The position numbers were made by a program, and so were the translations under genes. The notes beneath the pieces are model-generated. The model searched no databases. It was given only the letters and a program-made list of their open reading frames with translations, and was not told the DNA's origin. A DNA stretch of 63,655 nt, the filler included, from Craspedostauros australis (taxonomy: Eukaryota): assembly GCA_030167865.1 (NCBI GenBank). It is 12 parts of 12 records of this genome, joined end to end, with 100 filler letters (N's around TTAATTAATTAA, not from the genome) between each part and the next. Parts side by side here need not be neighbours in the genome. Positions count along the whole stretch, not along the records: positions 19,553 to 25,922 come from JALAGF010004123.1; 11 more parts are not named here. One strand, written 5' to 3'. Of the stretch, positions 1 through 63,655 are shown one piece after another. Position 1 is the first letter of the stretch, and each line of letters begins with the position of its first letter.

Positions 1-193
1 TGACCTTGCAACACGAAGCGACGTTGAGCAGATTGCAGCAAACCATACTATAATTGGAGTCCACTGAACAATAGTACAGTAACGACTGATTGACGTCAAC
101 GATGGATGTTAAGCACTTGACAGCTGCGAAAGGAGACTACTTTGACAGATGGTTGGGTGGTTCGTTCTTGTTCATTTTACAGCCATGCTCTCA

Positions 194-1953
194 TCAAACA
201 AGAGTGGTCAAGTAGTTGGCAATATCAGTCTGACCCAGCAGTTTCGCAATGCCCAGCGCAGTCAAGCCACTGTTAGTCTTGATGCTGATGTCTACGTTGC
301 ACGATTCCACCAAATACGTCACGACCTCCACTTTACCACGCCAACTTGCCCACCCAAGTGCTGTGATGCCATACTTGTTTTGAATGTCGATTTCTGCGTT
401 GCACAATTCCACCAAATACTTCACGACTTCCAATCTGCCATGCATGCTTGCAAGGTGCAATGCAGTGCTGCCATAATTGCTGGTTTTGATGTTGATATCG
501 ACCTTGCCTTGTTCAACCAACGACTTCACAACGTCGAAATGGCCATCAGCGCTGGCGCGATGGAGGATGGTCTCGCTATTCCTGTCTTTCACGTTCAAAT
601 CAACATTGGGTGCTGCAACCAGATACTTGACAATGTCGAAGTGATTGGTGTGATATGCCTCGTAGAGCGGAGTCTTACGGTTGTCGTTCTCGGCGTTGAT
701 GTTGGCCTTACCGGATTCAACCAGCCACTTCACAACATCGAGATGGCCATCGCCACTTGCAAGATGGAGCACGGTGTTGCCATCCTCGTGTCGGGAGTTG
801 GGATGTATGCTTGGTGTTCCGATGAGATACTCGACAACATCGAAGTGGCTGTGGCAATATGCCTTGTAGAGTGGAGTCTCGCACTCACGATTCTTAGCAT
901 TGATGTTGGCTTCGCTTGATTCCAACAAATGCTTCACCAAATTCAGATGACCTCCAGCACTTGCGCAGTGAAGCAAAGTATCGCCATTCTCGTCTTTAGC
1001 ATTGATGTCCACCTGACCTGACTCCACCAACCATCTCACAACATCCAGATGACGTTTGGAATATGCAGACTGGAGAGCCGTGCCGCCAGCATCATTCTCA
1101 ACATGAACATCTGCCTTGCACGACTTCACCAGGTACTCTGCAACATCCAAATGGCCATTTCTGTAAGCAACATGAAGCGCGGTATCGCCGTCATCGTTTT
1201 GGATGTCGATGGCCACAGCACGAGTCTCCATCACATACTTCAAGATATCAAGATGACCCTTCAGACATGTATTGTGGATCGCAGTATTGCCGAATTCATC
1301 TTGCACATTGATTTCCACTCCATGTGATCCAACGAGGTACTCCACAACATCCAAACGCCCATGAAGACACGCGGCATGGAGGGCATTCTCACCTTTCTCA
1401 TCTTGCACGAGAGCGCTTGCAGAATATGACTCGATCAGAGTCTTCACGATGGCCACATGCCCCTCGGTGCATGCGTCGTGGAGTGCCGCCTTGCCGGAGT
1501 TATCCTGGAGGTTGACATCTGCAGCATGCGACCCGGCCAGGTATTCCACAACCTCGACGTTGCCCTGTGCGCATGCATAGTGTAGCGCAGTCTCTCCATC
1601 CATGGATTGGGCATTGATGTTTGCTCCGCATGACTCCATCAACTGTTTGATCATTTCAGGCTGACCGCTGGAGCATGCGAGGTGAGCGAAGTCTTGTCAC
1701 GATGATCCTTGATCGTGTCGATGGAGGTTTGTGCAAATTCCATCTTCCACGCAGTGAGGATGTCCACATCTCCTCGTTCTGCGGCGCGCAGGAGATCCTG
1801 GTCGGTGACGGTTGAAGGGGACGAATCACCAGGGGTCGACTTGAATGGAAGGAGAGACGGTGAGGCCGTGGATAGTGATGTCCGGACTTGATGGTTGTGG
1901 TTGCGCATTGGTGAGGCGAACAGCACAGCGAGTGGGGGGAGGATGAAGACCAT
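194..1953 (-). pseudogene. Ankyrin-repeat protein (about 14 repeats of ~34 aa) split by a 1-nt frameshift near 1684
   Basis: ORF 194..1654 has repeated G-x-TALH-x-AC-x-x-GHLDVV-x-YL-x-ES units. Upstream ORF 1651..1953 has an ANK cap (DLLRAAERGDVDIL). Adding one C at ~1684 joins them as DKTSL-HLACSSGQPEMIKQLMESCGA, a normal ANK repeat. Could be an assembly error rather than a true pseudogene. Confidence 0.85.
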
Positions 1954-3650
1954 GATGGGGCTGGTGTGTGTCGAGATGGAATGGCTTGTTGCTGAGATCA
2001 GATCGATGCGACGGGCTTTTTCGATGTGATTGAATGATTGTTTGGCTGATCGTGGTCGCTTGATCGCATCTGTTTGCTTCTTATGAAGCGATCGTGCTCT
2101 GCTTCATGGTCATTGGTGGCGGTGTCCCGTGCTCCGTTTCACCCAACGTGCATGGCATTCTGTTGATTGTTGTTTCACGATGTTTGTCATTTCACATTGT
2201 TACCGCGATGTCGCTGTGACCACCCGCTCAACTTTGGCATCAACGTGAACATCAGCTTGAACATTGTCTTGAACGTGATCGTGGCCAGCCACAGAAGGAG
2301 AAAGTTGATCGTGGGCGCAGGCGTCGGATGTCATCATTGCACGTATCATCATTCTCGGAATGTGGAGACGTCCGAGGATCATGTGAGCGTGGAATCACGC
2401 AAAGCAACGGAGTCAACGCGGGGGTGGGATGCTCCTCGCCATCCACAGCCGGATGTTCTGTTGCCATCCTTGTTGTTCTTTTTGTTGGTGCCAAGAGCGA
2501 ACACGAACGCCAACGCCGCGCCAAAAAAGAGTCGACCGAGTCAAAGTTCATTGTTCTTGATGACGTACTTGAATTTGTTGTGGTTGAGCAACTGTGCAGT
2601 CGTCCACGATGACACGCATGAACACTCACACACAAGCACCATCATCACTTCTGTTCAATCGCAACTCCGTTCGACAACCGCGATGATGGTGAACCTCCCC
2701 AACGATCAGAAATGATACCCCACGTGAGGCTTGCAAAGCAAAGCAATGAGACAAGACGAGGAAGTGCAGTGTCATGATGGAAAAGCAGAGGACGAACACA
2801 AATACCTCTTTATCATCCTGCTCTTGGTCGCTCCGCTCCGCATCGCATCGCATCCCTTCACACCATGAACACAAGTAGTGGGACAACATGATGAGGCATC
2901 AACGTCCAAGAAGAATTGCGTGAAGGCATTCCACTTTCTCCGCGACTACACTCCGAGCATGGAACCTTCCATGAGTAGTTGCCGCAGCAAAGCATCCGCC
3001 TGATACTCTGATTGAAATTCCGTACGATCCTAACGATTGGAGTTGCATGAAGCGTGCGGCGTCGGACCACCGATCGCGTGCGCTGCTATCGGAAGGCACA
3101 CACACACACACATCGCGCTGGTATCACGCAGACATCGCAAACTTGACATCAAGCAGTGCAGCGACAGACTTGAAGGATCGCAGCATCCTGGACGTCGGCA
3201 TCAAGACGGCAACGTGGCTGAACCATTGCTGGCGATGACATACGACGCAGCGCTTCGCAGCATCAATTGTATCCACCAATCGGAACAACGGAAGCGGCGA
3301 GAACTGAGCCGGCACCAACGAAGTTGATGCCAGTGCCGATGGCAGGCTGGGAATCCGGTGGGATCAAGAAGAGTTTGACGTGGCAAGTACGCTAGCGGCG
3401 TTTTGAGATGGCCGGCAGAAGAGCGAGATGATACTGCAGTAGCTACTTCTGTATACGTACCATTGCAGTCGCGGCGGGACTTCCATCCATTTCTCCATTC
3501 GCTGTATCCGTTGCTCCTCTGCGCACGGACTGGCCCAATGTGCTGCAAACGAGCATGGAGAGAGCACTTGAAGTGTAGAATAGAGCATAATGGGGGATCT
3601 GACGATCGGTAGTAGTATAGATGGCATGGCATGTCAAAGAGAGTAAATGA

Positions 3651-3823
3651 TTATCTACCGTTACCATTTCGTCGCTGTTTTGGCCTGTGCCTCTGCCGAT
3701 CTCTTTTCGCGGAGGCATGATCGGACATCCTCGACTCAAGTAGCGCCAACATCCTCTTGCCACAGCCTTTCTCCCGCGCGCACTCCAATGCCGTATTGCC
3801 AGCCTTGTTCCGCGCATGAATAT
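3651..3823 (-). pseudogene. Displaced 3' end of the ankyrin gene at 5923..7443
   Basis: Removing 3824..5947 plus one ATAT gives in-frame DDIDIHARNKAGNTALECAREKGCGKRMLALLESR...NGR* with the stop at 3651-3653. This completes a final ANK repeat. Confidence 0.85.
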
Positions 3824-5947
3824 CCATAGTGATTTTTTTCTGCGTCAGGACGCAAAACAGCCACTTTTTGCAAGCTGACGCAAGCTAAGAATGTAGCACT
3901 GTTTGTGTTTGCGTCAGGACGCATCCAAGAAATACCGTGGCAATTTAACACGAAGAGTAGTCGTGATAGACTCGCCCGATCGATGCGAAAAAGATAGCTC
4001 CCCAAATGCCACCTCTGTTGACTGTGCTTCTTTGGACATCGAAGGCCTCCCACGCGTTTTCTTCGTGTTGTTTTCTTCGTGTTGTTTTCTTCATTGGGCA
4101 GATATCTGTCGTCTCTGCCCAAGGTACCAGTGAATAGTGATTGATAAATAGATACTCTCACTTATGATAGACCTCATTACACATATTACCCTCTGCCTAT
4201 TGACTGCACTTTTGTTTGTGTTGAGGAGTACAGTGGCATGCATTTCCATGAGTGGGTCCATCAGCTCCGTCGTGCAATTTTCATTCCTGTTGCAAATCAT
4301 CTGCTGCTCTTCTTGGCTTGATCGGTAGCAACCATGATTGCACCTGCACCCCTCATAAGGAATCTGTGTTCAGATTTCCTGCCATCCGTACAGCCGCAAC
4401 AGTCGCCGGGTTCACTCGGTAAACATTCATCTGTATTGGTAGCTCCATCAGACATGTTCTCGTCTGTCTTGCAAGCGCAAACCTCAATCTCCTTCCATTT
4501 CCCAGACCTATTCTTGCACTTGCTGGATTCAGACAACCACCATCCATGAGCCTCTGCTGAAACAATGTGAGGGTGAGGTTTACAATGGTCCTATGTGAAG
4601 TACACTTGCTCTCTTTTGTGTGGCATTCCGACTTTGGCGTGGTAGATGATGTTCCTATCGTGCATCCCTCCATCATAAAGTCAAATAGGTGTCTTCTCAT
4701 GTATCGGTCTTTGCATGATTGGACTGACGAATCACATGGCGATGGCACTCTCAATTGCAACTTGTCCGTCCACAACTTGATGAATCTGATCATTCATGTT
4801 GGTATCCATCCTCCTGCGAATGAAAGCACCAACTGAACAATGAAATGAAACAGACACTTGGCCATGTGCATTACATGAAGGAAAGGAAAACATATGCTGG
4901 CGTGAATGTATCCAACATCTATGAAAGCAATAGTCTACAGTGATCTGATACAATGCCATGGTGTGTCATTCCGTCCTCCTCGCTCGGTACACCTCCTCCA
5001 TTATCCCTAAATTGGGAGTGTCGACATGGCTGAGATTGCAGACGGAGATATCGCCAGACAGATGGGCATCCGAATCCCTCAGAGAATGAAGCAGCTTGGA
5101 ATGCGGTATCATGTTTACGTCAGTCATTATTGAACTGTTGATACTGATACCATTCGAGCCAATCCTACGATGGTTGGGTCATCATGATGCAACATCCAAT
5201 GTCAACAACTCAGCTGAGGAGTACAACAAGCACATTCAACTCACATGCAGATTGGCACTCTCGTGTATGTCCTGAAAGGGACTGCCATGTGTACAAATGC
5301 TGACGCTCAACATACATTCGAATAACAGTGAAGATACCTATTGCATATAGGAGCACAACTTTGTTGTTGTTGGCGATCAAGGCACATGGGCAGCCACTGA
5401 AGATATGAATATGGCAGTGGTTATATTCATAGTAACTGGGGCAACCACGCGGCGACAAGAGGAGGGAGCTGAGAGGATCGCACGTTCGACCAACATCGAA
5501 GAAAGGAAAGGAATCAGCTGGACATTGCAGCCACCGGATACCTATAGGTTTCAAATACAGATTGAAGATTGTTCCTTGGCAGTTATATTGCACTAAAGAG
5601 TTGGAAGAGGCAACTTCCTACTCGTTATCACTCTCCAAACAACAGCAAGCAAAAGTATAGTGCCTGGGATAGAAAGCACACAAGAGCACGCGATTTTGTG
5701 CGGAGCAACAAACAACACGAAGAATCGGGTGGTGGCATGAGAACCCAAAACAACACGAAGAAACACGCGATGTGGGGAGGGTCTTGTTTGCCATTTAGTC
5801 GGACGAGTCTATCACGATTAAACGTCGCGACAAATCGTCGCGTTATTTTTCGTTTGCGTCAGGACGCAACAGTTCACGCACACCGCTAGTAAAATTTTGC
5901 GTCCTGACGCAAGGGGGGTCCTCTATCGTGGGGAAAAATCACTATGG
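3824..5947. mobile_element. Non-autonomous TIR DNA transposon (2124 bp) with ATAT target-site duplication
   Basis: 14-bp TIRs CCATAGTGATTTTT (3824) / AAAAATCACTATGG (ends 5947). ATAT at 3820-3823 and 5948-5951. Subterminal TGCGTCAGGACGCA at 3841, 3910, 5855 and inverted at 5898. A second inverted pair lies at 3958-3979 / 5799-5820 (20/22 match). No long intact ORF inside. Confidence 0.9.
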
Positions 5948-7443
5948 ATATCGATATCATCCAACGTCATCAGATACTCGACCAGCCCCAAGCAATTCTT
6001 TTCCACCGCACAGTGCAGCACTGTTTCTCGATAATTGTTCCTCGTGTTCACGTCCACCTTTACATCGCTCAATTGAATCAAGATCTTCATCTTTCGCAGG
6101 CGGTATTTGTAGTAGTCGGAGTCGGTACTGGGAATGCAGTGCAGAGCTGTGTCGCCATCGCTATTCACAAGCGTTGCATCTACCGAGTCACACCCCACCA
6201 AAACTCGAAGAACGATTGTACTGCTCTTCCAACTCGCACATGCAAGATGAAGAAGTGTGTTGCCCTCATGATTCTGGATGTTTGCAATTGGTTGAGCCTC
6301 TTCTATCAATCGCTTGATGATGACCGGACTTCCCATGGAGTTGTCTGCTTGTGAGAGATCGGTAAGGTTGGCGGTGGGAATGATTTGATATTGGATGAAA
6401 TCGAAGAGGCGGGTGAGTCTGGTGAGTCCGGTGGTGTCATTGAGCACAACGAACAAGCCTCTCTTGAAGGCAATATGGAAGGGTGTATCACCATCGCGGT
6501 TTTGGATGATGAGACTGCTGTTGGTCTTGAGTGACCGGAGCAGGTATTCGATGACATCTTCTTCCCGATGCTTGCATGCAACATGGAGAGGTGTGTTGCC
6601 GTCACTGTTTTGAATCTTGAGGATTTCATCGATATTCATGTTGTCTTTGTTGCTGTTGTCGCCGTTATTGTTATTGTTATTGTTATTGTTGGGTAGACCG
6701 ACTTCGATCAACAACTTCAACGAAGATAGCATTCCACGGTGCCTGTGAGAGCAAAGAAGATGAAATGGTGTGTCGCCATCGTTGTTTTGGGTACGGATAT
6801 GACTGTCTGTGTCGATTTCGTCACACTGGACCAGATACGCAATCATATCCTCAGCATCAGAGCAGATCATGCGACAAGCCAGGTGGAGAAGTGTGTCACC
6901 GTTGTTGTTGCGGACGTTGGAATTTATGGCAGCGCCGACATCATTCGATTCCATCTGATATCGAAGATCGCTGCTCACCCTCCGACACGCCCAATGCGGA
7001 GGCGTCTCACCTTTGGTGTTTCGGGGGTTGATATCCACGTTGTTTCGATCAGACCGCATGAAGTATTCGACGATATCTTTGTGTCCATGATAGCACGCAC
7101 TTTGCATTGGAGTGTTGCTGTGGTTGTCTCGAATGTTGATATCCACGTGGGCGCGAGCCAATTCCATCAGGTACTTCACGATGTTCGTTTTTCCATGATG
7201 ACAAGCACGATGGAGTGCTGTCCGTCCGCTGTCATCTCGGAGGTTGACGTCCACCTTGATTCGATCAGACTCCAACAAGTACGTCACAATTGCTGTGTAT
7301 CCATGAGCGCAAGCAACGTGGAGTGGCGATGTACTCAACCGCCGAAGCATTACAATGCCGCAAAACGTGCCCTCCTCGCATGAATTGACGATAGCCTGAA
7401 CCTGTGTGAGGTTGTTCTGATCGCATGCTCTGCACAACTGCAA
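5923..7443 (-). CDS. Ankyrin-repeat protein, C-terminus truncated by transposon insertion; start uncertain
   Basis: Multiple SPLHVAC/TALHRAC/GDTLLHLAC/GNTPLHVAC repeats and a poly-Asn insert. The last residues (HSDFSPR*) are encoded by the transposon end. The ORF starts at TTG; the nearest ATG (7478) is one base out of frame. Confidence 0.85.
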   Translation of the reverse strand: MQLCRACDQNNLTQVQAIVNSCEEGTFCGIVMLRRLSTSPLHVACAHGYTAIVTYLLESDRIKVDVNLRDDSGRTALHRACHHGKTNIVKYLMELARAHVDINIRDNHSNTPMQSACYHGHKDIVEYFMRSDRNNVDINPRNTKGETPPHWACRRVSSDLRYQMESNDVGAAINSNVRNNNGDTLLHLACRMICSDAEDMIAYLVQCDEIDTDSHIRTQNNDGDTPFHLLCSHRHRGMLSSLKLLIEVGLPNNNNNNNNNGDNSNKDNMNIDEILKIQNSDGNTPLHVACKHREEDVIEYLLRSLKTNSSLIIQNRDGDTPFHIAFKRGLFVVLNDTTGLTRLTRLFDFIQYQIIPTANLTDLSQADNSMGSPVIIKRLIEEAQPIANIQNHEGNTLLHLACASWKSSTIVLRVLVGCDSVDATLVNSDGDTALHCIPSTDSDYYKYRLRKMKILIQLSDVKVDVNTRNNYRETVLHCAVEKNCLGLVEYLMTLDDIDIHSDFSPR

Positions 7444-7893
7444 AAGCCATTTTTTCTTTGCCTCATCACTGTTTCCATTTTATATTCGGGTTCCATGCGC
7501 ATTTCATTTCCGGCATAACATTTGTCCCAACAGATACAATCCGGATTCGATGGATGAGAAGACAAGAAGCACGAATGTGAGTGTAACTCTAATAGAAGAC
7601 TGATGTTGTCGACAAGCTACGATCATGGGTGTACGTCGCTGTGTCACATCACACACAAGCACACGCAGATGCACGATGATACTCAAGTACGACGGAGGCG
7701 AGCAAAGGAAACGAGCGCAAACTCGAAGGTGGAACTGGACAGCATTCGCATACCCAGGCAGGCGCAAGCGCAAGCGCAAGCAGACACAAGCATCAGAGCA
7801 CATGTGGACACAAGCAATCAACTCACCTGGATGATCGATCGTTGGCGGAGCTCATGCTTGTACCAGTGCTTTTGCTGAACCTCGAATGGACAG

Positions 7894-7993
7894 NNNNNNN
7901 NNNNNNNNNNNNNNNNNNNNNNNNNNNNNNNNNNNNNTTAATTAATTAANNNNNNNNNNNNNNNNNNNNNNNNNNNNNNNNNNNNNNNNNNNN
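7894..7993. other. Artificial contig linker (six-frame stop); others at 19453, 25923, 27499, 29124, 32552, 36329, 40468, 51107, 55176, 60547 (each 100 nt)
   Basis: The same 44N-TTAATTAATTAA-44N structure occurs 11 times, and ORFs are cut abruptly at these points. Confidence 0.98.
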
Positions 7994-10029
7994 TGGATGG
8001 ACTCGCGGATCTTCGTCACACCACGGAAGCCAAACGAAAGGTTCGAGATACCTCCGCTGATCTTCACGTATGGACATTGCTCCTTGATCACCTTCGTGGC
8101 GTTGATGAAATCAACGCCGTAGTTCGAGTGCTCCTCCATTCCTGTTCCGATCGTCAACACGTTCGGATCGAAGATGATGTCTTCAGGTGGGAAGCGGACC
8201 TTGTTCACCAGGATGTCATACGAACGCTTGCAGATGCGGATCTTCTCATCCGCAGTGGCGGCCTGACCTTCCTCATCGAAGGCCATCACCACCACTGCTG
8301 CTCCGTGCTTGCGCAGCAGAGTCGCATGCTCCATGAACAGCTCTTCTCCGACCTTCAGGGAGATGGAGTTCACGATGGGCTTGCCCTGGCACCACTTCAG
8401 TCCGGCCATCACGATCTCGAACTTCGATGCGTCGAGCATGAATGGAACCTTCGACACTTCTGGCTCGGTGATGGCGATCTTCACGAACTTCTGCATGGCA
8501 GCGAGTCCATCGAGCATACCATCATCGACGTTGATGTCGATCACGTGGGCTCCATCTTCGACCTGATGCTTGGCGATGTCCATGGCGGTTGCGTAGTCGC
8601 CAGCCATCATCAGCTTCTTGAATCGGATCGATCCAGCGATGTTGCATCGCTCTCCGACGTTCAGGAATGGAAGACCGAGGTGGTTGTGGACGTCATCCAC
8701 CACAAGATCCTCAAGACCAGACAGCCACATCTTGGGGCGTCCCACATCTGGGAGCTTGCGGGGCTTGTAGCTCTCGGATGCCTCGCGGATGGCCTTGATG
8801 TGTTCTGGTGTGGATCCGCAGCATCCTCCCACCATGTTCAGCCATCCGTTCTCGAAGAACACACGGTTTCCTTCGGCCATATCGGATGGGGTCTCATCGT
8901 ATCCTCCCATGGCATTTGGAAGACCAGCATTCGAGTACACGTGCATGAAGCACTCCACACACTTGGCCAGTCTCTCCACGAATGGGACCATGTGCTCGGC
9001 ACCCAAGGCACAGTTCAAACCAACGCACATGGGCTTGCTGTGGCGGATGGATGCGTAAAACGCCTCTCCGGTCTGTCCGGACAGGGTACGGCCAGATTGA
9101 TCGACGAGGGTTCCAGAGACGAACAGCGGCATGTCGATGCCAGTGATCTCGAGGAACTCTCCCACGGCGTAGACGGCTGCCTTGGCGTTGAGGGTATCGA
9201 AGATGGTCTCGACCATCAGGATGTCACAACCTCCATCGACCAATCCCACGATCTGTTCGAAGTACGCTTCCACAAGCTCGTCGAAGTCGACGTTGCGAAC
9301 GGATGGATCCTCAACGGATGGCGAGATGGATCCTGTGCGGTTGGTCGGTCCCATGGCTCCCACCACGAAGCGTGGCTTGGTTGGGTCCTTGGCTGTGACT
9401 TCGTCACACACCTCACGAGCGAGACGGGCGGACTCGTAGTTGAGCTCGTATGCGTATGCCTCCATCTCGTAGTCAGCTTGGGCGATGGTGGTGGATGAGA
9501 AGGTGTTGGTTCCGATCAGGTCGGATCCTCCCACCTCGAGGTACTGCTTGTAGATGCCCTGGATGACGTCTGGACGGGTGATGCTGAGCATGTCGTTGTT
9601 TCCCTTGACGTTGCATGGCCAGTTGGGGAAGCGATCACCTCTGTACTCCTCTTCTTCGAGACGGTTGCGCTTGGAGAAGTTCTGGATCATGGTTCCCATT
9701 CCACCATCGTAGAGAGAGATGCGGCTGTTGAAGAGCTTGGTGATGTACTCGCGGAGACTGTCACGTCCACGCACGAAGTACGGGAACTCGGTTGGGTAGA
9801 GGTCGGGATCCTGTGTGTAGTCGAAGTTGATGTCCTTGTTAGGGTTGGTGGCCTTGGCGCGGATGGCCGCGATGGTTTCGTGGGTGAAGGTGGAGTTGGT
9901 GTATGGGTTGGGGACGTGGTTGCGGGCCACATCGGACACCGGTGTGGGTGGTTCGACGGCCGGCTTGGATGGGATCGCATCGTATGCGAACTGCTTCCTC
10001 GGGTGCAGCTTCTTCGGTGGGTCAACCAT
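7994..10029 (-). CDS. METH: Cobalamin-dependent methionine synthase, N-terminal half (Hcy-binding and pterin-binding domains), truncated at contig end
   Basis: DGGMGTMIQ, KGNNDMLSITRPD, GPTNRTGSISP, ETIFDTLNAKAA, GLNCALG, NAGLPNAMGGYD, GGCCGSTPEHI, VGERCNIAGS, NSISLKVGE, DIIFDPNVLT, SGGISNLSFGFRG. ATG at 10029. Confidence 0.97.
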
Positions 10030-11230
10030 CTTCACAATCGCCTTCTCCGTGGTTCGATCTTTCGCTTCTTTCCGTCGTTTGATGTTGTTGGCCCCTCTGC
10101 TTGAAAGAGACTGTTGCTACTACTGTTGATGCACTGCACTGCACTCGACTGGTACGGCTATTGCTATTCTTATTGCTGGTGATGCCGCTGATGTTGATGT
10201 TGAATGGGCTCGCTGTCCTGGTTCAGGTTGTCACTGTGCAAGACGCGATCGCGAGACAAGTATAGTATGTACACTGCTAGTACTACTATGGGCACGAGGA
10301 TGAGTATGGGACCGTTCCGGTGGGAGGTGGTCTGATTCGGGAGTGGAAGCAAGCGCAAGTAAGTGTCAGGAAGGACTGGTGGAGTGTCGTCCTATCTCGC
10401 ACTCACTTTTTGAGATGAGATGAAGTGGAGGAATGGCAGAAAGGAGTGTCGCCATACGTCCGTTGTGTTGCTCCTGTCTTTCTCTTCGTTGGTCTTCCTG
10501 GTTGTACTCCCCTCATGCGCGTACCCCAGAGAGTGGTTTCTGCTGTCAGTTCGTTCGGTCGATGGGTCGGTGGATCGACAGATTCTCTGCCCCGCGTTTC
10601 GTTCCATCGCGTCGCTGGTTGGTTGGAGGACGGAGGCGCGACATCAGCAACGAACCGATCCAAAAAATGCTTGACACAAAATGGCGGTGAACGCAATGAT
10701 GGACAGACGATGCACATCTCTTTCTTCGTGGTGACGTGTTGGACCGCACGTTCCACTGATTTCCAAGATTAACGAACAACGAAGAAGTGTTCGCGAACAG
10801 CACGTTCAGTGTTCCTCGACAGTACCAGGTTTTCTTTGGAATTTCGTTTTGCATGTTTCAATTGATACTATGTATATAGTATATCTGTACCAATCCTGAT
10901 TCTTCATTTGTTGTCGCAATATGTACTAATTTTATATTATGCCGCGAACCCATTCAATCCCCACAAGGTCAGTCAATCACGAATGACGTGATGATGATGG
11001 TGTCACATTTCTCGTGTTCCTTTGGGCAGCAATCATGCTTCTCGTTCTTGTTCTGTGGTTCTGGCGCCAATGCACCACGTTTGTTCTTTTCCACACATCG
11101 TCGTTCTTCTCGCAAATACCTGCGCTCGAAAAGACCACAATGAACATCATTTGTCAAGAGATCGCACGCGCAATCTCCCAACCCATCACCAATTGCAGCC
11201 CACCATAACAACCATCTCCGCAACAAGATC

Positions 11231-12190
11231 ATGTACTCGAGAGTCGCCAAAGCATGCACAACAGGGTCTCTTCCGGCTCTGCTCTGCGGGTCCATCGGCT
11301 TTGTCTATTACAACGGTCTCGCCAAGCAATCGCACCGCCAGACGCAGCATCTCCAACTGCCGACGCAATGCGAGACCAGGATACAGCCAAGCCCCGGCAT
11401 TGGCGATGAAGCGCTGCGCCTACACGGCCTTGAGACGATCCGTTCCGATACAATGGCAACGCCCGCGGCTGCTCCTGTCGCTCCCATCCCCACACCAACG
11501 GAAAGCGCACTGGGTCGATTCAACTTCGTCGCGGATGCCGCGGAGAAGGTGCTGCCGTCGGTCGTCCGCGTCGAGGTGAAGGCCGGTCCCGGGGGCAGGT
11601 TACGCGGGTCAGGATCCGGTTTCGTCGTGGATGCTGGTGACGTGAAGCCTGGGTCGACTGGCGTCTACATTCTCACCAATGCGCACTGCGTGCTCACGCC
11701 AGAAGAATTCCATCGCAACGAAGTAATCGAAGACGGTCGACAAGTCTTTCTGGAGATGAAGGGCAGCCAGCAGATTCGCGGTTGGATGGTGGCATTTGAC
11801 GTTGAGAAGGATGTGGCATGTATCGAACCCTTCGATCAAGGTCACCTGATGGCATCGTCGCTTGTGGATGGGCGCGTGCGCCATGGTGAATTCGTGCTGG
11901 CAGTGGGTGCGCCGTTGAGCCTGGAAAGCTCGGTGACGGTCGGCATCGTCTCCAATCCGGATAGAAATGTAGGCGTGCATCGCTACATCCAAACGGACGC
12001 CGCTGTCCACATTGGCAATTCTGGCGGGCCGCTCGCAAACATACACGGACAAATCATTGGCATCAACTCCATCAAGGTAGCCGAAGGCATAACGTATGCA
12101 ATTCCGATTCACGAAGCGATCGAGACCATCCGGAAGTCCATGAGGAATCAAACGAATGGCTCTGCATCGCTAAGCATCCCTCAGCCATAA
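11231..12190 (+). CDS. HtrA/DegP-family trypsin-like serine protease without a PDZ domain
   Basis: GSGSGFVV, ILTNAHCV (His), KDVA (Asp), IQTDAAVHIGNSGGPL (Ser), IIGINSIK, YAIP. The ORF stops shortly after the protease domain. Confidence 0.92.
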   Translation: MYSRVAKACTTGSLPALLCGSIGFVYYNGLAKQSHRQTQHLQLPTQCETRIQPSPGIGDEALRLHGLETIRSDTMATPAAAPVAPIPTPTESALGRFNFVADAAEKVLPSVVRVEVKAGPGGRLRGSGSGFVVDAGDVKPGSTGVYILTNAHCVLTPEEFHRNEVIEDGRQVFLEMKGSQQIRGWMVAFDVEKDVACIEPFDQGHLMASSLVDGRVRHGEFVLAVGAPLSLESSVTVGIVSNPDRNVGVHRYIQTDAAVHIGNSGGPLANIHGQIIGINSIKVAEGITYAIPIHEAIETIRKSMRNQTNGSASLSIPQP

Positions 12191-12743
12191 ACATGAAGCA
12201 GCCTCGGTCAGAAGCATCACACTAATAGTATGGTACTGCAGCATTACTGTTCGCAAATTCCAATACTCCTCCGTATTATCTCGCTTCTCTTCTGTGCGGG
12301 TACTCTACCTATCTCTCCAAAGATACGACACATCAGCATTGTGTAGACATCGCGCTTTCAGAGTTCACCCTCCATGCTCCCGTGGCTGTGACGTTGGATC
12401 ATGCCTCTCACTACTTATTCCGCAACTTTCTCGCATTGTACGGTGGATTACTTATTCCCAGCACGCGCGGCATTCGGCACCTGATCCTTTCCCTACAAAT
12501 ACATAATAACCGAGGCTACACTGATCCACGTTCAGTGCAGCGGAATAGATAGTGTTAGAATCCCCGTGCTCTTTCTCCGTCCCTGTTCTCTCTCTCTGAA
12601 GAATAGAGAATTGTGTCTGCAGTCTGGACACTATGCAATAATAATAATAACTCAGTGATTACATTAGGAATGTGCCTGTAGGCTTTACCCTCGCCGCCAC
12701 CGGCCCCTTAGGACCGTGCTTTGAGCGAGCTGTCGAATGCCTC

Positions 12744-15700
12744 CTATGAGCCCAGCCCTAGCCACGACGCCATTGCCTGCCTTTCAGCCTGCATTGTTCG
12801 TGACCGTCGCCGCGCTTTCACCGTCGCTTGTACGGCTATCATAGAATTCACCCACTGTCTCATCTGCTCTTCTGTGCCACTTTCGACGATACGACCTACA
12901 CGGAGTAGATGAAGCTCCGAATCGTTCATATCCTTGCTCGCGCTTTGAAGAAGGCGCTGGACCTGTCGCCGCAGATCCCGCATTGTCGGGTGGTTCTCTT
13001 CGTCATGTACTTTTGCATTGCGTGCCAACCACACTTCCCAAGGCACCTTCCATATCCATCGCACCACCTCTCTGGCCCACACCGCCGCGTCCGGGTATCG
13101 GCACTCGTGCGTTTTCATCCATAGCTCTTGTTGACGGATCCAGTCTGTGTGCAAAAATCCCAGCAGGAGCGGGTACCAACCAACGGTACTTTGGGCGTCC
13201 GATGATCGCGCGTTTCGTCTCCATTTCACCAGCCCCACTCTCATGTTGCTCACCAGGCGAGGAGACGTTCCGATCTCCAGCATACGGCCCACAAGGCCGT
13301 CCGTGGCTTCTTTCCATGCGCCCAAGTGTTCTGAGCACTTCAGTACGTGTTGAGTCGTCTCCTCCTGATTGCAGAACTTGCACTTGGATGAAGGCAGTTG
13401 CCCCGTCTGGAACAATTTCCGGTTGACTCCAACAAAACCCGATGACCATTTAGTGATGAACGTCGTGGAGCTTCGATTGGACTTGGACTTGCGCGCCAAT
13501 TTGTAGGTTTGCCAGTCGACCTGGCTCAGCTGAGTGGGGTTCCATTTGAACTTCGAAGACCAGTACTGCATTGCCGAATTGGACTGTAGTAGCTCGTTAA
13601 TGGCATCAGGATCCACATGGGAGTGATCACTGCCGCGAAGTCGTATGCGCCACCGAACGGTGTCAGTGGCCCACTGCGTGTTGTGGGGCCGTGATATGGT
13701 GGTTTCCCAAAATTGTTTGGCTCTCCGATCGACTTCCACGTTGAGCTGCTCGAGCAGAGTTAGCTTCTTCCCGGTGTCGTCTTGGTGGCCTTTGACCCAT
13801 TCCCATTTCAATGATGCCGGTATCTCATGTCTTAGCATCTGAATCTCCGTGAGAATGTCCCAATCCTTCTGACTGGGCCGCAGATCGTCCTTTTGCGCCT
13901 GCGTGAGCGCCTGTTTGCCGTCGAGCGCGATAGTAACAACCGCGCTAGGCATCAGCCCGGGCATAATGCTAAGCATGGCAAGCGATGCCCAAATCCCTGC
14001 CAGCTCACTGCGGTAAGCACTTTGGACGGTTGGGGGACCTGGGACAAACGTGTGGCAGTAGATGTATCGCTCGGACTCCGTGTCATAGGCTGTAGAGACC
14101 GATGTGCCGCGTTGGTCCTTGAATGACCCGTCGCTCACCATCACTAGAGTTCCCCGATTCGCTGCTCTGGCCGCTTCCTGAAGGGACATGGCTCCTCGCA
14201 TATCTTCGAACGGGAACGGAGCGTCAGCGGGCTCGTCTGGGACGCTTGAGAGACCAAGGTGCCCATTCCATTCGATACCCTGCTCCGTGACTACCACCGA
14301 GACGCGTTTGGCTCCCTCGGGGATTTCCGCGACGGCTCTTGTGCGGGTGTATTGCTGTCGCCGCGTGCGCCGCCAAGGATTCGGTAAGTATTGCAAGAAT
14401 GGAGAAACGGATATGTCAAAGATATCATCCTGATAGGGAGCTTTCCACCACCGCCAAGATCCGTCGTCGCGTAGCCATCTTCCAAGCGGATGATGTAGAA
14501 GAAGACCGTGAAAGCACAAGGACTTGCACCATCGTTGCCATTCTCTCCACCACCCACTCGGTAACCGTTTCGGCTGTCGCGCCCACGGCTGGGGCGTACT
14601 TGACTCAAAAGTTCCGTCAAGTACTCCTGGCACTATTCTGGTGCCGTCGGCTGACACAATATCCGAAAGTCGTAGGACTCCCAACTTCTGTCGTATCATG
14701 TTGAGATGATACAGCTGCGCCCCTTTCACTCTCTGGCGAATCCACAGGTCCATAAGGAAAGAGTCGCCTTCCCGCTGCGTTTCTCTCGACTCCGTCGTTT
14801 CGATCACCTCTATGCCGGTGCCGTGAAGCTGCCGCCATAGACCTGTGATCCAGCAACGGGTTGCGCAGTGACCGATAACTCCGAATGGATACTGAAACAA
14901 CGAGCCACCGATTCCGAGCTCCTCCTTCAGGGCCTGGATCGAGCACTTGAACATTGCGCCTGTTTGTGTTCCTCGGTGCACTTCGTCAAAGACAAGGCGG
15001 ATTTGCGCTATCAACTGGGAGTTGGCGGGATTCCTGATTCCCAACCCTCCGAGCGACTTTGTTCCGTACACCAAATCTCTCGGCATATTTCTAGAGCAAC
15101 CCATCTTGGGTAGCGCGGCCAACAAGGCCGGGGCCATTATGTATCTCCACTCACTCGGGGCAAGCTGAACGAGAGGCATGGCGTACTCGATGGACTTCAT
15201 GAACTGCAGTGTTAAGGCAGATCGGGCATCTTCCGGGGAAATCTGCGCCGTGCGCATCCTCCCTCCAAAATCCTCAGCCTTCTTCCGCATAGCTTGAACT
15301 TGCGAGTCACTGTCGCCGTCGAAGTCAATAAACACCCCCAGGGTGAACAAGGGTTGGTCCATCGCCCTTCGTGGGATGTCGGCGCTTCCTCCGTGGCCGT
15401 CGTCGATCCGTATGTCGGTACCGCCGTTGGCGTCGTGCCACTCCCATTTGTCTTTGTCGAACCGGGGTTGCATGGCCCACCATGCGGACTTCTCTGGCAC
15501 CAGAGCACCTCCAGTGACCCGTAACAAGTTCCCCCAGTCGAGTATGATGCGTTTGAATGCTTCCGTATCGGCTGAGTCCTTCCGGCGTCGCTCAAGTCTG
15601 ACCAGGTCAGTGTCGTCGACGAACGCCGAACCCAGGATGGGCAAGGCTTCACCGGATGGGCTTCTGAGAGAGAACGAGTGGCCCAACCTTGTCATGGCCT

Positions 15701-18269
15701 TGAACAGCACAGAGCTGATCACGGCCCATATTGCCGGACCCGCTCCGTTACCTTGACCTATGCCGTGCATGTCGCAGTCCGCTCCCTTCGTGTAATGCCG
15801 TTGGGAAACTCCGTACGCAGTACTGATGTGATGCTTGGCGTCTCGTAGCGTCTTGAACATGCTACGGGTGGCCGAGCTGTTGGCGCCTGCAGCTATCATG
15901 GCTGCGGCTGCGAAGTTGGGAACAATCCTGTCGTAGCAGGATTTCGCGTTGTTTGAACAGAATGAGACCGCCACCTTCCGTTGAAACCCTAAGTCGATAG
16001 AGAGACGCTTGTTGAGCGCGGCGCTCATGGCTGACCTCTGCTTGCGGCTCCCAAACTGATGCTCAGAAAGCCATCCGGCTGCCTCCGCTGTTGCCATCAT
16101 TTGTTTGCCCAGTCTCTTGTTGTTCAAATTGAACTGAGCGTCCATCAATTGGATGGTACGCATTTTCTCTATATTGAACACTTGCGCTTTTTTCAGTATT
16201 TCCACGTCGGTGATGCGTTGCCAGGGTGAGGGGGAGTGTCCAGTCTGGTAGGGGATCTCCCGCATGCGTGAATCGACTCGCGCCAGCGTCGAGGAAATCG
16301 CTGATGCCTTGTAGTGCCCAAAGTGGGGGCAGCTCGGCTCAGAGTTGGTCAGTTCAGTCTGCTTCTTCCATGCTTTTACATGATCTTCGACTGACAGCTC
16401 TGACACGTCTGGTGGCACCGGTTCCAACGACTCCAGCAAAACCTGTATCATTGGATCAATCGACTCTGGAATCTGGGCGCCGGCCTTTATCAGTTGGGGT
16501 GCCAGCTGTGGGCACCATATCCTGTCCATGAACTTCTTGCCTTCACCCGTCATGCATGGAGTACGGTTTGCTTGGGAGAATCGTTTCTTATTCTCTCGTA
16601 TACATGCAGTGACTATCTCGTGTTGATCGTTGCACTCATGTACCTGGCCACTGTCGTCTGTGAACAGCACCTTGGTAGTCATGGACTTGCCACTTCCGAA
16701 GACGGCACGCAGCCGTCGCGCTTGCTCTCGCTGTTTCTCTCGATTCAGCAGCAGATGCAATGCCGATTCGTATTCCTGCTCTTTTGCGTCGTGCCGTTGT
16801 CGTGCCAATTGTACCAGATAGTCCTGCCTTGCTCTGTCGTGATCCTTCTTTTGTGCGTAGTAGGTCCTGTATGCCTCTACGCGCATCTGCTGGGCGTGCT
16901 GGAGTGACGTACTTTCTGGGAGGGCCGTTTTTCGGCGGGTGCGCAGGCGTAGGGATGAACTCACTTTCACGCCGGCTTGTTGCTTCACCTCCAGGGTCCA
17001 ATGCTTGATCGCGTCACGTGAATGCTGTATTTCCGGGGACCATGATACGCAACCCATCTTAAGCTTTCGACAGCTTTTCTCCGCGGATCTGCGCATCTGG
17101 TGGATCTGATCCAGAAGCTTGTCGAACTGCGTTCGTTGTGTAATCGTCAGCGTCCATCCTTGTCGTTTCACCGTTGTCCACATCTTCTCCACTCGTTGGG
17201 GGATGTTGTGCCGGGCAAACTCTTCAAAGAGTGCATCATTGTATCTCTGGACTACTCGAGGGTCGCTCAGCACCAACCGTCGTGGGGATTTGGTCTTGAC
17301 TGGCCTGATTCCCGCGCCTAGGATCTGCGCGAAACTGACATCTGCCCAAATCGCTCGGTGGTCCGAAGGGATGGCGGCGCCAAAGGCAAGGTATCCCGCG
17401 CTCTCGATTTGTACCCCTTCAGAGGTGTATATCGCATCGATGGGTGTTCCTTCGCGATTCCGTTGTTGAGTGGCCTGTCTGGCCTCACTTCCCACCCGCG
17501 CTTCAACTGCATTCTTCATTCCGACAGCGTGTAGTTGCTGGGCGGTAGCGCTGTCCATCACATCGTCGTTGAGGTCAACGCCCATAATGATCGTGTCGCC
17601 TTGGGACCTCCATCTCCTCAGTTCTTCCAGTAGATCTTGTATCCATGCTTCGTGCGGGTTATCGACTCGTCCTTCTGCGTTCAACACTCTGGACTGTTGT
17701 GCCCAGACCGTGTTGTCGCCGCTGGTCGAGCGGCATGGACGGTAAGCCGCTATCGTCCTCAGCATCCTTCCTGCTTTGCCTTCCGATAGGGTCCAACACC
17801 ATCTTCCCATCCCGCTTTCGTCGACTCCGCTTTGGAATGTTCGGGCGGCCATCTGGGCGGTAAGCACCGTTCCTGCGCCTCCGTAAATCCTTGGGTCTCT
17901 TTTTGGTTCATGCGTGTTGTATGCGAACACGTGCTTTGACCTGGGTATTGGTGATCTGGCTCTTTCCGACCATTGATCTTGAGGCCGGACATGGTCCCAC
18001 CGAATGTTGGTTTCCGCCATGCAGAGCACGTCGAGTCCGCTCGTTTGGACGAATTCGAAGATCTCGTCGTTCTTCTGTTGATACGCGTGAATCGGGATCT
18101 GAGATGCATTCTGGAACACGATCCTTATCGTGTCCTGGGTTTTAGTCCCCATCGCATCCCCGCAAGCATCGTTTAGACTGCTCGCTATTGTGTTGGCTGT
18201 GGCAGACATCATGTCGTCGCTATTACTCGGTGGTACGGACTTTCGTGTCTGGCTGTTGCCGGTTGTCAT
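12744..18269 (-). CDS. Retrotransposon ORF2: AP endonuclease, reverse transcriptase, RNase H, CCHC zinc knuckle
   Basis: APE: FQNA, CMAETN, GVDLN, PIDAIY, SDHRAIW. RT: QFGSRK, SNNAKSCYDRI, GIGQGNGAGPAIW, AFVDDTD, TLGVF. RNase H: VSDGSFK, AYRSELAGI, ALDGKQA, WVKGHQD, NVEVDRRAK. Zinc knuckle: CKFCNQEETTQHVLKC. Confidence 0.96.
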   Translation of the reverse strand: MTTGNSQTRKSVPPSNSDDMMSATANTIASSLNDACGDAMGTKTQDTIRIVFQNASQIPIHAYQQKNDEIFEFVQTSGLDVLCMAETNIRWDHVRPQDQWSERARSPIPRSKHVFAYNTHEPKRDPRIYGGAGTVLTAQMAARTFQSGVDESGMGRWCWTLSEGKAGRMLRTIAAYRPCRSTSGDNTVWAQQSRVLNAEGRVDNPHEAWIQDLLEELRRWRSQGDTIIMGVDLNDDVMDSATAQQLHAVGMKNAVEARVGSEARQATQQRNREGTPIDAIYTSEGVQIESAGYLAFGAAIPSDHRAIWADVSFAQILGAGIRPVKTKSPRRLVLSDPRVVQRYNDALFEEFARHNIPQRVEKMWTTVKRQGWTLTITQRTQFDKLLDQIHQMRRSAEKSCRKLKMGCVSWSPEIQHSRDAIKHWTLEVKQQAGVKVSSSLRLRTRRKTALPESTSLQHAQQMRVEAYRTYYAQKKDHDRARQDYLVQLARQRHDAKEQEYESALHLLLNREKQREQARRLRAVFGSGKSMTTKVLFTDDSGQVHECNDQHEIVTACIRENKKRFSQANRTPCMTGEGKKFMDRIWCPQLAPQLIKAGAQIPESIDPMIQVLLESLEPVPPDVSELSVEDHVKAWKKQTELTNSEPSCPHFGHYKASAISSTLARVDSRMREIPYQTGHSPSPWQRITDVEILKKAQVFNIEKMRTIQLMDAQFNLNNKRLGKQMMATAEAAGWLSEHQFGSRKQRSAMSAALNKRLSIDLGFQRKVAVSFCSNNAKSCYDRIVPNFAAAAMIAAGANSSATRSMFKTLRDAKHHISTAYGVSQRHYTKGADCDMHGIGQGNGAGPAIWAVISSVLFKAMTRLGHSFSLRSPSGEALPILGSAFVDDTDLVRLERRRKDSADTEAFKRIILDWGNLLRVTGGALVPEKSAWWAMQPRFDKDKWEWHDANGGTDIRIDDGHGGSADIPRRAMDQPLFTLGVFIDFDGDSDSQVQAMRKKAEDFGGRMRTAQISPEDARSALTLQFMKSIEYAMPLVQLAPSEWRYIMAPALLAALPKMGCSRNMPRDLVYGTKSLGGLGIRNPANSQLIAQIRLVFDEVHRGTQTGAMFKCSIQALKEELGIGGSLFQYPFGVIGHCATRCWITGLWRQLHGTGIEVIETTESRETQREGDSFLMDLWIRQRVKGAQLYHLNMIRQKLGVLRLSDIVSADGTRIVPGVLDGTFESSTPQPWARQPKRLPSGWWREWQRWCKSLCFHGLLLHHPLGRWLRDDGSWRWWKAPYQDDIFDISVSPFLQYLPNPWRRTRRQQYTRTRAVAEIPEGAKRVSVVVTEQGIEWNGHLGLSSVPDEPADAPFPFEDMRGAMSLQEAARAANRGTLVMVSDGSFKDQRGTSVSTAYDTESERYIYCHTFVPGPPTVQSAYRSELAGIWASLAMLSIMPGLMPSAVVTIALDGKQALTQAQKDDLRPSQKDWDILTEIQMLRHEIPASLKWEWVKGHQDDTGKKLTLLEQLNVEVDRRAKQFWETTISRPHNTQWATDTVRWRIRLRGSDHSHVDPDAINELLQSNSAMQYWSSKFKWNPTQLSQVDWQTYKLARKSKSNRSSTTFITKWSSGFVGVNRKLFQTGQLPSSKCKFCNQEETTQHVLKCSEHLGAWKEATDGLVGRMLEIGTSPRLVSNMRVGLVKWRRNARSSDAQSTVGWYPLLLGFLHTDWIRQQELWMKTHECRYPDAAVWAREVVRWIWKVPWEVWLARNAKVHDEENHPTMRDLRRQVQRLLQSASKDMNDSELHLLRVGRIVESGTEEQMRQWVNSMIAVQATVKARRRSRTMQAERQAMASWLGLGS

Positions 18270-18459
18270 TGTTGTTGTTGTTCCACTATTTTAGTGGTGG
18301 TGCCTCTCTTCGCGGAGGGTTTTGTGTGGTCGGGTCTGGTACCCGTCGACTAGTGCTTGTTGTTCTTTCTTGTTGATTGCGTTGTTGTTGTGTTGTGTCT
18401 TTGCTGTTCGCGTCCTTTTCGCTGTTCGTGTGTTTTCCGATTCTCTCTTTCCTTTTTTT

Positions 18460-19452
18460 CTACTCCTGGCTTGGGGCGCCGGTGCCATCTGGTGAAATTG
18501 GATCTGTCTCCATAGGATCTTCTGTGTCCTCTCTGTGTGGAACGGTCTCCTCCCTTCCATCTTCTTCGGTAACACTCGAGTTGTCACCGCTGTCTTCGTC
18601 TTCTCTGGACTTTTGTCCCTTCATCTGGTCGCTCTCATCGGTGTCCGGGCTGTCTTCCTCCAGGATGGGGTCGTCGGGATTGAAATCGGTCTTGGCCGAT
18701 GGGTCCGTCGCGAACTGCTCTGGTCTGGCCGACTTGTGCCGCACCGTGTTGCCGATGGCAGAGGAGATGTGAGCGCTCTGTTGTGCCATTGTCGCGGTCG
18801 CGAATGTGGCGACTGTGCCGTTGTCCCCGTTTTGGGTTCTCGGGTTGGCTGTCATCTCAACTTCGAATTTCAGCAAGGGTACCGGCTTCATCTTCCCGTT
18901 TTCATCCACGTACCCCTCCCATCCGACGTCCTCTGCTGACAGCCCGATCATCTCGTCCTCGTCCAGGTCTAGGAAGTGTGCGCCGGCCTGCGCCAGCTGT
19001 CCCATTTCAAGTTCCTCCTTGCTTCTGACCAGCCCGGTTTCCCAGTCGACCTCGTAGTACTCATTCTGGGCCCAGGATTCCGGAGTGAACCATCCTCTGC
19101 ACTTGTGGTCGAGCTTCTTGCTGCAGAAGAACGGCAGTTTGGAGATCAGCTCTCTTGCTTCCACCTGTCTCTTGGGATGAAAGACGAAGAAGGTACGGTT
19201 GCGGTCAGACCGGTCTGTGTCGACCGAGACGAACAACGTGTAGTCAGGATCGTCAAATGATCTGAGGTTCATGATGACTTCTCGTAGGGTGAGCCTCCAG
19301 ATTGGTACCTCCACGTCCAGCTGCATGATGGAGTACACGCCCTGCGTCACCATTTTCTTTTCAAAGGCGACTTGGTGTGCTGCCATCGTGCTGAGATCTG
19401 CAAGTTCGGACGGCGGGTGATGAAAGCGTTGGTCCAGCGCATCTGGCATGAA
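18460..19452 (-). CDS. Retrotransposon ORF1 (C-terminal part), 5'-truncated
   Basis: 329-aa frame open from the contig edge, same strand and 190 nt upstream of ORF2. Globular segment (TLREVIMNLRSFDDPDYTLFVSVD) followed by an acidic disordered tail. Confidence 0.75.
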   Translation of the reverse strand, partial: FMPDALDQRFHHPPSELADLSTMAAHQVAFEKKMVTQGVYSIMQLDVEVPIWRLTLREVIMNLRSFDDPDYTLFVSVDTDRSDRNRTFFVFHPKRQVEARELISKLPFFCSKKLDHKCRGWFTPESWAQNEYYEVDWETGLVRSKEELEMGQLAQAGAHFLDLDEDEMIGLSAEDVGWEGYVDENGKMKPVPLLKFEVEMTANPRTQNGDNGTVATFATATMAQQSAHISSAIGNTVRHKSARPEQFATDPSAKTDFNPDDPILEEDSPDTDESDQMKGQKSREDEDSGDNSSVTEEDGREETVPHREDTEDPMETDPISPDGTGAPSQE

Positions 19453-19686
19453 NNNNNNNNNNNNNNNNNNNNNNNNNNNNNNNNNNNNNNNNNNNNTTAA
19501 TTAATTAANNNNNNNNNNNNNNNNNNNNNNNNNNNNNNNNNNNNNNNNNNNNTCGAGCACATCAGCAACTGACATCGAATTGCCACTCATATTCATCACA
19601 CAGTGCATGATACTCGTACGGATACAAGCCAGTACAGACACTGCCATCGGTAGCTCATACCACACACTTGCTCGACAGCCAATCCA

Positions 19687-22368
19687 ATGCCAATAATCCA
19701 ACGTCAATCACCCAACAACCATCGTCCAGCAACTATCGACTATCCTCTCCAAATGCCGAATGTTACAAACGAACAACTCGTTGATGCTGCCAAGGCAGGT
19801 GACTTGTCAGTGTTGAAGGAATGGAAGGAGCAGAACAAGACGCAGAATGAAGGAGTTGATGTCAACTGCAAAAGCGGCAGTGGTATCACTCTCCTTCATT
19901 GGGCATGCCTTCACGGCCACCTGGAGTGTGTCAAGTACCTCATCGAATCATGTGGGGCCGACGCCAACTGCAAAGACAACAATGGAACCATTCCCCTTCA
20001 TGACGCATGCGCTACCGGCCACCTGGAATGTGTCAAGTACCTCATCGAATCATGTGAGGCGGACATCAACTGCAAAAACAACGACGGTCTCACTCCCCTT
20101 CATGTGGCATGCAAAAACGGCCAGCTGGAATGTGTGAAGCACCTCATCGAGTCATGTGAGGCAGACATCAACTGCAAAGACAACGATGGCGTCACTCCCC
20201 TCCATCGGGCATGCCAAAATGGCCGGCTGGAGTGTGTGAAGTGCCTCATCCAATCATGCGGAGCTGACGCCAACTGTGAAGACAAGTTTGGTGGCACTCC
20301 CGTTCATCATGCATGCATCACTGGCCAGCTGGAATGTGTGAAGTACCTCATCAAATCATGCAGGGCCAACGTCAACTGCAAAACCAACAAGGGCACCACT
20401 CCCCTTCAGCATGCATGCCTCGCTGGCCAACTGGGGTGTGTGAAGTACCTCATCGAATCATGCAGGGCTGACATCAACTGCAAAGACAGGTTTCATAACA
20501 CTCTCCTTCATCTCGCATGCCGCAACGGCCAGCTGGAGTGTGTGAAGTACCTCATCCAATCACACGGGGTCAACGTCAACCTCCAAAACTTGTTAGGTGC
20601 CACTCCCCTTCATCAAGCATGCATGAACGACCAGCTGGAGTGCATCGAGTACCTCATCGCATCAGCCAATGCCGATATCGACATCCAAGACAGTGACAAC
20701 AAAACCCCTCTCGATGTGATCCGTACAATCGATCAACTCAATGTGGTGAAGTCAATCATCGCTGATCGCAGTCACCGCAACCAGCAACAGCAACAGCAGT
20801 TGAAAGAGAACAAGCAGGAGAACGAGCAACTGAAGTGGCAGTTGAAACGGCAGAAGGAAGCAATGCAGGGCATGCTCTCGAACAGTCAACGAGAGAACGA
20901 ACAACTGAAACGGCAGGTAGAATGGGAGGGGCAAGAGAAGAAAAAGAAGGACCAGGAGAGCGAACAACTGAAACAGCAGTTAGAACGGGAGGGGCAAGAG
21001 AAGAATAAGAAGGAGCAGGAGAACAAGCAACTGAAACAGCAGTTGAAACAGCAGAAGGAAGCAATGCGGGGCATGCTCTCGAAAAGTCAGCGAGAGAACG
21101 AACAACTGAAGCTGGAGTTGGGACAGCAGAAGGAAGAAATGCAGCGCATGCTCTCGAAAAGTCAACGAGAGAGCGGACAACTGAAACGGCAGTTGGAACG
21201 GGAGGGACAAGAAAAGAACAAGAAGGACCAGGAGAACAAGCAACTGAAATGGCAGATGAAACAGCAGTCGAAACAGCAATCGAAACAGCAGAAGGAGGCA
21301 ATGCAGGGCATGGTCTCGAAAACTCGACGGGAGAACGAACAGCTGAAACAGCAGTTGGAACGGGAGGGGCAAGAGAAGACCCAGAAGGAGCAAGAGAATG
21401 AACAACTGAAACAGCAGTTGGAACGGAAGGAGGAAGAGAAGACCCAGAAGGAGCAGGAGAACGAACAATTGAAACAGCAATTGGAACGGAAGGAGGAATC
21501 AATGCAGCGCTTGCTCTCGAAAAGTCAACAGGAGAGCGAACAACTGAAACTGAAGTTGAAACAACACCTCAAGATCAGCATCGACCAAGATCGTCGCACT
21601 GCTGTTCGTGCCGAGGCCATCGCAGACATTGCCTTCCTGTGCGGACAAGGGGACGACCAACAATCAATCAAGGCAAACTCTGCACTCCTCATGATCACCG
21701 TCCCATCTATTCAGACATTGATCAACTCCGGAATCCAACATCAATGTGCTCACAATGGTGCTCAAGATGGAACTGATCCCATCCAAACGACCATCCCTCT
21801 TCCCAACCTTCAACCAAAACACGTCCAACACGTCCTCCAATGCATCTACACAGGTGAGATGTCCTTCGACAACAGCGCTCATGAAGACAACGCTAATGCC
21901 GGTGACGCAAACCAACCAACTCCCACCCTCAATGGACAGGACGATCTGCAACAGCTGATCCTTGTGGCCAACGAATTCGGCTTCTGGCGACTCAAGCTTG
22001 TTGTCGAAGCAGAGTTGGCCCGCAAATATCTCACAGAGGACAGCATGATAGATGCGTTGATATTCGCCGATCAACACAACTGCATGGTGTTGAAGGATGC
22101 AGCAATGAGAATGGCAGTTGGATATGAACAAAATCCGCTCACTCATCCAGATTTCAGCAAGCTGATCCTACAGCCCCAACTGATCATGGAGATCAAGGTG
22201 CTTTGCAGTGGGGAAGCAGAGAGCGATGACATTGATGATGAGTACAGCTGTATGTCCATGATGGAGCTGTACAAGGTTGTCAATGAGGATGAGGGTGCAG
22301 CACAAGTGGATTCATACATGGACCGGGCGACACTCGTGGACCTTGTCCGCTCAATGAGAACCAATTGA
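19687..22368 (+). CDS. Ankyrin-repeat / coiled-coil / BTB(POZ) domain protein
   Basis: 8 full 34-aa ANK repeats, ~260 aa of ENEQLKQQLE-type coiled-coil repeats, then BTB-like ADIAFLC...IKANSALL...VLQCIYTG...LILVANEFGFWRLKLVVEAEL and BACK-like ALIFADQHNCMVLKDAAM. The start may be ATG 19753. Confidence 0.88.
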   Translation: MPIIQRQSPNNHRPATIDYPLQMPNVTNEQLVDAAKAGDLSVLKEWKEQNKTQNEGVDVNCKSGSGITLLHWACLHGHLECVKYLIESCGADANCKDNNGTIPLHDACATGHLECVKYLIESCEADINCKNNDGLTPLHVACKNGQLECVKHLIESCEADINCKDNDGVTPLHRACQNGRLECVKCLIQSCGADANCEDKFGGTPVHHACITGQLECVKYLIKSCRANVNCKTNKGTTPLQHACLAGQLGCVKYLIESCRADINCKDRFHNTLLHLACRNGQLECVKYLIQSHGVNVNLQNLLGATPLHQACMNDQLECIEYLIASANADIDIQDSDNKTPLDVIRTIDQLNVVKSIIADRSHRNQQQQQQLKENKQENEQLKWQLKRQKEAMQGMLSNSQRENEQLKRQVEWEGQEKKKKDQESEQLKQQLEREGQEKNKKEQENKQLKQQLKQQKEAMRGMLSKSQRENEQLKLELGQQKEEMQRMLSKSQRESGQLKRQLEREGQEKNKKDQENKQLKWQMKQQSKQQSKQQKEAMQGMVSKTRRENEQLKQQLEREGQEKTQKEQENEQLKQQLERKEEEKTQKEQENEQLKQQLERKEESMQRLLSKSQQESEQLKLKLKQHLKISIDQDRRTAVRAEAIADIAFLCGQGDDQQSIKANSALLMITVPSIQTLINSGIQHQCAHNGAQDGTDPIQTTIPLPNLQPKHVQHVLQCIYTGEMSFDNSAHEDNANAGDANQPTPTLNGQDDLQQLILVANEFGFWRLKLVVEAELARKYLTEDSMIDALIFADQHNCMVLKDAAMRMAVGYEQNPLTHPDFSKLILQPQLIMEIKVLCSGEAESDDIDDEYSCMSMMELYKVVNEDEGAAQVDSYMDRATLVDLVRSMRTN

Positions 22369-22514
22369 TCCAATGGGATTGAGGCGAATGGCACTGCTGA
22401 GGAAGAGGAGTGAAGTGCCATACCATAGTCGTACCATACTATCACAATAGTCTTCGAGAAGTGAACGCACAACGGAATTGAGTTGATGGATAAAAATAGT
22501 CGTCAGAATAGTCA

Positions 22515-23093
22515 CTAGGATAGAAACCGTGTGAAAGGAGCTGGAGCAACTAGAAATCCATTCATTCGATGGTGCATCCGGCATGCCTTCACCGTCACCT
22601 TTGGTGATCCATGCGGCATGCTGCTCCATTCACTCCTATGTCGTTCGCAGCACGGTCTGGCTAAACCACGAGATACGCATGGTCTTCTGTGCATGAATTG
22701 CAGATGATCCCGGTTGGCATAAGGCATGTTGCTGTGCAGCATCATTGGCCAATGTGACATGAAGAGGATGGTTTAGCCACCGCTGTTGTCATGGTGATCG
22801 TCGTTGCCAATCATATGGTTTCAGCGTTCGTTGGCTTCAGTGGTATGGAAGGAGCTGCGTGGGAAATGGTGGTGGACCCCCAGGGGTCGTGCCTGGCTAG
22901 AAGGGCTCGAATCCAACTTGATGAAGTGGAGCGTACTGCGACAGTCAGCTTGATGTTGTTGGTGCTGCAGTTCGTGCATGATGTCGCGCAGGACACAAGC
23001 GTATGCCAGCAGCTGCCTGGTTGTCAATATGGCCGACAAAGATGACGAGCAATGGGAGAAGTTGCCGATGCCATCGCACACGATGTCTTTCAT
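22515..23093 (-). pseudogene. SRR1-like domain pseudogene
   Basis: One frame reads DIVCDGIGNFS...RQLLAYACVLRD...ANER*NHMIG...GG*TILFMSHWPMMLHSNMPYANRDHL. This resembles SRR1 motifs (VCYG-G-F...QLA; NE-G; TLF-MPHCP--LY-N-L-ANW) with two in-frame stops. The 5' side abuts the transposon end at 23096. Confidence 0.55.
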
Positions 23094-23095
23094 AT

Positions 23096-25162
23096 CCACG
23101 GAGATTTTTTGCGTCAGGGTGCAAAAAATAAACTTAACGTGGAGATTTAAGACGGTGCGATTTCCGAATCGACTGGTTCGATTACTTCCCGTTTTTCCCT
23201 TGTGTGTTCTGATCTGTTGCTGTTGTGATTTCACGCTGTCTCTCGCGTCGTCTCCTTTTCTCCTCCTTCCGACAACAACTACAACATTGTTGTTGCACAA
23301 CGCACCTGTCCGCATTGATGCTCCTTCCTCCACCTCTTCCCAGTCTCCATCGGTCCTCCTTCCAATCAGGACATTCCCACCAACTTCAGTTCGACATCAG
23401 ACTATCTGCTCCTGCTCTTGCCTTCTCCGCAACCAACTCTCAACCATGGCAGCTGTGAACAACAACAGCACCCTTGACATGATCCAGGCTATCGACAACG
23501 AGTTTGCTGATGCTCATGCCACCAACAACATCGATGCCCCACGCCTTCTCCATGACGGTATCAGCGACCATCGTCACGATCCCAACAACCATGTTCATGT
23601 TGCCTCCGTCTGCAGCGATGACAAAGGTGGTGTTGTGGATCCACCACCCCCTACACTTGTCGGTGCATTTGGTGTTCGACCCTCTACAAGGCATGGTTGC
23701 ACCCATTGGGTCATCCTTCCTCCACCAAAGGACAACAGCAGGGGTTCCATGGAGTGGCACGTACTTTGTCCAGCCACTCATGCAACCACTGTCACCATCA
23801 GCGGCGCCCATAGTGTGGCCTTGGCTCAGCTTCGAATGGAAGTCCAGAGCACTTGTCAATGTGTGCTCCAACTGTTTCCAAAGCCTCCCCCAGGAATAGG
23901 CCCCTTTCTGTCCACCCCACATGACCTCATGCACTACGTGCTGGGACCTTCATCTTCCATCTTCGTTGATGTGTTTGGACCAGGGGGGCTGGTAATCCCC
24001 TATGGCAGCTATGCAAGCTTTCTGTATGTATTCTTGGCTCAGATGTCTTTGGGGTGCACCACCAAACGCCTCTATGACTCTGATGTCGTCGACAAGATGG
24101 ATGCATTTCCATCCAAAGAATCGTACATTGCCACCTGGAGCAAAATCAGGGACAACGGGGACACTCCATCATCAGGAGGCCATCGGTTCCTTTGGGCAGA
24201 GCTGGAAAAGGCATTCAACCTATGCCTTCCAAAGATCTGTCTGAATCATGGCAATGGTCATCGAATCGTCACTCTCGATGATGACAAGGTCCATTGCCGG
24301 AGTCATGCTGACAGAAGTTGTTTGCTTCTCATGCAACATAGTCATGCAAACCGCGATGGGTAAGTCTATCTTGTGCACTTGTGTTGGCAATGATTGTTCC
24401 ACTTTTCTTACACCATCTCATTCCATTCTCCTTCCTTCCTCTCTCCTTGTTCACTTCTTCCATTTGTCAGCATACAATTGAATACCCTTGTGCAGAGTGC
24501 ATCAGGTCTTGTTGTTGGCCTTGCTGCATCTCATGATGGTCCTCATGAAGACAACTTGGCCCTCCTTTCCCAACTGGCGAAAACCAATGGGAGCCTCCTC
24601 AATGTCACACTCATGGCAGACCGCGGCTACAACACTGAACTAAATTCACGCGATCTCATCAGCAAGGACGCAGACCTTGAAGGAACGCACAAGCATCACG
24701 CTCACCTGTCATTTACCTTCGGCGGCTGGACCGCACCAGGAAACCCACAGATGGATGTCGGAAAGCACGGCCCGCGCAAGCTTCAGATAGCCATATCAAA
24801 TAGCATGGGCAACACACCATTCACTTGCTATTCTTACCGCCACAACCTGAACAACGTGATGGCTGTTGGCACCAACGCTGCTTCATTCGAGTGGGACCTC
24901 AATCTAGAGAATCCTCGCGACCAACGAATGTACACTGACATGGTCAACAGGAAAGACGGCAACAATCGTCAGTCCGAGCTGTACCCACACTTCTTCCAAC
25001 ACTGCGTATCCAATTCTACCCTATCGCCTGCTGTGAGGGAAGCAAGGATGCTTGGCAATGACGAAATGTGTTGGAAGGCTCCGCGCACGGAGAATCGGTA
25101 GTAGTCAACACTCTTTCTCAAAGTGTTTCTGTTACTGTTACTGTTGTTGCTATTGATTGTTG
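23096..25162 (+). mobile_element. DNA transposon with piggyBac/IS4-like transposase; left end visible, right end lost in or beyond the N gap
   Basis: ATAT (23092-23095) then CCACGGAGATTTTTTGCGTCAGGGTGCAAAA, similar to the left end of the 3824..5947 element (ATAT CCATAGTGATTTTTTTCTGCGTCAGGACGCAAAA). A transposase-like gene follows 350 nt in. Confidence 0.75.
23446..25101 (+). CDS. Divergent piggyBac/IS4-like DDD/E transposase, two exons (23446-24359, 24471-25101), possibly decayed or truncated
   Basis: A GTAAGT...pyrimidine tract...CAG intron at 24360-24470 joins the two ORFs in frame: IVTLDDDKVH...HANRDG/IQLNTLVQSASGLVVGL...VTLMADRGYN...ADLEGTHK...FTFG. The motif order parallels the piggyBac DE / GIK / DN-Y / GT-R blocks. 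Confidence 0.65.
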
Positions 25163-25640
25163 NNNNNNNNNNNNNNNNNNNNNNNNNNNNNNNNNNNNNN
25201 NNNNNNNNNNNNNNNNNNNNNNNNNNNNNNNNNNNNNNNNNNNNNNNNNNNNNNNNNNNNNNNNNNNNNNNNNNNNNNNNNNNNNNNNNNNNNNNNNNNN
25301 NNNNNNNNNNNNNNNNNNNNNNNNNNNNNNNNNNNNNNNNNNNTCAGGTTTTGTTGAACCTGATGATTGATCGAATCTGATGGAATATTCACAACATATT
25401 TCATTCCTGTAGACCTGGTAGTTAAGGTCTTGATGTGACGTCACGTGTGATGGATACTGTGGTATCCGCTGGAACACCCAACATTTTGTCCGATTTTCAC
25501 TTTTCTAGCTCGTGACTTACTTTAACGGGACTTAATGGGCGGCGTTGAGACAGAAAAGTGAATCAGCCGAAATCCCAAATAGCTTACTTAGGGTTACGCT
25601 ATTGAACTTCAATTGTGGTTCGTTCACGCCCAACAAGAGA

Positions 25641-25838
25641 GACCGGACAAAACCGGAGAAACTAGGTCAGACCGGACAGACCGGACAAAATGACCGGACA
25701 AAACGNNNNNNNNNNNNNNNNNNNNNNNNNNNNNNNNNNNNNNNNNNNNNNNNGACCGGACAAAACGACCGGACAAACCGGACAAAATGACCGGACAGAC
25801 CGGACAAAACGGCCGGACAGAATGGATAGACCGGACAT
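25641..25838. repeat. GACCGGACA(AAA)-type degenerate minisatellite spanning a 48-N gap
   Basis: More than 12 visible CCGGACA cores with 9-13 nt periodicity. Confidence 0.9.
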
Positions 25839-26022
25839 AATTAACGATCTTAGCGGACACTGTTAACGGACAGTGTACCCAAAACAGCACTGAAGGTCGG
25901 CGCGGCGACGTGTGATGGATCANNNNNNNNNNNNNNNNNNNNNNNNNNNNNNNNNNNNNNNNNNNNTTAATTAATTAANNNNNNNNNNNNNNNNNNNNNN
26001 NNNNNNNNNNNNNNNNNNNNNN

Positions 26023-26076
26023 TTACTTTCATCGAAGTGCTATTACTTTCATCGAAGTGCTATTACTTTCATCGAA
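26023..26076. repeat. 20-bp tandem repeat (TATTACTTTCATCGAAGTGC) x~2.7 at contig start
   Basis: Directly visible; a further TACTTTCATCGAA core lies at ~26104. Confidence 0.9.
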
Positions 26077-26453
26077 TGGTTGCGACCATCATTGGCACGT
26101 GCGTACTTTCATCGAAATACTGTTGGTGACGGTCGGATGACAGACGGAGACGCAGCAATTTCCCGTCTCCACAGCGTCTGCAGAGACGACCAGAGCATCC
26201 ACAAAAATCTCACATCTCGCACATCTCGCACACACACACAACAACACGCATCCGTATCCTCTCCTGATTGTCACAAGTTCACTGTAATCCCATGCTGCAG
26301 GCCAAGCTCTCTTTTCAGCTGTGCTACAATTATGTATGCAACTCTCTAAGATACTACAGTTAGAATGTCCACCGTCAATCAGTACAATCAGTACAAGGAA
26401 GCTGCTGAATCTTTGGATTGGAGATACTATTTGATGCAGCTATTGTCATTACT

Positions 26454-27200
26454 CTATCGCTGTGTTTCACGGAGATCATTTTTACGTTGTTGCCAATACA
26501 GCGACTCGTATTTTGACCGCTTTGCTGCATGGAAATGTTGTCTGAATTGCTTCATCGGAAACTCCTGATAGCATTGTCTCTTTTGATACAACTCCAATGG
26601 TTTGAGAGAATTCAAGGATGAATCCTTGAAGTCCTTTCGAAGCATGCTTTGTGCCTCAGAGCCATCCCATCTGAGTTTTGCAGCTGGCTTTGTGGAAATT
26701 GTCATCTTTCGGAAAGCAGCCAGACAATCCTCTGCCTCTGCAGCGTCATCCTTGTGCTGTTTCCACTTTTTGCGAAGGCGGTTCAGATTGCTGCGGAAGT
26801 TGGTGTAGTTCACCTCTGAGAATTCTGCATGGCTTTCGTAGATGGCCTTTGGCTTCATCTCCTCAGTGATCGTCCCCTCCTTCAATTCCTTCTCCAGAAT
26901 CTTCTTGGCATCTGCCCATTTGAACGGCATTTTGGGCCCTGGCTCAACACTGCCACACAGCTGCTGTTTGTGAGAATGCTGTTGCAAGGGGCTTCTGTGA
27001 ACAGATTTGGTGATGACGTGACAATCAAGATGGTCCAGAGTCGCTTCTTGTCGTGATACCAGCATTGCTATTAGTATTGGCATTGCCATTGCCATTGGGG
27101 TTGTGAGATGACTGCAACATCCAAAAGGAATTGTTGCCGCTGATGTTGATGCTGGGTTTCCAGCACAGTGGCAGGACGAGTCTCTCTGCTGCTTTGCCAT
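26454..27200 (-). CDS. Hypothetical protein with an internally duplicated ~55-aa helical domain (core from ATG 26930)
   Basis: KWADAKKILEKELKEG...KPKAIYESHAEFSEV...FR and RWDGSEAQSMLRKDFKD...KPLELYQKRQCYQEF...FR align with each other. The true start is uncertain. Confidence 0.65.
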   Translation of the reverse strand: MAKQQRDSSCHCAGNPASTSAATIPFGCCSHLTTPMAMAMPILIAMLVSRQEATLDHLDCHVITKSVHRSPLQQHSHKQQLCGSVEPGPKMPFKWADAKKILEKELKEGTITEEMKPKAIYESHAEFSEVNYTNFRSNLNRLRKKWKQHKDDAAEAEDCLAAFRKMTISTKPAAKLRWDGSEAQSMLRKDFKDSSLNSLKPLELYQKRQCYQEFPMKQFRQHFHAAKRSKYESLYWQQRKNDLRETQR

Positions 27201-27444
27201 GTTCGATTCTGCTCCATCACAGCTTGACCTGCAACTTTCAGTATGGCTGTTGTCATTGCTGTTGCCGTTGTTGTTGCCATGATGCGTGTTGGTTGCCGTT
27301 GCTTTTCAGCCTTGTCTTGCTGTTACTATACAATCAATTGATGTATTGATTGATCAATGAATGCAATGTTTCCTTGCTGTTGAAAACTTTCCGTCTTCTC
27401 TTTGAGTGGTAGGATGGTGGCTTCGCTCGTCGTCCACTGTCAGG

Positions 27445-27447
<3 letters not shown>

Positions 27448-27498
<51 letters not shown>
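27448..27498. repeat. (TG)n microsatellite at contig end
   Basis: Directly visible. Confidence 0.98.
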
Positions 27499-29223
27499 NN
27501 NNNNNNNNNNNNNNNNNNNNNNNNNNNNNNNNNNNNNNNNNNTTAATTAATTAANNNNNNNNNNNNNNNNNNNNNNNNNNNNNNNNNNNNNNNNNNNNGC
27601 CATTGTGGACTTTTTTTGGTGTTTCTCTCTCGTCATGTGGTTGTGTCGAGTTTTGCGCTCTCGACCGGCCTCACATATTGGGGGCTGAGGTAACCATTGA
27701 TTATTTTACCAAACGTACGAAAGAAGCATCACACAAACACTCCGAATAGTACCAACCCACCCAACCCTTCCGTCACAACGAAACACACAGGACGATGATT
27801 CATGTCGTCCTGTGATTGGTGGTTCATGATGCAGCAGCCAGTTTGGTGACGTAGATGAAGGATCAGACAAACGGAGGGTAGAATGGTTGTAAACGCGAAC
27901 TCGCCGCTTCTCCCCAAACTCTACAACTAGCGCTATCGCGGAGGAGGCGTTGGATGATCTCATCAGATCACCTCAAAAAGAGACTAAACAATTCAAAATG
28001 GGAACAACCTCGCTGAAGGGAAGAACAGTGAAGGGTTAAGTTGGATCGATTTAGTCGTAGCCAACAGCCTGAAACCCGAAAGAGATCGAAAAATGCGCAC
28101 ATCCATTGGTCCATAAAACTTAAAATAGGATATAACTCAAAAATGTAATGGTNAATTATTTGTATTAGACCTACAAGGATTACGAATATGTGCTCGGTCT
28201 GGATATCCGAGACAATATTTCTGGAGGTCCATTTCAAAGTGCAGGTCGACTCGCTATCCGGGCTCCTATGGTACGACTACACTGCCAGCCACAACAACTG
28301 AGGACTCCACACTTCGGAGGCTGTCATTAACGACCGTGCTAGAGTTTCTAGAGCATGGAGTAGTTGAATTGACCACATGAGAGGACGATGATGATCCAAC
28401 GACAGAGGTCCACAAGTTCGATGAAGAAGCAAACGGTATCGGGTTGCAGTTATCCCATGCCGACCGATAAGGCCCCATTCAGCGAAGTACAGTATTTTTC
28501 TGCGGATTTGAGATACTGAAACGTGATATTATTAGAACATGATTTTTCGTGTTGTACATTAGGGTTAGATAAATCTAGCTAGCTTCTACGACACAAATAC
28601 CTGGCTGGATTGTCTTCACCGCGGACGAAAATGATGACGTTGTTGACGGTCGATATCAGACGGCGATGACACCCAACAGGGTGGATGGTGACGTTGTGGC
28701 AGATTCGATGTTGCGTTGATTTCTCGCGTTGTTGGTGATTTGGCTCGGTTTGGTGTTTCCTCCTTTGGGCGTGTCGTGTCAAACAGCACAGCGTCGGCGG
28801 CATCCCTGCGCATCAGCTGCAACAGCAACACTTGCGAATACCACACAGCACAGTATTATAGAATATAATGTAATGGAGCACAATGACTTATTCTGTGGTG
28901 TGCAAAACATTGTACTATTTAATGCGATGCTTAGTTTGTCAATACAAAGTCCTGCGCAACCTGCGTTGCTCCCCTTGAACATGGGACGTCATGTTCATCT
29001 GCTGAGCTGATGGCACGATGCGGAAAGAGACTGGTGGCAGCAGCGTCGTTTCCTTTGTTGTTTCTCGTGTTGTGTTTTGTGTCGTTGTCGGTTGATTTTG
29101 ACCTTTCCTGTTGTGGCAGCCATNNNNNNNNNNNNNNNNNNNNNNNNNNNNNNNNNNNNNNNNNNNNTTAATTAATTAANNNNNNNNNNNNNNNNNNNNN
29201 NNNNNNNNNNNNNNNNNNNNNNN

Positions 29224-32200
29224 CTGACTTTGAAAGTGTCCAGCTGGTCAAGTGCTTCCTCGTTTGCCTTGTTTAGCGACTTCAGTTCCAACCCACTGAT
29301 GAACCCTCGCATGACGCAGCTTTGGTAATTAAGGATACCGATGCCAAATTCCCCAACCTCCATCGAGCGGTGATACCCTTTCTTGTGATCCCGCATGACA
29401 TCTTCGAAAGTGAAGCTGAATGGGTTGACGTAGTTCGCCGACGTGAATCGGAACATGCCTTCCAGATGCCTTCCATCTGTCTGCGCGAGGATCAGGTCAC
29501 CGATCTTCATGCATCGTTCGGCCAGAGCTTGCTCTGCCATGGCGCTAAGCACAATTCCATATGCACCGAAGGCGCTCACAGATTCTGCGCAGATGCCGTA
29601 CTTGATAGATGTGCACAGCATCTTGCACAAGTTCATGATCAGCAAAACTGTGCTATTGGTGGCATTGGTGCACATTCCAAAGTCTGCACCAATGGTCATG
29701 GCGGCGAGCTTCTTCTTATCCGTCATCCAAGGCCTCGCGAGGATCTCTTCGTTGGTGTTGCTCTTCAGGAAGCGCTTGATCTTCATCATGCTCTTTATAG
29801 TGTGCAGCGAGTACCATCGCTTGGGGAATGCATTCAATGATTGGAGCATCTCCAGCTCCATGTTGAGAGCTGCCATATGGCGATCCTGCCTGGTCAAGGC
29901 TCTGGCCATGGAGAAGTGAGTTGGTATCTTCCCTTCCATGGATCTGGCTTTCTCAAGCACCTCGTCGCACAGCTTGTAGCCGACCTCGTAGTTGCCAATA
30001 GACAACTCGACATCAGCACGAGTGCTGTAGACCTGCAAGCAAAGAGCGTAGTGCTCATCACTGTCCCAGATCGATGTACTGGCAGCAACGTCGCTTGTTG
30101 CTGTTCCTTGATTTTTGGGAGGGAGATTGGGGGATCTCTTGCTTCGGACACGCTGCAATGCGCCGTGTGCCTTTTCGAGATATGTTGCAGCTGCTTCAAG
30201 GGCTGCCATCTCCAAGGCCTTCTCGCCAACCTCCAGATTCATGATGACGGTGAATATGTGATCCTTGCTTTGCACGCTGTTCAAGTGGTCCGCGGCCACG
30301 AACAGGAGGCCGTCGTCGATGCCCGAAGCGGAGGAGGAGGAGCTCGACGTTTCGGTCGACGTTAGTGAATATGTCGATTGAGATGAAATGTTGGACTTGT
30401 CTTGCAGGCGAGTCCTGCCTTGGTCCCGAAGCTTATACCTTTTTCGAAGGTCATCATTGTCGCCATCATCACCAGCCTGTTCGCTTTGGAGGCGGAACTG
30501 CATACGTCGGTACATCTTCAGCAAGCAGTGACCGATCCGCACGCGCAGCTTGTCACGGGCCTCGCCGGCTGGGATCATGCCGTGTGCCGCCTGCTGGATG
30601 CGATCGTGCGCGAAGTGGTACTTGTTCCCTCCGATGGGATTAGAAACCAGCCGCTCCAGAACCGCATTTTCCAGCATATCGGAAAGCTCTTGGGTGGTCG
30701 ATATGCCGTCCATAGTGTCGATCTCACCATCCACGTGCTTGCACTCATTCTCGAGCAACTGATGCAGCACCGAGATGTCGAACATCGATCGGATGTAGGC
30801 TGCAACGGATAACACTTGCTGCAGCTGCAGGGGAAGGTCTCGCAGCTTGGATTCGATGATTCCCAGGATATTATCGCTGATGGGCAGTTGGGCGCTGCCG
30901 CTGTTGCTACCATCGTCGTTCCCTGGGTTGGAAAGGCTCCATTCCCATCGGTGAGAGATGGGACTGAAGACGAGGATGTCCTTCCTTTCGAGTTCTTCGA
31001 GAGCTTGCAGGGTGAAGAAGACGTTTCCGTCTGTCTTGGCGTGGAGCTTCTCAGATAGAGTCTCGATGTCGTTGCAGTCCAGCATGCTCGAGAGCCATGC
31101 GGTCATGTCATCCAGAGTGAGGTTGGTGATCGTGATCTGATGGAGGGTTCGCGGATGACGGCGTTTGTCAATCTTGGATCTTGGAGTAGATTCAGTCACG
31201 ACGGATCTATCGTCAGGATCATCATCAGCAGGTGCCCTGTCGTGAATATCAGTATCTCCTCCTGACAACGGCGTGACGAGGCACCGTGCTAGCGGGTGGT
31301 CGGGGGTGAGATCCAGTGGTTCGTCAGTATGCGGGTTGGTGTCCTGGCGGATGGCACCAAGCAGAAGGAAATTCTTGAGCCCTGGATCAGCCACCATTTG
31401 GGCGATCAGGTTGAGGCCAACCTCGGCAGACCACTGCAGATCGTCGAGGAACATGTAAATGGGTCGTTCCTTTGTCGAGACTGCCTTGATGAACTGTACG
31501 AAGATGTACTGGAGCTGGTTCCACATCTTTTCTGTCATGACTCCGCCCGCCGCCGGTGAAGGCGATTCACCGTTGAGGTTGCTGTCGTTCATGCTTGTGC
31601 TGTTGTTATCGCGCTGGCTGACGGATTGGCTCATGACAGAAGCGTCGCCTCGTGCTGACTTGGATGTCAAGATGGAGAGAGATGGCACCACTTTCACCAA
31701 GGGATGAAGCCCACCGTTGGGGAATGCCACTCGCACACATTCACGGATACGATCAAGTTCTTCCTTGGGTCCGTTCTTGAGCTGGGTCGTGAAGTCTTGG
31801 ATAGCCTGGACGATGGCCGAGAATGGGTCGCTCTTTCCTGTGTACTCGTCGTACTTTCCACGCAGGACGTAGCAGCAGGAGCAAGCTGGCGTTGTGGCTG
31901 CTTGTTCGGTCTTCGTTTGTTTCTGGTTGGAGCCCTTGCCGCAGATGCAGCACGTCTCTAGGAAGTGATCGACGAGAGCGGACTTTCCTGTACCACTGAC
32001 ACCCCAGACCAGCACAGCTGGATGTACATCGAGCTTCTTGGTTGCTTTTGGTGTTGATGTTGGTTCAGCGTTGGCCTTGTCGTTTGCCTCATCAGTTGAT
32101 GGATCCTGTGAGGAAGTAGTAGTGGCATTGCTCTTGTGTTCACCAATGACCTTGTCCTTCAGAGCTTTGAGCTGCTCGAGCTCCGCCTCTCGACCGAGGA

Positions 32201-32456
32201 ATTGCGATGAATCCTTCCAGGGAGCGACGCCACTTGATGGGCCAACTGCACCAGTTTCGCCGTCGTTCGTGGTGTTGGTGTCAGGGTTGGCGTCGTCTTT
32301 GGCCATGCCAGATCCATCGTCGATGGAAGAGAAGGAGGTGCTGGCATTCTGTTCTCCTTCCTCCTCTGCCTCCGTGGAGGAGTATCCGTCCTTTTGGAAT
32401 TCTCCGATAGACGCCGGGAGGTTCTCGAAACAGATTTTAGCTTGTTGGATCTCCAT
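29224..32456 (-). CDS. STAND-like P-loop ATPase (AAA_16/COG3899 type) with helical TPR-like C-terminus, 3'-truncated
   Basis: FLGREAELEQL, Walker A GVSGTGKS, GKYDE...PFSAI, Walker B MFLDDLQW, KTDGNVFF, YHFAHDRIQQAA. Confidence 0.88.
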
Positions 32457-32467
32457 GATGCGGCGTG

Positions 32468-32551
32468 GTGTTGTGTTGTGTTGTGTTGTGTTGTGTTGTG
32501 TTGTGTTGTGTTGTGTTGTGTTGTGTTGTGTTGTGTTGTGTTGTGTTGTGT
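32468..32551. repeat. (TTGTG)n pentanucleotide microsatellite at contig end, just upstream of the ATPase start
   Basis: About 16 perfect copies. Confidence 0.98.
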
Positions 32552-32652
32552 NNNNNNNNNNNNNNNNNNNNNNNNNNNNNNNNNNNNNNNNNNNNTTAAT
32601 TAATTAANNNNNNNNNNNNNNNNNNNNNNNNNNNNNNNNNNNNNNNNNNNNC

Positions 32653-35600
32653 GACCACGTGAAAGCCATGTCCAAGATGGCAGAGCTGTCGCAGGACAAG
32701 CTCAACTTCTCTCGCTTGGGCTTGATCGGCAGGGACTGCGAGCAACGGGTGCTGCATCGTGCGTTTGGCCAAGTCATCAAGGCATTCCAACAATCAAGAC
32801 ACGCAGCTTCAGCCCGAGCGACTCTATCCAAGCCATGGGCCTCCGCATCTGACATGGGGCCCACTCCTGTGAGACACTCCGATGATCAATCTCTCGACGC
32901 ACACGATGGAGACAACAACCCATTGACAACATCCGAAATCAAGCCAGATGGCAAGGGCATCCGATCGTTCGTATCCATCTCCGGACTTTCGGGAACCGGC
33001 AAGTCCGCCCTGGCCGCCAGCCTGTGCTCCAAATGCATCGCTCATCGTGCATTCTACGTCGTGGGGAAGTTCGATCTGAAGCAGATGGAGGAACCATTCT
33101 CCGGCTTCAAGACGGCCATGGTCAATCTCTGCTACCAGATCCAAAAACTGCCAAGGCGAAAGAACCAGCAGCCCAATGGACGCCCCAATACCACAGAGAG
33201 CAAGAGGTCATCGTTCGCCGATCAGGATCCGCGATGCTTCGAGGATCTTCGTGACCAGATCATCGACTGTCTCGATCACCAGGAGCTCCAGATCCTCTCC
33301 AAGCTCATTCCCAACATCGTGGACGTCGTTGGAAGCGATGCTCTGTTCGCCAATGGAGCTGAGGACGAAGATGGCGATGCCAGCGAAAATGGCAATGCCG
33401 ATGCCGATGGCGACAGTGATGGCGATCATCATGCCACCCCCAAGCTCCAACACAAGCACAAGCTCCAACACAAGCACAAGCACCAAGACAAGCGACAGAA
33501 GCAACAGGATCAGACTGGTGGCTTCCGAGAGCAAGCCGATCGATTGAAGTTCGCATTCCGAAACTTCATCCGAGCGGTGTGCAGCTACTGCCCGTTGGTA
33601 TGGGTGTCGGATGATGTACAGTGGGCTGACAAGGCATCGCTTGACATGATGGAATCATGGATGCTGGACACCGACATCGCATCGCTCATGGTGGTGGCCT
33701 GCTACCGTTCCAACCTCGTGGAGCAAACCGAGACCAACCTGTGCCAGCTCATGCTAAAGTCCATCGAGCGTGCCAAGCGCGAGCGAGGAATCCGAGTCGT
33801 CGGCATCGAAGTTGGCAACCTCCTCGTGGACTACGTCCATGCCATGCTTGTGGAGCTGCTGGGAGGCTGCGACACCCGACTGGACGAGAGCCAAGAGCTG
33901 GCAGAGATTGTGCACAGGAAGACGGACGGCAACGTCTTCTTCGTGCAGCAGTTCTTGCGACTCCTGGTGGATCAAGACTTGCTGAGCTACAACTTCGGCA
34001 TCGGGCAGTGGAGATGGGATTGCATCGAGATCCAGAAGAGCACGCCAGCCACCATGAACGTGGTTGAGCTCATGAAGCTGAAGCTCCAACAGATCAGCAA
34101 TGCCCGGTACGTGCTGCCGCTCGCAGCGTGCCTTGGGTCGACATTCTCGTGGTCGCTGCTGCGACACGTCATGAATGGATTCCGCAAGTCCAGCGATGAC
34201 CAAGAGTTCTACAGGAGCGTGTTCGGAGGTCTACCACCCAACGATGACTCCATGACGGTGCAAATCCTCCTCACCTGCCAAGATGAAGGGTTGATCGACG
34301 CCCATTCCGTGGAGCCAGACATGCTTGATATGCATGATGACGGGCTCGCCACGGATGGATGTGCCACGGCCATGCCTATGCCCATCCCAACCGAATACTC
34401 CTTCATCCATGACAAGGTCCAAGAGTCGTCGATGGACATGATCCCCGATGACAAGCTGTCAGAGCTGCAGTTCCGTCTTGGCACCATCCTCGTGGACGAG
34501 CTATCGCCAAAGGAGCTGGACCAATCCATTTTCATCGTCGTGAATCTCCTGAATGTGAGATTGGATCTGGTCCCGCTCTACCCACCTCAGACCTCCATCG
34601 AGTCATGCCAACGGTTCCTCGTCGCCAAGCTCAACCACTCCGCGGGATCCAAGGCCGTCTCTTCCGCGGCCTTCCGTTCTGCGTACAGATACTTCCAAGC
34701 TGCCATCGATCTACTGCCCGAAGGCCACTGGCAGAACTACTACGAGATGAGCTTGGACCTTTACGCATCGGCCATGGAATGCGCGTTCGTCACCTTTGAT
34801 CATTCGAAGGTGCAGGAATACGGCCGCGCCATCACCAACCTCGACTGCCCCATCCTCGACAAGATGCGAGCCTACCACGTCCTGATGGATGCCAACCTGG
34901 GCAGCTCCGACTTCGAGCAGGCCAGCGACGCTACCAGGCTGGGTCGGGAGGTGCTGTCGCAGTTCGGGTGCAAGTTCCCAACTAGCAAGGTCGTGATGAC
35001 GGCCAGCACTCTGTACGGTCTGATGAAGATGAAGGCCTCGGTCAAATCCTGGACGGCGCATGCGATAGATGCCCTGCCCGATGCTATCGATGCAGAGGAG
35101 ACTGCGATCATGAAGGCGCTCGACAAGTTCACCACATGTACATATGTAACAGAGCCCGGCTTGATGCCTCTGGTACTGATGAAGATGGTGGACAGGACGT
35201 TTGCCAACGGCGTGTCATGTTACTCGCCAGTGGCTTTTGCCCTCTTGGGCCTAATCTTTGGATATTCCTTGGGCGATACAGAACGTGGACGAATCTGCGT
35301 CCAACGAGCACTGGACATGCTGCACCAGATGAAGGATCGGACTTCGGAAAGCCGCGTCATCATGGTATGTCATTCATTCGTCTTGCACTTCACACAACCT
35401 CTCGAATCCCTCAAGAAACCTCTGTTGAAGGCCTACAGTGTCGGCATGGCCACTGGCGATGTGGACTCAGCACTGTGGTGCATGTTCTTCTACCTGGATA
35501 TCTGTTGGTATACAGGAAGGTCGCTGAAGACGCTGGACGTCGATTACTCCACATACACGAAGCTTTCCATTGATTTTGGACAGCTGAAGCACGCCGAATC

Positions 35601-36328
35601 TTCATCCGTTCCGTGGCAAGCCATCATGAATCTGAGAGGCACATCGGGAGAGCGCGTCTTACTGAAGGGTGATGCCTTCGATGAACCGGTCAAGATGAGA
35701 GAGTACACTGAGACCAACGACAAAGTCATGAAATCCAACTTCTGGCGATTCAAAACAGTCAACGCCGTGTACTATTCCGATTTCGAAACGGCGGCCGATA
35801 TTGCGGTCATAGGAATGGAGTACCATCACACCAATGCACCAGGACAGATTGGATGCATACCATTCACATTCGCCTGTTCCATTTCTTGCTACATTGCTGC
35901 TGCGACACTCAAGCACAAAGGCCGGCGTGCTATCTCACAGTACAAGCGCATGGCCAAGAAGGCGAGGAAGCTACTGGAAAGCTGGACCAATCGAGGGAAT
36001 CCGAACTGCGCTCACTTTCTCAACATGATCGATGCCGAGCGCGCGATCGGGAAGCGCCGCCGCCTGAAGCCCGGCGAAGCACACCCGACGGTGGTCAACT
36101 ATCAACGAGCAATTCGATTGACCGCTCGTCGTGGTTTGATGAACATGCGGGCATTCTCCAATGAACGTCTCGCCGAATTCTACTTGATGCATACGGCAGA
36201 TAAGGAGAGCGCCAAGTTTCATTATGACGAAGCGAAGCGTCTGTATGGAGAATGGGGAGCCGATGGGAAGGTAGATGCAATGGAGGAACGGGCTGGCCAG
36301 TTGTGGCCACCTCCGACAGAGATCCAGA
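32653..36328 (+). CDS. Second STAND-like P-loop ATPase (AAA_16/COG3899 type), frame open at both contig ends
   Basis: LIGRDCEQ, Walker A GLSGTGKS, GKFDL...PFSG, Walker B VWVSDDVQWAD, KTDGNVFF, YSFIHDKVQE, C-terminal AFSNERLAEFY and YGEWGADGKV. Confidence 0.9.
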
Positions 36329-36428
36329 NNNNNNNNNNNNNNNNNNNNNNNNNNNNNNNNNNNNNNNNNNNNTTAATTAATTAANNNNNNNNNNNNNNNN
36401 NNNNNNNNNNNNNNNNNNNNNNNNNNNN

Positions 36429-37361
36429 TTTCCACATCTGATGCAGAATCTCGTGGCATGCTGGTCGTTGTGGCGGCACTTTCCAGACGCTCAGCATATC
36501 TTTGCTGTTGGCAACGGCTATAGAAAGCGCTACGGCAGTCTATCCCCGTATAATGTGGGGATTTTGAACCTGCTGCAGGCGCACAACATCAAATTCCAAC
36601 GCAGGGGCCACGGTGTACTTATGGAAGACGTGAAGGGTGTTGACAGCCCTCTCATCATTGGTCGTGCAAAAAGGGATGTATCAAGCGGCTTTCGAGTGGT
36701 CAACGAAGATGATATGCAGGACCTGAGGCACAGTTTCTTGTCGTTGCTGGGCATGGATGAAACCGAACAAAGGTCATGCGGAGTGGTTTCTACATCCAAC
36801 AGGCGTAACGTGTCACTCACAGGAACTACGACGAACGATGATTCAGTGGGTGGCGATAGCTCAAACATCCATCAACCCCGCACGCCGCGGATCGTCATCA
36901 TCAATCGCATGGGTGGGAGGCGAACGAAGGGGGCGCACAATGTCTCCATGATGTTGCAGGATGAACTTCGCCTTCCATACCGACCGCCTGTCGTGTTCCT
37001 TGAGGACATGTCATTGGAACAGCAAATAGAGGCCTTCTTCAACATCGATATTCTGTTGTCGCCGCACGGTGCGCAACTGACGTCAACCCCATTCATGCCT
37101 CGTTGCAGCTCAATGATCGAGGTGCTCCCATTTTCCTACGACTTGAACAGATTCTTTGGTACGCTGGCCGCACTGTCTGGCGTGAATCACTCGTACGTCT
37201 ACCTTGGAGAGGATCCGGTTGGGGAAACACGTCTCGCCAAGGCCACACAACAACGAGGCATTGCCCAATCGAGTTTGCTGTGTGCACCTGCGCGTCCGGT
37301 GATCGATGCCGTGAAGATCCAGGTTGAGCAGTGGCAACGGTGCTGTGGATTCGTTGGGTGA
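36429..37361 (+). CDS. Glycosyltransferase family 61 (DUF563)-like protein, 5'-partial
   Basis: PRIVIINRMGGRR, LEDMSLEQQIEAFFNIDILLSPHGAQLT, FMPRCSSMIEVLP. The frame is open from the contig start. Confidence 0.85.
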   Translation, partial: FPHLMQNLVACWSLWRHFPDAQHIFAVGNGYRKRYGSLSPYNVGILNLLQAHNIKFQRRGHGVLMEDVKGVDSPLIIGRAKRDVSSGFRVVNEDDMQDLRHSFLSLLGMDETEQRSCGVVSTSNRRNVSLTGTTTNDDSVGGDSSNIHQPRTPRIVIINRMGGRRTKGAHNVSMMLQDELRLPYRPPVVFLEDMSLEQQIEAFFNIDILLSPHGAQLTSTPFMPRCSSMIEVLPFSYDLNRFFGTLAALSGVNHSYVYLGEDPVGETRLAKATQQRGIAQSSLLCAPARPVIDAVKIQVEQWQRCCGFVG

Positions 37362-37869
37362 GAGGGTTCGTTGAGCAATGCGGTCTCTTTCTCTCTATCC
37401 TGGGAGCGCGCGACAACTGGGATGGCACCCTACCGTGCCATTCCATACCATCCCAATCTATGAGCTACTTTACTCTGTTCTATTACATAGTATACTATGA
37501 TACTGCGCAATGTATTGCTCCAATACGCAAACCAAAGCAACGCCCTCTATGTCCTTCCTTTCAAATATTGTATTAGCATCGACTCGTCCTCATCGTTGAG
37601 TTTCTGCAGAGTAGAGTACTTTGATAGTCAACGTACCAATAACATGCCACACCATCAGACCAATACTTGTTCACGTGTTCTAATCTTTGTGCTCCAAGCT
37701 TCCTTGAATTCACAGAATCATGGGCTCTTCTCCGGACTCTCTCACCAGGTAGAAACTGGAATCGCTGCGCTGAGAAGACAAGAGGACTTCACAAACGAGC
37801 ACTCTACCACAAATTCATACTCTACGCTGTCGTTCCTCCTGCAGCCGTCTTGTTGCTGGGCGTCCGCTT

Positions 37870-40467
37870 TCATTGACTCTCGCCATCGCTGTGGCCATCG
37901 TTGTGGCCGTCACTGTGGCCGTCACTGTCGCTATCTCCCAAAGTGACGACCTCATCATCAGTCACCTCCATGTTTTCGTCGGCGTCAGCCAGCTTGCCAA
38001 CAATCTGCTTTCCGCCAACCTGGATGCGACCATCGACGTACTGGTTGGGCAGGACCAGTTTGGTCGATTTCTCCCACAGCTGCAACGTCTCAGCTTCGCT
38101 TCCATCAGTGTGGAGCGGATCGAGCCTGCCCATCGAAGTCAGCGTGAAGTCAATCAGGTACGTGCTCGTGCGAATGCGATCGAGACGGTCAAAATGACGC
38201 TCGGTGTACGGCATGATGCCGGCCATTATTTCTGGGATGCCCGGATGACATGCCAGTCTTTGAACTGAGATCGTCGTTGTGACTGCCTTGACCAACAGCA
38301 TGGCGACATGTGAATTGCGCGCTCTTGTATTCCATTCGCGGCAGTACTTCAGAACCTTCGCTGTTTGCTCCATGCTCCATGACTTGACGTGCGCCTGCAG
38401 CACGACAAGCGGATTGTGCTTCTTCTGCAGACTGGACTCGATCAGGGAGTTGATCACCTTCAGCGCCTGCAACGGTTTGTTGGCTTGCAACGCCAACTTC
38501 AGAGCCTTGCCGAATTCCTTGTGGCGCATGTGGTTCGCCAGCTGCTGTTCCAAAAGGGTGCTCTCCGCCTCCTTCGCCTTGCGATCATCTTCCACGGCCT
38601 GGGTGTCGTCCCTCCACAGCAGAATCTTGGAATCAGCTCCACCGCTGATTGCCGTGGCGCCATCCTCGCACAGATCCAGCGCCCATACCTTGTTGGAGTG
38701 GCCGTCCAGTGTTGTTTCGCACTGGTTGCTGCGAATGGCCCACAGCTTGATAAGGTCATCGCCACCGGCGGACATCAGCTGGAGTCCTGTGCGGAGGAAT
38801 CGAAAGCGCAACACGCTGGCAACGTGCCCCTGGAAGGTGCGGACGCACGAGTAGTCACCAAGAGACCAAAGCTTGATGGTGCTATCGCCGCTGGATGTCG
38901 CGAGGACCCTGTCGATGGGTGAGAATTGGCAATCCCACACACCGCGTCGGTGACCCTTCAGGGTGGCCCTGAGCTTGAGATCGGTCGCGTTCCACAGCTT
39001 CACGGTCTTGTCTTGAGATCCGGCGGCAACGATGGAGTCGTTGGGCGCGACGGAGACGATGTTGATATCCTTGTCGTGGCCCCTGACGCTTTCAGCCGCG
39101 ACGAGGTTCGTCGTCTTTGTTACGTCCACCAATTCAGGCGCTCCGGGGAGATTCCATTTCTTCAGGGTTTTGTCTAGACTTGCGGTGATCGCAAATGCCC
39201 CTCCTCCGTTAAGGGTGGCCTTGCCCGTGACTTCGTAGCGGCCTAATTTCTGTGACAACCCGCATGCTCCAATGGGCTCCGTGTGTCCGCTGGCCATGGC
39301 AACGCACTTCTTGGAATCGACATCCCAGATACGCATTGCCCTGTCCTTGCCGCAACTTGCAATGAGTCTTCCGCACGGACTGACTGCAACGCACAGAGTT
39401 GTTGCCGTGTGGCCATACAGAACATCGCAGGAAAAGTTCTCCAGCTCAAGGATGCGGATTTGGGGGCTGTTCGTTGCCACGACGATCTTCGTGAGACTGT
39501 TCGGGATGACCTTGAGGTCAAGGGTTTCATCATTGTGTCCCACGATGGTGCGGTCGAGCGTTAGGACCGATGACAGGAATGAAAGGTTGTGCTCTGAGTC
39601 CACCACAATGAGTTGGTCATTCTCGTTCCCGTCGCCATCCTCGGCAGTCGCGAGCGCGTCCTCATTGAATAGCATGCACAGATAACCTCCACGATCTTCT
39701 CCAAAGGCCTCCTCCTTGGGCTGCTCCAGGAACAATCGCAGCGTTGGCGGCCTCGTTGAGCCGATGTGCGTCTTCCACACTCGCACCACGCCTTTGTTTC
39801 CTGTTGTGGCGACCATCATCTCGTCGGGAACGCTGTCGGAGATCAACGCCATACCTTCCACCTGCTCGTAAACGGGCAACGTTTGGATGCGACGGTACAG
39901 TCTCCTCTTGATGTTCGCTTGCTGTTGCTGCTGCTTGGATTTGTGCTTTTTCCCTCTCGTCTTGCGCTTCTCTTTGGAGGAGGATGCCGATAGATCTTCG
40001 ACGGTGATGCGCCAGAGGTTGATAACGGCATCTCGACCAGTTGAGATGAAGAAGGATGCATTCATCCAATCCATACAAGTGACGGACGTGTCATGATCAC
40101 GCAGCACGGTGAGATGGTCGGGATCCCTGAGATCGTGTGTCGTGATGCTGCCATCATCACGCGCAATGGCCACAATCAATTCGCCGGCATCATTCTGCCA
40201 TTTCAGGGAGGTGACGCTGAGCATGCCACTGCCACCGGTGGATCCATCGCCGGCGACGGGGCGGAACACATGCGTGACGAAGGCACCGCGCACATCCCAG
40301 ATACGAACAGTTCCATCCACGGATCCAGTCGCAAGGAAGACGTTGGAAGGGTGCAGTTCCATGTGGGTAGCTGGCAAAGTGTGCCCCGACTTTCCCCACG
40401 TCTTGCTCAATTCGATCGACACAGATGTCGACGTGGTGTGGACGCGATACCTTCGAATGAGCTGATT
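37870..40467 (-). CDS. UTP13: U3 snoRNP WD40 protein Utp13/TBL3, 5'-partial
   Basis: Many WD40 repeats (GHDKDINIVSVAPND, GHRRGVWDCQFSPIDR) plus Utp13 C-terminal motifs LEQQLAN, WNTRARNSHVA, PYTERHFDRL. Confidence 0.93.
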   Translation of the reverse strand, partial: NQLIRRYRVHTTSTSVSIELSKTWGKSGHTLPATHMELHPSNVFLATGSVDGTVRIWDVRGAFVTHVFRPVAGDGSTGGSGMLSVTSLKWQNDAGELIVAIARDDGSITTHDLRDPDHLTVLRDHDTSVTCMDWMNASFFISTGRDAVINLWRITVEDLSASSSKEKRKTRGKKHKSKQQQQQANIKRRLYRRIQTLPVYEQVEGMALISDSVPDEMMVATTGNKGVVRVWKTHIGSTRPPTLRLFLEQPKEEAFGEDRGGYLCMLFNEDALATAEDGDGNENDQLIVVDSEHNLSFLSSVLTLDRTIVGHNDETLDLKVIPNSLTKIVVATNSPQIRILELENFSCDVLYGHTATTLCVAVSPCGRLIASCGKDRAMRIWDVDSKKCVAMASGHTEPIGACGLSQKLGRYEVTGKATLNGGGAFAITASLDKTLKKWNLPGAPELVDVTKTTNLVAAESVRGHDKDINIVSVAPNDSIVAAGSQDKTVKLWNATDLKLRATLKGHRRGVWDCQFSPIDRVLATSSGDSTIKLWSLGDYSCVRTFQGHVASVLRFRFLRTGLQLMSAGGDDLIKLWAIRSNQCETTLDGHSNKVWALDLCEDGATAISGGADSKILLWRDDTQAVEDDRKAKEAESTLLEQQLANHMRHKEFGKALKLALQANKPLQALKVINSLIESSLQKKHNPLVVLQAHVKSWSMEQTAKVLKYCREWNTRARNSHVAMLLVKAVTTTISVQRLACHPGIPEIMAGIMPYTERHFDRLDRIRTSTYLIDFTLTSMGRLDPLHTDGSEAETLQLWEKSTKLVLPNQYVDGRIQVGGKQIVGKLADADENMEVTDDEVVTLGDSDSDGHSDGHNDGHSDGESQ

Positions 40468-40567
40468 NNNNNNNNNNNNNNNNNNNNNNNNNNNNNNNNN
40501 NNNNNNNNNNNTTAATTAATTAANNNNNNNNNNNNNNNNNNNNNNNNNNNNNNNNNNNNNNNNNNNN

Positions 40568-41500
40568 TTTCCACATCTGATGCAGAATCTCGTGGCATGC
40601 TGGTCGTTGTGGCGGCACTTTCCAGACGCTCAGCATATCTTTGCTGTTGGCAACGGCTATAGAAAGCGCTACGGCAGTCTATCCCCGTATAATGTGGGGA
40701 TTTTGAACCTGCTGCAGGCGCACAACATCAAATTCCAACGCAGGGGCCACGGTGTACTTATGGAAGACGTGAAGGGTGTTGACAGCCCTCTCATCATTGG
40801 TCGTGCAAAAAGGGATGTATCAAGCGGCTTTCGAGTGGTCAACGAAGATGATATGCAGGACCTGAGGCACAGTTTCTTGTCGTTGCTGGGCATGGATGAA
40901 ACCGAACAAAGGTCATGCGGAGTGGTTTCTACATCCAACAGGCGTAACGTGTCACTCACAGGAACTACGACGAACGATGATTCAGTGGGTGGCGATAGCT
41001 CAAACATCCATCAACCCCGCACGCCGCGGATCGTCATCATCAATCGCATGGGTGGGAGGCGAACGAAGGGGGCGCACAATGTCTCCATGATGTTGCAGGA
41101 TGAACTTCGCCTTCCATACCGACCGCCTGTCGTGTTCCTTGAGGACATGTCATTGGAACAGCAAATAGAGGCCTTCTTCAACATCGATATTCTGTTGTCG
41201 CCGCACGGTGCGCAACTGACGTCAACCCCATTCATGCCTCGTTGCAGCTCAATGATCGAGGTGCTCCCATTTTCCTACGACTTGAACAGATTCTTTGGTA
41301 CGCTGGCCGCACTGTCTGGCGTGAATCACTCGTACGTCTACCTTGGAGAGGATCCGGTTGGGGAAACACGTCTCGCCAAGGCCACACAACAACGAGGCAT
41401 TGCCCAATCGAGTTTGCTGTGTGCACCTGCGCGTCCGGTGATCGATGCCGTGAAGATCCAGGTTGAGCAGTGGCAACGGTGCTGTGGATTCGTTGGGTGA
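40568..41500 (+). CDS. Second copy of the GT61-like fragment, 5'-partial
   Basis: Same translated sequence as 36429..37361 (offset 4139). Confidence 0.85.
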   Translation, partial: FPHLMQNLVACWSLWRHFPDAQHIFAVGNGYRKRYGSLSPYNVGILNLLQAHNIKFQRRGHGVLMEDVKGVDSPLIIGRAKRDVSSGFRVVNEDDMQDLRHSFLSLLGMDETEQRSCGVVSTSNRRNVSLTGTTTNDDSVGGDSSNIHQPRTPRIVIINRMGGRRTKGAHNVSMMLQDELRLPYRPPVVFLEDMSLEQQIEAFFNIDILLSPHGAQLTSTPFMPRCSSMIEVLPFSYDLNRFFGTLAALSGVNHSYVYLGEDPVGETRLAKATQQRGIAQSSLLCAPARPVIDAVKIQVEQWQRCCGFVG

Positions 41501-44500
41501 GAGGGTTCGTTGAGCAATGCGGTCTCTTTCTCTCTATCCTGGGAGCGCGCGACAACTGGGATGACACCCTACCGTGCCATTCCATACCATCCCAATCTAC
41601 GAGCTACTCTGATCCTACTTGTGCGCTCTTGGCAAGGTTCAAACCTCGCCGCGGAGGGATATCTGCTGCCGTCGTGCTTCCCATGGTCCAACAAGCTCCG
41701 CTGGGGTGGCCGCGGCGTTGCCTCTGGTTGGGAGGCGGTGCGCAAAAGACCATTGCTCGGACATGTGGTCTCGCAGATCCTTGCCGGGCCGGTGTCGCTG
41801 GTTGTGCGACAGACATCCGAAGAAGCGGCTCAACGTCACACCTCGAACCTCGGATGACAGACAAACGCATGAAGCGTGCCAACAATTCGTGCCACCACTT
41901 GAAACAGAGATCTGTGGCTCAGCACGGTTCCCACCAACAACAAGGATCAATTCTGTGCTCGTGTTGAGACGAGGAGAGACACCAAATAACCACCACCACA
42001 TTTGGGTTGACGGAGGTGCCGCCAACACAGACAGTGCCAGTCAAGCAATGGGTTAGTGAGGCAAGCAAACAGCTGCACGAAATGCGGTGGGATACACTGA
42101 ACAGATTGAACGGAAGCAAGCAATGCAAATGATGATGTCGAATGGGAAGTGATGACAAAGAGCCTTCGAACGCGCATTGCTCAGCGACGACGCGACAGAA
42201 AGGAAGATCTCAAAGCAACAAGAGCAATCAGACCAGAGCTTCGTCCATGAACAATGGCAGCGCGCACGCCTAATGCGCTGCTGGAAAAGGAGATTCAAGA
42301 CTTGCCGAAAGAGTGAATCCATGAGATCGCACGCAGCGACATCTTCCAAAGACCGACAGAGCCAGATGTTTGGAGATATGTATGCATCCGTTGCCACCAT
42401 GTGCATCACAGCAAATGACTCCTGCCCATGCCTGTAGCATGCACAAAGCGATGCATCACAGCCACACGCCGCAAACGATGAGATGAAGGCGTGGTCTCGT
42501 CTGAGCCACAAATCATGGACATTATCTGCTGCAGCATCGACAACCTCTCCCGTGACTCGACATGTTTGTCGGCCACATCTGGAGCCATGTGGCAGTCGAT
42601 GTGCACTTGCATCCACTCGTGCCGTGCGCGATATCATACACAAACGGCACGGACACTCCGTCATATGCTGAAAAGGATGTGCAGATCAAGCCATTTGGCA
42701 ACCGCAACAATCTACCCAGCTCGGGGCGACTCCACCCACAGATGAATGGCAACGGCAATAATGGAAACTATTCGTTGAATCAGCCATCGCTGGACATGCT
42801 CGATACGACCCCCCTGGAGGGATGGATGAGACAACTATGGCAAACCGCGGATGCAAAACGTGTGGGACAACGAGAATTCTCAAACCTCCTTCAGCAGCAT
42901 GAGCAGCTCGTCGAGAAATGGCCAGCGACTCCGAATCGATCTACCAAACGACTGGAATGAAAGCGGGCGACTTTCGCCGTCGCCGTCGTTGCAAGCCCAA
43001 CACCGCTGGACGTCGATCGCACCGTTCGAGATCGACATCGGGTAGATCACACTCAGCAACGATTCCGTGCCCTTGGACGCACTGATGAATCCTCTACCGA
43101 TGCAGCAGCATGCGATTTCGAATCGAACGCACCTCCAGCAGCCGTGACGCACGCAATGGGGGCAGCTGCTCTGCTTTGCGTATACCCGGCAAGTAAGCGA
43201 GCGTTGCACGGTAGAACGATGGCGGCGAAGATGAGCCTTCAGCGCACAGATCCAAGGGTAAACCGTCCCCGTGCCGCACGCTATCCTCGCCGCATCGACG
43301 ACCCTCTTCGCGAAAGACTCGTCAGCACGAATAATCACGAAAAGAACAATCGTGATCAACAAAGAGCGAGATGACGGTGGTCATGAAGTCCAACATAACA
43401 ATAGTGAAGTAAAGTAGAATAGATCAGAGTGAAGCTCTACGTACACAATAACATAACTTGTATAGCGATAACGATTGACACTGAGTAAAATAGAATACAT
43501 GTGAAGTCGGGCAGAGCATGGTATGGTGTACTAGAATACGACCTATTCTACTTGCACAACAACACGCCCTCTTGCGCCAAACATTGCACCTGATCGAGTG
43601 ATTGGGGTGAATGAAGGTGGATATTATACGATCCATTCGCCCACTCCCAACAACACAGAGAGACTTTCCGAGAGGTAACTCCACAGCAGGGAGCACATGC
43701 GGATGTTCACTCCGATGTTGGCGTTGTTGCAGATGCCGGTGATGAGATTGTCGAGGAATGATGGAGCCGCTGGCCTTGGCAGACAAGTCTGCCAAATTTA
43801 ACTGAACTGAACTGAACTCAGTACAACTCGATTGGAGCAGAGCAATGAAGTTCAATTGAGAACTCGGTGGTGAAATGCCCACCATACAACGACACACAGT
43901 AGAATAGATGGGTGGATGGATGGATGAATGAACAGATGGCGACTGCCCCGAACATCGCTCTATGTCACAGGCGATCTCCCACCACCACCAAGGGGATGGT
44001 AGGGAACGACGATCCCGAAGACCATCATGAACCTGAACCACAAGAGAGATCGACAGGGTTTGGGAAGCCATGACGAACACGTCATAAATTCCTGAGCCGG
44101 TGGATTGGGTGAAGCAGGCATGTGCCAGCTCAGCAATTATCGGTCATGAGTTCGAAAGGACGCACGCCACTGTCGCAGAAGTACCGCACTCTCAGCGTTT
44201 ACGTAGTCGTACGGGCAAGAACAGACCAACAGAAACTCCAACACACATCGGCAGAAAACTCTGGGAACAAGACAGAACAGTGCAGCAGTCTTTGCCACCA
44301 CCTCTCACACCAACGCAATCAACAGCGTGTTTTCTTGGTGTGTGTGCATGGGTGTCTCGTGACGCAGAGAGATCCGCTCCACCTCTCGCTGGTTGTCGTT
44401 GTTGCGGATGACGTCCACAACACTCACGACAACACTCACAACATCATCTCAGACAACAACACAAATCGCAACAGACACCCGATTTTCGTCAGGAAGTGCC

Positions 44501-44898
44501 AAGTGTCGAATCAGCGCCGACGTTGTTCTCACGATCCAAGAGACGAGGGGGCGCGACCTGCTTGTGACAAGATTGGCAGATCGAAACCATCAGAGTCAGC
44601 AAGAAGGGCTGATTCCGCTTCCCGCCCCCATCACACTCGTCACGCTCATCACACAAGTCACACAAATCAGAGAAGGCAAGAAGAAGGGCAGAAAAGGACC
44701 GCAGCAACAGCCTGTCATTACCCTTGACGTCCAGCGTCTCTTTTCGCCTCATCCAGCTCGTCATCCAACTCGTCATAAAATACTTCGCATTGCACCGAAC
44801 AGGGTCATATTATACAACATTACATCATAGATCGTACTCCAGAAGGCACAAGCATTGCCTCGACCGTTCCATTCCAATCCAACCCCCAGTTGTGCACA

Positions 44899-47800
44899 AT
44901 GACCCCCCAACAGCCGGCTGACGGTGCCGAAGCTGCCGCCGGCGTCGACAATGGAAGCTCCCACCACGACGCCTCGGGAATGGAATCGCTGCTTGAGGGC
45001 AACGCATCGAAGAGCGAGGAGGAGGAGGTCGTCTTCGAGAAAGCCGCGGAGGAGACTCCCCAACCGAAGCAATCCGCGGCCAATCCCGATGAAACCGGCA
45101 GCATGAAGTCGACCGAGCTCAGCGACGGCAACAGCAACACCAGCGGCGACGACAGCACCAAGAAGAACCAGTCTGGCGATGCGCGCGACGGCGACTCCGC
45201 GCCATCGGCCCTCGACAACCAGCTCGTCAGCTTGGAGGACCAGGCCACCTGCGTCGAACGATGGACCCTCAGCTTCCTCAACCCGCTCCTCCAATTGGGC
45301 AGCACCAAGGTCCTCGATCAGGCGGACGTCGGCGCACCCAGCGAGCAGGACCGTGCCGAGAAGGCCTACAGCCGCACCATGCATGAGTGGCATCTCGAGG
45401 TCGCCAAGGCGGAGGAAGCCAACGTCAAGATCCGCGCAGACTTCGAGGCCAAGCAGGCGGCGAAGAACAAAGCCGGCAATGGCGCAAAGGGCAAAGCAGA
45501 CAAGGAGGAGGACGAGGAACCCGAAAAGCCCAAGCTCAAGGAACCCAGCATGAGCCTCTCCCTGCTGCGCGCGTTCGGCACCGGCAGAATCATGGTCGGC
45601 CTCACTTACTACATCATCTCCTCCTTGCTAAACTTCATTCCCGTCCTCATCTTGAACGACCTTGTGCAGTACTTCGAGCACGTGGCCACCGAAGGCCCCG
45701 ACAGCCAAAGCCGCGACGACTTCATCGAGAACGAGATGATGGCGCATCCCTGGGTCGAGGTCGCCGCCCTCGGCATCGTGCCCCTCATCAGCACCGTCCT
45801 GCAGACCAAGTACAACGCCACCATGGCGCACTGCGGCGTCTTCGTGCGCACTTCCGTCAGCACCATGCTCTACCAAAAGTCGCTGCGCGTCTCGGCGGCG
45901 GGACGTGCCAAGACCAGCACGGGACAGGTCGTCAATATGATGTCCAACGACACCATGCAGCTTCAGCGCTTTCTGCAGTTCTCCGGTTTCACCATGGTGG
46001 CGCCATTGCAGATCATCATTGCGCTATTTTTGATTTATCAGCAGGTGCGTACGAGAATTCGCGTCGTGTGCATCGTGTGCATGGAATTGCATTGTAGTGT
46101 TGCGGTCTCTACTATTGCGTGATTGTGTGCATGGAATTGCATTGTAGTGTAGTGTTGCGGTCTCTATTATTGCGTGATTGTGTGCATGGAATTGCATTGT
46201 AGTGTAGTGTTGCGGTCTCTATTATTCCACAATTTGCTTCCTTGTCGATGATTGGTCACGCTTTGTTGTCACAAATGTCCGTACTCTACATGAGCTCCCT
46301 CCCCTCACACAAATCCATCTCCCGCTTCGACCATCATTGCACATCATTGCAACAACCACACATACACGTACACATACACGCACACGTACAACAGGTCGGC
46401 AACGCCACTTGGGTGGGAGTTGCGTACATGATCTTCTTGGCACCAGTCAACGGTTTCGTATTCTCCATCGTCGCCAAGATGCGCACCAAGGTCCTCAAGT
46501 ACTCCGACCTGCGCGTCAAGATGATGAACGAAATCCTATCCGGCATCCGCATCCTCAAATTCTACGCCTGGGAACGACCCTTCGGCAAGGAGGTCGGAAA
46601 TCTCAGACAGAAGGAGCTCGACGCGCTCACCAAGCTCTCCTACACCACGGCGGTGGGTTTCTCCATCATCCTCCTCTCCACCCCCATCATCCAACCCATC
46701 ATCGTCTTCCTCACCTACGTCAACATCCAGGACGAACCCCTCACGGCATCCACAGCATTCACCACCGTCGCGCTATTCAACGTCATGCGCTTCCCATTCG
46801 CTTTCATGCCCATGGGTCTGCTGCAGTACATCCAGTCGCGCATCTCTCTCAAGCGGTTGGAACGCTACCTCTCGCTTCCAGAATTGGCACCCTACGTCAC
46901 CAACAGCCCGCCCAGTCAAAAGGACAGCACTGATGACGACCTCGATGACGGTCTCAACGATGCCAAGTCCAAGGCCGAGCCAGGCAGCATCACGATCGCC
47001 GGCGGAACATTCAGCTGGGTCGACCCGGATGCTGCACCCATCGAGCCCATCCAGGGCAACGGACCACCGGGCGGCAGCAAGAAGAAGAAAGGCAAGGGCA
47101 AGGGCAAGGGCAATGACGACGATGACTCCAGCATGAACAGCAGCAGGCGCGGCAGTCGCCGTGGCAGCAGCAAGAGGGGCAGTGATGACGACGAGGTTTC
47201 GGTGAAAAGCAACCTCACCGGTGCCACGGATGATGGCACGACCGCCAAGGAAGTGGCCATCACGTTGCAGGACATCACATGCCACATCCCCGCAGGCAGC
47301 CTCGTTGCCATCGTCGGAAGCGTCGGCTGCGGCAAATCCTCCTTCCTCTCCGCCATCCTCGGAGAGATGGAAGCGCTGCACGGATCCAAGGTCTACATGC
47401 CGCGTGGCAACAACGTCGACGAAATTGGTTTCGTCTCGTACTGCACGCAGTCGCCATGGGTCGTCAATGACACGCTGCGTGGAAACATCCTGTTTGGACG
47501 CGACTTCGATGAGGATCGGTACAACGAAATCGTGAATGCCTGCGCTCTGCGCGATGATCTGAACGTCCTTCCCGCCGGCGATAAGACGGAGATCGGAGAA
47601 CGCGGCATCAATCTTTCAGGGTAAGTGGATTGCAGTGCAGTGGAGTATACGTGTACGCACGGCGTGAGCGAGTTTGTGTTCGACGAGGCGAACAGACGAT
47701 TGAGAGCGCGCCCGGATGCTTTGCTCGTTGCGAGACGCCTTTCTGGGCCGTGTCAACTTGCTTCCACGCACTGCCCATACACAAAATGAACTGGTGCTGG

Positions 47801-50273
47801 CACTCTCGGCCCTATCCCGCTGAGCGTGCTGTATTACTGTCAGGCGGATGCGAGGATGAAAGAACAACGAAGACACCGGAAAGACAACAACGCCGGATCA
47901 ATCCACGTACTCACACACACGTGATCGCTCTCACTCTCGATCATATGCGACTCACGCATGTGTCATCCACACCATTTCAAACTCTGCAGAGGCCAAAAGG
48001 CACGTGTGGCGTTGGCACGCGCTATGTACTCCAAACAAACCAAGGTGCTGTTGATGGACGATCCGCTCTCCGCGGTGGATGCCCATGTGGGCGAGCATTT
48101 GTTCAGCGATGCCATCTGCGGCGAAGTCAGCGAAGGCACAACCCGAATCCTTGTGACACACCACGTTCACGTGCTCTCCAGATGCGACCATGTGATTATG
48201 TTGGATCAGGGACGCATCCAGCACCAGGGAAGATTCCAGGATCTCCTGGCACAGGGCATCGACTTCGCAGGTGCCGTCGATGTTTCCAAGGCTCAACAGT
48301 CGGATTCGAACGAAGATGGCGAAGGCGGCGACAAAGAAACAGCTGATGGCGTAGCCGACAGCAACGCCGATGGCAAGGGAGATGACGCAAAGAAGAGCGC
48401 TGCCTCGGATAGCAAGAAGGATAGCGAAAGCAAGGCGGACATGAAGAAGAAGGGCGAGAAGCTCACGCAAGACGAAGAGAAGATGGAGGGATCCATCGGC
48501 GGATCGGCTTACAGCCGGTACGCCAAGGCAGGCGGATACTGCCTGGCATGCTTGGTCGTCGCCATCCAAGCCTTGGGGCGAGGAGCCGAGGTCATGGCGG
48601 CCTTCTGGTTGGCACATTGGGCAGATAAGATGATCACGAGAGCAAACGACGACGACCCGTTCACGGACAAAGAAACGAGCTTCCACCTGGGCATCTACGC
48701 CATGTTTGGTATGCTGGGTGTGCTCGGGCTGGGTTTCCGCGGCATTTTCGTCGCCATGCACCGCCTGAAGGCATCCAAGGTCATCCACGATGGCATCACG
48801 GACTCCATCCTGCGTGCGCCCGTTGCTTTCTTCGACGTCACGCCGATCGGGCGTATCCTGAACCGTTTCGCAGCTGACATGGACAAGCTGGATCTGGAAT
48901 TGACGCAGACCGTCTCGCAGGGCCTGACGACAGGATTCCAAGTCATCGGAGCCATCGGCGGTATCGTCGCAGCGACCAAGGGAACCTTCCTCGGACCGCT
49001 CGTCCCCATGGCCTTCGCGTACTACTTCGTCCAGAATTGGTTCCGCAAGTCCTCCACTGAACTGCAGCGCGTGACCAGTATCGCGAACTCCCCCATCTTC
49101 ACCGATTTCTCGCAGACTCTGTCTGGAACCCCCACCATCCGCGCGTACGGTGTGCAGACAGGATTCTTCGAAAAATGCAAGAGGTCCTTCGACAACATGA
49201 ACGCATCGTACGTGCTCGTGCAGATGGCCGGTTACTGGCTGGCCCTGCGCTTGGACATCATGGGCGGATTCATCGCGCTCTTCATTGGCGCAATCGCAGT
49301 GGGCACGTTGGATTACGAATTCATCCCAGCAGGATGGCTCGGACTCGCGTTATCGTACGCCATCGAAGTGACGGCGTACCTGAAGTTCGGAGTGCAGATG
49401 ATCGCTCGCCTCGAGGCCGACATGAGCTCCGTCGAGCGCATCCTGTACTACTCGGACAATATCGAGCCAGAAGCACCTGCAGTCATCCCAGACAAGGACC
49501 CGAAGGAAGGCACGTGGCCCAGCAAGGGAGCGATCGAGCTCAGGAACCTTTCGATGAGATACCGCGATGGTCCGCTCGTTCTCAAGAACGTGTCCCTCAC
49601 CGTGAACGGCGGGGAGAAGTTGGGTGTCGTCGGTCGAACAGGATCTGGAAAGAGCAGTCTGATGATCGCTCTCTTCCGCATCTCCGAGATCGAAGACGAT
49701 GGTCAGCTCATCATCGACGGTGTCGACACGAAGCAGATCGGAACCGAATGCCTCCGCCACAACCTCTCCATCATTCCGCAGGATCCAGTGATCTTCTCCA
49801 ACACCGTGCGGTACAACCTGGATCCGTTCCATCGCCACAGCGACGATGAGCTGTGGGAGGTGCTGGAGAAGGTCCGCATGAACCAAGTGATCGAAGAGCT
49901 GCCCGGGGCTCTCGATGAGATGGTCGCCGAAGGTGGAGAAAACTTCTCGCAGGGCCAGCGGCAGCTGCTGTGCATCGCCCGGTCGCTGCTCCGAAAACCG
50001 AAGATATTGGTCATGGACGAGGCCACTGCCAGTATCGACAACGAGACAGACGCTATGATCCAGGAGATGATCCGCGAGAATTTCAAGGATTCCACAGTGC
50101 TCACCATCGCGCACAGACTGAACACCATCATGGACTCCGACCGTGTTCTGGTCCTGGACGATGGCCACATCGCCGAACTTGACACCCCACAGAACCTCAT
50201 GACAAAGCAAGACGGACATTTCAAGGCGATGGTGACGAAGAGCCGCGATGCACAGAACATCGACGAAGAGTAA
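44899..50273 (+). CDS. ABCC/MRP-type full ABC transporter; exons 44899-46044, 46395-47620, 47990-50273
   Basis: TMD1-NBD1-TMD2-NBD2. [29 protein letters not shown] restored across GT-AG intron 47621-47989; [57 protein letters not shown]. Both introns are frame-consistent. Confidence 0.95.
46075..46226. repeat. 50-55 bp minisatellite x~3 in ABCC intron 1
   Basis: GTGTGCATGGAATTGCATTGTAGTGT(AGTGT)TGCGGTCTCTAYTATT repeated three times. Confidence 0.92.
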
Positions 50274-51206
50274 CATGCAGCGGGTGTGTCATGTGTTGGC
50301 ATTGGCATTGCTTCTGTCCGATCCATGCCACCAACGCTTTTGCCATCGCAATAAGATCGTCGTCAATACGAGAAATAACTCTAAAGAGAGGGAATACTCA
50401 AAGTTGCTGATGTCCCCGCGCAACAGCCGCAGGAGAAGGATATGTTCTGCGTTCTGTGATGCGAGACAGGTCTTCAGCAGGCACGTGACAGCGAAGGACT
50501 CGCCGGCACTGGGCGTTGGACCAAACGGCAAGGTCCTCGATGATGTCTCGTCTGTGCGTTTTGGAGTGGAGTCGAAGACTCGTGCTTGGAGTACGTACGC
50601 CCGTGGTTCTCATGGAATACTATATGCACTATTGACTCACTGTCCCTCTGTCATCGCTCAGGAACGGGTTGGGCAGAGCAACGAACGACGAGAGAGACAG
50701 AAAGTCCATTCCCTCCGTGTCCATGTCAGCTCGTCGCGCAAGTGCTTCACGCGTGATCTTCTTCTTGCGTGGCTTTATCTCTCTAGATTCCTTCCAGAGC
50801 GTCTTCTGTCTCAACCAAGACTCGAAACAGCAATCATTGATTTCCATCCACGAATGATGCTGACTCAAATGACTTCAACAGAAAACAGAGTTGTGTCGAG
50901 ATTTGGACATTCTCTTCTTTTCGAAGTTTCGGGTCAACACTTCGAAAAGTACCATGCCTTCGTGGTATCGACCGTAACTCCAACCTCAATCATAGTATCT
51001 CATGAAGAACCCATAGTTAGTCCGAGATAAAATGACGTGGCACACAACCAAAACGCTCAATCATGAGCATGTACTGCGACAGACTCTCTTTTTAGCAGTT
51101 TGGCCANNNNNNNNNNNNNNNNNNNNNNNNNNNNNNNNNNNNNNNNNNNNTTAATTAATTAANNNNNNNNNNNNNNNNNNNNNNNNNNNNNNNNNNNNNN
51201 NNNNNN

Positions 51207-52753
51207 TCGATGAAGGTATCGGCATACAAGCATGCGTACGATCCAGCAGGATAGTTGCTGGGATTCCCGTAGTAGTTGCAAGAGTTGTCACCAACACCAA
51301 GATCCACCTCGTAACAGTTGGATCCGGCGGGGTATCCGCCATTGCACGATCCATCGCCGATGGGACCGTTCGCAAGGCCGCACGCGTACCGACCATTGCA
51401 GGATCCCAAGCCGACATCCGCATCGACTCCGAGGCCCTGGCATGCGGCGTATCCAGTGCACGAGTCCTCCTCGATCAGGATGCCGGCCGACACCTTGTCG
51501 CACGAGGCCAGACCGTTGCACGATCCACGGCACACAGTCACCGTGCCTTCCCAGTAGCAGCTGCTCGATCCAAGATCGCAGCACTCCATCCCCTCCTCCA
51601 CGCACCAGTTCGCGACGTAGTCGTAGGTTCCCGTCACGCACGTTGATCGGATGGGTGAGTCCGTTGGTCCCAATGAGGCGGTTGGAGACAGTGTGGGGGA
51701 CATGGTTGGGAAGGATATGGGGAAGCCAGTTGGAGACAAGTCGGGGACACCGGCCGATGCGGTGGTGGTGGCACCTGTAGTTGTGGTTGTTGTTGTGGCT
51801 GCTGCTGTTGTGGTTGTGGCGGCTGCTGTTGTTGTGGCAGCTGTGGTGGTGGTGGTGACTCGGTCATCCTCACCTGGGACAATCGCCTTCACATCTGACT
51901 CGAGTGAGGAGTTGTCATCTGCTGGATTGGCATCCTCTGTTGCAGCTGTGGTCGTGGTTGCAGCGACGGTGGTGGTTGTAGGGGTGGTAGTGACGACGGC
52001 ATCTTCACCACTGCCATCGGTACCATCTGTGTCATCGACGGTGTCCGCTGTGGCGTCATCTGGAAGTGTCGCGGACTCTTCAGAACCATCTTCTGGATCG
52101 TCGCCTGGTCCGTCACCTGGTCCATCGCCTCCCTTCTTGCCCTTGCCATCCTCTTTGCTGGAGCTATCACTTGCATCTCCCTTCTTGCCACCAGTCGTCT
52201 TCCCCTTACCCTTGCCCTTACCCTTCTTCTTCTTCAGATTGCGGTTGACCGTGGTGGGATCGACACTCAGCTTCGATGCCTGCACTCCACGCACAGTGCC
52301 ATGTCCAGTCACACGATTGCTGCGGCGGGCGCTCTGTACGATCATGTGCTCGTCGTCACCTTCATTGTAGCTTCCCAATCGTCCGGCATCTGCCATCTCT
52401 GCACCTGACTTGATACTGGCCTTCATGGCGCCTGCCTCATCTGACAAGTCGATGGGTTGATGGATGGTGTTGATGTTGTTGATGTTGGCAGCATCCTGCG
52501 TCTCAGTGGCGATCGCTTGTTGTGGTTGTTGCTGTCCTTCCTTCTCCTGTTGAGTCTGGTGGATTTGTTGGACCTCGCCTGTGCTGCCAACCATGTACTG
52601 CTTCTTCTCATCGTCTTGTGCTTGCACCTGAGTCTGTGCATGCATCTGTTCATGCGTCTGTGCATGAGATTGAGTGGCATCCTTGGCGAGAACAGAGACG
52701 GCGGCATTGCCCAAGAGGACAACGAGGAATCCTGGTTGGAACTTGAGTTGCAT
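51207..52753 (-). CDS. Secreted modular protein: signal peptide, RNL site plus Lys/Gly cluster, Thr-rich stalk, PTxSPT linker, Cys-rich GSCNG-x-x-AC repeats; 3'-truncated
   Basis: [37 protein letters not shown]; poly-T/A tracts; SPTLSPTASLGPTDSP; repeated SCNG/SCTG...AC units. Confidence 0.8.
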
Positions 52754-54042
52754 GGTGCTGGTGTTGATACTGTGGATTGTTGTGGGTTGTTGCTGTTGTG
52801 AGTTGTTGGTGATCGATGATTGGTGAATTGTGATTGATGGATTGTGATTGACGGATTGTGAGAAAGAGGAAGAGGACGATGACTCAAGGTCTCGTTTGGT
52901 CGAAACGATAATGTAATACTACCAACACCACTCAAACATCATCAACTGAAAAATACACACCACAACTGACATCCACGACCAACAGATGGAATGATAGGTG
53001 TGATGGTGACATCATGAGGACACATCACAGAGAGCAAAGATGAGTGTGGTAGAGTCGAGGATGGTGTGGAGTCGTTGACCTTGAACATTTGGATGAGGCT
53101 CGACGAAAAGCTGGAAGAGAACATGGTGAGAAGCAAACAGACGAGTGCATAGAGGAACATGAACAGAAACATGAGAAGAAGGAAGAGTGTGCCAAAAGAA
53201 CACCAAAAATGTGATCAAGACTTGATATTTGAATGTGGGCTGGCTCGGTGATGGTCGTTGGCATCTTGTTGGAGGGGTGTTGTCAGGCGACCGATTTCGG
53301 CGATCTGGCGCCAATTCTGTGACCGTTGAGAAGACAATCCAAACCAACACACAACAACACACACCAACACGCACACGAAATCCAAAACAACAAACACAAC
53401 GCTTCCACACCACCTTCACAAGTGCCGACCGTTATCGTGGATGTTATCATCAACATACAACAACATACAACAACAAGCACAAACGAAACACCTCACTTTT
53501 TGGCCAACAATAAGACCAATTTCGCCCATTCGTTTGCCAATTTCGACATCCAACGTCTCTTCCTCCAACCACAACCACGACCACAACTACAAGTACAAGT
53601 ACCACCACCACCGTCATTATTACTGTTACTGTCATGGCTACCATCACTGCCATGGGTGTTGGCATAGCGATTGATGGTATCCATCCGAAGGAAGATCCTT
53701 GTTTGACGTCGATCATTTGGGATCATGCTCACCAAATGGAGATAACCTCACGAGGATGATGGATAGAGTGCTCCAAGAGTATGTCGAGGAGAGTGCTCTA
53801 AATCACAACATCAAACATGACTACGTGAGAATTCATAGTCATGCAGCAACAACAACACAACAGCATCATCATTATCATCACTCAACCAACCAACCAACAG
53901 CATCTTCATCTCATAATACCAACATCAACATCAACATCAACGTCAACACAACTTCATCTCCAACCTCAATCTGCATTGGAAACCAACACACAAGACGAGA
54001 CAACACACACAAGACAGCACACAATACAGCACACAACACAAA

Positions 54043-55175
54043 ATGAACCTCAAGATACAACAAAGCGTCCTCTCGCTCATCTTCAGCGCATCCGCAGCTG
54101 CACACATCGCCAATGATGTCACGGATGTCACGGATGTCACGGATGCCACACATGACCCTGATCACAACCGAAACGAAGATGACTTCATCATCGACGAAGA
54201 ACAGATCAACACAGCCACTGTCAACCTTCAACATGCTGCATCAATGATGGACAATGCCCATCACTCTCACAACAAGCCAGCCACTGTCACATCCACATCG
54301 ACATCCACATCCACATCAACCACATCCACATCTACGTCATCATCGACGATGCTGGGAGGAACCGACAGAGACACCATCCTCACCAACGTCGGACGACTCG
54401 CCACCAACGAGCGAAACCTCAGAAGACGCAACAACGATGTCAACGACCACAACGACGAGTACGATGCCAACCACAGAGGCATGCCAAGAGATCAAAGAGA
54501 CGGATGTGGTCGCATGCTCAAGCCAGGTGAGACACACGTCGTCCCTCGACGATGTGGAGAGACCGTCATCGGACAGAATCAGCTCGCCAGGAACTCCAAC
54601 CCATCCAACATCCCAAAGCCCATGGAGACGGGACCAGAGGCCAACACCATGTTCATGACACAGAAGATCCAGGCTCATCGCGAGGAGAACAAGGGCAAGA
54701 ACAAGGGCAAGGCGAAGGACAAGGTGAAGGACAAGACGAAGGACAAGACGAAGGAGAAGGTGGAGGAGGTGAAGGTCAAGGCCGAGGAGAAAGCCGAGGA
54801 GATGACCAGCAACGGCAGCAACAAGCCAAAGAAGCATCACAACAAGGATGGCGACAAGGGCAAGGAGAAGGGCAAGTCCAAGAACAAGAACAAGGACGAG
54901 AACAGCGGCGAAGACAAGAAGGACAAGAAGGATGGCAAGGATGGAAAGGACATGGTCGACGAGAGCGCCAATCTTGGGCAGCCACAGAGCAACGAATACG
55001 ATGGCGATGACAATGACAAGGGCAAGGATGGGAAGGAGAAGAACAAGGATGAGAAGAAAGAGAAGGAGAAGGATGAAAAGAAGAAAACGGACAAAGACAA
55101 CAAGGACAACAAGAAGGACAAGGATGAGAAAGAGAAGAACAAGGACAACAAGGACAACAAGGACAACAAGGACAA
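54043..55175 (+). CDS. Putative secreted Lys/Asp-rich low-complexity protein with RxL motifs; 3'-truncated in a (KDN)n repeat
   Basis: MNLKIQQSVLSLIFSASAAA leader, TSTS tract, ERNLRRR and GRML, then dense KDK/KDNK/KDGK repeats to the contig end. Confidence 0.7.
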
Positions 55176-55457
55176 NNNNNNNNNNNNNNNNNNNNNNNNN
55201 NNNNNNNNNNNNNNNNNNNTTAATTAATTAANNNNNNNNNNNNNNNNNNNNNNNNNNNNNNNNNNNNNNNNNNNNATGTGATGCGGCAATCGAAAGGCTT
55301 GGTAAAGACGTGCCAAAAGGAACAGGCAACCTACCCTTCGAATGCATAGCATGATAAGATAGATAGTATTAGTACGAAGATGATGGCTTCGCTCACTCCA
55401 CCATCGAGCAAAAGTGAAGCAGAGATTGTGCCTGGAGTTGTGTAATTCAACAAAAAG

Positions 55458-55530
55458 TGGACATTGCCGGAATCGAACCGGCGACCTTATGCATGCTAAG
55501 CATACGCGCTGCCAACTGCGCCAAACGCCC
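55458..55530 (-). tRNA. tRNA-Ala(AGC)
   Basis: 73-nt cloverleaf: acceptor GGGCGTT/AATGTCC with G3:U70, D-stem GCGC, anticodon arm TATGC-TTAGCAT-GCATA, T-arm GCCGG-TTCGATT-CCGGC, followed by T5. Confidence 0.96.
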
Positions 55531-56333
55531 ACGAGCTGTTGTTGCTTGGTGACAATTCAAAATGCTCCAGAGTTCATTTACCTATCATGAAATCTCTCAT
55601 TTTCTTTCTACATTCAGAAGCTTGCTGTCTGTTGCTTTGCAACCTCTCCAACATCCTCCTCCTCATCGCTTTTGTCTGGTCTTGCATTGGACGATTTCGG
55701 AAAAGTAACAAGATGCTCTTCGTATTAGCAGCTCGTACATATTGTAGTATTCCTATCATCGAAGGCATGGCGCTTCTGCCGTTCCTGTAGACAACGAGCT
55801 TCATCGTCCAGTGATGCAGGACTTCCACGTGACCTTGCAGAGACAGTGGAGCAAAGCAATCCTCTTTACCAACACAACGTATTGATAAACTGAACTGTAG
55901 AGCAGCCAAGCTGGAAGAGGAACAGAGGCGCAATCTATGGCACATGGCTCGTGTCATCCTGTCTCTCTAGCTTCGATCACAGAATTCTCCAATCAATCAA
56001 GCGAACTCTGGGAGCGTCTGTTTGTCGCGAGCAGTTTTGCCTGTTGTTCTCGCCACATGAGCGACTGCCTGTGACAACAAGAACAAAACAGGATTCGGTC
56101 GCCTTGGCGCCAACGCCGGAGAGGCATCAACTCACAAAGAGAGACACAGACGCAAAGTACCAAGGAAGAGAGAAAGAGAGAGAGCGAGCGACGATTTGGC
56201 GACCCTAACCAGCAACAAGACGAGTTGACCAACTTGAAGTGAAGCCACTGTGACTTTGTGGCCATCCTGCAACACAGTTACAAGTCAGACAGTACACACA
56301 CGTACGCCAGAGGAGCAACCCGAACGAAGCAAC

Positions 56334-57839
56334 ATGATAAAAAGCGGGAGCAGAGGGGAGAAAAGGTCGCAAGTGCCAGGTCCTCGCCATGGTGGCGCGG
56401 CCGCAGCCTCCACAGGTGCTGCTGGTACTCCTTCTCTGAAAGATGATGGATTTCTCAACAGCGCAACGACTTTGGGTCGCACAGTCAGCATCACCGTGGA
56501 AGCCTCTCAGGCGTTGCAACGACATCTCCTTCGGATTGATCTGGTTGCAGAGATCCGCGATCAACGCAGCAAGCGCAAGGTGGTCTCCGATACTGCCACT
56601 ACCGCCACCACCACCACCAACGACACAAGTAACACCAACACCACCAATCGCCGCAAGTTGCCAAAATCCAGGAGCAGACCGGCTGTGCATTCACCGCCCC
56701 GTGCAACGTTGGCATCGAATCCGCAGCTTGCACCAGGGAAGCATCACCACTTTCCCAACGAACGCCTGGCCACTTCGGAGAGAATCGCGAGAGATCCACT
56801 GCAGTCGTTGGCGGCTGGTTGCTCTCCAAAACGGCGTCTCGTGCGAAGAAAGCACAAACGGACTGTTGCTGAGGCCTCTCTCCTTTCAACAGAAACACTC
56901 CCAGATCTGCAGGTACCCTTGCCGAAGGCCTCGAAAAGTACGCGAGCCCGGAGTTCATTTTCGCAGGAACCTGACTCACAAATGCAAGACAAGTCAGACA
57001 ACCAGGACGTGATCGATCTCACAGACGATCTGGAGTACGACAACACAGAACAAGAGCTGAAGATGGACATGCTCAACCAATCGCATGCGCAGGGCTCTCA
57101 TCCACTGAATCAGAGCACAAGCACGAATGCGCCCATAAACATGAACGTCAGAACAAACACTAAAAAACGCACCACCTACGAACAACAGCGCGCGTACATT
57201 CAGCAGCAACAACAGCAACAACGACGACAACAACGACGACAACAGCTACAAGAGCAGCAGCTAAAACATCAACGACGACAGAAGCAACAGCAGCAGCAGA
57301 GACTGATGGCCAACCACCGTCCTGACTATCAATGCGTCAAGAAGAAATCGCGAAACATCAGATCAATCACGGCGGAGGAAATCGCACCCAGCATAACGGA
57401 TGATGCCACAGGCGTGATCTACATTATGAATCGTCGGGTCAACATGAACAATCTGCAGAGAGACGCCAGCACGTACTCATTGCTGCGAGCATGGGTAGAA
57501 GATGATCCGTATCGCCAACGAACACATTGGGACCTCAACGATGATGTTGTGACGCCCCCTCGGCGATCGACATCCACACGGAGGAACTCAAACGCAACCA
57601 ATTCATCCGCAACCGGGAAGTGCCAGCAACGACAACAGTCGCAAGCGAGCAAACGGTCGGAACCCGAGAAATCGGACAGGCAAGCAACTTCCCGAACGAA
57701 TCACAATCCCGTCAACCTCACGGCTGACATGGTACAACGCGCCAAGGCAGCGAAGCGATCATATCTTCAGAGCAGGGCCTGGAAGAGACAGCAGGCCAGG
57801 GAGAACCTCAAGAGGCTCGGCGTGCGGCTTCAGCGATGA
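56334..57839 (+). CDS. Largely disordered Gln-rich protein with a LIN37-like C-terminal region
   Basis: IYIMNRRVNMNNLQRDASTYSLLRAWVEDDP resembles the LIN37 'R-V-L...LY--CRAW--N-P' motif. A basic C-terminal helix (MVQRAKAAKRSYLQSRAWKRQQARENL) matches LIN37 layout. First ATG at 56334. Confidence 0.6.
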   Translation: MIKSGSRGEKRSQVPGPRHGGAAAASTGAAGTPSLKDDGFLNSATTLGRTVSITVEASQALQRHLLRIDLVAEIRDQRSKRKVVSDTATTATTTTNDTSNTNTTNRRKLPKSRSRPAVHSPPRATLASNPQLAPGKHHHFPNERLATSERIARDPLQSLAAGCSPKRRLVRRKHKRTVAEASLLSTETLPDLQVPLPKASKSTRARSSFSQEPDSQMQDKSDNQDVIDLTDDLEYDNTEQELKMDMLNQSHAQGSHPLNQSTSTNAPINMNVRTNTKKRTTYEQQRAYIQQQQQQQRRQQRRQQLQEQQLKHQRRQKQQQQQRLMANHRPDYQCVKKKSRNIRSITAEEIAPSITDDATGVIYIMNRRVNMNNLQRDASTYSLLRAWVEDDPYRQRTHWDLNDDVVTPPRRSTSTRRNSNATNSSATGKCQQRQQSQASKRSEPEKSDRQATSRTNHNPVNLTADMVQRAKAAKRSYLQSRAWKRQQARENLKRLGVRLQR

Positions 57840-58078
57840 TTCCAAGCGCGATGACAGCGGCGGTCGGTGTGGATTGACTCGGCGAGGCGCCATCCTGGAT
57901 TCTCAAAGGAGGCTGTGCAGAACATGCACATCCAAGAGAACATCATGAGCTTCGATCGATGCCTTCGTATCTGTCCTTCCATCTTTCAACTCGCCATGCG
58001 TCCTGTCATGGAGAACCAGTATGGCGTTATGACGGAGACTTTGGGACTAAGAGTCGTCGCATATAATACTTGTATCAT

Positions 58079-59961
58079 CTCTCTCTCTTTCTGTCTAGTG
58101 TCTTTTGGCTTGGGTGGAGGCCAAATTTTTTGGTAACCATTGGTAACAATTGGTAACTAGTCGTATGAGTCAATTTTGACGTAGACGCTGGTACATTTTG
58201 TACGTCAGTCCCACACGAAGCGGCCCCAAAACCACCATTTTTGCCACAAACCTCCTCGGCAAGTCCATGCCGCTCCGTTTGTTTGAGCTCCCCTTTCGTG
58301 AGCACTCTCATGTGTGGCATTTCATCACCCCTCCAACTTTAGTGGTGATTGGATGGGCAGTTGTCGAGATCTGTTTGTTTCTTTGGAGCATGCACTCGTT
58401 GTTCCCATTCACGAATGCCAATCACCACGATGTATCGTGGCGAATTTTTGTGTGCCCCAACACATGTTAACACGCGATGGAAATGATCACACAACATTGT
58501 GGTGCCAACCAATGTGTTATTCACATGCTATGATCAGTTCCTTATATCCTGATATCATCCATTGTGGCTTCGTTCATCGTATTGCATTGTAGTTGATGAT
58601 ATAGTTGATTAGTTCTGCAATAGCGTTTCAGTTCTACTCCAGAATACTGTACACCAGCAACAGTCTCGGCGACAGCAACTTGGATGTATGTGTATTGTTG
58701 CATCCATCCTGCTTGGGAGAGCAATGATCCCTTGGTTAGCAGCAGCACACAATAGCAGTCCAGAATAGAGCAGAGTCGACTGCTTCACACTGAGGAGTTC
58801 AACCTCGCCATGCTCTGACCGCTCTTATTTGGATCTTCCGCATCGCTGAGCATGCGCAACTGCGCCGCGCAGAATTTCCACGCCATGTGCGTGCATTTTA
58901 GCATGTGTCACGTGCACAATGTAGAGGCCATTGTTTGATGGCCATAGCTGCGCTGGAGATCAGTATAGAACATCAGGCTACCTGCACAGGACGGTTCGAA
59001 CGCGGTTTGATAGAGCACGAACAGCGACTGCGTCAACGACCCCGCCCATCGCATGAGCGTGAAATCAATGGCTAGTCTTCGCGAGAGTGTAGCAACCGGT
59101 GTCAATGAATACAGTTTTGGCACCTGATCAGGAAGCGTTGTTTCCTCGCGAGGATAGTACGCGATAAAGCGACGAAAAACTTGCAATTGATATATCTTTG
59201 GAGGAAGTGAGGTTCGAAGACCAAGACTACATGGTCAGGTGCAAGAGAGGATTTTGCGTCGATTGAAAGAAACGGCACGATGATCTGATCTCAGGGCGAT
59301 GCGCAACCTCGCATGAAGTAGCCAGACTTAGGTGAGGAGCACAGTCCGACTCAACAACACGTAAAAACGCACGATAATTTTTGGCGCGAGCTTTTGTGCG
59401 TTCACGGATTGATGATCATGGCTGTCACGAGCATTAGTGACTAACTTCAAACACCCAAAGCATCACACAAAAGCATTCTGGGACACTGACCAGCACACCA
59501 ATCGAAGCAGAATGAAGTGACGAATACAGCCATGCCATTCACTTGAGCAATAGACGAAGCAGAATTGGATGCGGGTCTTTGGGAGGCCGTCGGCCGAGGT
59601 TGGACGATAAAGCAACAATGTTCTGTGCCAGAATGCCGTAGACTCTACGCGGTTACCAATGGTTACCAACGAAAAAATTCCGAAATCATGTCCGTACGTC
59701 GTCCGTATAAAAAAGGCCGAAAAGGGCAAAAAGAGGCATCGAGATGAACGGAAAGCGGAGACCATTTGCCTACAATGAACACATCAACAGAGAGCTCTCA
59801 CTCTCCTCTTCCTAATAATGTAAAGATGTCAGGCAACGGGCATCAACTCATCAAATGGCAGCTTGTGCCGTCGGCGATATGCCAATGGTTACCAATAATT
59901 ACCAAAAAGTGCCAAAAAACCGGAAATTAGCCAATAGCCACTAGAGAGAAAGAGCAGAGAG
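58079..59961. mobile_element. Probable decayed non-autonomous TIR element (~1.9 kb)
   Basis: Imperfect terminal inverted repeats (CTCTCTCTCTTTCTGTCTAGTGTCTTTTGGCT versus reverse complement CTCTCTGCTCTTTCTCTCTAGTGGCTATTGGCT). Tandem TGGTAAC motifs at 58131-58157 and inverted GGTTACCA at 59651-59668 and ~59887-59904. No clear TSD. Confidence 0.55.
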
Positions 59962-60646
59962 TCTGATGGTTCTGGAGGGATTCAAACAAGACTGATCATA
60001 TATTAACGGACACTATCGAATATATTCTGCCCGATACACTCGGACAAGACTGAAGGACATATACGGACACAAGACAGATTGATGCACGAACGCCGAGATC
60101 TGTCCCAGCCTCTGTATTTTTTCTGGAAGCGGTGATGCGCGATCTCATCGAGAAGCGCCAAGATGTCGATCGTTCTTCGCAAAAACTTTGTTCGGGAGAA
60201 TTAGTTCGGCTCAGTCCCTGGAATGAGGTGAGAAAAGAATGCACGTTTCAATGGTCGCTTTGCTGGAGGGAGTCGCTGAGCAGTGTTGCACAGAGAGAGT
60301 ATGTCGTAGGCATAAGTAACTTTAGTCGCAGCGGTCGTCCAAACACACGACGAGAAGTTCGTGGCCAACGATACAGACGAGCAGACGCGGCAACGACAAT
60401 CTGTCGGGCGCGGATTGTGCTGTGCAAACAAGGATGATGACACCTGAACTCTCACGAAAAGCTCTCACTTGCGCACAGGTTTTCAGCGATGTGATGATCG
60501 CAGTTGATGTGGCAGCAACCACAACAAGGAAAGGCGTTCATGATTTNNNNNNNNNNNNNNNNNNNNNNNNNNNNNNNNNNNNNNNNNNNNTTAATTAATT
60601 AANNNNNNNNNNNNNNNNNNNNNNNNNNNNNNNNNNNNNNNNNNNN

Positions 60647-61884
60647 GTCGATCGCCGAGGGGGCGTCACAACATCATCGTTGAGGTCCCAATGTGTTCGT
60701 TGGCGATACGGATCATCTTCTACCCATGCTCGCAGCAATGAGTACGTGCTGGCGTCTCTCTGCAGATTGTTCATGTTGACCCGACGATTCATAATGTAGA
60801 TCACGCCTGTGGCATCATCCGTTATGCTGGGTGCGATTTCCTCCGCCGTGATTGATCTGATGTTTCGCGATTTCTTCTTGACGCATTGATAGTCAGGACG
60901 GTGGTTGGCCATCAGTCTCTGCTGCTGCTGTTGCTTCTGTCGTCGTTGATGTTTTAGCTGCTGCTCTTGTAGCTGTTGTCGTCGTTGTTGTCGTCGTTGT
61001 TGCTGTTGTTGCTGCTGAATGTACGCGCGCTGTTGTTCGTAGGTGGTGCGTTTTTTAGTGTTTGTTCTGACGTTCATGTTTATGGGCGCATTCGTGCTTG
61101 TGCTCTGATTCAGTGGATGAGAGCCCTGCGCATGCGATTGGTTGAGCATGTCCATCTTCAGCTCTTGTTCTGTGTTGTCGTACTCCAGATCGTCTGTGAG
61201 ATCGATCACGTCCTGGTTGTCTGACTTGTCTTGCATTTGTGAGTCAGGTTCCTGCGAAAATGAACTCCGGGCTCGCGTACTTTTCGAGGCCTTCGGCAAG
61301 GGTACCTGCAGATCTGGGAGTGTTTCTGTTGAAAGGAGAGAGGCCTCAGCAACAGTCCGTTTGTGCTTTCTTCGCACGAGACGCCGTTTTGGAGAGCAAC
61401 CAGCCGCCAACGACTGCAGTGGATCTCTCGCGATTCTCTCCGAAGTGGCCAGGCGTTCGTTGGGAAAGTGGTGATGCTTCCCTGGTGCAAGCTGCGGATT
61501 CGATGCCAACGTTGCACGGGGCGGTGAATGCACAGCCGGTCTGCTCCTGGATTTTGGCAACTTGCGGCGATTGGTGGTGTTGGTGTTACTTGTGTCGTTG
61601 GTGGTGGTGGTGGCGGTAGTGGCAGTATCGGAGACCACCTTGCGCTTGCTGCGTTGATCGCGGATCTCTGCAACCAGATCAATCCGAAGGAGATGTCGTT
61701 GCAACGCCTGAGAGGCTTCCACGGTGATGCTGACTGTGCGACCCAAAGTCGTTGCGCTGTTGAGAAATCCATCATCTTTCAGAGAAGGAGTACCAGCAGC
61801 ACCTGTGGAGGCTGCGGCCGCGCCACCATGGCGAGGACCTGGCACTTGCGACCTTTTCTCCCCTCTGCTCCCGCTTTTTATCAT
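60647..61884 (-). CDS. Redundant, 3'-truncated copy of the LIN37-like gene
   Basis: Translation matches 56334.. up to VVTPPRRS at the contig edge. Confidence 0.6.
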
Positions 61885-62687
61885 GTTGCTTCGTTCGGGT
61901 TGCTCCTCTGGCGTACGTGTGTGTACTGTCTGACTTGTAACTGTGTTGCAGGATGGCCACAAAGTCACAGTGGCTTCACTTCAAGTTGGTCAACTCGTCT
62001 TGTTGCTGGTTAGGGTCGCCAAATCGTCGCTCGCTCTCTCTCTTTCTCTCTTCCTTGGTACTTTGCGTCTGTGTCTCTCTTTGTGAGTTGATGCCTCTCC
62101 GGCGTTGGCGCCAAGGCGACCGAATCCTGTTTTGTTCTTGTTGTCACAGGCAGTCGCTCATGTGGCGAGAACAACAGGCAAAACTGCTCGCGACAAACAG
62201 ACGCTCCCAGAGTTCGCTTGATTGATTGGAGAATTCTGTGATCGAAGCTAGAGAGACAGGATGACACGAGCCATGTGCCATAGATTGCGCCTCTGTTCCT
62301 CTTCCAGCTTGGCTGCTCTACAGTTCAGTTTATCAATACGTTGTGTTGGTAAAGAGGATTGCTTTGCTCCACTGTCTCTGCAAGGTCACGTGGAAGTCCT
62401 GCATCACTGGACGATGAAGCTCGTTGTCTACAGGAACGGCAGAAGCGCCATGCCTTCGATGATAGGAATACTACAATATGTACGAGCTGCTAATACGAAG
62501 AGCATCTTGTTACTTTTCCGAAATCGTCCAATGCAAGACCAGACAAAAGCGATGAGGAGGAGGATGTTGGAGAGGTTGCAAAGCAACAGACAGCAAGCTT
62601 CTGAATGTAGAAAGAAAATGAGAGATTTCATGATAGGTAAATGAACTCTGGAGCATTTTGAATTGTCACCAAGCAACAACAGCTCGT

Positions 62688-62760
62688 GGGCGTTTGGCGC
62701 AGTTGGCAGCGCGTATGCTTAGCATGCATAAGGTCGCCGGTTCGATTCCGGCAATGTCCA
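62688..62760 (+). tRNA. tRNA-Ala(AGC), redundant copy
   Basis: Same 73-nt cloverleaf as 55458..55530. Confidence 0.96.
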
Positions 62761-62761
62761 C

Positions 62762-62766
62762 TTTTT
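62762..62766 (+). terminator. RNA polymerase III terminator (T5)
   Basis: TTTTT one base after the tRNA discriminator. Confidence 0.75.
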
Positions 62767-63655
62767 GTTGAATTACACAACTCCAGGCACAATCTCTGCT
62801 TCACTTTTGCTCGATGGTGGAGTGAGCGAAGCCATCATCTTCGTACTAATACTATCTATCTTATCATGCTATGCATTCGAAGGGTAGGTTGCCTGTTCCT
62901 TTTGGCACGTCTTTACCAAGCCTTTCGATTGCCGCATCACATCGCTTTCTCATTTGTTCGGTCCCGACTCCAGCTTTTCCTCAATCATCGCCACTCTCTC
63001 CGATTACTCAACACGCTCTTCAATCTCTTGCTGTGCTGTGTGTCTCATCTTTGTCCTGAGATGTGCTGCAATACGGTATCCGGGGCAGGAGAGAGAGAGA
63101 GAGAGGGTGGGTTAGCGATGCTCCTGATATCTGTACGAGCACATCCAATACGCCGTGGGGCAGCCTACTATATCTGCGCGTACTGCACTCGACACGGATG
63201 TACCGCCTCTGAGATAGACTATCAGTACACGACGCCAAGAGTATACCGTACACTTCGTGTTGGCTAAAGTTCTTCAGGATGACGGCAACAGGCAACACGA
63301 GGACAGAGAGAGAGAGTACTGGTTGGCGCGAGTCTGTGTACGGCACCGTACCAGTCAACCACCGGTCCATGGCAGATTGGTGACGTGTCAGTCACACCAA
63401 CGAATCACGACACAGCATGAAGCATTGATGTTGGGGAAAAGACTGCACGCAACTCCTCGCATGTTGGTCACAACCAAACCAGCGTGGTCTTGGGAATCCA
63501 ATACCGAGCATGCATACGCACTCGTGCACACACCACTTGCTTGGCCAACATCACAGTCGTGAGTTACCACATCAACCCTATGGGCAATTGAGGGGATGGA
63601 TGTGATGGGAGAGAAGTCGGGCCTGTTGAACTGCGATGCCTCCGGAATGCTCACA

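What the first reader, a model, noticed from the sequence alone, without database searches (positions are those of the whole stretch)
23092..25162. ATAT-targeting transposon family linked to a spliced, divergent piggyBac/IS4-like transposase
Seen: the left end here (ATAT|CCACGGAGATTTTTTGCGTCAGG) resembles the complete element at 3824 (ATAT|CCATAGTGATTTTTTTCTGCGTCAGG) on a different contig. A GT-AG intron joins two otherwise anonymous ORFs into a protein with LDDDK...DGIQL...ADRGY...GTHK blocks. Known: canonical piggyBac uses TTAA and DE/DN-Y motifs, whereas DRGY is IS4-like. Inference: this is the autonomous-type partner of a diatom family with a non-TTAA tetranucleotide target. It may belong to poorly characterised piggyBac-related groups; I cannot confirm whether it is already catalogued.
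Basis: partly seen in the sequence, partly recalled or inferred. Interest (0 to 1): 0.75.

Follow-up and report, generated by a model that had tools for sequence, protein, structure and literature searches.

The report
piggyBac-like transposase with nested exonuclease
This is a broken copy of a diatom jumping-gene family whose piggyBac-like enzyme inserts at ATAT instead of TTAA and carries a second, lambda-type DNA-chewing enzyme built into the middle of its own active-site domain, which hints at a different way of finishing the jump.

Summary
Sister copies give the whole 5.2-kb element: CCA(C/T)GGAGA TIRs, ATAT at both ends (11 of 11 two-ended elements), a 4-bp duplication confirmed by two empty-site tests, and three exons. 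The protein has the piggyBac fold (AlphaFold2 model of a full-length homolog versus piggyBac: Z 23.9, rmsd 4.1, 373 aligned) with a D-D-D triad and a C-terminal Cys/His region. Between the second and third Asp lies about 570 aa more than in piggyBac, folding as lambda exonuclease/YqaJ (Z 14.2; Z 10.2 for this family's own exon). Both active sites are nearly invariant in 28 full-length homologs; named ones come from four diatoms and Plasmodiophora. The 3824 element belongs to a sister family (48% protein identity), not to this one. Ten paper searches found no piggyBac with a nested exonuclease; Repbase/Dfam could not be checked and may already list an ATAT group. Most likely role (inferred): 5'-to-3' processing of ends made by the DDD site.

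The parts
23092..23095 (+). ATAT target-site duplication, left copy
   Evidence: Sequence; sister contig C3540 has the same left flank and ATAT after its right TIR
23096..23126 (+). Left TIR CCACGGAGATTTTT plus one TGCGTCAGG subterminal repeat (about 70 nt of subterminal repeats present in copies C4912 and C1987 are missing here)
23446..24359 (+). Transposase exon 1: N-terminal region, piggyBac-like helical DNA-binding region, first catalytic Asp D278 (codon 24277-24279, LDDDK)
   Evidence: hhalign puts iDDDK on piggyBac idE.M
24360..24470 (+). Intron 1, 111 nt, GT-AG, phase 2; same position in families A, B and C
   Evidence: inferred from sequence and homology, no RNA reads
24471..25068 (+). 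Surviving part of exon 2: second catalytic Asp D355 (codon 24619-24621, ADRGY) and piggyBac beta-rich insertion domain; ends in GAAATG, the site duplicated by the LTR. The exonuclease, third Asp, Cys/His region and right TIR are not in the window
   Evidence: model residues 1-144 match piggyBac 293-430, Z 8.7, rmsd 3.4, 126 aligned
25069..25471 (+). Solo LTR-like repeat (TGTTGG...; ends CCGACA on contig C1006) that breaks this copy; 6-bp GAAATG duplication; contains the N gap 25163-25343
25472..25922 (+). A further TIR element with GACCGGACA repeats nested in the LTR (3-bp CTG duplication; other end on C1006)
3820..3823 (+). ATAT duplication, left copy, of the non-autonomous family B element
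3824..5947 (+). Non-autonomous 2,124-bp element of sister family B (TIR CCATAGTGATTTTT, TGCGTCAGGACGCA subterminal repeats), inserted in an ankyrin-repeat gene on the minus strand
5948..5951 (+). ATAT duplication, right copy; removing the element and one ATAT restores the ankyrin frame (…DDIDIHARNKAGNTAL…)

Best explanation
A lineage of piggyBac-fold cut-and-paste transposons whose single protein holds two nucleases. Shown or near-shown: the element has CC..GG TIRs with subterminal repeats, inserts at ATAT with a 4-bp duplication, and encodes a DDD transposase (D278, D355, D1033 in family A) with a lambda-exonuclease/YqaJ domain inserted just after the piggyBac insertion domain and before the third Asp; the exonuclease is itself split by about 200 aa of helices that in some homologs carry a SAP or Rho_N motif. 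Inferred from piggyBac: the DDD site nicks the ends, excises with 4-nt 5' overhangs and joins the 3' ends across a staggered ATAT. Inferred, about 0.45: the exonuclease, which sits next to the domain that lines the flank/target-DNA channel and keeps the 5'-phosphate pocket, resects the 5' strands of the donor break after excision. That would block piggyBac's seamless re-ligation and push repair to recombination from a sister chromatid or homolog that still carries the element, so that the donor copy is restored and copy number rises. The window's own copy is dead.
For: Architecture: family A exon 2, pLDDT 92.4; lambda exonuclease Z 10.2, rmsd 3.0, 158 aligned, residues 222-606; piggyBac Z 8.7, residues 1-144; homolog P0042, pLDDT 87.6; piggyBac Z 23.9 over chain 117-525; lambda exonuclease Z 14.2, rmsd 3.5, 207 of 226, model 404-917; YqaJ 0.94; DDE_Tnp_1_7 0.91, lead; hhalign 87%, E 4e-6. 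D1-D2 spacing 77 versus 78 in piggyBac; D2-D3 496-719 in 32 proteins versus 101 (piggyBac numbers from PMC7351741). Conservation in 28 full-length homologs: D355 28, D1033 27, W540 28, R544 28, S550 26, E779 28, S819 26 (+2 T), D821 28, E841 28, K843 27, Q894 28. Loci picked by the third-Asp motif alone: 30 of 30 with at least 900 nt upstream carry the exonuclease core. pN 0.12-0.31 versus pS 0.65-0.95 in exonuclease blocks between four families. Insertion domain lines the target channel (PMC7351741, passages). The 5'-phosphate pocket residues and 5'-to-3' activity of lambda exonuclease are recalled.
Against: No activity, expression or excision data. Residue-level match to lambda exonuclease is shown only for motif I (E 0.3); the rest is by motif and fold range. 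The whole-protein model is of a 20%-identical homolog, not of this family's spliced protein. Foldseek gave no E<=0.001 hit for the exon-2 model. One insertion at ATAG has ATAG on both sides, which fits overhang trimming and fill-in at least as well. Lambda exonuclease works as a ring trimer (recalled), hard to fit to a transposase dimer. Donor-site resection was not tested in any way.
Confidence: 0.45

Rival explanations
1. Same architecture, but the exonuclease trims the 4-nt 5' overhang or flap on the transposon ends around integration, so that junctions are filled in from the target and imperfect targets are copied faithfully.
For: An insertion whose ends lie on contigs C3856 and C4768 has the non-canonical ATAG on both sides, and paralogous empty sites fit a 4-bp duplication. 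5'-flap/overhang activity is known for monomeric relatives that also match the model (MGME1, Dna2, Exo5 rows; their activities recalled).
Against: One case only, and host mismatch repair could give the same. Three of four metagenome TIR pairs are asymmetric with ATAT on one side (TCAT/ATAT, ATAT/ATCC, GTAT/ATAT), as expected if the ATAT overhang is carried over untrimmed, though such contigs may merge copies.
Confidence: 0.27
2. The PD-(D/E)XK domain makes the second-strand (5'-end) cut in place of hairpin formation, as TnsA does for Tn7, giving a fused TnsA/TnsB-like transposase.
For: Same nuclease superfamily as TnsA (TnsA as a type II restriction-like enzyme: PMC3627910, passage; its 5'-cutting role recalled). 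piggyBac's D450 equivalent is Thr or Ser in 27 of 27, so the core differs from piggyBac near the active site.
Against: The conserved W/R/S/S pocket points to binding of an existing 5'-phosphate end, not to endonucleolytic cutting (inference from recalled lambda numbering). The aromatic-Asn pair that holds the hairpin in piggyBac (Y439, N440; PMC7351741) is kept as W-N (N in 25 of 28). No TnsA entry leads the fold lists.
Confidence: 0.16
3. The exonuclease is kept for a job outside the cutting chemistry (for example degrading excised or competing DNA, or acting on host defence), or is only a structural passenger.
For: Several superfamilies carry accessory nucleases of unknown role: YqaJ ORF in ISL2EU (PMC4122938, PMC4482050), PD-D/ExK in KolobokE (PMC9587614), DEDDh in P and piggyBac (PMC3627910).
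Against: Its catalytic residues are as invariant as the transposase's and it is wedged inside the catalytic domain; no intact exonuclease-free member was found (the one locus lacking the core, L138, is a broken copy).
Confidence: 0.09
4. The transposase is an IS4/Tn5-type enzyme rather than piggyBac-type, as the DRGY motif suggests.
For: DRGY second-Asp motif; Tn5 Z 17.3 and Foldseek rank 1, E 2.2e-4; viral 'IS4 family transposase' top row, E 1.9e-3; no Pfam DDE_Tnp_1_7 hit by HMM.
Against: Third residue is Asp in WN..KGGSD like piggyBac YN..MGGVD; C-terminal Cys/His region; 4-bp TSD and CC..GG ends; piggyBac Z 23.9 with 373 aligned including its helical DNA-binding domain.
Confidence: 0.03

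Closest known systems
piggyBac (Trichoplusia ni, PDB 6x67) and piggyBat (9c0f)
   Same: Fold of helical DNA-binding, catalytic and insertion domains; D-D-D triad with the same D1-D2 spacing; aromatic-Asn before the third Asp; Cys/His C-terminal region; CC..GG TIRs with subterminal repeats; 4-bp palindromic target.
   Different: Target ATAT, not TTAA; D2-D3 spacing about 670 instead of 101 because of a nested exonuclease; DDDK/DRGY/GGSD instead of DE/DN.Y/GGVD; no D450; no Pfam DDE_Tnp_1_7 match; 11-12% structural identity; two introns in this genome.
Phage lambda exonuclease / YqaJ (PF09588), LHK-Exo, Mimivirus R354, herpes alkaline nuclease
   Same: Fold and the motif order Q....W...R....S, G...E, S.D, E.K, Q.
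   Different: Nested inside a transposase; split by about 200 aa of helices after motif I; no Pfam YqaJ hit by HMM; oligomeric state unknown.
KolobokE (PMC9587614)
   Same: [quoted passage not shown]
   Different: Different superfamily (C/DxxH signature, TTAA TSD, RR..YY ends); nuclease lies downstream of the transposase domain, not inside it.
ISL2EU (PMC4122938, PMC4482050)
   Same: Transposon with a YqaJ exonuclease; AT-rich target.
   Different: YqaJ is a separate ORF; PHIS-type transposase with THAP; 2-bp AT TSD; GG ends.
Repbase/RepeatMasker classes piggyBacA and piggyBacX (PiggyBac-A, PiggyBac-X)
   Same: Recalled, not checked: divergent piggyBac groups from algae, one with an ATAT duplication. 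The label DNA/PiggyBac-X is used in a Plasmodiophora genome paper (10.1101/2025.07.30.667784, passage), a species that has a homolog here.
   Different: Unknown: their sequences and descriptions could not be reached, so neither membership nor whether a nested exonuclease was noted for them could be tested.
Tn7 TnsA/TnsB
   Same: A PD-(D/E)XK nuclease working with a DDE transposase.
   Different: Two proteins, restriction-type endonuclease, different DDE family; analogy only.

Membership tests
piggyBac superfamily | RNase H-like catalytic domain with piggyBac helical DNA-binding and beta-rich insertion domains | tested here: met
   Z 23.9, rmsd 4.1, 373 aligned over chain 117-525 for homolog P0042; Z 8.7, rmsd 3.4, 126 aligned for family A exon 2
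piggyBac superfamily | D268/D346/D447 catalytic triad | tested here: met
   D1 and D2 aligned by hhalign to conventional piggyBac from the same genome (A1: 87%, E 4e-6; the smaller alignment A5 gave only 0.3%); D3 by motif WN..KGGSD, D in 27 of 28
piggyBac superfamily | Fourth Asp D450 | tested here: not met
   T in 19, S in 8, gap in 1 of 28
piggyBac superfamily | TTAA target-site duplication | tested here: not met
   ATAT at 51 of 58 end matches and at both ends of 11 of 11 two-ended elements; ATAT is only a rare single-copy exception in PMC5381638
piggyBac superfamily | 4-bp duplication and CC..GG termini (shared with IS1380, PMC10045372) | tested here: met
   Ankyrin frame restored; paralogous empty sites; ends
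piggyBac superfamily | C-terminal cysteine-rich domain | tested here: inconclusive
   C..C..C..C..C...H conserved at 90% or more; match to piggyBac CRD 5lme only E 8.9; fold not searched alone
piggyBac superfamily | Pfam DDE_Tnp_1_7 (PF13843) match | tested here: not met
   0 of 25 homologs and 0 of 5 exon translations; the family's main contigs are absent from 102 genome matches; language-model lead 0.91
piggyBac superfamily | Hairpin intermediate and seamless excision | not testable with these tools
   Needs biochemistry
Lambda exonuclease / YqaJ | Fold | tested here: met
   3slp Z 14.2, rmsd 3.5, 207 of 226; Z 10.2, rmsd 3.0, 158 aligned; YqaJ clusters 0.94
Lambda exonuclease / YqaJ | Catalytic D...ExK and 5'-phosphate pocket R/S/S | tested here: met
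   D821 28, E841 28, K843 27, R544 28, S550 26, S819 26 of 28; correspondence to lambda residues by motif, numbering recalled except motif I
Lambda exonuclease / YqaJ | Ring trimer and processive 5'-to-3' activity | not tested
   No complex prediction was run; activity needs an assay
IS4 (Tn5 type) | Third catalytic Glu in a Y..R...E......K motif (recalled) | tested here: not met
   Third motif is WN..KGGSD
ISL2EU | Separate YqaJ ORF, 2-bp AT TSD, GG ends | tested here: not met
   Single ORF in intronless loci L121, L122; 4-bp TSD; CC ends
KolobokE | [quoted passage not shown] | tested here: not met
   ATAT, CC..GG, nuclease between D2 and D3
Repbase piggyBacA / piggyBacX | Sequence match to the catalogued families | not testable with these tools
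   No Repbase or Dfam access; search for the names found no describing paper; the review that may cover them is not held

The most novel reading that the evidence does not exclude
An undescribed branch of the piggyBac/IS1380 clan, spread through diatoms and reaching Rhizaria, whose transposase is an obligate two-nuclease enzyme: a live lambda-type exonuclease nested inside the RNase H core converts seamless cut-and-paste into a homing-like, copy-gaining reaction, with a natural ATAT specificity.
Probability: 0.35. Interest if true: 0.88.

Novelty: new variant of a known kind. Interest (0 to 1): 0.74.

Why it matters
piggyBac is defined by TTAA targeting and footprint-free excision, and a recent large mining effort kept only TTAA-flanked elements (PMC13461360), so this lineage would have been filtered out; Pfam misses both of its nuclease domains. 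A natural ATAT-specific relative is a direct test of how the target tetranucleotide is read and could widen the piggyBac toolbox. YqaJ-like nucleases ride with several transposon superfamilies and their role is stated to be unknown (PMC4482050); here one is welded into the catalytic domain, so single point mutants can separate the two activities. Apparently intact, young copies exist (family A C4912: no internal stop; family B: three contigs identical over 5,383 nt).

Tried and rejected
Pfam scans: no transposase or YqaJ hit (only SAP, Rho_N and TCR hits in single homologs). Word-index protein searches: none with exon 2 against longer proteins, only the first member with alignment A1. No RNA holder listed. 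Metagenome scan with P0003: 35 stretches, none confirmed. Viral contigs: 26 stretches, none confirmed. Phage records: no match. Foldseek on the exon-2 model: no E<=0.001 in PDB or BFVD. hhalign of the smaller alignment A5 against conventional piggyBac: not significant. Earlier findings of the scan: nothing in three look-ups. Of 20 metagenome loci scanned for inverted repeats only 4 gave clear ends. Rejected: a right TIR across the window gap (gap is inside the LTR); a 2-bp AT duplication (the ankyrin frame and paralogous empty sites need 4 bp); the 23096 element as direct parent of the 3824 element; an intact exonuclease-free lineage (L138 is frameshifted and deleted). One conservation row (R545) was mis-indexed and was redone as R544.
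Full report
OBSERVATION. The window is a chain of contigs. ATAT|CCACGGAGATTTTTTGCGTCAGG stands at 23092 and ATAT|CCATAGTGATTTTT ... AAAAATCACTATGG|ATAT at 3820-5951, on different contigs. The 111-nt GT-AG intron 24360-24470 and the motifs are as described. The end pattern CCAYRGWGAWTTTT occurs 58 times in the genome against 0 for the reversed control; 51 of the 58 follow ATAT. Of the other 7, three are real ends with CTAT, ATAG and CTGT flanks and four diverge within about 20 nt.

THE WINDOW COPY IS BROKEN. Four other copies (94-95% for three, 85% for one) match only query bases 1-1975; the last 94 bases belong to another repeat with at least 36 copies. It starts TGTTGG at 25069 and ends CCGACA about 570 nt later in other loci, as an LTR would. 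Contig C1006 holds the continuation: the end of a nested TIR element, the rest of the LTR, GAAATG (repeating 25063-25068), 91 nt of transposase, then another TGTTGG repeat. Contig C3540 has the same upstream region (99.5% over its first 1,946 nt, 86-91% nearer the element) and an uninterrupted 5,182-bp element ending in GG|ATAT, so it is an allele or duplicate of this insertion.

THE WHOLE ELEMENT. Family A copies C3540, C4912 and C1987 are 5.18-5.26 kb. All 11 two-ended elements I found in the fetched loci have ATAT on both sides (two of them begin at a contig start, so only the ATAT itself is seen on the left). Two tests fix the duplication at 4 bp. Removing the 3824 element plus one ATAT restores the frame of the ankyrin gene it sits in. 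An insertion whose ends lie on C3856 and C4768 reads ATAG on both sides; under a 4-bp model the junction aligns to 11 paralogous empty sites without a gap at the junction in most, whereas the 0-bp model needs a 3-4 nt gap in 10 of 11. The gene has three exons; C4912 splices to 1,377 aa with no internal stop, C1987 has none but DCGY at D2, C3540 has two stops. Both intron positions recur in sister families and fall at the same profile positions (237/238 and 835/836) where intronless homologs run straight through.

THE 3824 ELEMENT. Its ends match family B (C4455, C246, C247; identical over 5,383 nt; TIR CCATAGTGA) at 89-91%, family A at 71-75% of one end only. Families A and B are 48% identical as proteins. 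The lineage is large here: 88 matches from 69 scored of 123 candidates. Conventional piggyBac elements (IDE, DN.F, YN..MGGVD) also occur, on other contigs.

THE PROTEIN. Pfam recognises neither nuclease. HMMER over 1.84 billion proteins gave 140 hits, 28 of them 1,000 aa or longer. Most are unnamed; named members of 30 looked-up clusters and one further search are from Seminavis robusta, Craspedostauros australis, Skeletonema menzelii, Chaetoceros tenuissimus and Plasmodiophora brassicae; one transcript-derived protein carries D2 region, exonuclease, D3 and Cys/His blocks in one chain. The order of motifs is DDDK, DRGY, QG..WF..R.F..TS, a helical stretch, GH..E, S.D, E.K.R, Q.LHH, WN..KGGSD, Cys/His. 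AlphaFold2 of family A exon 2 (606 aa, pLDDT 92.4) matches lambda exonuclease over residues 222-606 (Z 10.2, rmsd 3.0, 158 aligned) and piggyBac 293-430 over residues 1-144 (Z 8.7, rmsd 3.4, 126 aligned). A full-length homolog, P0042 (1,196 aa, 20% identical, pLDDT 87.6), matches piggyBac Z 23.9 (rmsd 4.1, 373 aligned), piggyBat 20.0, Tn5 17.3 and lambda exonuclease 14.2 (rmsd 3.5, 207 of 226, model 404-917); Foldseek gives Tn5, piggyBac and piggyBat at E 2e-4 to 7e-4 and lambda exonuclease at 0.06. piggyBac's insertion domain is residues 372-433 and its third Asp is D447 (PMC7351741), so the exonuclease sits between them. hhalign puts DDDK on DE.M and DRGY on DNFF. D1-D2 is 77 in families A and B (78 in piggyBac); D2-D3 is 496-719 in 32 proteins (101 in piggyBac).

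BOTH SITES LOOK ALIVE. Counts among the 28 full-length homologs are (D355 28, D1033 27, D821 28, E841 28, K843 27, R544 28, Q894 28). These were found with a query that contains the exonuclease, so I tested independently: of 44 metagenome loci picked by the third-Asp motif (confirmed by tblastn with a full-length member), 30 have at least 900 nt upstream and all 30 carry the exonuclease core; L138, just under the cut-off at 879 nt, lacks it but is a frameshifted copy with an internal deletion that keeps motif I. Four of 20 metagenome loci scanned show CC-type TIR pairs: ATAT/ATAT, TCAT/ATAT, ATAT/ATCC, GTAT/ATAT, so the ATAT preference extends beyond this genome.

HOW IT PROBABLY WORKS. Shown: ends, target, duplication length, nested architecture, conservation. 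Carried over from piggyBac (PMC7351741): nick, hairpin, 4-nt overhang, joining across a staggered tetranucleotide; the hairpin-contacting Y439-N440 pair is kept as W-N, but D450 is not. Inferred: the exonuclease acts on 5'-phosphorylated ends that the DDD site makes, since it keeps the pocket residues (lambda numbering recalled) and adjoins the domain that lines the target channel. I favour resection of the donor break (0.45), because seamless excision otherwise loses the donor copy; trimming of the element's own overhang (0.27) is supported by the ATAG/ATAG case and opposed by the three asymmetric metagenome pairs; a TnsA-like second-strand cut gets 0.16. The architecture itself I put at about 0.93.

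WHAT IS KNOWN. Ten searches of the paper library found no description of a piggyBac with a nested lambda-type nuclease or of an ATAT-specific group. Seen as passages only: PMC4122938 and PMC4482050 (ISL2EU has a separate YqaJ ORF, role unknown), PMC9587614 (KolobokE, nuclease downstream), PMC5381638 (ATAT a rare exception), PMC10045372 (4-bp TSD and CC..GG shared with IS1380), PMC7351741, PMC13461360 (TTAA filter; N- and C-terminal fusions; four supplementary files had no match, one image PDF could not be searched and may list fused domains), PMC2806351 (a diatom element 'weakly related to piggyBac', passages and section 17), PMC5859163, PMC3627910 (DEDDh nuclease in piggyBac), PMC5718144, PMC6431247, PMC12730594 (nothing relevant), and bioRxiv 10.1101/2025.07.30.667784 (label PiggyBac-X). 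From recall only: Repbase and RepeatMasker have piggyBacA and piggyBacX classes, one tied to ATAT. I could not see them and put the chance that the lineage is already catalogued there at about one in two, and that the nested nuclease was noted at about one in four.

VERDICT. Real, works like piggyBac, but fails the TTAA, D450 and Pfam tests, so it is filed as a piggyBac-like lineage rather than a canonical member: a new variant of a known kind. Interest 0.74.

Noticed in passing
window 25069-25922 and L208 (C1006): Triple nesting: transposon, then a solo LTR-like repeat with a 6-bp duplication (GAAATG), then a TIR element with GACCGGACA arrays and a 3-bp CTG duplication; a second TGTTGG repeat interrupts the transposase 91 nt further on.
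   Followed up: partly
window 3446-7479, minus strand: An ankyrin-repeat gene is disrupted in its coding sequence by the non-autonomous family B element.
   Followed up: yes
L036 5384-6683 (C246): A 1.3-kb insertion with its own terminal inverted repeats (GACACCCGGCAAAA…TTTTGCCGGGTGTC) and internal tandem repeats sits in the right subterminal region of an otherwise identical family B copy.
   Followed up: no
L097 223-6863 (C949), also L095, L096, L101: A further subfamily (TIR CCGTAAGGAATTTTT, ATAT both sides) has a Ser/Thr-rich low-complexity expansion of about 300-400 aa inside the helical part of the exonuclease insert, with the frame open.
   Followed up: partly
L220 1437-5195 (C4940) and L218: A PF13843-matching element with inverted repeats CCTCAAAGAGCCGG preceded by CTAGTG on both arms, i.e. 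no TTAA next to them; ends and target not established.
   Followed up: no
L108 1454 and L114 6024: Older subfamily left ends CCACGATAGGATTTTT are preceded by ATCT and CTCT rather than ATAT.
   Followed up: no
L204, L205, L194, L197, L198: Another end type (CCAT(A/G)GTGA…GTGCCT…GAAGGCACTTTCTC) with ATAT in 4 of 5; no autonomous partner was looked for.
   Followed up: no
L103 (C6146) and P0002: One subfamily's exon 2 is nearly identical over about 150 aa to a transcript-derived database protein labelled Craspedostauros australis, so a close relative of these elements is transcribed in a diatom.
   Followed up: partly
window 19654-22365 versus C3540: The ankyrin/BTB gene upstream is shared by C4123 and C3540, 99.5% identical at first and falling to 86-91% near the element, suggesting two diverged haplotypes or a duplication.
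   Followed up: partly
window 36381-37464 / 40520-41603 and 55577-57836 / 60598-63264: Neighbouring contigs repeat near-identical ORFs, which looks like alternative assemblies of the same loci.
   Followed up: no
L006 and L018 flank: ORFs with a QSDNA…HFAY motif next to two of the loci look like another transposase type; not identified.
   Followed up: no
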